Made by a program: the position numbers and the translations under genes | The notes under the pieces: model-generated | What the model was told of the DNA's origin: nothing | The model's input: only the letters and a program-made list of their open reading frames with translations | Databases searched by the model: none | Shown here: positions 1 to 40,528 of the stretch, in pieces | Layout of the letters: each line of letters starts with the position of its first letter | Position numbering within the stretch: position 1 is the first letter of the stretch | Virus record (IMG/VR): IMGVR_UViG_3300011918_000001 | Reading direction: 5' to 3' (one strand) | Length of the DNA stretch: 40,528 nt | DNA from: a virus

Positions 1-79
1 CACGAGGATAATTTTGAGAAGCATAAATTCCAAGAATAGGCATTAGGCAATATCCCCCACTATCAAGAATGTATTGGAT
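1..79. repeat. Terminal direct repeat copy 1; circular-assembly overlap or short terminal redundancy
   Basis: Bases 1-79 (cacgaggataattttgag...gtattggat) recur exactly at 40450-40528. Confidence 0.95.
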
Positions 80-453
80 GCTGTGCAAATAACAGATGCT
101 GCAGAGTATTGTGCTCTTAATTTAGGAGCAGATGCTGTTGCACCAGTAGAAGTAATGGTTACTCCTACACCTTGAGCAAAAGTCACCTGACCTGCACCAA
201 TTTGAGCAATGTTAATAGCATCATTTGCTGAGTAGACAGATGGTGGAACAGTAATTGTAATTGCAGATGCGTTGCTAGCAGTTACCAGTTTGTTAACGTC
301 ACCAGATACTAGAGTATAAGTAGTTCCAGTCTGGGCGTTAAAACCTGCAATGCCACCACCTGCAGCACCTGTTGCACCAGTAGCTCCAGTAGGTCCTGTC
401 GGACCTGTTGGCCCAGTTGGCCCTTGAACTACACCAATAAGTGATATTGACAT
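43..453 (-). CDS. Tail-fibre-like protein: short collagen-like stalk plus C-terminal tip domain
   Basis: The N-terminus carries [19 protein letters not shown] triplets. The last ~100 aa (FNAQTGTTYTLV...ITSTGAT...LRAQ) is paralogous to the C-terminus of the 779..1591 product. The stop overlaps the start of 39632..40492 across the junction (TAATG). Confidence 0.75.
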   Translation of the reverse strand: MSISLIGVVQGPTGPTGPTGPTGATGATGAAGGGIAGFNAQTGTTYTLVSGDVNKLVTASNASAITITVPPSVYSANDAINIAQIGAGQVTFAQGVGVTITSTGATASAPKLRAQYSAASVICTASNTFLIVGDIA

Positions 454-779
454 TATGCTATCTCCGATCCAAAGGCGCTAAAGGCGCAGTCATTATTTGT
501 TGAACTTACTGTAATTACATCTGCTGCATCTAGGGTTAAACCAGATGTGTAAGCAAATGTAACCTTAGCGTTTAGAATTAAACCATTTACTATGTATTGA
601 TTTGTTGCTATAGAAGCACCATCTTTACGAATTGCTATGCTAATTGTTGAATCAGCAGTACCAGTATTTACTACATTTATAGTAGAGATTACTGCTTGAG
701 TTGCAGAAGGTACTGTATAGAGATCCCCTGATGTGCTTGCTGGGGCTAACTGCCCTAGTACTTTATATGTAGTTGGCAT
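453..779 (-). CDS. Hypothetical virion protein between two fibre genes
   Basis: ORF track. Start and stop codons overlap both neighbours. The product is Thr/Ser/Val-rich and beta-type. Confidence 0.6.
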   Translation of the reverse strand: MPTTYKVLGQLAPASTSGDLYTVPSATQAVISTINVVNTGTADSTISIAIRKDGASIATNQYIVNGLILNAKVTFAYTSGLTLDAADVITVSSTNNDCAFSAFGSEIA

Positions 780-1591
780 TAGGATAGGTCCCCGATCACT
801 GTGAAGTTGTTGCTAGATGTGCAAACGATTGTGCAAGCAGAGTTTTGTGCTCGTAGTATTGGAGCAGCCGATGTAGCACCAGTTGATGTAATAGTTACAC
901 CAGCTCCTGCCACAAAGCTGGTAAGACCAGCACCGATTGACTGCACATTTATTTGCTCACCTGCTGCAAAGATTGATGGTGGAATAGTTACCACTATCGC
1001 ACTGGCATTAGATGTTGTGACCAACTTGCCAGAGTCTGCAGCAACTAGTGTGTATGTTGTGCCAGTCTGTGCGTTAAAGGAAAGATTTACCTTTGGCGCT
1101 GTTAAGGTCTTGTTAGTTAAAGTTTGTGTTGCAGCTAGACCTACCAAGGTATCACTTGTTGTTGCTGGCAATGTCAAGGTATTAGTACCTGCAACAGCGT
1201 TTGCCTGAACAGTTGTAGTACCAGAGGTAGAACCACTAAAGGCTAGGTTAGCAACTGGCGATACTGCTCCTTGAAAGTTTGTTAGATCATAAGATGAAAG
1301 TACGTGCTTAACACTTGCACCTGAGCTATGTGTTACTGCAGATGTACCAGCCTGACCACGTACAATGGTCATTGTATCTGATGACTGGTTAGTGATGAAT
1401 ACGATTTCTTCGTTGATTGTGTCAACATCAATAGCAACTGTGAACACATCCACGTTGCCAGAACCTAGTGTTACTCCACCCATTAAGGCTGAGCCAGTGC
1501 CACTAGCTACAACCATAGATGTTGCACCACTACTTGTTATAGCATTTTGCAGTGTTGTCTCAACGCTAGTAGAGGAATATTTACTGGTCAT
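779..1591 (-). CDS. Tail fibre protein
   Basis: The N-terminal motif EEIVFITNQSSDTMTIVRGQAGTSAVTHSSGASV is typical of phage fibre N-termini. The C-terminal ~100 aa is shared with the 43..453 product. Confidence 0.75.
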   Translation of the reverse strand: MTSKYSSTSVETTLQNAITSSGATSMVVASGTGSALMGGVTLGSGNVDVFTVAIDVDTINEEIVFITNQSSDTMTIVRGQAGTSAVTHSSGASVKHVLSSYDLTNFQGAVSPVANLAFSGSTSGTTTVQANAVAGTNTLTLPATTSDTLVGLAATQTLTNKTLTAPKVNLSFNAQTGTTYTLVAADSGKLVTTSNASAIVVTIPPSIFAAGEQINVQSIGAGLTSFVAGAGVTITSTGATSAAPILRAQNSACTIVCTSSNNFTVIGDLS

Positions 1592-1600
1592 TGGTTTTCC

Positions 1601-2032
1601 TTATCGGGTATAGTGATTGAGATATTCGATTGCTGAACAAAGTACATTGATGTCATCTTTTAGTAGTCCTAGTCCTGTATTGCATTTGTGGCATAAGACA
1701 CCACGCTTTTGTCCTGTTGTGTGATCGTGGTCTGCGTGAAATGCCATAGACCCAGAATCGGATGTTTTGCAAATTGCACATTTGTAATCTTGTTCTTTTA
1801 ATTTATTATCATAATCTTCTTGAGTAAAACCTGATGTCTTAAAACGATTCCATCGTCTTAATCTTTCATTGTTCTTTAATCTTGATTCTTCTGACGGCTT
1901 GTATTTAGACCTACAAACCTTACATTGTGTATGGTGACCGTCAGGTCTGTTTTTGTTTTTTGAAAAATCTTTTAGATACTTTTTTTCTTTACAAGAAGAG
2001 CACTGTTTATTTGGAGATCTTTTATTTGTCAT
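1601..2032 (-). CDS. Endonuclease VII / HNH-superfamily nuclease
   Basis: CAICKTS...FHADHDHTTGQKRGVLCHKCNTGLG matches the recombination endonuclease VII signature, and there is an N-terminal CxxC..CxxC. TAATG overlap with the upstream gene. Confidence 0.8.
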   Translation of the reverse strand: MTNKRSPNKQCSSCKEKKYLKDFSKNKNRPDGHHTQCKVCRSKYKPSEESRLKNNERLRRWNRFKTSGFTQEDYDNKLKEQDYKCAICKTSDSGSMAFHADHDHTTGQKRGVLCHKCNTGLGLLKDDINVLCSAIEYLNHYTR

Positions 2033-2934
2033 TACTTTAGGTAGTGGATTCTTATGGGATACTTGTCTGCCAACTTCAATGCTTCTTCATTAAGTCGCTG
2101 TTGATAGAGGGCAAAGATGTAACGAGATGCAGCAGCTCCAGCCGATGATGGCAACTTGCTATCGTTTAGATCGGCCTCAGCACTAGAGAGATTGATTCGT
2201 CCAGCGTCAAGGTAAGACAGTAGTTTGTATGATGCGCCGAGTACAACAACATCCTTACAAGACTCTGGTAGGCCAGTAACGTCAGCAAAATCATCTGTGT
2301 TTGCGTCAAGAGTGTTCGGCGTGGCGGTATACCAAACTTGAATTGTACGACCAGGTTGTACGTTCTCATAGATGTTAAGTGTATTGTTTGTATTGAAGGT
2401 AGCAGCGTTTGCCATACCGTCTAAGCGCCAGCGATTTACTGGTAGCCATTCTTGGCTAGAGCCTGTTGTCTGCCAAGAGATAAATAGGACACCCTCAACA
2501 TCATCTGGTAGTGGGTATGTAACCTGAGATGCGTTAAAGGTAAATGTGTAAGAGTCTGCAATCCAGAGTTTAGGATAGAAACTGTTAATCGTATCGTTGA
2601 TAGCCTTCTTAATGTTATTACGTGGAAAGGTTGGAGATAGAGTTACCTGTGCATACTGTGCGTGAGGCGAAGCTGAAGTTCCCTGATACCCACGGCCAAA
2701 GCCTGGGATAACATTGAGTGTGTTATTTGCTGGTGTGAAACTATCAATCCATATAAGTTCATCATCAATTTCAATGATGCCTTTAGCAAGGTTACCTCCA
2801 GAACCAACGGTAATCTCAGTGCTAGTGGTGGTCAGACCAGCAGCGTTTGCAACATAAGTGATGCGATCTTGGCGCAGGGCGTAGCCTTGCAGGTTAGCCT
2901 TGACCTCATCTACTAGGTCGTTTAGTGTTGGCAT
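2032..2934 (-). CDS. Virion structural protein (adaptor or fibre-anchor candidate)
   Basis: 300 aa in the structural block. It contains IEIDDELIWI...GFGRGYQGTSASPHAQYAQV, the same RG..GT.A..H motif as the fibre N-terminus. Confidence 0.5.
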   Translation of the reverse strand: MPTLNDLVDEVKANLQGYALRQDRITYVANAAGLTTTSTEITVGSGGNLAKGIIEIDDELIWIDSFTPANNTLNVIPGFGRGYQGTSASPHAQYAQVTLSPTFPRNNIKKAINDTINSFYPKLWIADSYTFTFNASQVTYPLPDDVEGVLFISWQTTGSSQEWLPVNRWRLDGMANAATFNTNNTLNIYENVQPGRTIQVWYTATPNTLDANTDDFADVTGLPESCKDVVVLGASYKLLSYLDAGRINLSSAEADLNDSKLPSSAGAAASRYIFALYQQRLNEEALKLADKYPIRIHYLK

Positions 2935-3995
2935 TATTTCCTCTCATACCAGCCATCTCCCCACAACGTGAGAAGCCTTGCGAAATACTGTTCATACTGT
3001 GGGGCAATAGCATCTAGTGAATACAGCGCTACTGCTCTCTTATGTATTGCTACTGGGTCTAAGTCCTTCACCCACTCTGTAGCTACTGCAAACTCCATTG
3101 CATTTCTGCAACGGTATCCAGTAACACCTTGTGGGTTAGTCTCCGTGAACGCTCCCCAGTCTGTAGTAATCGTTGGAGTTCCGCAGGCTTGTGCCTCGAT
3201 TACAACGTTACCAAAAGGTTCTATGTAGAGCGTTGGTGCAAACAAGGCGATAGCACCGCCCATTAACTTTGCTCGCTCTTCTGGACCAACTGGACCAACC
3301 CATTCGCCATACTCAATCTTTGGGTTTTTACCAGGTCCTGCCATAATTAACTTTAGTCCTAGTTCTTTACACACGTGCTGTGCTATGACTAGTCCTTTGC
3401 GATCTACCATACGCCCAACGTATAGGTAGTAATCTTCTTTTTTCTCTTGCAGCGGAAACATCTCTGGTTCTAAGTAGCCAGGTATAACTGCATCATAGAA
3501 GTTACCATCTACTAGCGTTGGGTTTGTAAACATTGCATAGATGCTGTGCATCCAAGCGTATGATTCAAACACCTTAAACTTGCTAAATACTCCACCATAA
3601 CCCACACCGAACTCTACGCTGATGTGATTAGGGTAGGCATCTGCTATTGGCTTCTGTGATGCTCCACCGATAAGACAGATAAAATCTTTCTGCTCTAGGC
3701 GCTTGCCTAGTTCTTCAATCGCGTTGCCATTAAAGATCTGCCAGTGTGGTAGTTCATTATTAAACTCAGCCTCTGTAAAGTGTTTACCTGCCAGAGCTTC
3801 TTGCTGTTGCTCTTTAGTAATACAAGTGATTAACTCATCTACTGGAGCTTCGTTATCTTCACTAGCATAGAGATAGACCGTATGGCCTAACCCTTTCATC
3901 ATCATACAAAAGCGCCTGACCTTTTCGGTATAAGCGCAGTTGACGTAATCTTTAGTCGTCTGTGTATGCGGTAGGCTAATAACGTGGAATCTCAT
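2934..3995 (-). CDS. Glycosyltransferase, GT-B fold, GT4-like
   Basis: The C-terminal region FAPTLYIEPFGNVVIEAQACGTPTITTD contains the EX7E motif (EPFGNVVIE). 353 aa. Confidence 0.8.
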   Translation of the reverse strand: MRFHVISLPHTQTTKDYVNCAYTEKVRRFCMMMKGLGHTVYLYASEDNEAPVDELITCITKEQQQEALAGKHFTEAEFNNELPHWQIFNGNAIEELGKRLEQKDFICLIGGASQKPIADAYPNHISVEFGVGYGGVFSKFKVFESYAWMHSIYAMFTNPTLVDGNFYDAVIPGYLEPEMFPLQEKKEDYYLYVGRMVDRKGLVIAQHVCKELGLKLIMAGPGKNPKIEYGEWVGPVGPEERAKLMGGAIALFAPTLYIEPFGNVVIEAQACGTPTITTDWGAFTETNPQGVTGYRCRNAMEFAVATEWVKDLDPVAIHKRAVALYSLDAIAPQYEQYFARLLTLWGDGWYERK

Positions 3996-4004
3996 ACGAG
4001 AATC

Positions 4005-4837
<833 letters not shown>

Positions 4838-4841
<4 letters not shown>

Positions 4842-5179
4842 TGGGTTACCGCTCCTGTCACAATAAACTTACCTTCAAGAATACGAGTAACAGTACTTCC
4901 TGAATCTAATACTAAATCATAAGCGTAGCGACCTGCTGCGATAGCACCAGTGGTTGTTGCATCAAGAGTGACGTTAATACGTCCTGTCAATGCAGTAAGA
5001 ACCATACGACCATTAGCAGTGCTTGCTACTACAGTTGTAGTAGAAGCACCAACGAATGGTCGAACAGTCATAGTTCCTGTGTAGCCAGTCAAGTCCCAAG
5101 GAGTTGAGTCATTCTTGATCTGGAATTGGAAATTAAATGTAGTTGCTTGGTCACAAACCAAGTTGTATTTAGCACTCAA
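4838..5179 (-). CDS. Hypothetical virion protein
   Basis: ORF track. Its stop overlaps the downstream collagen-like gene's start by 4 nt (ATGA), and its start overlaps the upstream gene's stop. The sequence is beta-rich. Confidence 0.6.
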
Positions 5180-5460
5180 GATGACACCGCTCTGAGAGCT
5201 TGCGCTGCAGGTAGTTGAAAAGTACCAGCGATGAGGTTACATACGCCGTTGTAATCAAGACGATTATCAGCAGTCGTACCCGCAATCGCATTTAGAACCC
5301 CCACTGTGTCTGTTAAGTTTGTTGTTACTGAGCGTTGAACTGCCCATTGACGGGCAGCTAACGCTTCATCAACCATCTCGCCTGGTGCTCTATAGGTGCC
5401 ACCATTAGCCAAACGGTTAAGTTCATCTAATAACGTTGTGCCGTATTCTCCTAGTGCCAC
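5176..5460 (-). CDS. Hypothetical protein
   Basis: ORF track, co-oriented with the block. Its stop overlaps the downstream gene's start. Confidence 0.55.
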   Translation of the reverse strand: MALGEYGTTLLDELNRLANGGTYRAPGEMVDEALAARQWAVQRSVTTNLTDTVGVLNAIAGTTADNRLDYNGVCNLIAGTFQLPAAQALRAVSS

Positions 5461-5469
5461 CTATATCTC

Positions 5470-5634
5470 CTACTTCTTCTTAGTTCTCTTGACTGCAGCG
5501 TTATCTACTAAATTGGGATATGGTCGTCCCGCTGCCTTGGCTCTTGCCTTTGCCTGCTTCTTTTGCTCTGGCGTTAAAGGCTTTGACTTCTTATTGGGAT
5601 TCTTTGTATCCCAGAATGCTACTTTCTTTTTCAT
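5470..5634 (-). CDS. Lys-rich basic mini-protein (54 aa)
   Basis: Hand-translated as MKKKVAFWDTKNPNKKSKPLTPEQKKQAKARAKAAGRPYPNLVDNAAVKRTKKK. ATGA overlap with the upstream ORF. Below the ORF-track size cutoff. Confidence 0.55.
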   Translation of the reverse strand: MKKKVAFWDTKNPNKKSKPLTPEQKKQAKARAKAAGRPYPNLVDNAAVKRTKKK

Positions 5635-5909
5635 TTGCACTTACAATCCCAAGCACGAAGTGACTTGTTTATTCTTGAGTTCGGATCTCTAGCTGTCTTA
5701 CTAGAAGTGTTCTTTGCCTTCATCCCACACATACGACCACAGAAAGACTTGCGTCGTCCTGCTGCCTTGGGAGACTTGGCAGCCTCAGCCTTTTTGACTG
5801 GAGGCTTGAGGTTCATCCCCTGCGCTTTGGCAGAGGCACGACCCTTTGCGTTTAGGCCACCCTTGGGGTTCTTGCCCTCTGCTCTTTGCCACGCTGGAGA
5901 CTTAGCCAT
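5631..5909 (-). CDS. Basic protein (92 aa) with a Cys motif
   Basis: ORF track: SPAWQRAEGKNPKGGLNAKGRASAKAQG...GRRKSFCGRMCGMK...RAWDCKCK. The plus-strand ORF 5635..5916 is its shadow. Confidence 0.65.
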   Translation of the reverse strand: MAKSPAWQRAEGKNPKGGLNAKGRASAKAQGMNLKPPVKKAEAAKSPKAAGRRKSFCGRMCGMKAKNTSSKTARDPNSRINKSLRAWDCKCK

Positions 5910-5912
5910 TAG

Positions 5913-5978
5913 TTAGCACTTACAGGCTTTGTCCGACTTACCACACTTGCGACACTTACCTGGTTTTCTTACTGGCAT
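5913..5978 (-). CDS. Possible 21-aa Cys/Lys micro-ORF
   Basis: Hand-translated as MPVRKPGKCRKCGKSDKACKC. Sits in the tandem run of mini-ORFs. Very short. Confidence 0.25.
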   Translation of the reverse strand: MPVRKPGKCRKCGKSDKACKC

Positions 5979-6101
5979 TTACTTTGCTGCCTTTCCCATA
6001 GCACCTGTCTGTAGTGATTCGTATGTCTCATACTTCTTAGCACCATCATATTGCTTATCAGGTGTTGGGTACTTTGTAATATCTTCTGAGTAGTTTTCCA
6101 T
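5979..6101 (-). CDS. Possible 40-aa ORF
   Basis: Hand-translated as MENYSEDITKYPTPDKQYDGAKKYETYESLQTGAMGKAAK. TAATG coupling to the upstream mini-ORF. Confidence 0.35.
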   Translation of the reverse strand: MENYSEDITKYPTPDKQYDGAKKYETYESLQTGAMGKAAK

Positions 6102-6232
6102 TACTTCTTCTTCGCTTTCTTCATATCAGAGTTTTTCATCATTGTTCCATCAGGCATCTTGTGCATACCTTTTTTAGCAGCGGCCTTCTTCTTCTTGCCA
6201 CCCATAGTCTTCTTGCCACCATACATATCCAT
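6101..6232 (-). CDS. Lys-rich basic mini-protein (43 aa)
   Basis: Hand-translated as MDMYGGKKTMGGKKKKAAAKKGMHKMPDGTMMKNSDMKKAKKK. Confidence 0.4.
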   Translation of the reverse strand: MDMYGGKKTMGGKKKKAAAKKGMHKMPDGTMMKNSDMKKAKKK

Positions 6233-6234
6233 TA

Positions 6235-6507
6235 TTACTCCTTAAAGGTCATTGAGATCCCATCGAAAGCCTTACCAGCCTCGTTGGAAAGTTGGACTGC
6301 TGCATCTATATCTTTACTCTTTGTTGAGCGTGGCTCTATACCCTGACGTGTTGCATCATAATAAGACTGCAGTTCTTTGTCGTGTTGCTTTGCAGTAGGT
6401 ATACCTTTGTGGTTTGCCACTCCAACACTTAGTTCTAGGTCGCCTACCTTGCAACCAAAGCATCCTTCGACATACTCAGGATGGGTCTTCCTTCTATGTA
6501 AACTCAT
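6235..6507 (-). CDS. Hypothetical protein
   Basis: ORF track. Overlaps the upstream gene by 4 nt. Confidence 0.6.
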   Translation of the reverse strand: MSLHRRKTHPEYVEGCFGCKVGDLELSVGVANHKGIPTAKQHDKELQSYYDATRQGIEPRSTKSKDIDAAVQLSNEAGKAFDGISMTFKE

Positions 6508-6836
6508 ACTATTGGTGTCACATAATCGCCATAGCCAGCATCAATAAGAACTTGTGCTTGACCATCGCTAATCTCATACTCGTGTCCACCAAGGAAGTAG
6601 TAACTAGCTTCTGCTAATTCATCTTGGCTTGGAGTCAATGTTAGTCTGACATTAGTTCCATTAACAATGATTGTCTGTCCACGTGGTACATCTGTGATGC
6701 TTGGAGCAATAGGACCATCAATGGTTCCACCATTAAGACGACGACCTGCAAGGCGTGAATAAGGAGTAAACTCGTTATATCCCGCGCCCCAGGTTTGCCA
6801 CTGGTACGGAGTTGTTAATGTGTATGCCATATCCAA
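6504..6836 (-). CDS. Hypothetical virion protein downstream of the capsid gene
   Basis: ORF track. First gene after the post-capsid hairpin. Confidence 0.6.
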   Translation of the reverse strand: MDMAYTLTTPYQWQTWGAGYNEFTPYSRLAGRRLNGGTIDGPIAPSITDVPRGQTIIVNGTNVRLTLTPSQDELAEASYYFLGGHEYEISDGQAQVLIDAGYGDYVTPIV

Positions 6837-6852
6837 CCTTTCTTAAGTAGCA

Positions 6853-6874
6853 GAGGTGGGTTTGACCCCACCCC
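6853..6874 (-). terminator. Stem-loop just after the major capsid gene (partial terminator or mRNA stabiliser)
   Basis: gaggtggg-tttgac-cccacccc forms an 8-bp GC-rich stem with one G-U pair on the minus strand. There is no strong U-run. Confidence 0.45.
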
Positions 6875-6887
6875 TGCCGAACGGAAA

Positions 6888-8066
6888 TTATCCGTTAGTT
6901 GCTGCTGATTCAATACGAATGAGAGCAGACTCACGAAGGCGATTGAAGCCTCCGAAGTAGTACCAACCGATTGTGCGGAAACGACGGAGTGCGTCAATCT
7001 CTGGACCGATAACGGTTGAGATGTCTGCAGCCTGTGCTTCAGCCAATGCTTCACGACCTGCGATGATCGCACGGTAGTTGTTGGTGAATGTAACAGTACC
7101 TGTATCAGCAACTGATGAGATATTAGATGCTGTAAGTGCATAGGTAAATGTTGTTGATGTAACACCTGTGATGGTGAATGTGCCGTTAACACCTGTGTTA
7201 GTTGTAGCAGCAACTGTTACAATCTGATCTACGCCAAGACCGTGAGCAACTGCTGTAGTAATAGTTACTACGTTAGATGTCAAAGCAACGTTTGTGATTG
7301 CAACTGTAGGTGTGATACCTGCGGCTAGCTTTAGACCGTTTAGGACACGTGGTGTCTCAACGATGAAAGCACCTTCGATAACGCCTACTGCACCAGCAAC
7401 GAACGGTGTACGCTCAACGTACTTTGTTAGCTCCTGGAATCCACCTGTACCAGTTTCAGCGCGAAGATCGGCTGACTGACGTGGGTGTAGGTATGCAGCA
7501 TATAGTTCGCCCATACGAGGCAAAGCCTTGTTTGTGCGTAGTGTTACAACAGCGTTGCGGATATCTGCAACACGAATTGTGTCTACTGATAGAACGCCAG
7601 ATGATGCTGTTGGAGCAGAACCTGATGGGCCTGCTGAGTAGAGTACGTTAGTTCCTGCTGAGAGGACCTGTCCTACTACGTTGTCAATAGAATCTGCTGC
7701 GTTGTAAGCGATGATGTCAGCAAGTGCTGAGTCAACATCGTTGAATGAAGTTAGATTTAACTTCTTTGTTGTTGTAACTGCTGAACCGTATTCGTTCAGT
7801 GTTACTGTAACCGCATTTGGGTTACCTAGTGCAATGCTTGAAACATCTGATGATTCGCTCAATGTAGAAGTAGCTTGTGCCAAATCTGAATAGATTGAGA
7901 AAACAACTGATGATCCTGGCATCGCCTGTTGTACTGGCTTAACATCAGCAAGTGAACGCATAACTGGAATGGAACGAAGTGCCATTCTTACATACTGGTC
8001 GTATGCGGTAGTTACGAGTGCGCTGATGCTAGAGCTAGTGGTTGGGGTACCTGTTGGAATTGCCAT
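6888..8066 (-). CDS. Major capsid protein (HK97 fold, N4-gp56-like by eye) with an internal inserted domain
   Basis: 392 aa, immediately after the scaffold-like gene. The N-terminal region AYDQYVRMALRSIPVMRSLADVKPVQQ and the C-terminal IGWYYFGGF are typical of this capsid family. Confidence 0.85.
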   Translation of the reverse strand: MAIPTGTPTTSSSISALVTTAYDQYVRMALRSIPVMRSLADVKPVQQAMPGSSVVFSIYSDLAQATSTLSESSDVSSIALGNPNAVTVTLNEYGSAVTTTKKLNLTSFNDVDSALADIIAYNAADSIDNVVGQVLSAGTNVLYSAGPSGSAPTASSGVLSVDTIRVADIRNAVVTLRTNKALPRMGELYAAYLHPRQSADLRAETGTGGFQELTKYVERTPFVAGAVGVIEGAFIVETPRVLNGLKLAAGITPTVAITNVALTSNVVTITTAVAHGLGVDQIVTVAATTNTGVNGTFTITGVTSTTFTYALTASNISSVADTGTVTFTNNYRAIIAGREALAEAQAADISTVIGPEIDALRRFRTIGWYYFGGFNRLRESALIRIESAATNG

Positions 8067-8097
8067 TAGGGTCTAGCCTTTCTTGTTTAGGATCGGA

Positions 8098-8565
8098 TTA
8101 GAGTCCAGACAACCTAATAACTTCATCCAGTTCTTCTTTGCTGTTAGCGTTCATTAGTTTTTGCATAATGTCTCCATTGTGCTCTGGCGAAGCGCCAGAG
8201 TCTGCGGAGTTTGTCATACGCTTGTATGCTGCAGCATCGTTTGGATTTATGTTAGGTGTTGCCTGGGTTTGGCCTACTTCAATACCGAATACATCGGCAT
8301 AGTCTTCAAGCCATTTAGATACAGACTCTTCAGTTGGGTCTATATCCTGTGGGATAAATGAAGCAATTTTGCTGTTTACCCCGCGACTTGCGAGGGCATC
8401 CTTTATTGCTCTTTCGCGTTGGGCCTTGTTAAGTCCATCGAACTGAGCACGAAGCTCTTGTAGTTCTTTGTCCTTCTGCTTAGACGCTTTGCGTAGTTGC
8501 TTTACTAGATCGTTTGATGAGTCATCATTGAAGTCGTCATCATCCTCGTAGTCGTAATTGGACAT
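8098..8565 (-). CDS. Scaffolding protein
   Basis: 155 aa with an acidic N-terminus (YDYEDDDDFNDD) and charged helical segments, directly upstream of the capsid gene. Confidence 0.6.
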   Translation of the reverse strand: MSNYDYEDDDDFNDDSSNDLVKQLRKASKQKDKELQELRAQFDGLNKAQRERAIKDALASRGVNSKIASFIPQDIDPTEESVSKWLEDYADVFGIEVGQTQATPNINPNDAAAYKRMTNSADSGASPEHNGDIMQKLMNANSKEELDEVIRLSGL

Positions 8566-8691
8566 AGTGGTCCTTCTCCCTATTAGTTGTTGGCGCAGGC
8601 CTCACATATCCTTGGGGTGGGTTATGTGGCTCCTACTACTGGTCTTGTTGTCGCTCCACTAGGCCAGTCGTTCTAGTGGCAGGCTTTTTAT

Positions 8692-10284
8692 TTAGAAACC
8701 GCCAGCACGATCTCGTGCTAAGGCTCCACTTGTTAGACCAGTCTGACCACCGAAGGTAGCCTTTTCTAGTCCAGTTAGTTTCTGTCGTTGCTTGCGTGCT
8801 TCTTGAGCACCAGGAACGTTGAAGACTTCTCTTTCCGCAGTTGTCTGCGTGTAAGGATCTTCTCCATAGATTGATGCAAGTTGTGAACCACGCTGTAGTC
8901 CACCGGCAATGGTGCTGTAACCTTGCTGAGCAGTCTGCTTATTAACACCATAGCGTGCTAGGTATTCAGCATCTGTAACGTTGGTTGCAAGTCCTAGCTG
9001 AACTGCTGATGAACCAACCTCTGCTGCAGTAATGCGACGCTTGATTTGGTCTAGTCCCTTAGTAGGATCTAGTGCATAAGCAAGTAGGTCACCATTGGTA
9101 ATGTCTGGGTAGAATGTCTTAAGAGCAATACTGACTTCAGGGTTTGCATAAATCAAACGCTGTTGTGCTGTAGTAACGCGGTCTTCTAATTCAACTGCAG
9201 ATACATCGTTAGCAATGAAGTTAGTAAATCCTTCTTGTACACCTAGATCTCCACGCTTCCAGTATGACTCAGGAAGCCCTGCATTACGCAAGATGTTCTG
9301 GTACTGGTCCTCAAGACCAAGATACTCGGCCTCGCTAATTGCTTTAAGTCCTTTAGCAATACGCATTTCATTTGCTGCAAAACGCTTCTGGTATGACTTT
9401 GATGCTCGAAGTTTAAGAGTAAACTCGGCAGGTGATAGACCGTCAACAATGTACTGTTCTACTTCTTTTACTAGGCTACCTAAACCATATCTGTCAAACT
9501 CTGCATAGAGAATATCATAAGCAGATTTTCCTGCGCGACGCTTTTCATCTGCTGCTGTTTTTTCAATGTATGCGTTATAGGCTTTGATATCTGTAAAGAT
9601 TCTGCCATCTGGTGCTGTGTATGTTTGTCCTGGGATGACACTATCTCCAGAACCATCATCTACTACACCACCACCATCGTCATCGGTGGAGGAAGTATAG
9701 ATAGAATACTTACCGTCTGGGCCTTGTGTAAATCTTGCGCCAAAAGTTTTAGATGAGTTAGGTGAAGTTGCTACAGATAGTTGGTTGTATGTTCTTCCAT
9801 TTTTATCTGTAAAGGTTTCAATTCGATAGCCTAAGATTCCAGCAGATGAACCAAAAAATCGTTCTAGCTCTTTAGGGAACGGTCCTGCAATAAAACCTGC
9901 AGGAAGTTTACCCGTTGTTTCCGTTGTTTCCGTTGTTTCGGTTGTTTCTGCTGTGTCGGTTGTGTCTGCATCTGCTTCCGCCTCGCCCAATGCTCCACCA
10001 TCTGGCAATATAAATTCGCTTCCTCGACCCGCAATACCTGTTGCACTTGTTGCTGCTGTATCTGCTGGTGCTGTATCTGCTGGGATAGTATCTGTTGCTT
10101 CTGCTACAGGTGCTGCAGCGGCGCGTGTGCGCTCGTCAACCGCTGTTCCTGTTTTAGGTTCTAATGAATCTGCTTTAAGGCCTGAAAGAGGGTCTAGGCT
10201 TCTAAGGTATTCAAAATAAGTCATACGATCTTCTGGTGGAAGAGCAGCCTGTATCTTGTTCCATTGTGCTTCTGTATATGCCAT
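8692..10284 (-). CDS. Large virion protein with an acidic Thr/Glu linker
   Basis: 530 aa in the block between portal and scaffold. Carries a TTDTAETTETTETTETTG linker. Confidence 0.65.
   Translation of the reverse strand: MAYTEAQWNKIQAALPPEDRMTYFEYLRSLDPLSGLKADSLEPKTGTAVDERTRAAAAPVAEATDTIPADTAPADTAATSATGIAGRGSEFILPDGGALGEAEADADTTDTAETTETTETTETTGKLPAGFIAGPFPKELERFFGSSAGILGYRIETFTDKNGRTYNQLSVATSPNSSKTFGARFTQGPDGKYSIYTSSTDDDGGGVVDDGSGDSVIPGQTYTAPDGRIFTDIKAYNAYIEKTAADEKRRAGKSAYDILYAEFDRYGLGSLVKEVEQYIVDGLSPAEFTLKLRASKSYQKRFAANEMRIAKGLKAISEAEYLGLEDQYQNILRNAGLPESYWKRGDLGVQEGFTNFIANDVSAVELEDRVTTAQQRLIYANPEVSIALKTFYPDITNGDLLAYALDPTKGLDQIKRRITAAEVGSSAVQLGLATNVTDAEYLARYGVNKQTAQQGYSTIAGGLQRGSQLASIYGEDPYTQTTAEREVFNVPGAQEARKQRQKLTGLEKATFGGQTGLTSGALARDRAGGF
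9913..9948. repeat. 9-bp tandem repeat x4 (cgttgtttc) encoding the TET linker
   Basis: The units read directly as 9913-21, 9922-30, 9931-39 and 9940-48. The last unit has one mismatch. Confidence 0.85.
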
Positions 10285-10287
10285 TTG

Positions 10288-11817
10288 CTACCCCTGGAAT
10301 CCGAAGTCACGAAGGATGTCAAGTGTTGCACTTGATACATCCTGTCTTGCCTGTTCTGTGTACTGCCAGCGACTGTCTTTACGAAGTTGCTTCTTAAATT
10401 CATAGACGTTCATATCGCCCTTGTCGGTGATAGCAGAGCGTAGTAATGGGTCATTAAGATCAATAGAGTTTGGATCATCAATCTCTAGTACTGCTGCCAT
10501 AGTCTGACGGTATGGTGCAAACACTTGATTTAGGTTATAGCCTTGAGATAGCAGGTCACGCACATACTGTGGCTGACCTTGCGCTGCTAGTTTGCGTGCA
10601 TCTTGAATGATACGGTTGATATCAAGTTTACCTGATGCAATACCCTGTAGAACTTGCTGTTCGTTAGCACCACCAGGAATGATGTCACTAATCTTAAGAC
10701 CATTATCACGAGCAGTTGATAGTAAAATTTGATAGTTAGCAAGTGCCTGACCTGAGTAACCTTCAGTACCCTTACCACCAATCATTCCAGCTACTGGACG
10801 AATTGACGCTGCTAGGAAGTCATCAATAAATGACTGGTCCTCGCTTCGGTTGGTAATGTAAAGATTTTCTGCTGCCTTACGTAATGCTGCAGGATCTGAT
10901 GCTGCTGCAGAACCTATCTCTACCGCACGCTTTTTAAGGCTTGCCTCGATCCTTGCAATCTGCATCTCATAGTCGGTTGAGCCTGTAGCACGACCTGATG
11001 CTTGAAGATCACGATAGTTGTAGTACTGGATAAAACGTTCTTTAATCTCTTTAGAGTTTTGCTTGTACCAAACATCATCACGAAGTGCTTTACGGAAAGC
11101 ATCTGCTGTCATACCAGGAGTACTGACGTACTTCTTGAGAAGAGCAGCAAGGCTTGGGATGTTCTTAAACAAAGTCTCAGGCAGGGTAAAGTCTGCTCCT
11201 GCAGCTACATTTAATGCTGATGCTTCTCTATCTTCAGCAGTCTCTTCATCCTTAGGTGTCTTATCAGGCGTAGTAGTCTTAGAAGGAGTCGTAGTCTTAG
11301 GTGGGGTAGTCACCTTGGGAGGAGTAGTTACTGTAGATGGCGTTGTTACTGTAGATGGTTTCCCTGGAACTGGCGTGCTTGCAGGAGGGGACTTTATTAC
11401 AGCAGTCTTTGTAGAAGGAGCCTTTGCAGGTACTACCTTAATCTCAGGGAAGTTCTTTTCAACATCTCCTGAAATTGTTTTCAAACGATTTGTTGCACCA
11501 GTTCTTTGCTGCTTAAATGCAGTTGTGCTTTCTCCACGAGCCTCAGCCCTTTTGATTGAGGCATCAATCTTTTTAAGTTCATCGTTAAGTTTTACATACT
11601 CTTCAGCAGTCTTTGCTATCTTAGTTAGCCTAGTTAATTCTGCATTTATTCCTAAACGTTCACGATCAAGTTTGTCAATCTGTTGATTGATACTTTTTAT
11701 TTCGGCATCTGTTACAAATGGCTTACGCTTATCTGCTTTGAGTTTGCGAATGTCGTCAACTTTGGCAGAGTACTGAGCAGAAATTTTCTGTAGTTTAGTT
11801 TGGATTGCATTGGCCAT
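10288..11817 (-). CDS. Large virion protein: N-terminal coiled coil plus Pro/Thr-rich linker
   Basis: 509 aa with PSTVTTPSTVTTPPKVTTPPKTTTPSKTTTPDKTP. ATGA-type coupling to neighbours. Confidence 0.65.
   Translation of the reverse strand: MANAIQTKLQKISAQYSAKVDDIRKLKADKRKPFVTDAEIKSINQQIDKLDRERLGINAELTRLTKIAKTAEEYVKLNDELKKIDASIKRAEARGESTTAFKQQRTGATNRLKTISGDVEKNFPEIKVVPAKAPSTKTAVIKSPPASTPVPGKPSTVTTPSTVTTPPKVTTPPKTTTPSKTTTPDKTPKDEETAEDREASALNVAAGADFTLPETLFKNIPSLAALLKKYVSTPGMTADAFRKALRDDVWYKQNSKEIKERFIQYYNYRDLQASGRATGSTDYEMQIARIEASLKKRAVEIGSAAASDPAALRKAAENLYITNRSEDQSFIDDFLAASIRPVAGMIGGKGTEGYSGQALANYQILLSTARDNGLKISDIIPGGANEQQVLQGIASGKLDINRIIQDARKLAAQGQPQYVRDLLSQGYNLNQVFAPYRQTMAAVLEIDDPNSIDLNDPLLRSAITDKGDMNVYEFKKQLRKDSRWQYTEQARQDVSSATLDILRDFGFQG
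11265..11360. repeat. Imperfect 15-18-bp tandem repeats encoding the PT linker
   Basis: gtagttactgtagatggc is followed by gttgttactgtagatggt, and related gtagtcttag units lie upstream. Confidence 0.6.
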
Positions 11818-12491
11818 TAGCGCAGGCCTCCGAACTCTTGCATCATAATTGCATAGGCATCAGTAGCACGTACGGTCTTTGCCTCTGAAGTTGCTTCCAA
11901 CTTTTCTGTAATAAATTGTTCCTCGTCCACTCCACCCTTGGTGGTGACAAAACCTTTTCCAGCGGTTTGAACGCTAGGTTGCTTACGCTGTTCAGCGTTA
12001 ATCATCTTGAGATACTTGGCTTTTTCTGCCTTAGTTAATTTACGCTCAAGTAGATCTACTGCAATAGTGTCAAGAAGTTTAGCGGTTTGAGATGCGCTAG
12101 TTACATAGGTTTGACGAGTAGTTGTTGGTCCACTATCGCCTCCCTCTTCATCGCCTGAGATAATGCTTGTAAGAACGTCATATCGCTTTGTAGGAGTGGT
12201 TGCACCGATCATCTTATCTAGTGCTATCTGACCCTGGTATCGCTCTTCTAACTTTGCTAGAGCTGTATAATACTTAAGGTCAAACTTGCTTGATACTTTA
12301 CCAGTCCAAATACCTGCTTCTTTTAATCTTTCAGCCAAAGCAAGACGTGCATCGTTAGATGCCTGTGAAATGCCCTTTACGAAAACATCAAATGCAACCT
12401 CGCCACTGGTGGATGACCCGCTAGTTTGTGTTGCAGGAGAACGCATTGCTTGTGTTCTTGCAGCATCTGGACCGGAAGTTGGTTCAGCCAT
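11817..12491 (-). CDS. Virion-block protein, function unknown
   Basis: 224-aa ORF, overlap-coupled on both sides. Confidence 0.65.
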   Translation of the reverse strand: MAEPTSGPDAARTQAMRSPATQTSGSSTSGEVAFDVFVKGISQASNDARLALAERLKEAGIWTGKVSSKFDLKYYTALAKLEERYQGQIALDKMIGATTPTKRYDVLTSIISGDEEGGDSGPTTTRQTYVTSASQTAKLLDTIAVDLLERKLTKAEKAKYLKMINAEQRKQPSVQTAGKGFVTTKGGVDEEQFITEKLEATSEAKTVRATDAYAIMMQEFGGLR

Positions 12492-15400
12492 CAGTATCTC
12501 CTAATAACGATGCAAACAATGTATTGTAAGCACTCATAGTATTTTCATTTGCTTTTGAAAGTTCACGAATTCTAACGATTGTAGAATCCTTCATAAATGC
12601 AACTAGGTTTGTAGTTCCTGAAACAGTATCTAATGCTTGCCTTTGCATCTTGTAAGAATCGTAGGCATCTAGCATTTCCTTAAGAGGCTTCTGTACAGAA
12701 CCACGTGTAGTTACGGTCTTATCGTTGAGCATCTTGCGTAGGTCATCAATGGCATTGATACGCTCAATAGCCTTCTTGCCACCTTCTGATAACTCTTCTT
12801 GCAGTAATGGTCGTCCTGCCTTGAATGTCTTAGCCCAAGCCTGGAACTCATTGCGTGCCATAGTACGCTCGAAGTCTGTAATCTTACTCTTTAGAGAAGT
12901 CTCGTAATCATTCTTCTTGCTGTAATAAACCTGTAGATCTGCAGCAGTTTGTACCTCACGCAAGTAATCATCTACACGCTTGTTGTACTTAAGACCCATA
13001 TCCTTCATAGTCTTATAGGCATCCCAAGAGAAACCTGACTTGTGAGGAATAAGGAAGGCTGCTCCTTGTGGATAGCGTTCAAATAGGTCCTTGTTCTGTT
13101 CTACAAAGGTACCTGATTCTTCTGCATATCTAATAATAGCAACAGTTTTCTTCTCAGATTCTGGAATGGTAAATGGAATCTGGTTAGGAAATAACTCAAC
13201 CCACTTAGCCATAGCTGCATCGTAATCGCCAGGGTACTGATCTAGTAGACCGTTCCAAGCCTGCTTAAAGTTTGCCTTGCCATTATCTTTAATCCAGTCA
13301 GCCATATCAGCCTTAAGCTGAACCTGTGGTGATGCTGGTGCAAAGAATCCATAGACGAATCTAGTACCAAGAATACCTAGAACGGTGTTCTTAACACGTT
13401 GACGATACTCTTCTTGCTCCTGAATACTAGGAGGAATCAGGTTACCTGTCTCATCAAAGTTCTGAGGTAGTCCGTGACCACCTGCTTCAAGATATGTTAC
13501 CGCTTTACGCCAAGCACTTGCGTACTGTGAGTCGCGTTCATCTGTGCTCATAGTCTCGTATAGACGATTAACGTGAGCAGGTAGGAAAGAAGATACAAAT
13601 GAGCGTCCTATTGCATACTTACCCATAGAAAGTTGGGTAATTGTGTCTGCAGCACCTGGTGCTCCAGCAACATCTACTAGGTTTGAGATAACCTTCATAG
13701 ATACGCCAGCAAGTGGACCTGAAAATGTAGGAATCAAAGAGTCTTGGTTCAAAGATGGGGTAAGCATCTTGACTTGTGCGCCAAACTGCACAGGAAATGG
13801 TGTCTTAAAGTCAGCAGGAAGACCTACTGCTACCATTGCATTACGTACTGCTGTGTAGATAGGCTCAATACCAGGATATACGAAGTACTTTTCGCCTTGG
13901 TCATCCTCTTGAATCCAACCATTGTGAGCAATTCCGTCATAAGTCAGGGCTGCTTTGCGAATAGCCATTGGGTTATAGGCAATAACGCGAGACATACGAC
14001 GATAGAAGTCCTCAGTTGCACGATAGAAACGAGAGAAGTTACGCGCTCCAAATGCTAACTGTGTACGAACCAGTGGATTATCCACATATTGCAGTGTTTG
14101 AGATACTGCACGTTCTTCAACTATCTCTGCAAACTGACGCTTTGCACGATCTGTAGCTATAGCAATCTTTTTTGGATTTGTTTGATCTACCTTGCTAACA
14201 ACAGATGCGATGTAGGCTTCTTCAAAGCCAGACTTCTTCATCTGCTTACGGATGTTAATGATTTCATTAAAGACAATTGGCTGACGAGACATACGTGAGT
14301 TAGCAAGACCTAACCAAGTCCATCCCTTTGACATCAAAGATGCAGTTACATTGCCTGATTCAGACAGAGGAACCAATTGTGGTCCAAGAACATAGGCTGG
14401 AATGTCTGCATCGTCTAACCTAGAAACATCATCTAGTGATAGTTGACCAGAGATAATGTAATCTCCTTGGTCATTTAAGACACGGATCTTATTAAGAAGA
14501 TCTACGTTAATCTCTTTGCCAGCACCTGCTGCAGTTCCACGCTTTTCAAAGATTTCTGCTGCTCGATTGTAAACAATCTCAGCGTGCTGTCTTTCATCAA
14601 TATTCTTTGCTGCAAGTTGTGCTTCCTTACGGAAAGATGGATTCTTTTGCATCCAATCCATAATCTTTGCAATGGCAACTTCTTTATTATCAAGGTTTGC
14701 TAAAGCAACAGCACCAAGTCTATCGTTTGCATAATAGTTAATACGCATAAGCCAGGTAAGTAGCGCTGCTTCATCTCGGTTACCTAATGAACGAGATTCA
14801 AACTTACGGCCACCTTTTGCAATTCCGTACTTTTCAGCCTTTGGCTCATTTATTACAAAGGCTTCGCTACGAACACCGTGTGAACGGGTAAAGATAGTTG
14901 AGCGTGTAATAAAGTCACCACCGGTAGCAAAGTTACCAGCACCTTCTGATACAAGAGACATAGTGTTGTCTAGGTTTCCGTAGACAATATGCTCTGCAAG
15001 AATTGCCGCTTCTTCTTCAAACATAGGCTTCATACCTAATGCTTGACGATAGCGGTTTACTCGTCCAGATGTAAGAGCAGTAGCGACAATACGACGAGTC
15101 TGACCTACCGCACCACCTGCTGTGGTCTGCTTGATAGTTTCAATCTCTGCTGCAAGTGAGGCTTTAACAACAGGATCTGTTGTTATCTTCATTGCTTCTC
15201 TTTTAAGTTTAATTTCATCGCGTGCTTTGACAATCATATCGTCAACTGCTGTAATTTCAGCCTCAAACTTAGCTGCTTCATTCTTGTTAAGGATTCTAAG
15301 AACTCCACCTAGTGGATTATCTGACCAAGTTTTAGTCTTTCTTGCACCTTCTAGTGCTGTGTTAACACGAGTGGAAAGATAGCGACTCTTGGCAAGACCC

Positions 15401-17316
15401 CAAGGGCTACCACCGATAGCAAGGTGGACCATTAAGTCTTCAGATGCGTTACGAATAGCATAGCGTGGACCAGCAAGGGTTAGGAATGACCAGTATCCAG
15501 TCATATTATCTACCCACTGCTTGTTTGCTTGACCAAACATTCTGTTAATAAGACCGCTACGCGCTGCTGCTCTGTCAATATCTACAAGGCTAGGCGTGGT
15601 CATAAAAGGATTGTAGTCAGATGGGATTGCACCAAGGTCTTGAAAGTCATCGGCAAAGTTGGCTACAGAAAACTTAGCATCACCTTTAGTAACAGTCTGG
15701 TTGACAATCTTTTGACCAGCTTCTGTAAGGTTTAGACCGCGTGCTTCTGCGATAGTACCCCAGATGCCCTTGACCATTTCCTTACGCTGACCTATTTCAG
15801 TTGATGCTTCAAAGGTTTCTGCAACCATTCTTGCATCGTACTTAGTCATTACAAGACGTGCCAAGCGGTATACCTGTGTTGAGGCATCTGCTGCAGTTAC
15901 ATCAAATACATCGTCCTTGAACATAGGAGCGATATTAAACTTAGCCTTGAACTTATCTAAGCGTTCTCCGATTGCCCTAGATGATAAACGTAGAACACCT
16001 TTTATGTCTTGGGATTGCTTTATCTTTTCACCAAGAACTGTTGCATCTTCTGTAAGTGTCTTACGGATTCCATCTGTATCTGGTAGTTGACCGTATAGGT
16101 CATCCATAATTCTAGGAGCAAACTTATCAATGTTAATTACTTTATCAGCACCAGTAACGATTGCTATACGTGCTTTGCGTTGGGCATCTAAGCGTGGAAG
16201 GATAATGCGCTTGCGTCCAACTGAACCTTTTAGTAGTCCTAAGGCTTCTTCTGTATTTAACAGGAAAGCCTTTGCAGAGTTTGCGTCTACTACCTCAGCC
16301 TTTTGGAATACTCTAATTACTTCTTGACCAAATTCAGGAGCAAGTCTCTTAAGAGAATCACGTGCTTCTACTAAATCTTTACCCTTAGCCTTAGAGTTCT
16401 GCAGTCCTGTGTACTTAGCCAAGGCTGATCCATACTCGTTCCAAAATGCTGCAGCGTTAGGATTAGCAAAGTAATCTGCTACCTTATCGCCTTTAGTAAT
16501 AACATCAAGTGAATACTTGCTTATCACATACAAAGAGCGTAACTTTGATGCAACCACAAGTGGATCTGCAAACAAGCGGTATGCTGCATCTGTTACACCA
16601 GAGACTAAACCATAGGCTAGTCCGTTCTTTTCTAGTGCTTCAGGAAGAATAGCGTTGGCAAATTGACGACCTGGAGAAAACTTAGCTCTGTCTACCTCTG
16701 CAAGAGTGTCCTTGAATAACTCACGTTCACCTTCAATATCATTTACATTAGCAATAGTCTTGTTGCGTGGATCTGCAAGCATAATGTACTTTTGTTGTTC
16801 AGGTGTAGCCGTTGCAAATATCTTTGATACATCTTCGCCAGCGTTGATACGCATAGCAATATCTACTGCATCGCGTCCATACTTTGCTCTGGCGTTTTCG
16901 ATACGTCCTTCATTAAATACTTTGTCGCCTTTGTCGTTTGCTTTATCCCAAGCAAAGCCAACTTCGCCCTCAGATAACGGAATAGCAATAGCGCGATAAG
17001 CGCGAGTCATAGCATCAGATGCTTCGATAACACCCTTAAAGGCAAGTGTTAATGGGTTATAGTTAGCAGCATAGTGCCAAGCACTTCCAAGCCAACCACG
17101 AGATGGCTTAGTAGTAGGATCTTCTACACCGTACTTTTTAACAAGGTCAGATTGCTGGTCAGGAGGCAGTGCTGCATACTTTGCTGCAGCTACCTCTTTA
17201 GGAAGGTTAGATAGTTCTCTGTGTACAAAAAGAGATTTAACTAAATCATCAACTTGTTTTTTGGGCTGACCTTGAAGGTTAGCAGCTAACGCTGCTGCTT
17301 TAAGATTATCACTCAT
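12484..17316 (-). CDS. Giant virion protein (1610 aa), internal or ejection protein candidate
   Basis: The longest ORF in the genome, lying between portal and scaffold. I could not assign any catalytic motif confidently. Confidence 0.85.
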   Translation of the reverse strand: MSDNLKAAALAANLQGQPKKQVDDLVKSLFVHRELSNLPKEVAAAKYAALPPDQQSDLVKKYGVEDPTTKPSRGWLGSAWHYAANYNPLTLAFKGVIEASDAMTRAYRAIAIPLSEGEVGFAWDKANDKGDKVFNEGRIENARAKYGRDAVDIAMRINAGEDVSKIFATATPEQQKYIMLADPRNKTIANVNDIEGERELFKDTLAEVDRAKFSPGRQFANAILPEALEKNGLAYGLVSGVTDAAYRLFADPLVVASKLRSLYVISKYSLDVITKGDKVADYFANPNAAAFWNEYGSALAKYTGLQNSKAKGKDLVEARDSLKRLAPEFGQEVIRVFQKAEVVDANSAKAFLLNTEEALGLLKGSVGRKRIILPRLDAQRKARIAIVTGADKVINIDKFAPRIMDDLYGQLPDTDGIRKTLTEDATVLGEKIKQSQDIKGVLRLSSRAIGERLDKFKAKFNIAPMFKDDVFDVTAADASTQVYRLARLVMTKYDARMVAETFEASTEIGQRKEMVKGIWGTIAEARGLNLTEAGQKIVNQTVTKGDAKFSVANFADDFQDLGAIPSDYNPFMTTPSLVDIDRAAARSGLINRMFGQANKQWVDNMTGYWSFLTLAGPRYAIRNASEDLMVHLAIGGSPWGLAKSRYLSTRVNTALEGARKTKTWSDNPLGGVLRILNKNEAAKFEAEITAVDDMIVKARDEIKLKREAMKITTDPVVKASLAAEIETIKQTTAGGAVGQTRRIVATALTSGRVNRYRQALGMKPMFEEEAAILAEHIVYGNLDNTMSLVSEGAGNFATGGDFITRSTIFTRSHGVRSEAFVINEPKAEKYGIAKGGRKFESRSLGNRDEAALLTWLMRINYYANDRLGAVALANLDNKEVAIAKIMDWMQKNPSFRKEAQLAAKNIDERQHAEIVYNRAAEIFEKRGTAAGAGKEINVDLLNKIRVLNDQGDYIISGQLSLDDVSRLDDADIPAYVLGPQLVPLSESGNVTASLMSKGWTWLGLANSRMSRQPIVFNEIINIRKQMKKSGFEEAYIASVVSKVDQTNPKKIAIATDRAKRQFAEIVEERAVSQTLQYVDNPLVRTQLAFGARNFSRFYRATEDFYRRMSRVIAYNPMAIRKAALTYDGIAHNGWIQEDDQGEKYFVYPGIEPIYTAVRNAMVAVGLPADFKTPFPVQFGAQVKMLTPSLNQDSLIPTFSGPLAGVSMKVISNLVDVAGAPGAADTITQLSMGKYAIGRSFVSSFLPAHVNRLYETMSTDERDSQYASAWRKAVTYLEAGGHGLPQNFDETGNLIPPSIQEQEEYRQRVKNTVLGILGTRFVYGFFAPASPQVQLKADMADWIKDNGKANFKQAWNGLLDQYPGDYDAAMAKWVELFPNQIPFTIPESEKKTVAIIRYAEESGTFVEQNKDLFERYPQGAAFLIPHKSGFSWDAYKTMKDMGLKYNKRVDDYLREVQTAADLQVYYSKKNDYETSLKSKITDFERTMARNEFQAWAKTFKAGRPLLQEELSEGGKKAIERINAIDDLRKMLNDKTVTTRGSVQKPLKEMLDAYDSYKMQRQALDTVSGTTNLVAFMKDSTIVRIRELSKANENTMSAYNTLFASLLGDTDG

Positions 17317-17714
17317 TAGTTACCCTGTGCTAGTGCTTCTTGGTACAATACCGCTACTTCTCCAGTAGTATCATAAGGAAGCATTGCTGCCAAAGAGTCT
17401 GAAAGTTTAATTGCATTTTTTTGCATTAGTAAAGCATTAGCACCAGGACCTTCGCCCATATCAATACCTGCTGTAATAGGCTCGTTTGGACGTTGTGTTG
17501 GTGCGTATAATCCTGTTATTGGTGACTGCGTTGCAGCCTCGCGTACATCTCCTGCGCGAGCAGGGCGTACATCATCAGTTTTGGCTAGCGGAGCACCTGA
17601 CTTAATAGCCTGTGTCTCTACGCCTTCGCCGTATCCTGTGGAACCCATTTCTAATTTATCAGTACGTGTTGAGAACTTACCTGGGCCTGCTGGTCCAGCC
17701 AGTGGATTCATCAT
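17316..17714 (-). CDS. Virion-block protein (likely start MMNPLAGPAGPGKFSTRTD)
   Basis: The ORF track extends to 17768, but the ATG at 17714 follows GAGGAGGA and lies 2 nt after the stop of 17717..17944. Confidence 0.65.
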   Translation of the reverse strand: MMNPLAGPAGPGKFSTRTDKLEMGSTGYGEGVETQAIKSGAPLAKTDDVRPARAGDVREAATQSPITGLYAPTQRPNEPITAGIDMGEGPGANALLMQKNAIKLSDSLAAMLPYDTTGEVAVLYQEALAQGN

Positions 17715-17716
17715 AC

Positions 17717-17944
17717 TCACTGTTTGTCCTCCTCTAATTTTTCTAAGTCTGCTGTCATATCTTCCCAAGCTCTATTGGTTTGAGTAAGATGATTTGATTG
17801 ATAAATTGCTAACTCCATTAGTTCACCTGTTAAGGTTTCTATAGATGATGCTATGTTGTGTATAAAGCCTACGCCTACTACAAGAAAATCAAGAAAGCGT
17901 ACTGGACGAGGAATGTAATCACTATCTTTCATCGCCCAGTACAC
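17717..17944 (-). CDS. Small membrane and coiled-coil protein
   Basis: 75 aa with the hydrophobic segment FLDFLVVGVGFI. Confidence 0.5.
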   Translation of the reverse strand: MYWAMKDSDYIPRPVRFLDFLVVGVGFIHNIASSIETLTGELMELAIYQSNHLTQTNRAWEDMTADLEKLEEDKQ

Positions 17945-17961
17945 CTCTCATTAAAAAGTTA

Positions 17962-18102
17962 TTATCCCTTTTTTACTGCATTGCCACGACGGCCTGCTGG
18001 CATCATTGATGGAACTACCTTGCCACCTTTTGGCTTAGATGTGTCCTTCTTGCCTTCAGTTGGCTTTGACATTGGCGCTGCTGCGCGAGATCCCTTGTTC
18101 AT
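17962..18102 (-). CDS. Lys-rich basic mini-protein (46 aa)
   Basis: Hand-translated as MNKGSRAAAPMSKPTEGKKDTSKPKGGKVVPSMMPAGRRGNAVKKG. A GGAGG box lies 7 nt upstream of the ATG. Confidence 0.55.
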   Translation of the reverse strand: MNKGSRAAAPMSKPTEGKKDTSKPKGGKVVPSMMPAGRRGNAVKKG

Positions 18103-18119
18103 ATTTACACCTCCTCTGC

Positions 18120-19880
18120 TTAAGCTGCGCCGGTGATACCAGCGAGTAGTTGGGCTATATCGGGTCTTTGACCAGCAGCAGGGGCCATACCACCTTGTTC
18201 TTGTGGAGGTTGCGCTGAGGCTGGGGCGGGGGCCGCTCCTGCTGCTGGAAGTTGTTGTTCCATACCTGGTGCCATTAGTGGCATCTCTGGGGCTGGAGGT
18301 GGTGGTTCTGGTGTAAATGCTTTTTCGATTATGCTCTCTAGCGATTGGCCCTTTTGCCGACCTTGGATAACAGATGCAATGCGGGTGATAATCTCACTAG
18401 GGTCTTGGCCTTGCGCTGCAAGGGCAGGAATGGCTTGAGCATACTGAGCAACAGCCACGCGCAAAGAATCGCGCATCTCTTCAATATCAACACGTTGTTC
18501 CTCCTGTGTAACGTTTAGGTCCATAGGAATCTCACGACGTACATAGTCACGAGAGACTAACTTGTCTGAACGCATTTGTAGTAATGCAATGATGGCACGG
18601 TTAGGATCCATACCAGACATAATTCCGTAGCGTACATCTACGCCATACTCACCCTTGATATCACGATTTGGTGTGTACTTGAGAACGTAAGGTGTTCCAT
18701 CATCTGAACCCTTGATAGTCTTTGGAATACCACCAAATACTTTCTCATCTACTTCAAAGCATACTGAAAGAAGTTCTTGGAACATACGAGCAAACTGTGC
18801 TTGTGCTGACTTGATCTGTGTATCAAAGCCTGCTTGTAGTGCTTGTACACCACGGCCTGTTACAACTGATGCGTCAATGCTACCTGAACGAGATTCTGGG
18901 TAACGAGATCCTAAGCGAAGTTCGCGCTCAAGAACTCCAGATTCTGCAAAGATACCAGGTGGTAGATCTAATGAAACGCGACGAATACCTTGTGGATTGG
19001 CAGAGCGCATAATGGAATCTGGACCAAGGGCCAACTCTTGCACATCTTGTGGGATAGCAATAGGTGCTTGGATAGATTTTTCTGCTGCTTGGATCTGTAA
19101 GATTGCAAAGCGAGCACGAGCGAGCTGAACTGATAGTACATCATCAAACTGTCCACGTGCTTCACCATCTAGGGAAGAACGCATAATGACAGATGCCATT
19201 GCCTTGCCAATAATGTTTGGTGTGCGTGATAGAACTAGGTTCTTACGCTCTGGTAAGTAGAGCAAGTCTTGGTCTTTGTCGTGGTACTTGACCATTGAGA
19301 TATAAGGAGAAGATAGAGCATATTGGTTTTTGCCTAAGATTAAATCGTAATACTCTGGGTATTGGGCTGCTAATGTCTCTGCATCTGTGACAATGACCTG
19401 AGTTACAGACATAACACGACCATAACGATCTAACTCTGGGTAGGTACCAAATGGGTTGAGCATACGGATTCTTGGGTTGTTATCCTCAAAGTCCATCTCA
19501 ACCATACCGATACCAAGACCATAGGTGTTATACCAGTCTGCTGCTGTGTACATCTGCAGTTGTAGGTCAGAGTTTGTTACATAAAAGTTTGCAATACAAG
19601 TTCTAGTATCTGCCGCCTTGCGTGCTGCATCTGAAACCATATTGGTTGCTGAGCAATTGAAGGATGGCAGTGGTGCCATCGCCTCTGCTAAGTCACGTGC
19701 TGCTACGTCAATGAAGTTTGCAACTAGAGGCTTTGGATAGTCCTCTGAAAACATCGCAGGATATACCTTAGAGATATCTCCCTGACGCACCGAGAGCACA
19801 TCACGCATACGTTGATCTCGCGCTGATGAGCGAGTACGTAAGCGTGCTAGCTTAGCGTCAACTTCTTTGACTGATAACAA
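18120..19880 (-). CDS. Portal protein
   Basis: 586 aa, positioned after TerL. The C-terminal tail is low-complexity and Pro/Ala-rich. It uses a TTG start preceded by AAGGAA. Confidence 0.75.
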   Translation of the reverse strand: MLSVKEVDAKLARLRTRSSARDQRMRDVLSVRQGDISKVYPAMFSEDYPKPLVANFIDVAARDLAEAMAPLPSFNCSATNMVSDAARKAADTRTCIANFYVTNSDLQLQMYTAADWYNTYGLGIGMVEMDFEDNNPRIRMLNPFGTYPELDRYGRVMSVTQVIVTDAETLAAQYPEYYDLILGKNQYALSSPYISMVKYHDKDQDLLYLPERKNLVLSRTPNIIGKAMASVIMRSSLDGEARGQFDDVLSVQLARARFAILQIQAAEKSIQAPIAIPQDVQELALGPDSIMRSANPQGIRRVSLDLPPGIFAESGVLERELRLGSRYPESRSGSIDASVVTGRGVQALQAGFDTQIKSAQAQFARMFQELLSVCFEVDEKVFGGIPKTIKGSDDGTPYVLKYTPNRDIKGEYGVDVRYGIMSGMDPNRAIIALLQMRSDKLVSRDYVRREIPMDLNVTQEEQRVDIEEMRDSLRVAVAQYAQAIPALAAQGQDPSEIITRIASVIQGRQKGQSLESIIEKAFTPEPPPPAPEMPLMAPGMEQQLPAAGAAPAPASAQPPQEQGGMAPAAGQRPDIAQLLAGITGAA

Positions 19881-19889
19881 TTGAGTTCC

Positions 19890-20102
19890 TTACTTAGACT
19901 TCTTGTATAATCCTGGATACTTCTTGTCAATGCCTTTCTTGGCGCCTGACTCTGCCTTCTTAACACCAGATGGTGATACGCGCTTTTGTAGCGCATCTAC
20001 TGCTTCTTTGCCTGTAAGTTGCTTAGGCATTAACTTCTTCTTTGCTGGATCTACTGGCTTACCAGTAATCTTCTTAGGTGCTGGCTTCTTCATATTTGGC
20101 AT
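19890..20102 (-). CDS. Lys-rich basic protein (70 aa)
   Basis: MPNMKKPAPKKITGKPVDPAKKKLMPKQ... The plus-strand ORF 19903..20196 is its shadow. Confidence 0.6.
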   Translation of the reverse strand: MPNMKKPAPKKITGKPVDPAKKKLMPKQLTGKEAVDALQKRVSPSGVKKAESGAKKGIDKKYPGLYKKSK

Positions 20103-20110
20103 TGTGTCTC

Positions 20111-20503
20111 CTACTTGTTTACTGAGCCGCGCATACCGCCGCCGCTTCCGAATGAACCTAAACCGCCACGCATACCAGCGCCACCACGTGGCTTAACTGG
20201 TACCTTCTTTGTAGAAGGCTTCTCTGTGCGTACGCCCTTGCGTACTTTTTCCTCACGATCAATTTGCTTAGCAATGTTTTCTGCTTTGCGATTGCGTGCT
20301 TGCGCTTCAGACTTTGTAAGTTTCTTTCCAGCAACTGCTACTGGCTTTGTATCTTTTTTAGTATTAGTCCGAGCTTCTTTAATAACATTCTGGTACTTAA
20401 GTTTACCTGTACCCTTTTTGCGAGGTTCATACATCTTGGCCTCTTGGCCTAAAAACTTTTTTAATCCAGTAGAAGGAGCCTTGTCCTTTTTCTTTTCTGC
20501 CAT
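20111..20503 (-). CDS. Lys-rich basic protein with an RGG-like C-terminus (130 aa)
   Basis: The likely start MAEKKKDK at 20503 follows AAGGAG. The C-terminus reads PRGGAGMRGGLGSFGSGGGMRGS. The ORF track extends to 20554. Confidence 0.65.
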   Translation of the reverse strand: MAEKKKDKAPSTGLKKFLGQEAKMYEPRKKGTGKLKYQNVIKEARTNTKKDTKPVAVAGKKLTKSEAQARNRKAENIAKQIDREEKVRKGVRTEKPSTKKVPVKPRGGAGMRGGLGSFGSGGGMRGSVNK

Positions 20504-20516
20504 TGTTATCTCCTTG

Positions 20517-22376
20517 TTAGATGAACGTGCGGTCTTTCTCTGCGAGCAGTTCATCTATATTGATAACTGTTCGTTTGCCTACCTCGTAGCGAGATAGAAA
20601 TGGATTCTTTAGATGGTGGGTCTTGTGCATACCTTGGTTGAGCATCTCACGTGCGCGGATCTCACAGAACCACAGAGCCATCACCATATCGGTCTTACCC
20701 TTAGTAGTAGGTGACCAGGTAATTAACTGTTCTATTAGCGCCTTAACATTTTCAGTTTGATCTGACGGAAGATGCATAAGATTGTCGCGGTGGTGCTTGC
20801 CGTCGTGTTGCTTGGTGCCAAACAAAGTTGACATTGATGCAACGCCAAAGCCTGAGTCCCATTTATTGGATCCAGTATGGTGTTCCCGCAGTAGCACTCC
20901 CCGAGAGGCCAGGTTTTGTCTGATACCTTCATCCTGCGTAAGGAATGATTGAAAAGCATTCTTCTCTACTATCCACTCACTAGGCTGATAGAGCGCGGTC
21001 CAGTCAAAGATTAGTTGGCGTATCGCAGCAGGCGTTGGCCTAGTGATTTTAATAGCATCAACGATATAGCGTTTATGGCTAGTCCTATCAATAGCATAAC
21101 AAACGACGGCCGTATCACCAACCATAGCGGGATCAAGGCCACAGATAATTGAAAAACCGCTAAGATCACGCGGATGGCCTGGGTGACCAGGAACCAAACG
21201 ACCTGCTTTACGCATTCCATCAATAGCACCTCTCACACATACTGGATCAAAGATGGCATCATCTGAGATATCTTGTTGTTGATAGACCAAAGCCCAGGTA
21301 CTTGCATCCATAGCTTGGCGTTCATTGTAAAGGTTGCGACCATTCCATCTAGGGTAGAGGCCGTCTTCGTTCTTATCAGATTCCATCTGACCATCAAAGG
21401 GAGCATCGGAGGCTGGCCAGAGAGTTTCCCATTTGTCAGGATCTTCGTGGGTTTCAAGTAATGCTGGCATAGCCAGATACTTCCACGGGACTAGTCCACC
21501 TGGGTAGCGGTCTTCGTTGCGTAGTTCGCGGTACAAGTCCATTGCGGCAACTCTGGTACCAATGACTACCAGTTTACCTGTAGGGTTCAAACGAGAGCGT
21601 ACATCCTGGGTTAACCAGCGGATCTGCTTTTCAAACTCGTTTGCGTTTTTTAATGTCACAGCATCATCTACGATAATCATATCGGCACGCTTACCATAGA
21701 TCTGACCACCGATACCGATGGCTTCGATGTTTGGATCTTTTTCGCTGGACTCGCGTAGTTCTGTACCAAAGGTCACACGGGTTGCTTGCCACGAGGCGCT
21801 CTTGGAATTAAACCCTACGCCAGCAGCGTAAGCCTGTTGGAGTGATTCATACATCGGATGAGTCAGGCGTTGCTTGATGGCGTAGAGAAAGTCGGCAGCT
21901 AACTGCTGGGTCTGGGAAACAATCAAAACTCTAAAGTTGGGGTTACGTACTACCTGCCAGGTTACATAGTCCACGGTGATCGTAATGGACTTGGCGTGGT
22001 TGGGCGGAATGTTAATGAGGATTCTATTACTAGCCAGTCCTGGCTCATACTTCATAGAAGGGTGTAGCCATCCAGGTTCGCGCCCTTCGATCATATCTAC
22101 CAGGTTTTGCTGGTGGGCAAATGTCTGGGAGTGCAGGAACTTCTGGCGGAACTCGGCAAAGGTAATGTCGTGGACATCAGATGTTGCAAAGGACTTGTCC
22201 TTAAGACCAAGGCGTGTTCGGTCAACCTTGTCTGTAAAGACCTTATCGGTGCGTCGGTAATACTCGTACGTCTTAATGGATTTACCAGCCGAGGCACAAG
22301 CCTGCTCAATGGTCATACCCTCTGCTACACAGCCAAGAATGATTCTCTTGGCGATGTCGGCACTGTTATCGGCCAC
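20517..22376 (-). CDS. terL: Terminase large subunit with an N-terminal HTH-like extension
   Basis: Carries a Walker-A-like IPPNHAKS, Walker B MIIVDDA and a nuclease region GLDPAMVGDTAVVCYAID. The GTG start gives 619 aa, with the first ~70 aa reading ILGCVAEGMTIEQACASAGKSIKTYEYY. Confidence 0.9.
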   Translation of the reverse strand: MADNSADIAKRIILGCVAEGMTIEQACASAGKSIKTYEYYRRTDKVFTDKVDRTRLGLKDKSFATSDVHDITFAEFRQKFLHSQTFAHQQNLVDMIEGREPGWLHPSMKYEPGLASNRILINIPPNHAKSITITVDYVTWQVVRNPNFRVLIVSQTQQLAADFLYAIKQRLTHPMYESLQQAYAAGVGFNSKSASWQATRVTFGTELRESSEKDPNIEAIGIGGQIYGKRADMIIVDDAVTLKNANEFEKQIRWLTQDVRSRLNPTGKLVVIGTRVAAMDLYRELRNEDRYPGGLVPWKYLAMPALLETHEDPDKWETLWPASDAPFDGQMESDKNEDGLYPRWNGRNLYNERQAMDASTWALVYQQQDISDDAIFDPVCVRGAIDGMRKAGRLVPGHPGHPRDLSGFSIICGLDPAMVGDTAVVCYAIDRTSHKRYIVDAIKITRPTPAAIRQLIFDWTALYQPSEWIVEKNAFQSFLTQDEGIRQNLASRGVLLREHHTGSNKWDSGFGVASMSTLFGTKQHDGKHHRDNLMHLPSDQTENVKALIEQLITWSPTTKGKTDMVMALWFCEIRAREMLNQGMHKTHHLKNPFLSRYEVGKRTVINIDELLAEKDRTFI

Positions 22377-22533
22377 TGGTTTCTCGTCTCATCTCTTCTA
22401 CTAGAATTGCCGCCGCGATTTGGCGGCGCATTTCTAAGCGACGGGACTCTCGCTCTGCCTTGTACTGCTTCCAGTATTTCCTACTAGAAGTGTTCATCAG
22501 ATATAACTCTTCTTCGGTATAGTTACGTATCAT
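22366..22533 (-). CDS. Possible 55-aa basic helical ORF upstream of terL
   Basis: Hand-translated as MIRNYTEEELYLMNTSSRKYWKQYKAERESRRLEMRRQIAAAILVEEMRRETSGR. There is no clear SD. Overlaps the terL start by 11 nt. Confidence 0.3.
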   Translation of the reverse strand: MIRNYTEEELYLMNTSSRKYWKQYKAERESRRLEMRRQIAAAILVEEMRRETSGR

Positions 22534-23184
22534 CGGCGTGGATGCTCATTTCTTTTATACGCGAGGCGTAAAAGCCTCGGGCCGGAATCAGAGATTCCTT
22601 TACTAGGTTGAGTATGATCTTCCTATTAGAGATAGAGCTATCCCCACTAAAAGTACTGGGCAGGTCGGGCTTAACGCCCGAAGGAGCCACAGCGAACTGA
22701 GGGGTAAGTCAGTACTCGGCCTAGGGGCCTCGCTAGAGGCCAACCAAGGGTCGTAAAACATACTCTCCCCGTTTTACTCCCCTACTATATATAAGGCAGG
22801 AAATGGGCTTGGATTCTCGTTTTTCAAATGTGAACTACATCACACTACTATAACCGCAGGTCAGAGGCGTATTCAGCTTTGACTTTAGCAAATATTTTTT
22901 GTTGGGGAGTATACAGACACCGCCCGCCTAATTCAACAACCCCGGGTGCTTGTTCCCTGTCTAACTGTGCGGTAGAGGTCAAGGGTTGGACAGTTGCGGG
23001 CTGTATGTCTAACTGTATTGGAAAGAAGATAGGGGCAGACTAACCCGCCGGCTACCCCTAACCCTTAACCCTTTACCTAATTAAGTAATGAGATCCGCTA
23101 GCTGATAGCCTTAGCCGGTGACCTATCGCCTAGCCTTGCCGGTGATCTGCCTACCTAATCAGCTAAGCCATATCCGCTAACCCT

Positions 23185-23213
23185 TAGACATATCCGCGCC
23201 ATATGTCTACCTT
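23185..23213 (+). promoter_or_regulatory. Candidate sigma-70-type promoter
   Basis: TAGACA, 17-nt spacer, TACCTT. It overlaps the inverted repeat agacatat-N7-atatgtct. Confidence 0.25.
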
Positions 23214-23262
23214 GTTACCCTAATAATCGTTACCTAATTGTGACCTAACTAAGTCGCTAGAT

Positions 23263-23292
23263 TAGACATAACGGTATAGTCACGTGTATGTT
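23263..23292 (+). promoter_or_regulatory. Candidate early promoter
   Basis: TAGACA, 18-nt spacer, TATGTT, about 43 nt upstream of the first early ATG. Confidence 0.35.
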
Positions 23293-23334
23293 TATCCTAG
23301 TGAATAGCTCACTACGTAGCGAAAGGGTTAAGTA

Positions 23335-23640
23335 ATGAATACTTATAAGTATATTTATGAGGATCTTAAGCAGACTATTACTAACGGTGAAGATATGGAA
23401 AGTATCCGCGACAATAGTGGAGAATGGATCGATGGCTATCTTCCGATTTACAATAATAATATTATTGAAGAATGGAAAGATATGCCTAGCGAATACGATA
23501 ATCGCGGTAGTGCAGAATTAGGAATTCCTGGCGATATATCGATCATAGCTTTAATGCAATTAGATTTATATCTTTACTATTCCGACGTATTCTTTCAAGT
23601 ACTTACCGATATCGCGGAAGAATTGGAGAGTGTTGCATAA
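23335..23640 (+). CDS. Acidic early protein (101 aa)
   Basis: First early ORF, rich in Asp/Glu, preceded by AAAGGG. Confidence 0.7.
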   Translation: MNTYKYIYEDLKQTITNGEDMESIRDNSGEWIDGYLPIYNNNIIEEWKDMPSEYDNRGSAELGIPGDISIIALMQLDLYLYYSDVFFQVLTDIAEELESVA

Positions 23641-23831
23641 TGATTACACACGACAAGCCTATGAGCTCAACACACTTAATCCTATGCTTATCCGGTGATA
23701 TGGAGATAGATCCTGGCCTAATTGTGGAGACTATTAAGGAAGATCCGGATCTAATGCGGGTAGTACGCTCATATGGCGCGGGAGACTTTACCTACGCGCA
23801 AGTATTGGACACGCTAGCAGACTACTTTTAA
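23640..23831 (+). CDS. Small acidic early protein (63 aa)
   Basis: TAATG coupling to the previous ORF. Confidence 0.6.
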   Translation: MITHDKPMSSTHLILCLSGDMEIDPGLIVETIKEDPDLMRVVRSYGAGDFTYAQVLDTLADYF

Positions 23832-23913
23832 TCTAGTTGCGAGACTATCGGCTAGGGCCTTAGATCCCTAGCCGGTGGCCGGTAACTAGGCCGGAAAGTG
23901 AAAGGGTTAAATA

Positions 23914-24516
23914 ATGGATAAGGTTATGCAAGACACTAAGCTAGACACGCTCACAATAAGCGCGGGAGATCTAGCAGACTTACTATCTGGCGCAAGTGTA
24001 GCTATGGATAAGGGTAAGGATAGTATCTCGCGCTTAGGTAGCGTGTACCTATCGGCTACCGGTGGCAAGGTAATCGCTAAGGCTAGCGATAGATATCGCC
24101 TAATCGTAGGAGAGATTACACTAGCGGGAGAGAGTGAGCTAGGAGAATGCCAGATCCGCGCTAATGACGTAAAGAATATCCTGGCCACCATAAAGGCTAA
24201 CAAGGTAGCGGGAGAGATTACCCTTACACGTGTAGGCGATAGCCTAAGCGTAGCTATCGGCGGCACTAGCCTAAGCGTGTATCTTGGTGGAGAGACTTTC
24301 CCACCTTATGAGCACCTATTAGCGGGAGAGAGTGAACCGGTAGCCGGTATATCCTTTAACGCTACCTATATGGCAGACTTTGGCAAGGTACCTTGTTCGC
24401 ATAAGGGTGGCCAGCTAGTGGTGGAGTTTATGGGAGATAACAAGCCTATTAAGGTAACTATTCCGCACAATAAGATTACCTGGAATGCGTTGCTTATGCC
24501 TATGCGTGTAAGGTAA
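23914..24516 (+). CDS. Truncated DNA polymerase III beta-clamp (DnaN)-like protein
   Basis: ASDRYRLIV matches ATDGHRLAV, GETFPPYEHLL matches GRFPDYRRVL, ISFNATYM matches IGFNVSYV, and the C-terminal ALLMPMRVR matches YVVMPMRL. It is only 200 aa, against about 370 aa for DnaN. Confidence 0.7.
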   Translation: MDKVMQDTKLDTLTISAGDLADLLSGASVAMDKGKDSISRLGSVYLSATGGKVIAKASDRYRLIVGEITLAGESELGECQIRANDVKNILATIKANKVAGEITLTRVGDSLSVAIGGTSLSVYLGGETFPPYEHLLAGESEPVAGISFNATYMADFGKVPCSHKGGQLVVEFMGDNKPIKVTIPHNKITWNALLMPMRVR

Positions 24517-24609
24517 TTAGTTGCGTACTATCTTATTCTATCCTAATACGGTAGAGTAAGGTAGTCTGCGCCTAATGGTTAGGGCAGAATATGGGAGAGG
24601 AAGATAGCG

Positions 24610-24909
24610 ATGAAGACTAATGAGTTATTGGGAAGCAATACGTATACGCAAGCTATAGCGTGGGAGCAAGCGGGAGAGAGTGTACGCCTAGGGCAGAAAA
24701 TCCGCGTAACCTTTCAAGGGTTAGATACTAAGTCCGGCTATGCCTATCGCGAGGAAGGATCTTGGTTAGGTATTCGCTACACGTGGAAGTCTATGCGTTG
24801 GTGGAGTTTACTTAATTACAATAACCCACTAGTTAAATTGGAAGCGCAGGAACTAACCGGTGAGGGTAAGCCTTATTGGATAACACTATGGGAGAGAGAG
24901 GTAGCGTAA
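24610..24909 (+). CDS. Hypothetical early protein
   Basis: ORF track. GGGAGAGGAAG SD upstream. Confidence 0.65.
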   Translation: MKTNELLGSNTYTQAIAWEQAGESVRLGQKIRVTFQGLDTKSGYAYREEGSWLGIRYTWKSMRWWSLLNYNNPLVKLEAQELTGEGKPYWITLWEREVA

Positions 24910-25064
24910 TGCAATACATAACACCGCGAGGTTGGCTAGTAACTGGGATCTTAATTGGGTTATCTATTTGGGGACTATGGGAGGTGGCGAGCCACTTACT
25001 ATGGACGGGCAACGGCTGGGAATGGTGCGAGGATCTATTAACGTGCGAGGGAGAGGGTAAGTAA
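24909..25064 (+). CDS. Small membrane protein (51 aa)
   Basis: TAATG-coupled start gives MQYITPRGWLVTGILIGLSIWGLWEVA, with one TM segment. Confidence 0.55.
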   Translation: MQYITPRGWLVTGILIGLSIWGLWEVASHLLWTGNGWEWCEDLLTCEGEGK

Positions 25065-25217
25065 ATGGAGACTATTAACCAATTAGTAAACGAGATTTAT
25101 GAGGATAATTATTCTCATCTCGAATTTGATGACAATATGGGAGGGGACTGTGACTGTCATATTCATACTACCCTTAAAACTATCGTTAAATATTGGCACG
25201 AGGAAGAGAGCAAGTAA
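25065..25217 (+). CDS. Small acidic protein with a CDCHIH motif (50 aa)
   Basis: Hand-translated as METINQLVNEIYEDNYSHLEFDDNMGGDCDCHIHTTLKTIVKYWHEEESK. GGGAGAGGG SD upstream. Confidence 0.5.
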   Translation: METINQLVNEIYEDNYSHLEFDDNMGGDCDCHIHTTLKTIVKYWHEEESK

Positions 25218-25492
25218 TGAGCTACGACTACCGCGTTACTTTCGTAACCGATTACCTAACAATTACTACTAACGTATGCCTAGAGTTAGACGATACGATA
25301 GGTAACTTAAGTGATGAAGCCTATGAACAGGCCACTATCAATGGTATGAATAACATAGAGGACGAGCTCGGAAAGATAGACGAGACGATCATCAACGACA
25401 TAACCGTTACCCTATTACTAGATGAGGAAGAGATAGAGCTAGGAAGTTTTGGTGAGTTTCCACCGGTACACGTGGAGGTGTCTAATGGATAA
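25217..25492 (+). CDS. Very acidic early protein (91 aa)
   Basis: The TAATG-coupled start gives MSYDYRVTF. The ORF track extends to 25193. Confidence 0.65.
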   Translation: MSYDYRVTFVTDYLTITTNVCLELDDTIGNLSDEAYEQATINGMNNIEDELGKIDETIINDITVTLLLDEEEIELGSFGEFPPVHVEVSNG

Positions 25493-25625
25493 GTGTAAAT
25501 TCTGCGGGTTACGCGGGTTGGTGCTATCTACTATCAATGCAGACTATTCTTGCGAGCATTGTGGAGAGTGGCAAGAGGCTAAGTTAAATAGTGCGTGGGA
25601 GGTAGTGGGCTATGAGCTACGGTAA
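25485..25625 (+). CDS. Zinc-ribbon micro-protein 1 (46 aa)
   Basis: MDKCKFCGLRG...YSCEHCGEWQ, with CxxC...CxxC. Confidence 0.5.
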   Translation: MDKCKFCGLRGLVLSTINADYSCEHCGEWQEAKLNSAWEVVGYELR

Positions 25626-25731
25626 GTGTTGGGTATGTGGTTGCCTAATGAGTGGAGATAGCCAGACAGTAGAGGGTAAGGTTACCTGCGATAGATGTGG
25701 GTGGAACTCCGGGAAAGATGGGAGCTACTAA
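25612..25731 (+). CDS. Zinc-ribbon micro-protein 2 (39 aa)
   Basis: MSYGKCWVCGC...VTCDRCGWNSG. GGGAGG SD upstream. Confidence 0.5.
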   Translation: MSYGKCWVCGCLMSGDSQTVEGKVTCDRCGWNSGKDGSY

Positions 25732-25862
25732 TGAAGATGGATACGTGGGACGAGATGAGATGTCCGGAGTGTGATATGTGGTTTTACCCGGAGAAGAATA
25801 TGCGTAAGTGGTGCGAGAAGTGCAACGACAAGGAACTACTAGAGGGAGAGGGTAATGAGTAA
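25731..25862 (+). CDS. Zinc-ribbon micro-protein 3 (43 aa)
   Basis: MKMDTWDEMRCPECDMWF...KWCEKCNDKE. TAATG coupling. Confidence 0.5.
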   Translation: MKMDTWDEMRCPECDMWFYPEKNMRKWCEKCNDKELLEGEGNE

Positions 25863-25944
25863 GTGTAAAGAAAATAAATGTAATAATGAAGTGGATACCT
25901 GGTATTACTGTGACGATCACTTTAAGGGAGACGATAATGAATAA
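25855..25944 (+). CDS. Cys-rich micro-protein 4 (29 aa)
   Basis: MSKCKENKCNNEVDTWYYCDDHFKGDDNE. GGGAGAGGG SD upstream. Confidence 0.35.
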   Translation: MSKCKENKCNNEVDTWYYCDDHFKGDDNE

Positions 25945-26095
25945 AGAATACTTAGAGGCTAAGTTTAATCTGTGTATCAATGAGGCAGAGAAGGACTTAC
26001 AACAGGAGGAGATAGCAAGAGCTATCGCTAACCTACGCAGGGCTAACTCAGCCCTGTCGCAGTTGTTTGGGTTTGAGGAGGAGGAGAATGAGTAA
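25937..26095 (+). CDS. Small helical protein (52 aa)
   Basis: The likely start gives MNKEYLEAKF. The ORF track extends to 25886. Confidence 0.55.
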   Translation: MNKEYLEAKFNLCINEAEKDLQQEEIARAIANLRRANSALSQLFGFEEEENE

Positions 26096-26339
26096 CATCT
26101 ATACCATACACCCACCAAAGTCAGACCTGATCTTATTCTATGAGGTGGTAACGCCAGAGGGAGAGAACGAGTGGGGCGGGGCTAGTGCCCAGCAGGCTAT
26201 CCAATGGCTCAGCCTTGCACCAAAGGGTGCGAGAGTGCTGGTATCTGCCTGGGATAGTGATGAGGAGGACGCTCACTTAGTAGGGCAGACGATAGACATA
26301 ACCGAGATTATTCAACAGGCAAGGCAGGTAGGCAGATGA
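26088..26339 (+). CDS. Hypothetical early protein (83 aa)
   Basis: Start MSNIYTIHPP follows GGAGGAGGAG. Confidence 0.6.
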   Translation: MSNIYTIHPPKSDLILFYEVVTPEGENEWGGASAQQAIQWLSLAPKGARVLVSAWDSDEEDAHLVGQTIDITEIIQQARQVGR

Positions 26340-26419
26340 GCTTGGTGTTAGGGATAATCATAGTAATGGTGGTAGCCTATGTGCTTATAGTGTGGGAGGA
26401 CAAGATCAATGGAGAGTAG
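26336..26419 (+). CDS. Possible 27-aa single-TM peptide
   Basis: MSLVLGIIIVMVVAYVLIVWEDKINGE. ATGA coupling. Confidence 0.35.
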   Translation: MSLVLGIIIVMVVAYVLIVWEDKINGE

Positions 26420-26690
26420 GCAAGTAAGCGGGAGACAATCTATCCACTACCGCAATTACAGAAGGGCAAGAGACAAGGCACTTGTGCGCCTAGCGCACCT
26501 ATACCCAGACACATACAAGCAACTGCTTGATGAACAAAGGAGTTTTGATGAGCAAGAGGGCAAGACTTGGATCATTGATAGTAATAGTAGGCTTACTGTG
26601 GGCGTTCATACCAGAGCGAACGCCGTCCCTCCCTTCGGAGATCCCGCAGATGCGGGAGAGGACGAAGGCTACGATGGAGGAGAAGCGTGA
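26409..26690 (+). CDS. Hypothetical basic/acidic protein (93 aa)
   Basis: The N-terminal half is RNYRRARDKALVRLAHLYPDTYKQLLDEQR. The C-terminal half overlaps the next gene out of frame. Confidence 0.5.
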   Translation: MESRQVSGRQSIHYRNYRRARDKALVRLAHLYPDTYKQLLDEQRSFDEQEGKTWIIDSNSRLTVGVHTRANAVPPFGDPADAGEDEGYDGGEA

Positions 26691-26979
26691 AAACAAGGCA
26701 CTTATCATTAGTTACTCAAAGGCACTCGGTTACAACGACAACCAAGTCAAATGTTTGCTCACCTTATGGACCCGTGAATCCCGCCTCGACCACTTGGCTC
26801 GCCCAAGAGACTCTCAGGGCAAACCAAGAAGCTCAGCTTTTGGAATTGCTCAACTCCTTAGAGAGCGTAGTGGACAGCCTGAATTACAAATCCTTCACGG
26901 TCTACGATACCTTGGTCACCGCTACGGAGGCAGTGCGTGTCGCGCTCTTGGGCACTCCGATAGACGAGGGTGGTACTGA
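26548..26979 (+). CDS. Secreted or anchored lytic-transglycosylase-like protein (SLT-type, ends in GWY)
   Basis: LWTRESRLDHLA...SSAFGIAQ...LRYLGHRYGGSACRALGHSDRRGWY-stop. The start at 26548 follows AAAGGAG and yields the signal peptide MSKRARLGSLIVIVGLLWAFIP. Alternative starts are 26527 and 26674. Confidence 0.65.
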   Translation: MSKRARLGSLIVIVGLLWAFIPERTPSLPSEIPQMRERTKATMEEKRENKALIISYSKALGYNDNQVKCLLTLWTRESRLDHLARPRDSQGKPRSSAFGIAQLLRERSGQPELQILHGLRYLGHRYGGSACRALGHSDRRGWY

Positions 26980-27617
26980 TGAGACTTCTTGATCTTTACT
27001 GCAAGGCTGGAGGAGCGAGCAAAGGCTACGCTGACGCTGGCTTTGAGGTAGTAGGCATTGACATCAAGAAGCAGAAGCGGTATCCCTTTAAGTTCATACA
27101 GGCAGATTGCTTAGAGATACTGCAAGACTTAGATTACTTGCGTACCTTTGATGTGATTGCAGCTAGCCCACCTTGCCAAACACACTCGCGCACTCAGCAT
27201 TTACGCAATGCTCAGGGTAAGAGTACAGACAAAGTAGATCTGATACCTCAGACACGAGAGGCATTGATCGCTAGTGGTGTGCCTTACGTGATTGAAAATG
27301 TACCAGGTGCGCCATTGATTAACCCTGTTCAATTCTGTGGCTCATCCTTTGATCTAAAGGTACGTAGACACAGACTCTTTGAGTCAAACGTGCAACTGAT
27401 AGGTTCAGTATGTGACCACAAGAAGCAGGGAAAGCCAGTAGGTATCTATGGATCTATGCGTGATGAGATACCTAAAGGTGGACACACTGCAAAGAGTATT
27501 GAACAGGCACGCGAAGCAATGGGAATTGACTGGATGATCTGGGGAGAATTAGTAGAAGCTATCCCACCACGCTATACTTGGGAGATAGGTAAGCAACTAA
27601 TACTTATGATAGACTAA
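26970..27617 (+). CDS. Compact DNA (cytosine-5) methyltransferase
   Basis: Motif I DLYCKAGGAS, motif IV ASPPCQTHS, motif VI IENVPGA, RRHRLFE, and motif X-like EAIPPRY. Only 215 aa. Confidence 0.85.
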   Translation: MVLMRLLDLYCKAGGASKGYADAGFEVVGIDIKKQKRYPFKFIQADCLEILQDLDYLRTFDVIAASPPCQTHSRTQHLRNAQGKSTDKVDLIPQTREALIASGVPYVIENVPGAPLINPVQFCGSSFDLKVRRHRLFESNVQLIGSVCDHKKQGKPVGIYGSMRDEIPKGGHTAKSIEQAREAMGIDWMIWGELVEAIPPRYTWEIGKQLILMID

Positions 27618-27659
27618 TCTTGCTGAGAGTTTCTAACCCTTTCTCTCGGCACAACAAAG

Positions 27660-27694
27660 CCCCACTAGTCCTTTCGCTGGTGGGGTTTTGCTTT
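27660..27694. terminator. Bidirectional intrinsic terminator between the converging early and middle operons
   Basis: ccccactag-tcctttcg-ctggtgggg forms a 9-bp stem with one G-U pair, followed by ttttgcttt on the plus strand. The A-run and T-rich context work on the minus strand. Confidence 0.75.
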
Positions 27695-27866
27695 ACCCAC
27701 CGTTGGAGTAGAAGCCTTTACCCTTAAAGGTGATGGCGGGAGAGTCCCACTTACGCACCATTGGTATGTGGCAGTCAAAGCAAGAAGGTTCACGTGGGTC
27801 CTCGTGGATAGACCGCTCTATAGTTAATTCACTATTGCACTCAGGGCAACGATAGTCATACTGCAT
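27693..27866 (-). CDS. FmdB-family zinc-ribbon protein (57 aa)
   Basis: Hand-translated as MQYDYRCPECNSELTIERSIHEDPREPSCFDCHIPMVRKWDSPAITFKGKGFYSNGG. TAATG coupling to the upstream gene. Confidence 0.7.
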   Translation of the reverse strand: MQYDYRCPECNSELTIERSIHEDPREPSCFDCHIPMVRKWDSPAITFKGKGFYSNGG

Positions 27867-28072
27867 TAGCCCAACTCCTTCTCAATTGCTCGGATGGTTG
27901 GGCAAGGATAAATATGAGCACACCAACACATAAGTTCTTCTTTGGTTGGTACCCAATCTGGTATTGGACTTGGTGTATGCAATTCCACTACTGCAATTAA
28001 GGATACGGCAAGGCTGGCATACTCACCCCTTGATGCCAAATTTATTTCTGCCAGCAATTCATCGTGTGTCAT
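27866..28072 (-). CDS. Hypothetical actinophage-type small Cys protein
   Basis: AVVELHTP...CWCAHIYPCPTIRAIE. Confidence 0.6.
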   Translation of the reverse strand: MTHDELLAEINLASRGEYASLAVSLIAVVELHTPSPIPDWVPTKEELMCWCAHIYPCPTIRAIEKELG

Positions 28073-28452
28073 AGTTGCACACCTTCCTCGATAGGTAAAT
28101 ACCCCACTAACTTGTCAACCTTTTCAATCCTATCAAACTCTGTAGTCGCTGGCATTTGGTGATTAAACCATACTGGTTCTGGTAAATCTAACAGGTCAAA
28201 GGAGAAGATACCTTTGGGTGTGGAGTTGATGTAATAGGGAACAAGATCACGCTCTGCTGCTTGGGTGATGAGCTTGCGATACTTCATCTCTTCAATCAGT
28301 AAGGTGTCATAGTGTGTAGCCCTGCACTTTAACTCTATGTAGTGACCTGCTTGCTTGGAGATACAGTCATAGGCATCAAAGATCCCCTCAGACTTTACTA
28401 AATCTGGGTACAAACCCTCACGCAAGAAGGTAAACAATAACTCTTCGTTCAA
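28069..28452 (-). CDS. Hypothetical protein, possible PD-(D/E)xK nuclease
   Basis: FDAYDC...HYIELKCR resembles D..ExK. The assignment is weak. Confidence 0.35.
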   Translation of the reverse strand: MNEELLFTFLREGLYPDLVKSEGIFDAYDCISKQAGHYIELKCRATHYDTLLIEEMKYRKLITQAAERDLVPYYINSTPKGIFSFDLLDLPEPVWFNHQMPATTEFDRIEKVDKLVGYLPIEEGVQL

Positions 28453-29081
28453 GACCAGGGACTCACTCCGCCTAGATTATCCTGCAACCTACGCATTGAC
28501 TGAGAACATCTGCGATCTGCTGTAGAGATGGCACACTCTAGTACCTGTGCTATCTGTTGTAAGGTAAAGGATTCGTGATGGCGCATACGCAAGATAGCCT
28601 GGTCCTCTTGGTCTAGTTTTAGAAAACCTTTCTTGATGTCAATGAGGTTAGCAAGTAGGTTGCCACCTTCTGCCGGAGATGATGAACCTTTAGGTTGCCC
28701 ATCTCTAATCATCTCTTGTGCTTGCTCTAATACTGTGCCATCTATGACCGATGCAATAACAAAGGGGAGCAACTGACCAAGGGTAGCTGACTCGTAGTAA
28801 GCCTCATCATTGGTCTGGTATCCAGACTTAGCAGCCTTCTCCTTGCGTGCGTATCGCTCTGCTACACGCCTCATCTGCCAGGCTATGCGCTGCTCATTAT
28901 GTCTGCGCCTATCTTCGATAGGTTCCATTAGATCAACTGTGTGATCTTCTACTCTAGTCATAGCCCACGCCATCAACTCCTGCTTTACATCATCTCTTTC
29001 AACGTAGGCTTTGTACCTACGGTGGATAGTGTTAGCAACACTAGGCACTAGGTCATAGATTACTGGGTGTAGTTCAGTCAT
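28449..29081 (-). CDS. RNA polymerase sigma factor (sigma-70/ECF-like)
   Basis: Region-2-like DDVKQELMAWAM, and a region-4 HTH reading DQAILRMRHHESFTLQQIAQVLECAISTADRRCSQSMRRLQ. Confidence 0.7.
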   Translation of the reverse strand: MTELHPVIYDLVPSVANTIHRRYKAYVERDDVKQELMAWAMTRVEDHTVDLMEPIEDRRRHNEQRIAWQMRRVAERYARKEKAAKSGYQTNDEAYYESATLGQLLPFVIASVIDGTVLEQAQEMIRDGQPKGSSSPAEGGNLLANLIDIKKGFLKLDQEDQAILRMRHHESFTLQQIAQVLECAISTADRRCSQSMRRLQDNLGGVSPWS

Positions 29082-29557
29082 CGCATCACCACAACTGCCG
29101 ATGGGAACGGAGCGGAATTAGGTTGGTTCCCAAACTTGAGACGACCTCTAATGAATTCGATTTCATACGCAATGCAATGCTCGTGCCGCCAGGAAGTGTC
29201 AGTTCTGGAGGGAACCAGTAGTACCACGGTGCAACCCTTCTTGCTCTCAGCTTCTGCTTTAGCAACCCAATCTTTGATTGTCCTTCCGTATGGTGGGTTA
29301 AGCCACACGGCTTCACCGTTACTATCGCTAGCCCAGTCATTATGAAATGCGTCCTGACGCGCTGGAACAGGATGGTCTGGGCCGTACCAATTATCGGGAA
29401 CAAGAGTGGATGACTGCAATGCTGCTGCGTCCAAAGAAAAACGAAACGTGTCGTTGTATCTGTCGAAGAAAGCTCGTGGTGTAGTCCACGTATCATCGTT
29501 GGAGGTTTTGAAGGTATCAGTTTTGTAGAATCCCTCACTCACTTGGCCACTTACCAT
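29078..29557 (-). CDS. DNA N6-adenine methyltransferase (phage Dam family)
   Basis: WTTPRAFFDRYNDTFRFSLDAAA, WLNPPYG, and RLKFGN...APFPSAVVV. Confidence 0.85.
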   Translation of the reverse strand: MVSGQVSEGFYKTDTFKTSNDDTWTTPRAFFDRYNDTFRFSLDAAALQSSTLVPDNWYGPDHPVPARQDAFHNDWASDSNGEAVWLNPPYGRTIKDWVAKAEAESKKGCTVVLLVPSRTDTSWRHEHCIAYEIEFIRGRLKFGNQPNSAPFPSAVVVMR

Positions 29558-29951
29558 CTAGTACCATCAGTGCGATAGCACTGTAGTTGAGTAGATCAAT
29601 GAAGCTATCTCGCAGTGATTCGTTCTCAGGGGTAGCACCTTTATCAATTAGGTGATTGATACGTGCCAACTTATCGTGCATACGTACACGCAGACCATTA
29701 AGTGGTCCACCTGGTGAGTGAGCAATGTTCTTTGGGCCGTAGTCCTTGTGCTTCTTGATGAGCAGGTTACCTGCACTATCTAAGACCTCCCACATATCAG
29801 CAACAAACTGAACCTGCTTGTGATCTATCTTGTCGGTATTGGTCTTATCATTATTACTTCCGTAGATGTATCGTAGCTCAGGATTTGAAAGCCCAAATGC
29901 TGCAAAGTCTGTAGCATCGTGTCCCACTCGCTCTTTGTCATCGTCATACAT
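29535..29951 (-). CDS. All-alpha MazG/DUF1599-like nucleotide-metabolism protein
   Basis: KHKDYGPKNI...GLRVRMHDKLARINHL...DSFIDLLNYSAIALMV. Confidence 0.4.
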   Translation of the reverse strand: MYDDDKERVGHDATDFAAFGLSNPELRYIYGSNNDKTNTDKIDHKQVQFVADMWEVLDSAGNLLIKKHKDYGPKNIAHSPGGPLNGLRVRMHDKLARINHLIDKGATPENESLRDSFIDLLNYSAIALMVLDGKWPSE

Positions 29952-30594
29952 TCGACTCCCCTATCAGTAACTTTCTCGTAGCATCAATTCCATTAGCCAA
30001 GTAGTAATCATTGATGTCCATACCTGGTGGTAGCGTAACAATCTGTGAGTTCATTACCTCGTTAGCCACACGCTTAGCAAACTCTGCACCTGGGTTAGAC
30101 CCATCCTCTTTGATGTCATTGTCTCCAACAACAAAGATAGTTTCATAGCCTGCAAATAGTTTAGGAAAGTGTGGCTTCCACGCTGCTACTCCTGGTACAC
30201 CCACCGCTGGGATACCCAGCTCACCGCTAGTAACTATCGTATCTAGTTCACCCTCACATACCACTATGTAAGGTGAGTCAACAGTGATGTCACATACATT
30301 ATACAGATGTGCCTTCTGCCCAGTAGGTGAACCATACTTAGGCTTGGCATCATCTAATCGTCTAAACTTAAAGCCAACACAACCACCAGATGCAGTGATG
30401 TATGGGATAGATAGCCACCCTTCATACATCTCGTGACCATTGATGGGGTTAGTAATAGTTCCTAGTTGAAACAGTCCCGCTGTCTCTTCAGAGATCCCAC
30501 GTCCTTCGAGTACGCCCAGTGCCTCTGGACTTATTGCCTGTGCGTATTGTTGCGCCGCTTCCAGCAGCAATTTCGACTGCACGTTTGAGGCCAT
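29944..30594 (-). CDS. DnaG-type primase, Toprim part
   Basis: YIVVCEGELDTIV...IPAVGVPG...IFVVGDND. An internal GGAG SD lies 7 nt before the ATG. Confidence 0.8.
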   Translation of the reverse strand: MASNVQSKLLLEAAQQYAQAISPEALGVLEGRGISEETAGLFQLGTITNPINGHEMYEGWLSIPYITASGGCVGFKFRRLDDAKPKYGSPTGQKAHLYNVCDITVDSPYIVVCEGELDTIVTSGELGIPAVGVPGVAAWKPHFPKLFAGYETIFVVGDNDIKEDGSNPGAEFAKRVANEVMNSQIVTLPPGMDINDYYLANGIDATRKLLIGESNV

Positions 30595-30865
30595 CGTTAA
30601 ACTCCAAGTTCTCTAGGATACATACTAGGTTAGCTGCATTGCCACCCTTACCGCAGGTATGGCAGAAATATAAATTGTCATAAGTATTGATAACTGCTGA
30701 ACGTCTACTGTCACTATGTAAACAGCAACGAACCGAAGCACTCTTGCCTTCACGTACCTCACCTCCGAAGTGCGAAACAATTGCGCCTATGGGGATTGAG
30801 TTTGCATCAACGGCACCTTTGAACCTTCCCGCTTTACGTACCCTGGACCAGTCTTGTGCTGGCAT
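30488..30865 (-). CDS. DnaG-type primase, CHC2 zinc-finger part
   Basis: CCLHSDSRRSAVINTYDNLYFCHTCGKGGNAANLV. The ATG at 30865 follows AAGGGG. The ORF track gives a GTG at 30871. Confidence 0.75.
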   Translation of the reverse strand: MPAQDWSRVRKAGRFKGAVDANSIPIGAIVSHFGGEVREGKSASVRCCLHSDSRRSAVINTYDNLYFCHTCGKGGNAANLVCILENLEFNDGLKRAVEIAAGSGATIRTGNKSRGTGRTRRTWDL

Positions 30866-30943
30866 ACACACCCCTTATCATCACACTTATCGTGCCAATG
30901 AGATGAACGTTTGTAGTGAGCAAGCGTGTTCTCTTCTCCTGCC

Positions 30944-31036
30944 TTATTGCAGTTCTGGCAAATCATCTTCAGTCTCTTCTTCTACCTCTGGTACAAGTAT
31001 CTCTGTTGTGGTGATGTCACCTTCTGGTACTGGCAT
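30944..31036 (-). CDS. Possible 30-aa acidic peptide
   Basis: MPVPEGDITTTEILVPEVEEETEDDLPELQ. TAATG coupling. Confidence 0.25.
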   Translation of the reverse strand: MPVPEGDITTTEILVPEVEEETEDDLPELQ

Positions 31037-31386
31037 TACTGTTTCTCCTTTAACCATTGAGTTAAGTCTTGGATTACCCAAGCCTGATCTATTGAAGCGT
31101 TGCGACGCTTAACTACCACGTAAGACAGAGGAACTTCCCCAAGACCTCTTGCCTTTGCATAGTTAAGCGCCTCAACTTGTGCTTCTCTCCAGAACTCAGG
31201 CAACGATAGGGTTGCCCTGTTCTTGAGTTCAAGGATGTAAGTTTCTCCCGCGATAACAGTTACGATGTCGCCCTCATCCTTCGCCCCAGCTTTAGTCAGA
31301 CGCTCTGCAATAACTCCAGCCTTGCGGAGCCACTTCATTACATCTGTCTCAAACTGAGAACCTTTAGTCTTGTTGTACTGACTCAT
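31036..31386 (-). CDS. PD-(D/E)xK nuclease, Holliday-junction-resolvase-like
   Basis: GSQFETDVMKWLRKAG...DEGDIV...YILELKNR. Confidence 0.5.
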   Translation of the reverse strand: MSQYNKTKGSQFETDVMKWLRKAGVIAERLTKAGAKDEGDIVTVIAGETYILELKNRATLSLPEFWREAQVEALNYAKARGLGEVPLSYVVVKRRNASIDQAWVIQDLTQWLKEKQ

Positions 31387-31618
31387 CTACCAGTACTACC
31401 TTGTTGATCTTGTAAACGATGTTGCCTTCTTCGTCTTTGACTAACTCAACAACACCAGATTGCAGCAACGCACCAACGAAGTTGGTTACATCTACCTTGA
31501 GAGCATCAAGTTCTGCACGCAACCCATTAGTAGCATCACGCACTGCATCAATCCTAAGATTATCTCTGTACTTATTTGATAACTGTTCAGACATTATACC
31601 CTCCTTGGTATCCTGCAA
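31364..31618 (-). CDS. Hypothetical helical protein
   Basis: ORF track, 84 aa. Confidence 0.55.
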   Translation of the reverse strand: MQDTKEGIMSEQLSNKYRDNLRIDAVRDATNGLRAELDALKVDVTNFVGALLQSGVVELVKDEEGNIVYKINKVVLVDESVQQD

Positions 31619-32435
31619 TCGTATCTTTTCTTAACATCCAACCGAACTCATTTTGATCTGAGATCTGTACTGCTGCATAGTTTACCAGTAGCTGTGCATA
31701 CTTACTGCCATCAGCAGTATGTGCGCCAAAGCGATTCTTCACCGGTGCTACCTTGAGTATGCCTTGCGTTGGGTCATAGCCCAGTGTAAGTATCAGTGCA
31801 GGTAACTGACTGACCTTTCCGTGAATTGCTCTGCGATGAGGTGGGTTACTAGGTGAGCCATACTCTGACTGTTCTGATACGTGGTGCAGTACCATCACAC
31901 AAGCCTCAGTCTTGCGTGCCATATCGTGTAGCTCCATCATAATTGCTCTAAGTCCAGCCCATTCGTTGTCCGTCTCAGCGGTGATGTTCATTAAGTTATC
32001 AATGACTATCAACTCAGGTGGCTGACCATAGAGTTCTACGTAGGCCCTGATCTCTAACTCCAAGTCATCAATGTTTGGAGATGAATCAAAGACCCACTTG
32101 ATGTGTGAAAGTTTATCTAAGTGTGCATTGTAATACTTACTATCGTTAGACAAGTTTGCCTCTACTGTCACTTGTGAGTGACCAGATAGATGAGACACAG
32201 ACCTCATCATTACGGTAGTGGTATCAGTATCTGCGGAGAAGAAAAGTGTAGGAACTTTGGCTTTGATTGCATATATCAGAGCGAACATAGACTTACCAGC
32301 ATTAGGTGCTGCAGCTACCATACATACCTGGCCTCTGCGAAACTTAATACCTTCTGTTGCTAACCCACTCCACACGTCAGGCAGTGGTGTTGCTTTGGTA
32401 AGCACTCCACTCCAAGCGCGGGAAAGATTAAGCAC
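31587..32435 (-). CDS. RecA-fold ATPase, DnaB C-terminal-domain-like helicase candidate
   Basis: Walker A AAAPNAGKS, Walker B LIVIDNL, and VMVLHHVS. At 282 aa it has no DnaB N-terminal domain. Confidence 0.7.
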   Translation of the reverse strand: MLNLSRAWSGVLTKATPLPDVWSGLATEGIKFRRGQVCMVAAAPNAGKSMFALIYAIKAKVPTLFFSADTDTTTVMMRSVSHLSGHSQVTVEANLSNDSKYYNAHLDKLSHIKWVFDSSPNIDDLELEIRAYVELYGQPPELIVIDNLMNITAETDNEWAGLRAIMMELHDMARKTEACVMVLHHVSEQSEYGSPSNPPHRRAIHGKVSQLPALILTLGYDPTQGILKVAPVKNRFGAHTADGSKYAQLLVNYAAVQISDQNEFGWMLRKDTIAGYQGGYNV

Positions 32436-32697
32436 TTCTGTCCTCCTGATTTAATCTAATATTACGTTGTCTACGGATGCTTCTGCGTTCTAGGTCGGCA
32501 AGGCCACCCCAGATTCCGTGTAATTCGTTATGGATTCCCCACTCTGCACACTCAATTTTGTGTGGACAAGAATGGCAAATAGATTTTGCAATCTTTGCTT
32601 CAGTCTGACTAATGCCACCTGATTCTTTCTCAGGAAACCAGTAGTCACCACCTACAGTTGCACAACTAGGAGCTTCGTATTGACTTGGCTCCCGCAT
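32428..32697 (-). CDS. whiB: WhiB-like transcription factor
   Basis: C-x24-CHSCPHKIEC followed by the GIWGG turn and a basic tail. Confidence 0.9.
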   Translation of the reverse strand: MREPSQYEAPSCATVGGDYWFPEKESGGISQTEAKIAKSICHSCPHKIECAEWGIHNELHGIWGGLADLERRSIRRQRNIRLNQEDRSA

Positions 32698-32700
32698 TAG

Positions 32701-33087
32701 TTAGCGAACCCAGATAGTGTCGCACTTATCTGGCGCACCCTTAGGTGCTGCACACATATAACCTGACCACGGACCCTTTTGTCCTACACCTGATCGCAGT
32801 GACATCACACCGTGACGGCAGGTATTGCCTGATGCTGGTTGTGTATTGTAGTTAGGTTCCTTAGCAGCAACTACTGGTGTTGCATTAAACTGCTGGGCTA
32901 TTGCTCCAACTGTTGGTGCTGGTGTACCACCTGTGAACTCTGCACCTGTTGCTTTAATCAAAGATGCAACCATACCTAGATCATTAAGACCTGTCTCTAA
33001 ATCCTGTACATCTTTTGCGTACAAGTTAATAAGTGTTCCATCTGCTAACTTGTAGTTAATCTGGAACTTTGTTCCCTCTGTAGCCAT
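32701..33087 (-). CDS. Hypothetical protein with a C-terminal Cys/His cluster
   Basis: CRHGVMSLRSG...GPWSGYMCAAP...DKCDTIWV. Confidence 0.55.
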   Translation of the reverse strand: MATEGTKFQINYKLADGTLINLYAKDVQDLETGLNDLGMVASLIKATGAEFTGGTPAPTVGAIAQQFNATPVVAAKEPNYNTQPASGNTCRHGVMSLRSGVGQKGPWSGYMCAAPKGAPDKCDTIWVR

Positions 33088-34035
33088 TTACTTACCTCCA
33101 CTTTGTTTTACAGATAGTCGCTGACTCTCAGCTCCTACCTTCTTAGGGACAAACCCTAATAGTTTTTCTACCTCATCACTGTCAACTGACTCGCGCCCTT
33201 TAACAGTTGTCCAACTTACTTCGATACCTGAATTAGTAGTACCCAGTACTCCTTCGAAGGATGTCTTCAAAGATTCCTGCTGCTTTTCTAACTCTTTGAT
33301 CTGTACTGCTAACTGTAGATACAACAATGCGTTCTTGTCAACATCTGCATCATCAATCAGTACATCACTGACTGGTGTACGTTCTTTTTTTAGACCAACG
33401 CATCCCATCTGCCCACTTGCGTCATAGAACTTGCAGTAGAACTGACAGTAACTTGCATCCTTTTCTGGTGCTGGCGCTTCCTTTGCTTCCTTAACAGCCG
33501 CTAGCCAACCGAGTGCTTCTAGTGCAATGGACTCATCGTAGTCTTCGGTGTGAACCTTGACATCTCTTTCGTCCCCGTCCCTGGCAATTGCTACCAGTGA
33601 CACTCGGTTGACCGCATAGCCGTTCTTAGCTAGGAGGTAGCCGTATAGCTGCACCTGCCACCGCTGTTGCGTTGATGGAAAGTATCCAAGGTTCTTAATC
33701 TTAGATGTCTTCCAGTCAATCACATCACCGGTGCCTGGTACAAAACAGTCAATGTGTGCTTTCATTCCGTTGTATTCAACTTCGGTTTCAATCAGCACAT
33801 CTGGATTATCTGCTAACGCTTTCTCAATCTCTGCGTGGATAGCAGTACCCATAATCGCAGCAAGTTTTAGTTCGTTATCATTAGTTTCAGGTTGATCGTT
33901 AAGTCGGTACCACACCTTACGACGACAGCCACCTACCTCTGATGGACCAATCTGTACCTGTGTAGATCGTGAACGCTTGGCATCTCCTGCACGTAGTGCA
34001 GTAAGTAATAATTCTTTTGGATCAGTTGCTGTCAT
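33088..34035 (-). CDS. Cas4/RecB-like PD-(D/E)xK exonuclease with an Fe-S Cys cluster
   Basis: GGCRRKVWY, HIDCF...GDVIDWKTSK, QVQLYGYLL, and CQFYCKFYDASGQMGC. Confidence 0.75.
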   Translation of the reverse strand: MTATDPKELLLTALRAGDAKRSRSTQVQIGPSEVGGCRRKVWYRLNDQPETNDNELKLAAIMGTAIHAEIEKALADNPDVLIETEVEYNGMKAHIDCFVPGTGDVIDWKTSKIKNLGYFPSTQQRWQVQLYGYLLAKNGYAVNRVSLVAIARDGDERDVKVHTEDYDESIALEALGWLAAVKEAKEAPAPEKDASYCQFYCKFYDASGQMGCVGLKKERTPVSDVLIDDADVDKNALLYLQLAVQIKELEKQQESLKTSFEGVLGTTNSGIEVSWTTVKGRESVDSDEVEKLLGFVPKKVGAESQRLSVKQSGGK

Positions 34036-34144
34036 TGTTATTCTCTTCTTCTAACTTGTACGCTAAACGACAAGCCTTCCAACCCATATCATAAAAGTAA
34101 TGAGCAGCATACTCATCTGTCATTGGTATTGAATTAACTTCCAT
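34022..34144 (-). CDS. Possible 40-aa ORF
   Basis: MEVNSIPMTDEYAAHYFYDMGWKACRLAYKLEEENNNDSN. It fills the gap between two genes. Confidence 0.3.
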   Translation of the reverse strand: MEVNSIPMTDEYAAHYFYDMGWKACRLAYKLEEENNNDSN

Positions 34145-34152
34145 AGCTCCTC

Positions 34153-34722
34153 CTAGAACCGTTCTTGTACTACTAACTGTATGGGCTTACCAGTGTTAGC
34201 GTCAAGTACCGAAGCAATCTCTACGGCTTTACGGGCGTGTCGCTTTGCATAGGCTAACTCCATATCAGGCTTGACAATTGAATAGAGATAGCCAAGAGCA
34301 AGCTGGCCCCCACTACCGATACCGTACGCTCCGTGATTTGCTTGGAAAAAAGAGAGATCACAAGCAATGCGAAAGATATTACCGTTAAAAGCAATGAGAT
34401 AATCGAAGCCACCATCTTTGTCCACCTTGTTGTAGTCGTAGTTGTTGTCGTTAAACGCTGTAAGAATACTGGGTATAACCTTCTTACCCATAAATTGTGC
34501 TGGCTCTTCACCACGATAGAGCGGTGGCTTCCAGTTGTATGCAAGGATGTCACCTGGTCTAGTGTCCCCTGAGATACCGATGAGATACTTACCGACCTCA
34601 AGAATTTTCGGAGTACTGGTGGCTAACGTTACTAGGTTGTCCTCGGTAATCTGGCTATCAGCCACGAGTACGGCGTAATCAATACCTTCCAAAGCTGCGA
34701 TTGTGGTCATAGGTTTTATCAT
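34153..34722 (-). CDS. Proteasome-beta/HslV-like Ntn hydrolase
   Basis: TTIAALEGIDYAVLVADSQ...TPKILEV...GISGD...YGIGSGGQLALGY. The alternative start at 34710 gives MTTI as in HslV. Confidence 0.75.
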   Translation of the reverse strand: MIKPMTTIAALEGIDYAVLVADSQITEDNLVTLATSTPKILEVGKYLIGISGDTRPGDILAYNWKPPLYRGEEPAQFMGKKVIPSILTAFNDNNYDYNKVDKDGGFDYLIAFNGNIFRIACDLSFFQANHGAYGIGSGGQLALGYLYSIVKPDMELAYAKRHARKAVEIASVLDANTGKPIQLVVQERF

Positions 34723-34871
34723 ACCAGTAACATCGGCGTGTCGTCGCTATGCGACACCTACTAGGCGTGTACAATTCGAGCCGTAAGGCGAGATAAACAG
34801 ACGGCCCTTGTCAGGGCCGAGGCGAAGCCGAGAGGCGACTGACCACAGGAAGGAGCCGTGCCGAGTATACT

Positions 34872-35129
34872 ATGCTCCGTCTACCAATCCTGTCGAAAAT
34901 ACGTCAGCGTATAGCTGACATACGATACCTCCCACAGGTCACAGGAGCCGATTTGCGGGGTTTAGGACCCATCCACGTATGTAGTTGTGGCTCCCAAGTC
35001 TTTAACGTTATGGCCTCCTTTGAAGACTTTGAACTGGTCTGGTACTTCCTCGATGCTACCTGTGTCAACTGCGGTAATCTGGTAGTTGTACCCTGTCCAG
35101 TAGATAAAGATGCGCCACAAACTCACTGA
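34872..35129 (+). CDS. Zinc-ribbon protein (85 aa)
   Basis: CSCGSQVF...CVNCG. The SD is poor. Confidence 0.45.
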   Translation: MLRLPILSKIRQRIADIRYLPQVTGADLRGLGPIHVCSCGSQVFNVMASFEDFELVWYFLDATCVNCGNLVVVPCPVDKDAPQTH

Positions 35130-35460
35130 GATTGACGAAGCAGAACGCACAGGATTGTGCTCAATTTGTGGCCCCACAAGAATAAAGATACGAGACAAGT
35201 CAAAGCCTATCTCTGGTAGGTACCGCTGTAATACCATCTACAAGATCAATCAGATGAAGGCACGCTCTCCCTACCACGCCTATCGCAAGGAGTACTGCGA
35301 GCAGTGTAGCTTTAGACCAGTACACATCTCTCAGTTAGATGTAGACCACATAGACGGTGACCGCTTCAATAATGCGCCACACAATCTACGCACCTTGTGT
35401 GCTAACTGCCACAGACTCAAGACTCACCTATCAGGAGATAGCAACTCAGGCATATTTTAG
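35110..35460 (+). CDS. HNH endonuclease
   Basis: LDVDHIDGDRFNNAPHNLRTLCANCHRLKT, plus an N-terminal CxxC. Confidence 0.85.
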   Translation: MRHKLTEIDEAERTGLCSICGPTRIKIRDKSKPISGRYRCNTIYKINQMKARSPYHAYRKEYCEQCSFRPVHISQLDVDHIDGDRFNNAPHNLRTLCANCHRLKTHLSGDSNSGIF

Positions 35461-35463
35461 GGA

Positions 35464-35496
35464 CAAAAAAAGAAGCCCACCCCTTTCGGGGTGAGC
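35464..35496 (-). terminator. Intrinsic terminator ending the late operon (also faces the HNH islet)
   Basis: On the minus strand it reads GCTCACCCC-GAAA-GGGGTGGGC followed by TTCTTTTTTTG. Confidence 0.8.
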
Positions 35497-35520
35497 CTCT
35501 TCGTTGCCTCGCGCTATGGG

Positions 35521-35706
35521 TTACTTAGACCCACGACCAAACTCTGTAGCTGATGGGTCTAGCCACTTGAGTAGTGGACCAGCAAGGCCAGCCGCTGCTG
35601 CCATTGCTAAAGTCTTGAGGTCTGTCTCACCTGCAAGGTAAAGTGCTACAGCAGATGCTGCTGCTGCACGAAACCAAGTGAGCGCTAGTTGTTTGAATTG
35701 CTCCAT
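35521..35706 (-). CDS. Holin-like membrane protein (r1t-type)
   Basis: 61 aa with Ala-rich TM segments, AAAASAVALYLAG and AMAAAAGLAGPLL. It is the last gene of the lysis cassette. Confidence 0.5.
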   Translation of the reverse strand: MEQFKQLALTWFRAAAASAVALYLAGETDLKTLAMAAAAGLAGPLLKWLDPSATEFGRGSK

Positions 35707-35724
35707 TATATCCTCCTAGGGGAT

Positions 35725-36228
35725 TTAGGGTTTTGTACCGTGCAACTTGCAACAGGTACAAACTTCAGTCTTGTATGCCTTCTTAGCAGGCACGGTTTTC
35801 ATATTGGCAATGATTTGATTAACAACCTTTGGCTGGTTCATCCACCAGAACCAAGGACTAGTATCGTCACCATAACCATCGTTAATAGAAATGTGTAAGT
35901 GTTTTGTGTGCGGGTTGCTACCAGTATAAGGGCGATTTCCAAGGCGAGCCTTGTCCTTCGACCAAATCTTCTTGTTGAAAATAAGGTACTTAACTCGTTT
36001 GTCTTCTTTAAGTTTTTCGAATATGTCACTACAGTCAACCCCACTTTCGGGATCGTGCGTTAAATCAACTGCATACCCTGTGTTGTGGTCTGAGTTAGGA
36101 CTCTGTTTGATGTGCGCTGCCGATGGAAGCAATCCATCTGAGGCTTTCTTCCGAGAAGGTGATATCGCCGTGGCTTGTCGAAGTACAGCAATAGCGGCAG
36201 GTGTGGCTCGTTTCGCAACAGGTTTCAT
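35725..36228 (-). CDS. Endolysin, LAS/M15-type zinc peptidase
   Basis: SDHNTGYAVDL and HTKHLHIS supply the His/Asp/His zinc ligands. Confidence 0.8.
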   Translation of the reverse strand: MKPVAKRATPAAIAVLRQATAISPSRKKASDGLLPSAAHIKQSPNSDHNTGYAVDLTHDPESGVDCSDIFEKLKEDKRVKYLIFNKKIWSKDKARLGNRPYTGSNPHTKHLHISINDGYGDDTSPWFWWMNQPKVVNQIIANMKTVPAKKAYKTEVCTCCKLHGTKP

Positions 36229-36264
36229 TCATAGTTCCTTCTTTGTGAGTGGCTTACAATGTAC

Positions 36265-36642
36265 TTACGGTAACAAGATGATGCGGAAATCAGTAAACTC
36301 GTTAGTCCAAATATTTGTTGCAATAGTTACCGTGCCAGTTGTATTAGATCCTGTGTATGAAGTCTCATCTGAGCCATTAACAAAGATAACCTTGGCAACT
36401 GAACAGTCAACACTTATACCAGTTACGGTAACAGAGCTGACCTTGATTCCATTATTACGACTATTGCCGTATTCAAAGGAAGTTGTAACCCCATCTGAAT
36501 CACAAGCAACTGCCTCATTTTGTCCAACTGCTGCAAAGAATGGGCTGGTAATTACTAACGGTGCAATAGCATAAACAGTTCCTGTTAAAAGTGTTGTGCT
36601 AACTAAAACTGAAATGATGAAAAGTCTTTTAGTGTTTTTAAT
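36265..36642 (-). CDS. Secreted protein candidate (125 aa) with a non-canonical ATT start
   Basis: The hand-translated open frame reads IKNTKRLFIISVLVSTTLLTGTVYA-IAPLV... There is no ATG, GTG or TTG before the last few codons. GAAGGA lies 7 nt upstream of the ATT, and the ATT overlaps the upstream TAA. Confidence 0.45.
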   Translation of the reverse strand: MKNTKRLFIISVLVSTTLLTGTVYAIAPLVITSPFFAAVGQNEAVACDSDGVTTSFEYGNSRNNGIKVSSVTVTGISVDCSVAKVIFVNGSDETSYTGSNTTGTVTIATNIWTNEFTDFRIILLP

Positions 36643-36910
36643 TTTCTTTTCCTTCGTTATGCGATTGTAGGTGGTCTGCTACTCTTTGTTTAATTGCTGC
36701 TTGTTCAACCAATAAGGTAGTTATGTTATCATTGTTCTTTTGAGTTATAGGCAATATCTGTAACTTAATTAAATCGTTGAGGCTTTCACCACCATTAGGG
36801 CGCAGTTCCCATAGATAATGTTTAACCATCCAACGGAACAAAGCAGCAAAGCCACCTATTACTGTACATACGGCTACTGCTATTGCTGCGTAGTCTTCTG
36901 GTTGCATCAT
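36638..36910 (-). CDS. Single-TM membrane protein (holin-associated candidate)
   Basis: AAIAVAVCTVIGGFAALF followed by ELRPNGGESLNDL. Confidence 0.55.
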   Translation of the reverse strand: MMQPEDYAAIAVAVCTVIGGFAALFRWMVKHYLWELRPNGGESLNDLIKLQILPITQKNNDNITTLLVEQAAIKQRVADHLQSHNEGKEN

Positions 36911-38847
36911 ACCGTCCTTATTGTGACTAATAAAAGGCCGCCGTATCCCGAAAACCTTTTATCTGATGGTGTGTTGTTTCTAAAATCCATCTCTTCAATG
37001 ATGCCAAGGTATGACTCACCAGTTCTAAAGTCTTGAATCTGGATGGTATCTCCATTGTTTTCAATTAACTCTAGTTGACTCATACGATCATAGGCTGCAC
37101 CTTCAAAGCCAACCTCGACTCCGAAGTGGTCTGTCTCGTGGTCAAAGCAAGATAGTGGATATTGAATCAATCTCTGACGTGGTGTTGCAGGTAGTGAACG
37201 TAGCTGGTAACCAGTAAACAATGGCCCCTTAGCTGAGTTGGTACTAGAACGAGTTAATGTAAACTGAAAGCCAAGATACTCTTGGGCAGTTTGTGGGTAG
37301 TTAATATTGATCTGAGGTACAGCAGACTCTTGACCAAAGACACCGATAGTGTAGAAGTTATTAGAAGCATCTACTGATTGGATAGTAACGCCACCATTGG
37401 CGGTATCTACACGAGCCTGCATCAACTTAAAGATCTTAGCCTCTAGTGTGTTGTATCGGATATAACCGGTACGTAAGTATCCACTTGGTACTAGGGTAGC
37501 TGCAGATTCAATCCATATTCCATCACCTGGAATACCAAAGACAACCCTATCGGTAGAGCCAAGGAAGTCTGTAGATACTGGGTTAGCAGTCTCACTGGCT
37601 GCATAAACATCCCAAGCATAGGCAAAGATGAGGCTACCAGGAACTACTGGCTGTGATAAATCAATGCGGATTAGACCTGACTCAGTACCTTGCAAGGTTG
37701 TTACATAAGCAAATTTATCTTTGAAAGTTACGCTCTTGCACTCTGTATCTACTAACAATGGTCCGTAGTTTATGTCACCATCGGCAGATAAGACTGCAAC
37801 TCTTACGCCTTTATTAGTGCAAAGAACTCCAAAGGTACCAAGGTATACATCAAAGGCGTTTAGTATCTCACCTTCTGGCAGGTCAACAACTACAGTAGGA
37901 GTATTAAGTGTTGGGAAACCAAGAGTATTAGGAGTAGTAGGATCTAAAGTAATCTTGTATAAAGATGACAAAGATCCAGCATAGCCACCAACATAGAAAG
38001 CAGCAGGTCCTTCAGATATGGTTGTCCATATCCAGGATGGGTTTGGGTGCTCATACAGTGCGGTAGGTAAGGCGTGACCACCTGCGGTGGATGCAATGTT
38101 AGATTCTAATTCATATAACTCTCTACCCACGCCAGCAAGTAAACGTTGCTTTGCATAACGCAGTGCTACTGTGGTAACTGGACCATTAAGATCGTAGATA
38201 TGACCGTCAGATGTAGAACCAAAGATATTACCTCTATGAAGTTTGTCATTATCTGCAGCAAAATATCTAGTACCATCAGAAGTTAGCGCCATAAAATCAA
38301 GTGTGTGTGGAGCTGCTGTTAAGGTATAAGTAGTAACGGTAGGTGTATCACTACTCATAGTAAGTTTCTTAAGATCAACTCCTTCAGTAAAGACAACTGC
38401 ATCTACACTATTAGTATTATCTCTAGCACCAACTAGATATAGGTTAGTTGCTGTTGCAGCCCTAGCCCTGACTGTAGTGTTAAGCAGGGTAGCCTGTCCT
38501 TTAGTCCATACATCTAATCCCTTAGACTCTGTGTACTGAAAGCGTAGCGACTCATCTTGCTGTGGTTCATAGAACTTAATGCCAGCACCAAGGTGAAAGG
38601 ATGATTGGCTACGTAGCCACCAACCAGTTAAAGTCTGTTCTCCAGCTTCACGGCTCTGGTCAATTTGTTGCTTGCGATACTGAGCGGTGACACGACGATA
38701 AGGTGAATCGTCACTGTTGAGTAAGAAGAACGGTAGACCTGCAATAGCTACATCGTATGCTTCGCGTGTTGAGGCATAGGTACTAGCATTTGAAGGGTTG
38801 GAAAGTACGTAGGGGATGCCCTCCGTTATATCGTCGCCGTATGGCAT
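36907..38847 (-). CDS. Large tail (nozzle or tubular-B-like) structural protein
   Basis: 646 aa, beta-rich, preceded by AAAGGAG. The function is assigned from size and context only. Confidence 0.55.
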   Translation of the reverse strand: MPYGDDITEGIPYVLSNPSNASTYASTREAYDVAIAGLPFFLLNSDDSPYRRVTAQYRKQQIDQSREAGEQTLTGWWLRSQSSFHLGAGIKFYEPQQDESLRFQYTESKGLDVWTKGQATLLNTTVRARAATATNLYLVGARDNTNSVDAVVFTEGVDLKKLTMSSDTPTVTTYTLTAAPHTLDFMALTSDGTRYFAADNDKLHRGNIFGSTSDGHIYDLNGPVTTVALRYAKQRLLAGVGRELYELESNIASTAGGHALPTALYEHPNPSWIWTTISEGPAAFYVGGYAGSLSSLYKITLDPTTPNTLGFPTLNTPTVVVDLPEGEILNAFDVYLGTFGVLCTNKGVRVAVLSADGDINYGPLLVDTECKSVTFKDKFAYVTTLQGTESGLIRIDLSQPVVPGSLIFAYAWDVYAASETANPVSTDFLGSTDRVVFGIPGDGIWIESAATLVPSGYLRTGYIRYNTLEAKIFKLMQARVDTANGGVTIQSVDASNNFYTIGVFGQESAVPQININYPQTAQEYLGFQFTLTRSSTNSAKGPLFTGYQLRSLPATPRQRLIQYPLSCFDHETDHFGVEVGFEGAAYDRMSQLELIENNGDTIQIQDFRTGESYLGIIEEMDFRNNTPSDKRFSGYGGLLLVTIRTV

Positions 38848-38867
38848 CTACACTCCTTTAAGTTGGC

Positions 38868-38899
38868 ATAAAAATATGACCAGTTTATTCACTTGGTCA
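38868..38899 (-). terminator. Intrinsic terminator or attenuator inside the late block
   Basis: On the minus strand TGACCAAG-TGAATAAA-CTGGTCA is followed by TATTTTTAT, directly after the stop of 38917..39288. Confidence 0.55.
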
Positions 38900-38916
38900 G
38901 GTGATGTTACTGAAAG

Positions 38917-39288
38917 TTAAGCAGGTAGTTCTGATTCAACCCACGCTAGGGTTGGTTCATCCCACGCATAACGCTTGCCTTCTTCAACTGGCATTGGAGT
39001 TGGAGCGTTCCATACATAAGTCTCAGTATCTAGTGTCCAAGATCCGTATGGCTGTGGAGCTGCAAATCCTGTACCGTCCCAAGCGTAGCCAATGCCAGCA
39101 TAGTTCTTGCGTGTAGTGCCGTTGTAGGATGTCTGAACCCAGCGGGTATCCTCACCTAGTAGAGACTTGCAGAACATAATACCTTTAGTCTCGTTCTCTA
39201 CCCCATCAAGGAGTAGTTCATCATTAGCCACAACGATTACCTGTGTGACTAGGTTGTTCTCATCTAGTTGTGCAAAGTGTGCCATCAT
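38917..39288 (-). CDS. Conserved phage protein, fibre-assembly-like
   Basis: MAHFAQLDENNLVTQVIVVAND at the N-terminus and YAWDEPTLAWVE at the C-terminus. Confidence 0.5.
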   Translation of the reverse strand: MMAHFAQLDENNLVTQVIVVANDELLLDGVENETKGIMFCKSLLGEDTRWVQTSYNGTTRKNYAGIGYAWDGTGFAAPQPYGSWTLDTETYVWNAPTPMPVEEGKRYAWDEPTLAWVESELPA

Positions 39289-39295
39289 AGTTTCC

Positions 39296-39622
39296 TTAAT
39301 CTACTTGTGACTTTGTATATCGAACAATTATAATTCCTGAACCGCCATTCTTGCTAACCGCTGAACCGCCATCACCACCACCACCGCCACCTGAGCCAGT
39401 GTTTGCAGTACCCGCTGTTGCTGTTCCCGTACAAGTTCCCACTCCTCCGCCACCAAGACCACCAGTTGTTGATGTACCCGCATTAGAGTCAATATTTATT
39501 GAACCACCACCTCCTCCACCTGCAACTACAAGGTAGTCAACTGTAGCCAAAGGATTATAAAAAGCATTACCAACAAGGAGACTGCGACTGAACACTCCAG
39601 TCTTAAGACTTCTAATAGCCAT
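39296..39622 (-). CDS. Glycine-rich protein, short paralogue
   Basis: VDYLVVAGGGGGG...GGSGIIIVRY, the same ends as the next gene. Confidence 0.7.
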   Translation of the reverse strand: MAIRSLKTGVFSRSLLVGNAFYNPLATVDYLVVAGGGGGGSINIDSNAGTSTTGGLGGGGVGTCTGTATAGTANTGSGGGGGGDGGSAVSKNGGSGIIIVRYTKSQVD

Positions 39623-39631
39623 TGTTACTCC

Positions 39632-40492
39632 TTAGTAAGTGATTGTTCCTGAACCTGTAAACTTATAAATATGATATGAACCAGATGTTGTGTATGTAGG
39701 TGAACCTGTAGTAGATGCTGCTGCTTTAGTAGCACGAAGTATTACTACGCCTGAACCACCGCTTTGACCTGTGTAAACAGAATCACGTTTTGTTCCACCT
39801 CCGCCACCACCAGTATTTGTTGTACCAGCAGTTGCTTCAGTATCAGTACCAGCAACACCTCCAGCGGTTCCACCGCCACCAGTACCACCTGCACCGCCAG
39901 TAGCACCATTGGCACCACCACCGCCACCACCACCTGCGTATGTAACAGATGAACCACTTATAGTTGTTGCGACACCATTACCACCTGCACCGCCATTACC
40001 AACGCCACCTTCTCCACCAATAGCGCCTGCACCGCCACCACCGCTTGCGCCACCATTACTAAAATTACCACGGTAACCTTCATTGGCAGTTCCAGAAGAA
40101 TAATCGTTACTAAGACCCCAGCCATTACCACCGCCTGAGCCACCATTAGCGCCTCTTGTTCCATAATGAACGCCGCCACCGCCGCCGCCTGTAGTAGAAA
40201 CAGTTGCAAATACTGAACTTGAGCCGTTTGCTCCCAAATTGCCTGAAGCAGTTTCATTACTTCCACCACCACCTGCTCCTACAGTTATAGTGTAAGAAGT
40301 TCCTTTAGTTGCTGAAAACGCAGATGGCACAGTACCGCCTCCGCCTGTTACATCAACAGTACAGCGCAAACCACCAGCACCTCCGCCACCACCGCGGTTT
40401 CTAGCACCGCCACCGCCTCCAGCGACTACAAGGTAATCAACAGTTAAAGCACGAGGATAATTTTGAGAAGCATAAATTCCAAGAATAGGCAT
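39632..40492 (-). CDS. Glycine-rich (PGRS-like) virion protein
   Basis: VDYLVVAGGGGGA..., long GGxGG tracts, then GGSGVVILR and a beta-type C-terminus. Confidence 0.75.
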   Translation of the reverse strand: MPILGIYASQNYPRALTVDYLVVAGGGGGARNRGGGGGAGGLRCTVDVTGGGGTVPSAFSATKGTSYTITVGAGGGGSNETASGNLGANGSSSVFATVSTTGGGGGGVHYGTRGANGGSGGGNGWGLSNDYSSGTANEGYRGNFSNGGASGGGGAGAIGGEGGVGNGGAGGNGVATTISGSSVTYAGGGGGGGANGATGGAGGTGGGGTAGGVAGTDTEATAGTTNTGGGGGGTKRDSVYTGQSGGSGVVILRATKAAASTTGSPTYTTSGSYHIYKFTGSGTITY

Positions 40493-40528
40493 TAGGCAAT
40501 ATCCCCCACTATCAAGAATGTATTGGAT
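40450..40528. repeat. Terminal direct repeat copy 2
   Basis: Exact 79-bp copy of bases 1-79. Position 40492 corresponds to position 43. Confidence 0.95.

Follow-up and report, generated by a model that had tools for sequence, protein, structure and literature searches.

A proteasome-family Ntn hydrolase at the head of the replication operon of a predicted freshwater actinophage

Results and discussion

The gene at 34153-34710 on the minus strand of the window, by which we mean the whole 40,528-nt stretch of viral DNA that was analysed, codes for a proteasome-family Ntn hydrolase with the full active-site set. Taken as a whole, the results are best explained, and in our opinion probably correctly so, by a catalytically competent 'group I' proteasome homologue (a member of the HslV/BPH/AAH/CPH radiation) that would act as a self-assembling, unfoldase-independent Thr1 peptidase of early or mid-infection. 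PPH, AAH and CPH were reported in phages in 2021 by Fuchs, Alva and Lupas (PMC8665760); phage-borne proteasome homologues being already catalogued, this gene is a further example and not a new type. The phage-encoded homologues are nevertheless a class known from sequence only, and the main value of the present case is that it points to an abundant and cultivable phage-host system for studying their function. The question can be tested experimentally because relatives of the protein occur in a cultured pair, Planktophila LanE-43 with its phages E7 and F5.

The gene and its operon

Inspection of the sequence places the Thr1 codon ACC at 34707-34705 (in M-TTIAAL), the Asp17 codon GAT at 34659-34657 (in VLVADSQ), the Lys34 codon AAA at 34608-34606 (in TPKILEV, one residue past the Lys33 of proteasomes) and the Ser codon AGT of the G-S-G loop at 34314-34312 (in YGIGSGGQ). 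The original prediction, which had described the product as an HslV/proteasome-beta-like Ntn hydrolase, named the same open reading frame and the same four motifs, and all of them are present at the spacing it gave. Its assignment is also borne out by profile searches, whose matches fall in the proteasome family. The protein scores 43.6 bits against the Pfam Proteasome family (PF00227, E=3.5e-11), which passes the curated gathering cutoff of 22.4, and it is a direct profile member of PHROG 1040, 'peptidase HslV family' (E=5.5e-28). When 1.84 billion cluster representatives were searched exhaustively, 1864 relatives were returned at E<=1e-3, nearly all of them 165-225 aa long and aligned from residue 1. 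Fold, profile score and catalytic residue set all agree with membership of PF00227 / MEROPS T1, and related genes carry the IMG labels '20S proteasome alpha/beta subunit' or HslV.

The two ends of the window overlap by 79 nt, and the sequence was therefore taken to be a complete circular genome, with an assembly of ~40.4 kb and a GC content of 45.3%. The features surrounding the gene are as follows.

35469..35502, minus strand: intrinsic terminator, a 15-bp stem followed by a T-run, which closes the preceding late/lysis operon
34153..34710, minus strand: Ntn hydrolase coding sequence, 185 aa, with its stop codon at 34153-34155
34022..34144, minus strand: small ORF of 40 aa directly downstream of the Ntn gene, with a GGAGG Shine-Dalgarno sequence
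33088-34035, minus strand: Cas4/PD-(D/E)XK exonuclease, in the operon head (31587..34035)
32701-33087, minus strand: L5 gp49-like protein, in the operon head
32428-32697, minus strand: WhiB, in the operon head
31587-32435, minus strand: DnaB-like helicase, in the operon head

Since the strong terminator at 35502-35469 closes the late/lysis operon, the Ntn gene is the first cistron of the next one, a replication/recombination operon, in line with the original expectation that it would stand at the head of an operon. After the DnaB-like helicase gene, the operon continues with RusA, primase, a methyltransferase and a sigma factor. The gene order of the operon head is the same in relatives whose Ntn protein is 57-62% identical to that of the window.

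Start codon and promoter

Two in-frame ATG codons could open the reading frame, and the elements which distinguish between them are listed below.

34153..34722, minus strand: longer ORF reading of 189 aa, from the upstream ATG
34720..34722, minus strand: upstream in-frame ATG that gives the 189-aa reading, inside the -10 hexamer
34718..34726, minus strand: extended -10-like element TGgTATGAT, 7 nt upstream of the start codon

The upstream ATG is probably unused because it lies inside the -10 hexamer. The second in-frame ATG (34710-34708) gives a protein beginning MTTIAAL, and most of the 120 closest homologues begin with MTT[IL], while several have LTT or VTT, from a TTG or GTG at the same position. 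A length of 185 aa is found in 46 of these 120 homologues and one of 189 aa in only 7. The comparison indicates that the real start is the second ATG (MTT...), which is what had originally been proposed.

The hexamer TATGAT occupies 34723-34718, and thus ends exactly 7 nt before the second ATG. A similar spacing is found in nearly all of the relatives compared: among 66 unique upstream sequences (from 80 IMG/VR loci), 64 have TANNNT 6-7 nt before the start codon, with inner three bases that vary freely, and only 8 have an SD-like 4-mer. When the upstream region of the window was aligned with those of 57 unique relatives, TANNNT was present in 56 of the 58, and 41 of these 56 carried TG two bases upstream, as in an extended -10. 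Within the window, an SD-like 4-mer is found at 31 of 50 ORF starts, and none at the start of the Ntn gene. This layout, already remarked on in the original prediction, fits a leaderless mRNA whose transcription would start at or beside the A of the ATG.

Active site and selection

Conservation of the active site was examined in an alignment with 120 full-length representatives that are 25-63% identical to the query, with counts given over 121. Thr1 is found in 112 of the 121 and is replaced by Ser in 6 more, even though these relatives are at most 63% identical to the query. Asp17 is present in 115 (Glu in 6 more), Lys34 in all 121 and the oxyanion residue Gly47 in 110. The G-S/T-G loop, of the Ser129 type, is kept in 108, and both of its glycines in 120. 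In the family profile, the Thr aligns with residue 1 of the mature beta5, HslV and BPH chains. In addition to these shared positions, the family has a signature of its own, a near-invariant W60-x-P62-P63 (counting Met as 1) in the stretch that joins helix H1 to helix H2. The gene is under strong purifying selection, with a dN/dS of ~0.07 over 67 unique coding sequences from close relatives. The PF00227 and PHROG 1040 scores, the 1864 relatives, the conserved catalytic residues and this low dN/dS together mean that the similarity is not due to chance.

Predicted structure and pore loop

The AlphaFold2 model, for which the family alignment was used as input, has the alpha-beta-beta-alpha fold of proteasome-type Ntn hydrolases, built around a beta-sheet core, with a pLDDT of 97 and a pTM of 0.91. 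It contains four helices, H1-H4 (50-58, 70-88, 135-145 and 152-169), and its last element is a strand at 178-183 of the 185 aa, so that the C-terminal helix H5 is absent. A Foldseek comparison with the PDB ranks the BPH of Thiobacillus denitrificans first (TM 0.77), followed by HslV and 20S beta subunits (TM 0.69-0.75), with a probability of 1.00. The same comparison with predicted viral structures recovers numerous phage proteins (TM 0.8-0.9), a protein of Gordonia phage Daredevil among them. When the family profile was searched against the PDB, the E-values were 5e-19 to 1e-13 for HslV, 2e-17 and 4e-16 for BPH, and ~1e-11 for 20S beta subunits; these scores place the family profile equidistant from HslV and BPH, and more distant from the beta subunits.

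The pore loop between H2 and S7 is 13 aa long in the query (NNYDYNKVDKDGG), has a net charge of -1 and aligns with the BPH segment KEDEDDPYE. Across the family, the median loop is 13 aa long with a net charge of -2, and 82% of the relatives have a net negative one.

No partner unfoldase gene in the genome

The original prediction had found no HslU, ARC/Mpa or alpha-subunit gene, and none was found in the complete circular genome. Every plausible ORF of at least 200 aa was scanned against PHROG and/or Pfam, and no AAA+ unfoldase or alpha subunit was detected among them; two ORFs of this size (11063-11686 and 35951-36574 on the plus strand), which lie antisense within annotated genes and were not treated as genes, stood outside the scans. 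The only nucleotide-binding motors recovered by the scans of ORFs of at least 200 aa are the large terminase and the DnaB-like helicase. The latter was considered as a possible ring ATPase partner and rejected, as it matches PHROG 243, replicative helicase (E=2e-72), and is in the same operon as primase genes.

Homologues from four unrelated phages (Methanobacterium virus PhiF1, Pseudoalteromonas phage J2-1, Tunturiibacter phage Tunturi_5 and Actinomycetia phage DSL-LC01) give the same picture, with no AAA+ gene annotated within 4-8 kb on either side. In all four, the homologue is found among DNA-metabolism or regulatory genes.

Relatives, host and distribution

The window is collinear with OX376640 (LanE43-AprE7), the genome of the cultured Planktophila phage E7 (PMC10202952). 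The identity between the two is 45% for TerL, 52% for the portal protein, 40% for the MCP and 44% for the DnaB-like helicase, and reaches 80% for one gene of the lysis region. Because of this relatedness to E7, and because of the presence of WhiB, the host is likely a freshwater acI-type actinobacterium ('Ca. Planktophila', acI/Nanopelagicales). The part of the host annotation table that was examined (PMC10202952) has no proteasome or Pup entries, and the literature searched yielded no paper linking Nanopelagicales to a proteasome.

The homologues of Planktophila phages E7 and F5 are 29-30% identical to the Ntn protein of the window, and that of DSL-LC01 is 32% identical. Those of E7 and DSL-LC01 keep the MTT start and the catalytic residues; the DSL-LC01 gene adjoins WhiB, and its product has a Lys/Arg-rich C-terminal tail. 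The E7 homologue (178 aa) begins MTTI from a GTG start codon preceded by an AAGGGG Shine-Dalgarno sequence, whereas the window gene has the leaderless layout. The two genes also differ in their position. In E7, the genes run TerL, 151 aa, 74 aa, portal, Ntn, 84 aa, 147 aa and 1764 aa, and this arrangement, with the Ntn gene immediately behind the portal gene, recurs in at least 76 of the 80 loci of the E7 clade taken from IMG/VR (43-92% identical to the E7 protein), 2 further loci of the 80 being uninformative as the contig starts within or just before the Ntn gene. In the window clade, the position in the replication operon holds down to 57-62% identity. The proteins from the window and from E7 are 30% identical and are not mutual nearest relatives (rank 29 and rank 36 of 122). 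Two related phage lineages thus have distinct sub-lineages of this family at different genomic positions, a pattern that speaks for acquisition or replacement on more than one occasion and for a function independent of the neighbouring genes.

The lineage is both abundant and strongly constrained, as at least 577 IMG/VR contigs of the window clade carry the gene and it evolves under purifying selection. The E7-like sister clade is represented by 144 IMG/VR contigs, and at least 3976 related proteins are found at E<=1e-5. Among 185,579 species genomes, searched with a narrower alignment (A3), the only match was a contig of 2.7 kb assigned to an 'uncultured Bacteroides sp.' bin, probably a piece of phage DNA placed in the wrong bin; the scan gave no cellular AAH context. 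A second large protein search, with profile A1, led back to the same lineage and to no named cellular protein, and a search of plasmids for relatives gave only three weak Paraburkholderia 'hypothetical protein' matches. One further match, P0170 (4385 aa, 18 matched stretches), is a low-complexity repeat protein rich in Ala, Thr and Ser, and was discarded as spurious.

Relation to known group I homologues

The published scheme places BPH at the centre of group I, with HslV, AAH, CPH and PPH radiating from it (PMC8665760), and the profile distances given above put the phage family in this group. BPH (PDB 5ovs/5ovt/5ovu; Fuchs et al. 2018) is the best single-sequence PDB match of the Ntn protein. 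It is described as free of both propeptide and unfoldase, with a pore loop that is elongated and acidic, and as binding epoxomicin at Thr1 (PMC5777263). The phage protein is alike in lacking a propeptide and a partner unfoldase, in its elongated acidic H2-S7 pore loop and in its classical Thr1/Asp17/Lys33-type site. The two are however only 22% identical, the phage loop is ~5 residues shorter than that of Cupriavidus BPH, and the W-x-P-P motif belongs to the phage family and is not seen in the BPH alignment. Their genomic setting differs as well, as BPH is chromosomal and found in stress-related operons, while the gene described here is phage-borne. It should be noted that BPH did not degrade the test substrates in vitro, which is why an ATPase-independent protease is still a hypothesis even for BPH itself (PMC5777263).

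In their published descriptions, AAH and CPH (reference sequences WP_035979212, for AAH, and WP_008185288) resemble the phage protein in their compact group I architecture (H1-H4, no C-terminal S12/H5, no propeptide), in their occurrence in Caudoviricetes and in their position near BPH and HslV. Of the named clusters, AAH is the one associated with Actinobacteria, and the 2021 survey could find no Actinobacteria-specific phage encoding it (PMC8665760). The phage of the window, Planktophila phages E7 and F5 and DSL-LC01 are all actual or predicted actinophages with a homologue, and would fill this gap. Identity with PPH can be ruled out, because PPH has ~140 residues and lacks H2, whereas the phage protein has 185 aa and an H2 at 70-88.

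Proposed function

The stand-alone peptidase that we consider the best explanation would work as follows. The gene, being the first cistron of the replication/recombination operon, would be expressed from a leaderless mRNA and its product made along with the replication genes. The host methionine aminopeptidase would then strip the Met and leave Thr1 free, such removal being standard when Thr is in second position. The subunits would assemble into a homo-oligomeric double ring with the active sites inside, as in HslV and in the tetradecameric BPH, and this ring would work without a dedicated ATPase. The long acidic pore loop may serve in gating or substrate selection, as has been proposed for BPH, and the particle would cleave peptides or loosely folded proteins of host or phage during the early to middle phase. 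The literature searched contains no experimental work on any phage member. If this account holds, the protein would offer a useful model of substrate selection by self-compartmentalising proteases that lack an unfoldase, being a minimal proteasome that needs no ATPase and is translated from a leaderless transcript.

A role in early takeover cannot be general, because the E7-like homologue follows the portal gene in a late operon. The slot right after the portal gene is the classical position of the prohead protease, and the protein could accordingly serve in virion or prohead maturation, as a protease of an Ntn type without precedent, with the capsid, the scaffold or the giant internal protein as substrate. 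The E7 arrangement (in outline TerL, portal, Ntn, 147 aa and the 1764-aa protein), shared by at least 76 of the 80 related loci, speaks for this reading, as does the fact that the PHROG and Pfam scans recognised no canonical prohead protease in the window. In the window clade, on the other hand, the gene has a promoter of its own and stands first in the replication operon down to 57% identity, the homologues of PhiF1, J2-1, Tunturi_5 and DSL-LC01 have their DNA-metabolism or regulatory neighbours, and neither the window protein nor the E7 protein has the other as its closest relative. We know of no prohead protease of the Ntn type, and podovirus-like phages with separate scaffolds often need no prohead protease at all. 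Maturation is hence unlikely as an explanation of the family, and for the E7 clade too it is rated low because all other contexts are non-structural. If it were nevertheless true, the fold would be serving in a role in which it has never been seen. A wider picture, in which a proteasome-like Thr protease is a near-core gene, recurrently acquired, of the globally abundant phages that infect freshwater acI Actinobacteria, these enzymes act as stand-alone proteasomes without unfoldase and the E7-clade enzyme is perhaps a virion or procapsid maturation protease, is one to which we give little credence.

The resemblance to HslV raises the question of whether the protein is a genuine HslV-type subunit, for which the host would have to provide the unfoldase, HslU-like or another AAA+ protein. 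The phage protein has the MTTI N-terminus of HslV, exposed by removal of Met, and a similar size and fold; HslV also gives the best profile E-values in the PDB, and IMG and GenBank annotators name relatives 'HslV'. The original prediction of an HslV-like protein therefore stands as far as the fold, the MTTI start and the catalytic residues are concerned, but does not extend to orthology with HslV. The protein scores only 18.6 and 19.6 bits against the HslV equivalogs TIGR03692 and NF003964, more than 100 bits below their cutoffs of 157.75 and 137, and HslV proper was rejected on these scores. The phage encodes no HslU or other unfoldase, and its pore loop is long and acidic, whereas the pore linker of HslV is short and basic (PMC5777263). 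HslV, and by inference HslU, is moreover not listed for Actinobacteria (Table 1 of PMC8665760), and dependence on a host unfoldase appears quite improbable.

A function other than proteolysis was also considered, either as a transpeptidase or ligase of the connectase kind or as a catalytically silent scaffold. The ligase connectase does belong to the proteasome-like family (PMC8665760), and BPH showed no bulk proteolysis in vitro (PMC5777263). Connectase, however, lacks H1 and H2 and has a two-helix insertion between S3 and S4 (PMC8665760), while the phage protein has H1-H4 and no insertion, and a silent scaffold is hard to reconcile with a catalytic set that is nearly invariant, which leaves this group of explanations very improbable.

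The least credible reading takes up the original suggestion that the protein might join the host 20S proteasome or poison it, and would make it a substitute beta subunit: although it shares the fold and catalytic residues of PrcB-type subunits, and proteasomes are common in the phylum Actinobacteria (PMC8665760), it is only 13-21% identical to solved 20S beta subunits, scores 30 bits against the archaeal beta equivalog TIGR03634 (cutoff 224), has no propeptide, no H5 and no alpha-subunit gene beside it in the genome, and its nearest solved relatives are alpha-less homo-oligomers. Homologues are found in phages of Proteobacteria and Acidobacteria as well. To our knowledge, 20S proteasomes are not a general feature of either of these groups.

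Small elements flanking the gene

The 40-aa ORF directly downstream was examined as a conserved partner of the Ntn protein and rejected as such, since close relatives have unrelated small ORFs, or nothing, at this place. Its comparison with the 84-aa ORF found after the E7 homologue gave no significant similarity either (best E-value 0.12).

Upstream of the gene, the promoter region contains one more element.

34738..34757, minus strand: inverted repeat GTGTCG(N8)CGACAC, overlapping the -35 region

A single-sequence fold of this repeat is no better than that of shuffled sequences (z = 0.44), and it was not retained as a stable RNA hairpin on that ground, the case for it being a comparative one. 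In the 58 aligned upstream regions, the outer arms are kept around a loop of 3 to 9 nt, and in one variant group both arms have changed in a compensatory manner, from GTCGC/GCGAC to GTTGC/GCAAC. The repeat could be an operator or a hairpin.

Genomic setting of the Ntn homologues

Two phages provide points of comparison for the proteasome-like Ntn gene of the window; their homologues are given below by locus number (L).

L084:6001-6537 (OX376640.1): proteasome-like Ntn gene of Planktophila phage LanE43-AprE7 (E7)
L083:8001-8954 (OQ999401.1): Ntn homologue of Actinomycetia phage DSL-LC01

In the E7-like sister clade, the gene lies inside the late structural operon, immediately 3' of the portal gene, in the order TerL, portal, Ntn, a 147-aa product and a giant protein. 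This portal-adjacent slot is found in at least 76 of 80 loci from the clade (L085-L164), and the gene has a GTG start with a Shine-Dalgarno sequence and no leaderless promoter. The homologue from DSL-LC01, a freshwater phage with a 129-kb genome, is annotated as "ATP-dependent protease subunit HslV" and carries a Lys/Arg-rich C-terminal tail of approximately 40 residues. A WhiB gene directly follows it on the 3' side. In the window, WhiB is found in the same operon as the Ntn gene.

A single match was obtained among 185,579 species genomes, namely a 2.7-kb contig (L001, CAZYEM010000408.1) binned as "uncultured Bacteroides sp.", on which a fragment of the gene is present at 91% identity. Most likely this contig comes from a phage and was assigned to the wrong bin.

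Elements upstream of the Ntn gene

34738-34757, minus strand: conserved inverted repeat GTGTCG...CGACAC, overlapping the Ntn promoter at its -35 region
34802-34819 and 34867-34896, minus strand: sigma-70-like promoter match TCGACA-16/18-CATAGT/TAGTAT, then a terminator-like hairpin
35110-35460, plus strand: HNH endonuclease gene, oriented opposite to its neighbours and lying between the late-operon terminator and the Ntn promoter, in intergenic DNA

The 3' arm of the inverted repeat, together with GCCG, is almost invariant among the relatives, whereas loop length ranges between 3 and 9 nt; compensatory changes are seen in one variant group. The repeat might serve as an operator, form a leader hairpin in a transcript that starts at a promoter further upstream, or have some other role. 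Both the sigma-70-like match and the hairpin (CGGCCCTGACAAGGGCCG followed by a T-rich tail) are located upstream of the Ntn promoter, and may represent a second promoter or an attenuator. As for the HNH endonuclease gene, it looks like a mobile insertion; at the same site, two relatives (L166 and L168) have no called gene and only about 450 nt.

Genome completeness and other genes

23335-27617, plus strand: sole large plus-strand coding block
12484-17316, minus strand: ORF of 1610 aa, located downstream from the portal region
2032-3995 and 28449-29081, minus strand: glycosyltransferase, SU10-type adaptor protein and sigma factor genes

Since its first 79 nt (1-79) are identical to the last 79 (40450-40528), the window is a complete phage genome that closes into a circle; it is about 40.4 kb long, with a GC content of 45.3%. 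The plus-strand block, in which the GC skew reverses sharply (+0.28 at 24-26 kb), is probably the early region; it includes a DNA methyltransferase, but the majority of its ORFs match no known family. The 1610-aa ORF gave no PHROG or Pfam matches, and its identity to the E7 protein of 1764 aa is just 26%; it possibly codes for an internal or ejection protein. In addition to the glycosyltransferase, adaptor and sigma factor, the genome encodes WhiB. Three of these genes, for WhiB, the sigma factor and the glycosyltransferase, are the ones to which PMC10202952 draws attention in cultured Planktophila phages.

Follow-up and report, generated by a model that had tools for sequence, protein, structure and literature searches.

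Results

Genes at the locus

The window, that is the whole stretch of viral DNA analysed here (IMG/VR record IMGVR_UViG_3300011918_000001), is 40,528 nucleotides long. At the locus under study, a tail gene is followed on the minus strand by the gene for a small membrane protein, a short frame that is the subject of this work, an endolysin gene and the gene for a small, holin-like protein (Table 1). The endolysin had been called an M15 enzyme in an earlier interpretation of the letters of the DNA (hereafter, the sequence-only reading). Two motifs of M15/LAS peptidases, H-x6-D and H-x-H, are indeed present in it, yet its match to the Pfam VanY family stays below threshold (E 0.071).

Table 1. 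Features of the locus and the evidence for each (positions in the window).
Feature	Position	Strand	Basis
90-aa single-pass membrane protein gene	36638..36910	-	Hydrophobic segment from residue 9; stop overlaps ATT
Shine-Dalgarno (SD)-like GAAGGA	36650..36655	-	7 nt before ATT; usual SD type in this phage
ATT, proposed initiation codon	36640..36642	-	Aligns with the initiator Met of P0006, P0007 and P0008 and with the endolysin ATG
Coding frame of the (predicted) exported protein, 125 codons	36268..36642	-	Open frame; homologues; dN/dS 0.10 against L004
Predicted signal peptide, residues 1-25	36568..36642	-	n-region charge +3; maximum hydropathy 2.49; VYA before predicted cut
Hydrophobic/Pro-rich linker with first invariant Cys, residues 26-52	36487..36567	-	Many columns invariant in the phage homologues; pLDDT 53-70
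Predicted beta-sandwich with second invariant Cys (C80), residues 53-125	36268..36486	-	AlphaFold2 pLDDT about 97; six strands
Spacer: remnant of ancestral membrane-gene 3' end plus endolysin GAAGGA (36241-36236)	36229..36264	-	Match to L001 junction
Endolysin gene, LAS/M15-type motifs	35725..36228	-	phrog_32486, E 1e-88; weak matches to endolysin phrogs
61-aa hydrophobic, holin-like protein gene, last of the operon	35521..35706	-	Conserved after the endolysin in L001 and L002
Strong intrinsic terminator	35469..35502	-	None between tail gene and this one

The small membrane protein has a conserved feature of its own. In four phage lineages the motif W-[LM]-V-K-H-Y-L-[YW]-E-L-[KR]-P-N stands right after the transmembrane segment, and the C-terminal tail of the protein is variable, with total lengths from 68 to 90 aa. 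Genes with this motif lie at 36638-36910 (-) of the window, at 2816-3022 of L001 and at 1474-1704 of L017. The protein matches only phrog_9869, a PHROG with no function attached. Placed after the tail gene, it may be a holin or a lysis regulator.

An open frame with an ATT at its head

A codon-by-codon listing of the minus strand showed that the frame is open from 36669, just after an in-frame TAG at about 36672, to a TAA at 36267-36265. There is neither ATG nor GTG in frame between that TAG and the stop. The first canonical codon is the TTG at 36276, which is codon 123 of 125 and lies three codons ahead of the stop. Before the hydrophobic segment the only near-cognate codons in frame are ATA at 36660 and ATT at 36642, and further ATC and ATT codons occur inside the frame. 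From this ATT the frame counts 125 codons (36642-36268), with no canonical in-frame start upstream of the conserved N-terminus.

The last base of the ATT (36642-36640) is at once the first of the TAA (36640-36638) that ends the 90-aa membrane-protein gene on the same strand, which is the geometry of a reinitiation pair. The ATT is also preceded by GAAGGA (36655-36650) at a distance of 7 nt. This spacing is a usual one in the phage, where most genes have an AAGGA or GGAG core 5-7 nt before the start, although GAAGGA itself occurs 21 times on the minus strand, mostly away from starts. The endolysin ATG has the same GAAGGA at the same distance, and when the two junctions are aligned GAAGGA-7 nt-ATT-AAA falls column for column on GAAGGA-7 nt-ATG-AAA. 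The inserted gene thus stands behind an endolysin-type ribosome-binding site. The surroundings of the ATT are A-rich, the second codon being AAA, and the 80 nt around it are predicted to be unstructured and thus accessible (-5.5 kcal/mol, z -0.13, no more stable than shuffles).

These data bear out most of the sequence-only reading, which had described a 125-codon minus-strand frame without ATG, GTG or TTG until its last codons, and an ATT placed 7 nt after GAAGGA and overlapping the upstream TAA. Of the extent it had given, 36229-36642, the upper end stands, but the coding part stops at 36268 and positions 36264-36229 are spacer.

Homologues and evidence for coding

A word-indexed search of 5.8 billion proteins returned seven homologues of 124-134 aa, 63-85% identical over their full length, the closest being P0002 (85%). 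These close homologues come from phages or metagenomes. A HMMER profile search of 1.84 billion representatives added 22 real members of 82-168 aa, all of them stand-alone proteins with their own signal peptide. One further hit, P0009 (4941 aa, 17 stretches), was discarded as a repeat artefact, each repeat giving 7.5 bits to the hydrophobic part of the profile. Homologous regions thus code for stand-alone proteins; the sequence-only reading had named non-coding or stop-bearing homologues as the outcome that would speak against it.

A scan with a narrower alignment located chromosomal copies in binned genomes of Nanopelagicales, Ilumatobacteraceae and Actinomycetales, among others. The one from Nanopelagicales shares 46% identity with the phage protein (E 1e-33), and a contig of high-G+C actinobacterial DNA carries one homologue with a good ribosome-binding site in front of it. 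A metagenome scan gave one distant cellular homologue only, a scan of a viral collection gave three loci, and a scan for the junction pattern recovered only the contig L003 described below. In the ESM Atlas the matches were to unnamed Actinomycetota clusters only. Against a phage record collection, tblastn with the protein gave no match, and blastn matched the endolysin gene only. No Pfam, NCBIfam or PHROG family consistently matches the 27 aligned members above threshold.

The neighbourhoods of the cellular copies vary and include a Pirin/HtrA-like pair, a solute-binding protein, a wax-ester synthase and Hsp20. As they are not conserved, the context gives no clue to function. The only cellular context seen to recur is that of two actinobacterial bins (L010 and L012), where the homologue has a Pirin gene on one side and a convergent gene for an HtrA-like trypsin/PDZ protease on the other, in a locus that adjoins a glutathione peroxidase gene.

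Compared with the homologue of phage L004, the frame has a dN/dS of 0.10, with dS saturated. The other seven homologues are all alike in 56 columns, and in these columns this phage's copy has a single private change, a conservative one; private changes in the others number 0-10 per sequence, so this copy falls within their range. By these comparisons the frame is a real, conserved gene for a small protein predicted to be exported, as the sequence-only reading had proposed, and the family evolves under purifying selection. That reading had also expected standard gene callers to miss the frame. In agreement, the collection of 5.8 billion proteins holds no called protein at least 90% identical to it, though two IMG/VR contigs carry the frame.

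Predicted export and fold

The protein begins with a KNTKR n-region and a 15-residue hydrophobic core, and VYA stands ahead of the predicted cleavage site. This pattern is kept in all 27 aligned members of the family, the call being a heuristic one (n-region charge, hydropathy, and small residues at -3 and -1). The mature part of every member has exactly two Cys, both invariant (27 of 27); in this protein the first Cys is residue 47. AlphaFold2, run with the 27-sequence alignment, gave a mean pLDDT of 85. It predicted a helix over residues 4-24, a linker of low confidence (residues 25-52) and a six-strand sandwich (residues 53-125). The textbook signal peptide and the beta-rich, Cys-containing remainder that had been read from the letters are therefore upheld by the conserved pattern and by the model.

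The fold is predicted with confidence, but it is a generic Ig-like beta-sandwich. Its best structural match (Z 6.9, rmsd 2.9 over 78 residues) does not exceed what common Ig/FN3-like arrangements give, Foldseek matches to PDB and BFVD had E values of 0.03 or worse, and a wide VIA-align search likewise returned only generic sandwiches. Two other identities were considered. A lipoprotein, or a lysis component resembling an outer spanin, is not supported, as the Cys of a lipobox is missing and none stands in or beside the signal peptide, and a SipW/TasA-type signal was dropped as no NCBIfam model matched.

Insertion between the membrane-protein and endolysin genes

Two related phage lineages, represented by five contigs, have no such gene: L001 and L002 (ct2KA10 genomes) and L017-L019 (IMG/VR). 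All five have the same order: a large tail protein, a small membrane protein, the endolysin and a small hydrophobic protein. In L001 and L002 a 68-aa membrane-protein gene meets the endolysin start by an ATGA overlap, and in L017 and L019 a 76-aa membrane-protein gene overlaps the listed endolysin start by 11 nt. In our own count, the junction of gene end and endolysin start in L001 agrees in 27 of 33 bases with the stretch of the window that lies just ahead of the endolysin gene and runs into it. The 90-aa gene and the frame have a G+C content of 0.35-0.40, and the flanks one of 0.42-0.46. These comparisons demonstrate, at the level of sequence, that the gene is an insertion between the membrane-protein and endolysin genes of a podovirus-like phage of freshwater actinobacteria.

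The homologue of L004 lies elsewhere, in the replication module of a WhiB-carrying actinophage, amid helicase, RusA, primase and sigma-factor genes. The gene is therefore mobile between modules and not bound to lysis. Thus, absence from syntenic relatives is joined by other contexts elsewhere, as in phage morons. The sequence-only reading had taken the gene as part of a lysis cassette; this view is not sustained, the gene being an insertion without counterpart in the relatives.

Neither a promoter nor a terminator of its own was found for the inserted gene, since promoter-like sites in the region were no commoner than in shuffles and the gene contains no terminator. One promoter-like site, at 36664-36692 (-) (TAAACA, 17 nt, TACAAT), just upstream of the SD-like element, was rejected as no better than chance. 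Because there is no terminator between the tail gene and 35502, the frame should lie within the late transcript.

The same junction in a second contig

A further IMG/VR contig, L003, comes from a different assembly and shares 96.9% identity with the window in the tail gene region. In all, 84 mismatches separate the two over 3071 aligned bases. L003 has the identical ATT/TAA junction and identical A-run lengths. In the frame the two contigs differ by two codons, both synonymous. In the 90-aa gene one change is synonymous and another non-synonymous; in the tail gene, 27 codon changes are synonymous and 9 non-synonymous. As the junction recurs in a separately assembled contig, a random assembly error is unlikely, and the junction must be older than the split of the two lineages. 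Two substitutions are, however, too few to prove selection on the frame since the loss of the start.

Through the tail, 90-aa and inserted genes, L003 and the window are about 97-99% identical. The L003 endolysin diverges about 180 nt into the gene, which indicates a recombination breakpoint inside it, and the holin-like and HNH genes differ (L003 3445-4100 against window 35521-36228).

Where the homologues start

In the alignment of the seven homologues, the short forms P0006, P0007 and P0008 have their Met exactly at the ATT column, and P0004 begins with L one residue after it. In the long forms P0002, P0003 and P0005 the start is 9-10 codons farther upstream, and the residue in this column is Val or Ile. 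The DNA of L004/L005 encodes a long form, whose ATG overlaps the TGA of the preceding gene, and the ATT column is occupied by an internal ATA. In this phage, the region that corresponds to the start of the long forms is the end of the 90-aa gene, read in another frame. The sequence-only reading had suggested checking whether homologues start with ATG at the position of the ATT; at the protein level, three of seven begin with Met there and another three start 9-10 codons upstream.

Two origins of the ATT are compatible with this alignment. Either the ATG of a short form changed to ATT, a change that would also have made the TAA of the upstream gene, or the insertion cost a long form its first codons. 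The long form of P0002 and the ATA of L004 suggest that the true start may have been lost at capture and not by an ATG-to-ATT change.

Discussion

On balance, we favour SD-directed initiation at the AUU at 36642, helped by translational coupling, as the way in which this frame is translated. This supports the main line of the sequence-only reading, which had suggested AUU initiation or termination-reinitiation. The frame would be carried on the late transcript, where GAAGGA would direct ribosomes to the AUU in its unstructured, A-rich surroundings. Ribosomes that stop at the overlapping UAA of the 90-aa gene could also re-initiate there. This is feasible because the P site needs to shift by one base only. 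Since AUU is a weak start, discriminated against by IF3, the output is expected to be a fraction of that of an AUG.

Published work gives a measure of what such a start could yield. In E. coli reporters, AUU with an SD gave 6-8 times less product than AUG (PMC3592434). At a coupled junction of the infC type, AUU reached twice its single-cistron level and one quarter of that of AUG, and an A/U-rich enhancer raised output about 3-fold (PMC3592434). IF3 is known to discriminate against start codons such as AUU (PMC2268962). The likely host clade may itself use starts of this kind. The infC gene of a Nanopelagicales bin (L014, 1444-2073) has no well-placed canonical start; an ATC stands 4 nt after GGAGG, and the alternative is an upstream TTG without SD. 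Nanopelagicales IF3 thus probably keeps an AUH start as in E. coli, which suggests that AUH starts are usable in that clade.

The strongest competitor, which the sequence-only reading had not raised, is that the frame is a start-less remnant, captured without its first 9-10 codons or deprived of its ATG, essentially silent and intact only because the event is recent. The position of the start in the nearest homologues (P0002, P0003 and P0005), 9-10 codons upstream, and the internal ATA of L004 at the ATT column both agree with such a loss. Moreover, the window and L003 are only two substitutions apart in the frame, so few that one would expect it to be intact in the absence of selection too, and this phage's copy is slightly farther from the outgroups than P0002 is. 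Nevertheless, both substitutions are synonymous, 55 of the 56 invariant columns are kept and the sole change is conservative. The ATT also has a full SD at the usual spacing, an A-rich unstructured context and an overlap with the upstream stop, features with which AUU reaches a considerable part of the AUG output in E. coli reporters (PMC3592434). In addition, two lineages that have meanwhile recombined elsewhere both retain the junction. We therefore regard a silent remnant as unlikely overall, though it deserves serious weight.

A programmed +1 frameshift near the end of the 90-aa gene, which had been raised by the sequence-only reading, would produce a two-pass fusion of about 214 aa joining the membrane protein to the beta-sandwich. 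The frame is indeed +1 to the upstream gene and open for 10 codons ahead of the ATT, the topology of the fusion is self-consistent, and a stop in the A site with an SD-like element upstream supplies the ingredients of a shift of the prfB type. In the prfB frameshift, the SD lies 3 nt from the P-site codon. Here the SD-like element is 6 nt from it, unlike prfB, and re-pairing of the P-site tRNA from AAU to AUU would have a central mismatch. The 22 real matches among 1.84 billion representatives (82-168 aa) include no fused homologue but only proteins with their own signal peptide, and homologues in other contexts are stand-alone genes. A frameshift is for these reasons very improbable.

Equally doubtful is initiation at the ATA at 36660. 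It is in frame, and the resulting 131-aa precursor would have an n-region nearer in length to that of the long forms, but no SD-like sequence stands before it and it coincides with no homologue's start in the alignment. Least credible of all is an indel, introduced by sequencing or assembly, in the A runs at 36643-36650, also suggested before: one base less in either A4 run would indeed fuse the 90-aa gene in phase with the frame, but no single indel yields ATG, GTG or TTG, no fused homologue is known among the 1.84 billion representatives, and L003, a distinct phage population about 3% diverged that differs in the 3' part of the endolysin and in the holin-like gene, has identical run lengths.

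If the AUU is used as we propose, we infer that the product would be exported by Sec and cut after VYA. The mature protein, with a predicted mass of about 10.5 kDa, would be a beta-sandwich of roughly 100 residues in the envelope, with one probable disulfide (C47-C80). As to its role, we can only speculate that it modifies the envelope, for example to block superinfection, rather than taking part in lysis. This guess at superinfection exclusion comes from the predicted export and from the early/middle placement, in the replication module, of the gene in another phage. It is also conceivable that the weak AUU is kept on purpose, to throttle or time the dose of a host-derived envelope protein before the endolysin gene. 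The output would then depend on how the upstream membrane protein is translated and on the condition of the host initiation machinery late in infection. We give this last idea little credence.

The kinds of elements involved are already known, namely a non-AUG start, a coupled overlap and a moron. The closest precedents for the start are E. coli infC (IF3) and pcnB, which likewise have no canonical start and an AUU after an SD. The infC start also lies a few bases from the preceding stop, and both de novo initiation and re-initiation contribute to its use (PMC3592434). The arrangement differs in that the AUU here overlaps the upstream stop (AUUAA), whereas that of infC lies 3 nt after it. Moreover, this is a phage accessory gene for a putative exported protein and not a translation factor, it is not known to be autoregulated, and AUU use is predicted from sequence.

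Coupled pairs of the ATGA or TAATG type are similar in being co-directional, with overlapping stop and start and the SD inside the end of the upstream gene. Here the overlap spans 5 nt, the start comes before the stop and is itself a non-canonical codon; in the relatives that lack the insert, the corresponding junction is a classic ATGA overlap. With phage morons the gene shares absence from syntenic relatives, a lower G+C content, residence in another module elsewhere and homologues on host chromosomes. Unlike them, it has no promoter or terminator above chance, and would depend on the operon transcript and on the endolysin-type SD at its left junction.

The protein belongs to an Actinomycetota family of 120-140 aa, predicted to be exported, that has in common the signal peptide, a CD-x-DGV motif, the second invariant Cys and the C-terminal beta-sandwich. 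Chromosomal members are 40-46% identical to this phage's protein. In the phage members, the linker after the cleavage site is more hydrophobic than in the chromosomal ones and nearly invariant. This unnamed family of small, presumably exported beta-sandwich proteins is common to freshwater Actinomycetota, including the abundant Nanopelagicales, and to their phages.

The finding is a catch in annotation and leaves the understanding of lysis or translation unchanged. If the AUU is used, the gene would add one phage example to a very short list of natural AUU-initiated genes. Should the weak start also serve to throttle the dose, a phage would be using start-codon discrimination as a regulatory device.

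Gene callers of the Prodigal type accept only ATG, GTG and TTG as starts. As a result, a conserved protein with a predicted signal for export is missing from protein catalogues in spite of its presence in two public viral contigs. The gap may be filled instead by a spurious frame on the opposite strand. At 35951-36574 (+) there is a TTG-initiated frame of 207 aa, antisense to the 5' half of the endolysin gene and to most of the gene described here. It is almost certainly a shadow frame, and its equivalent in L003 has 164 aa.
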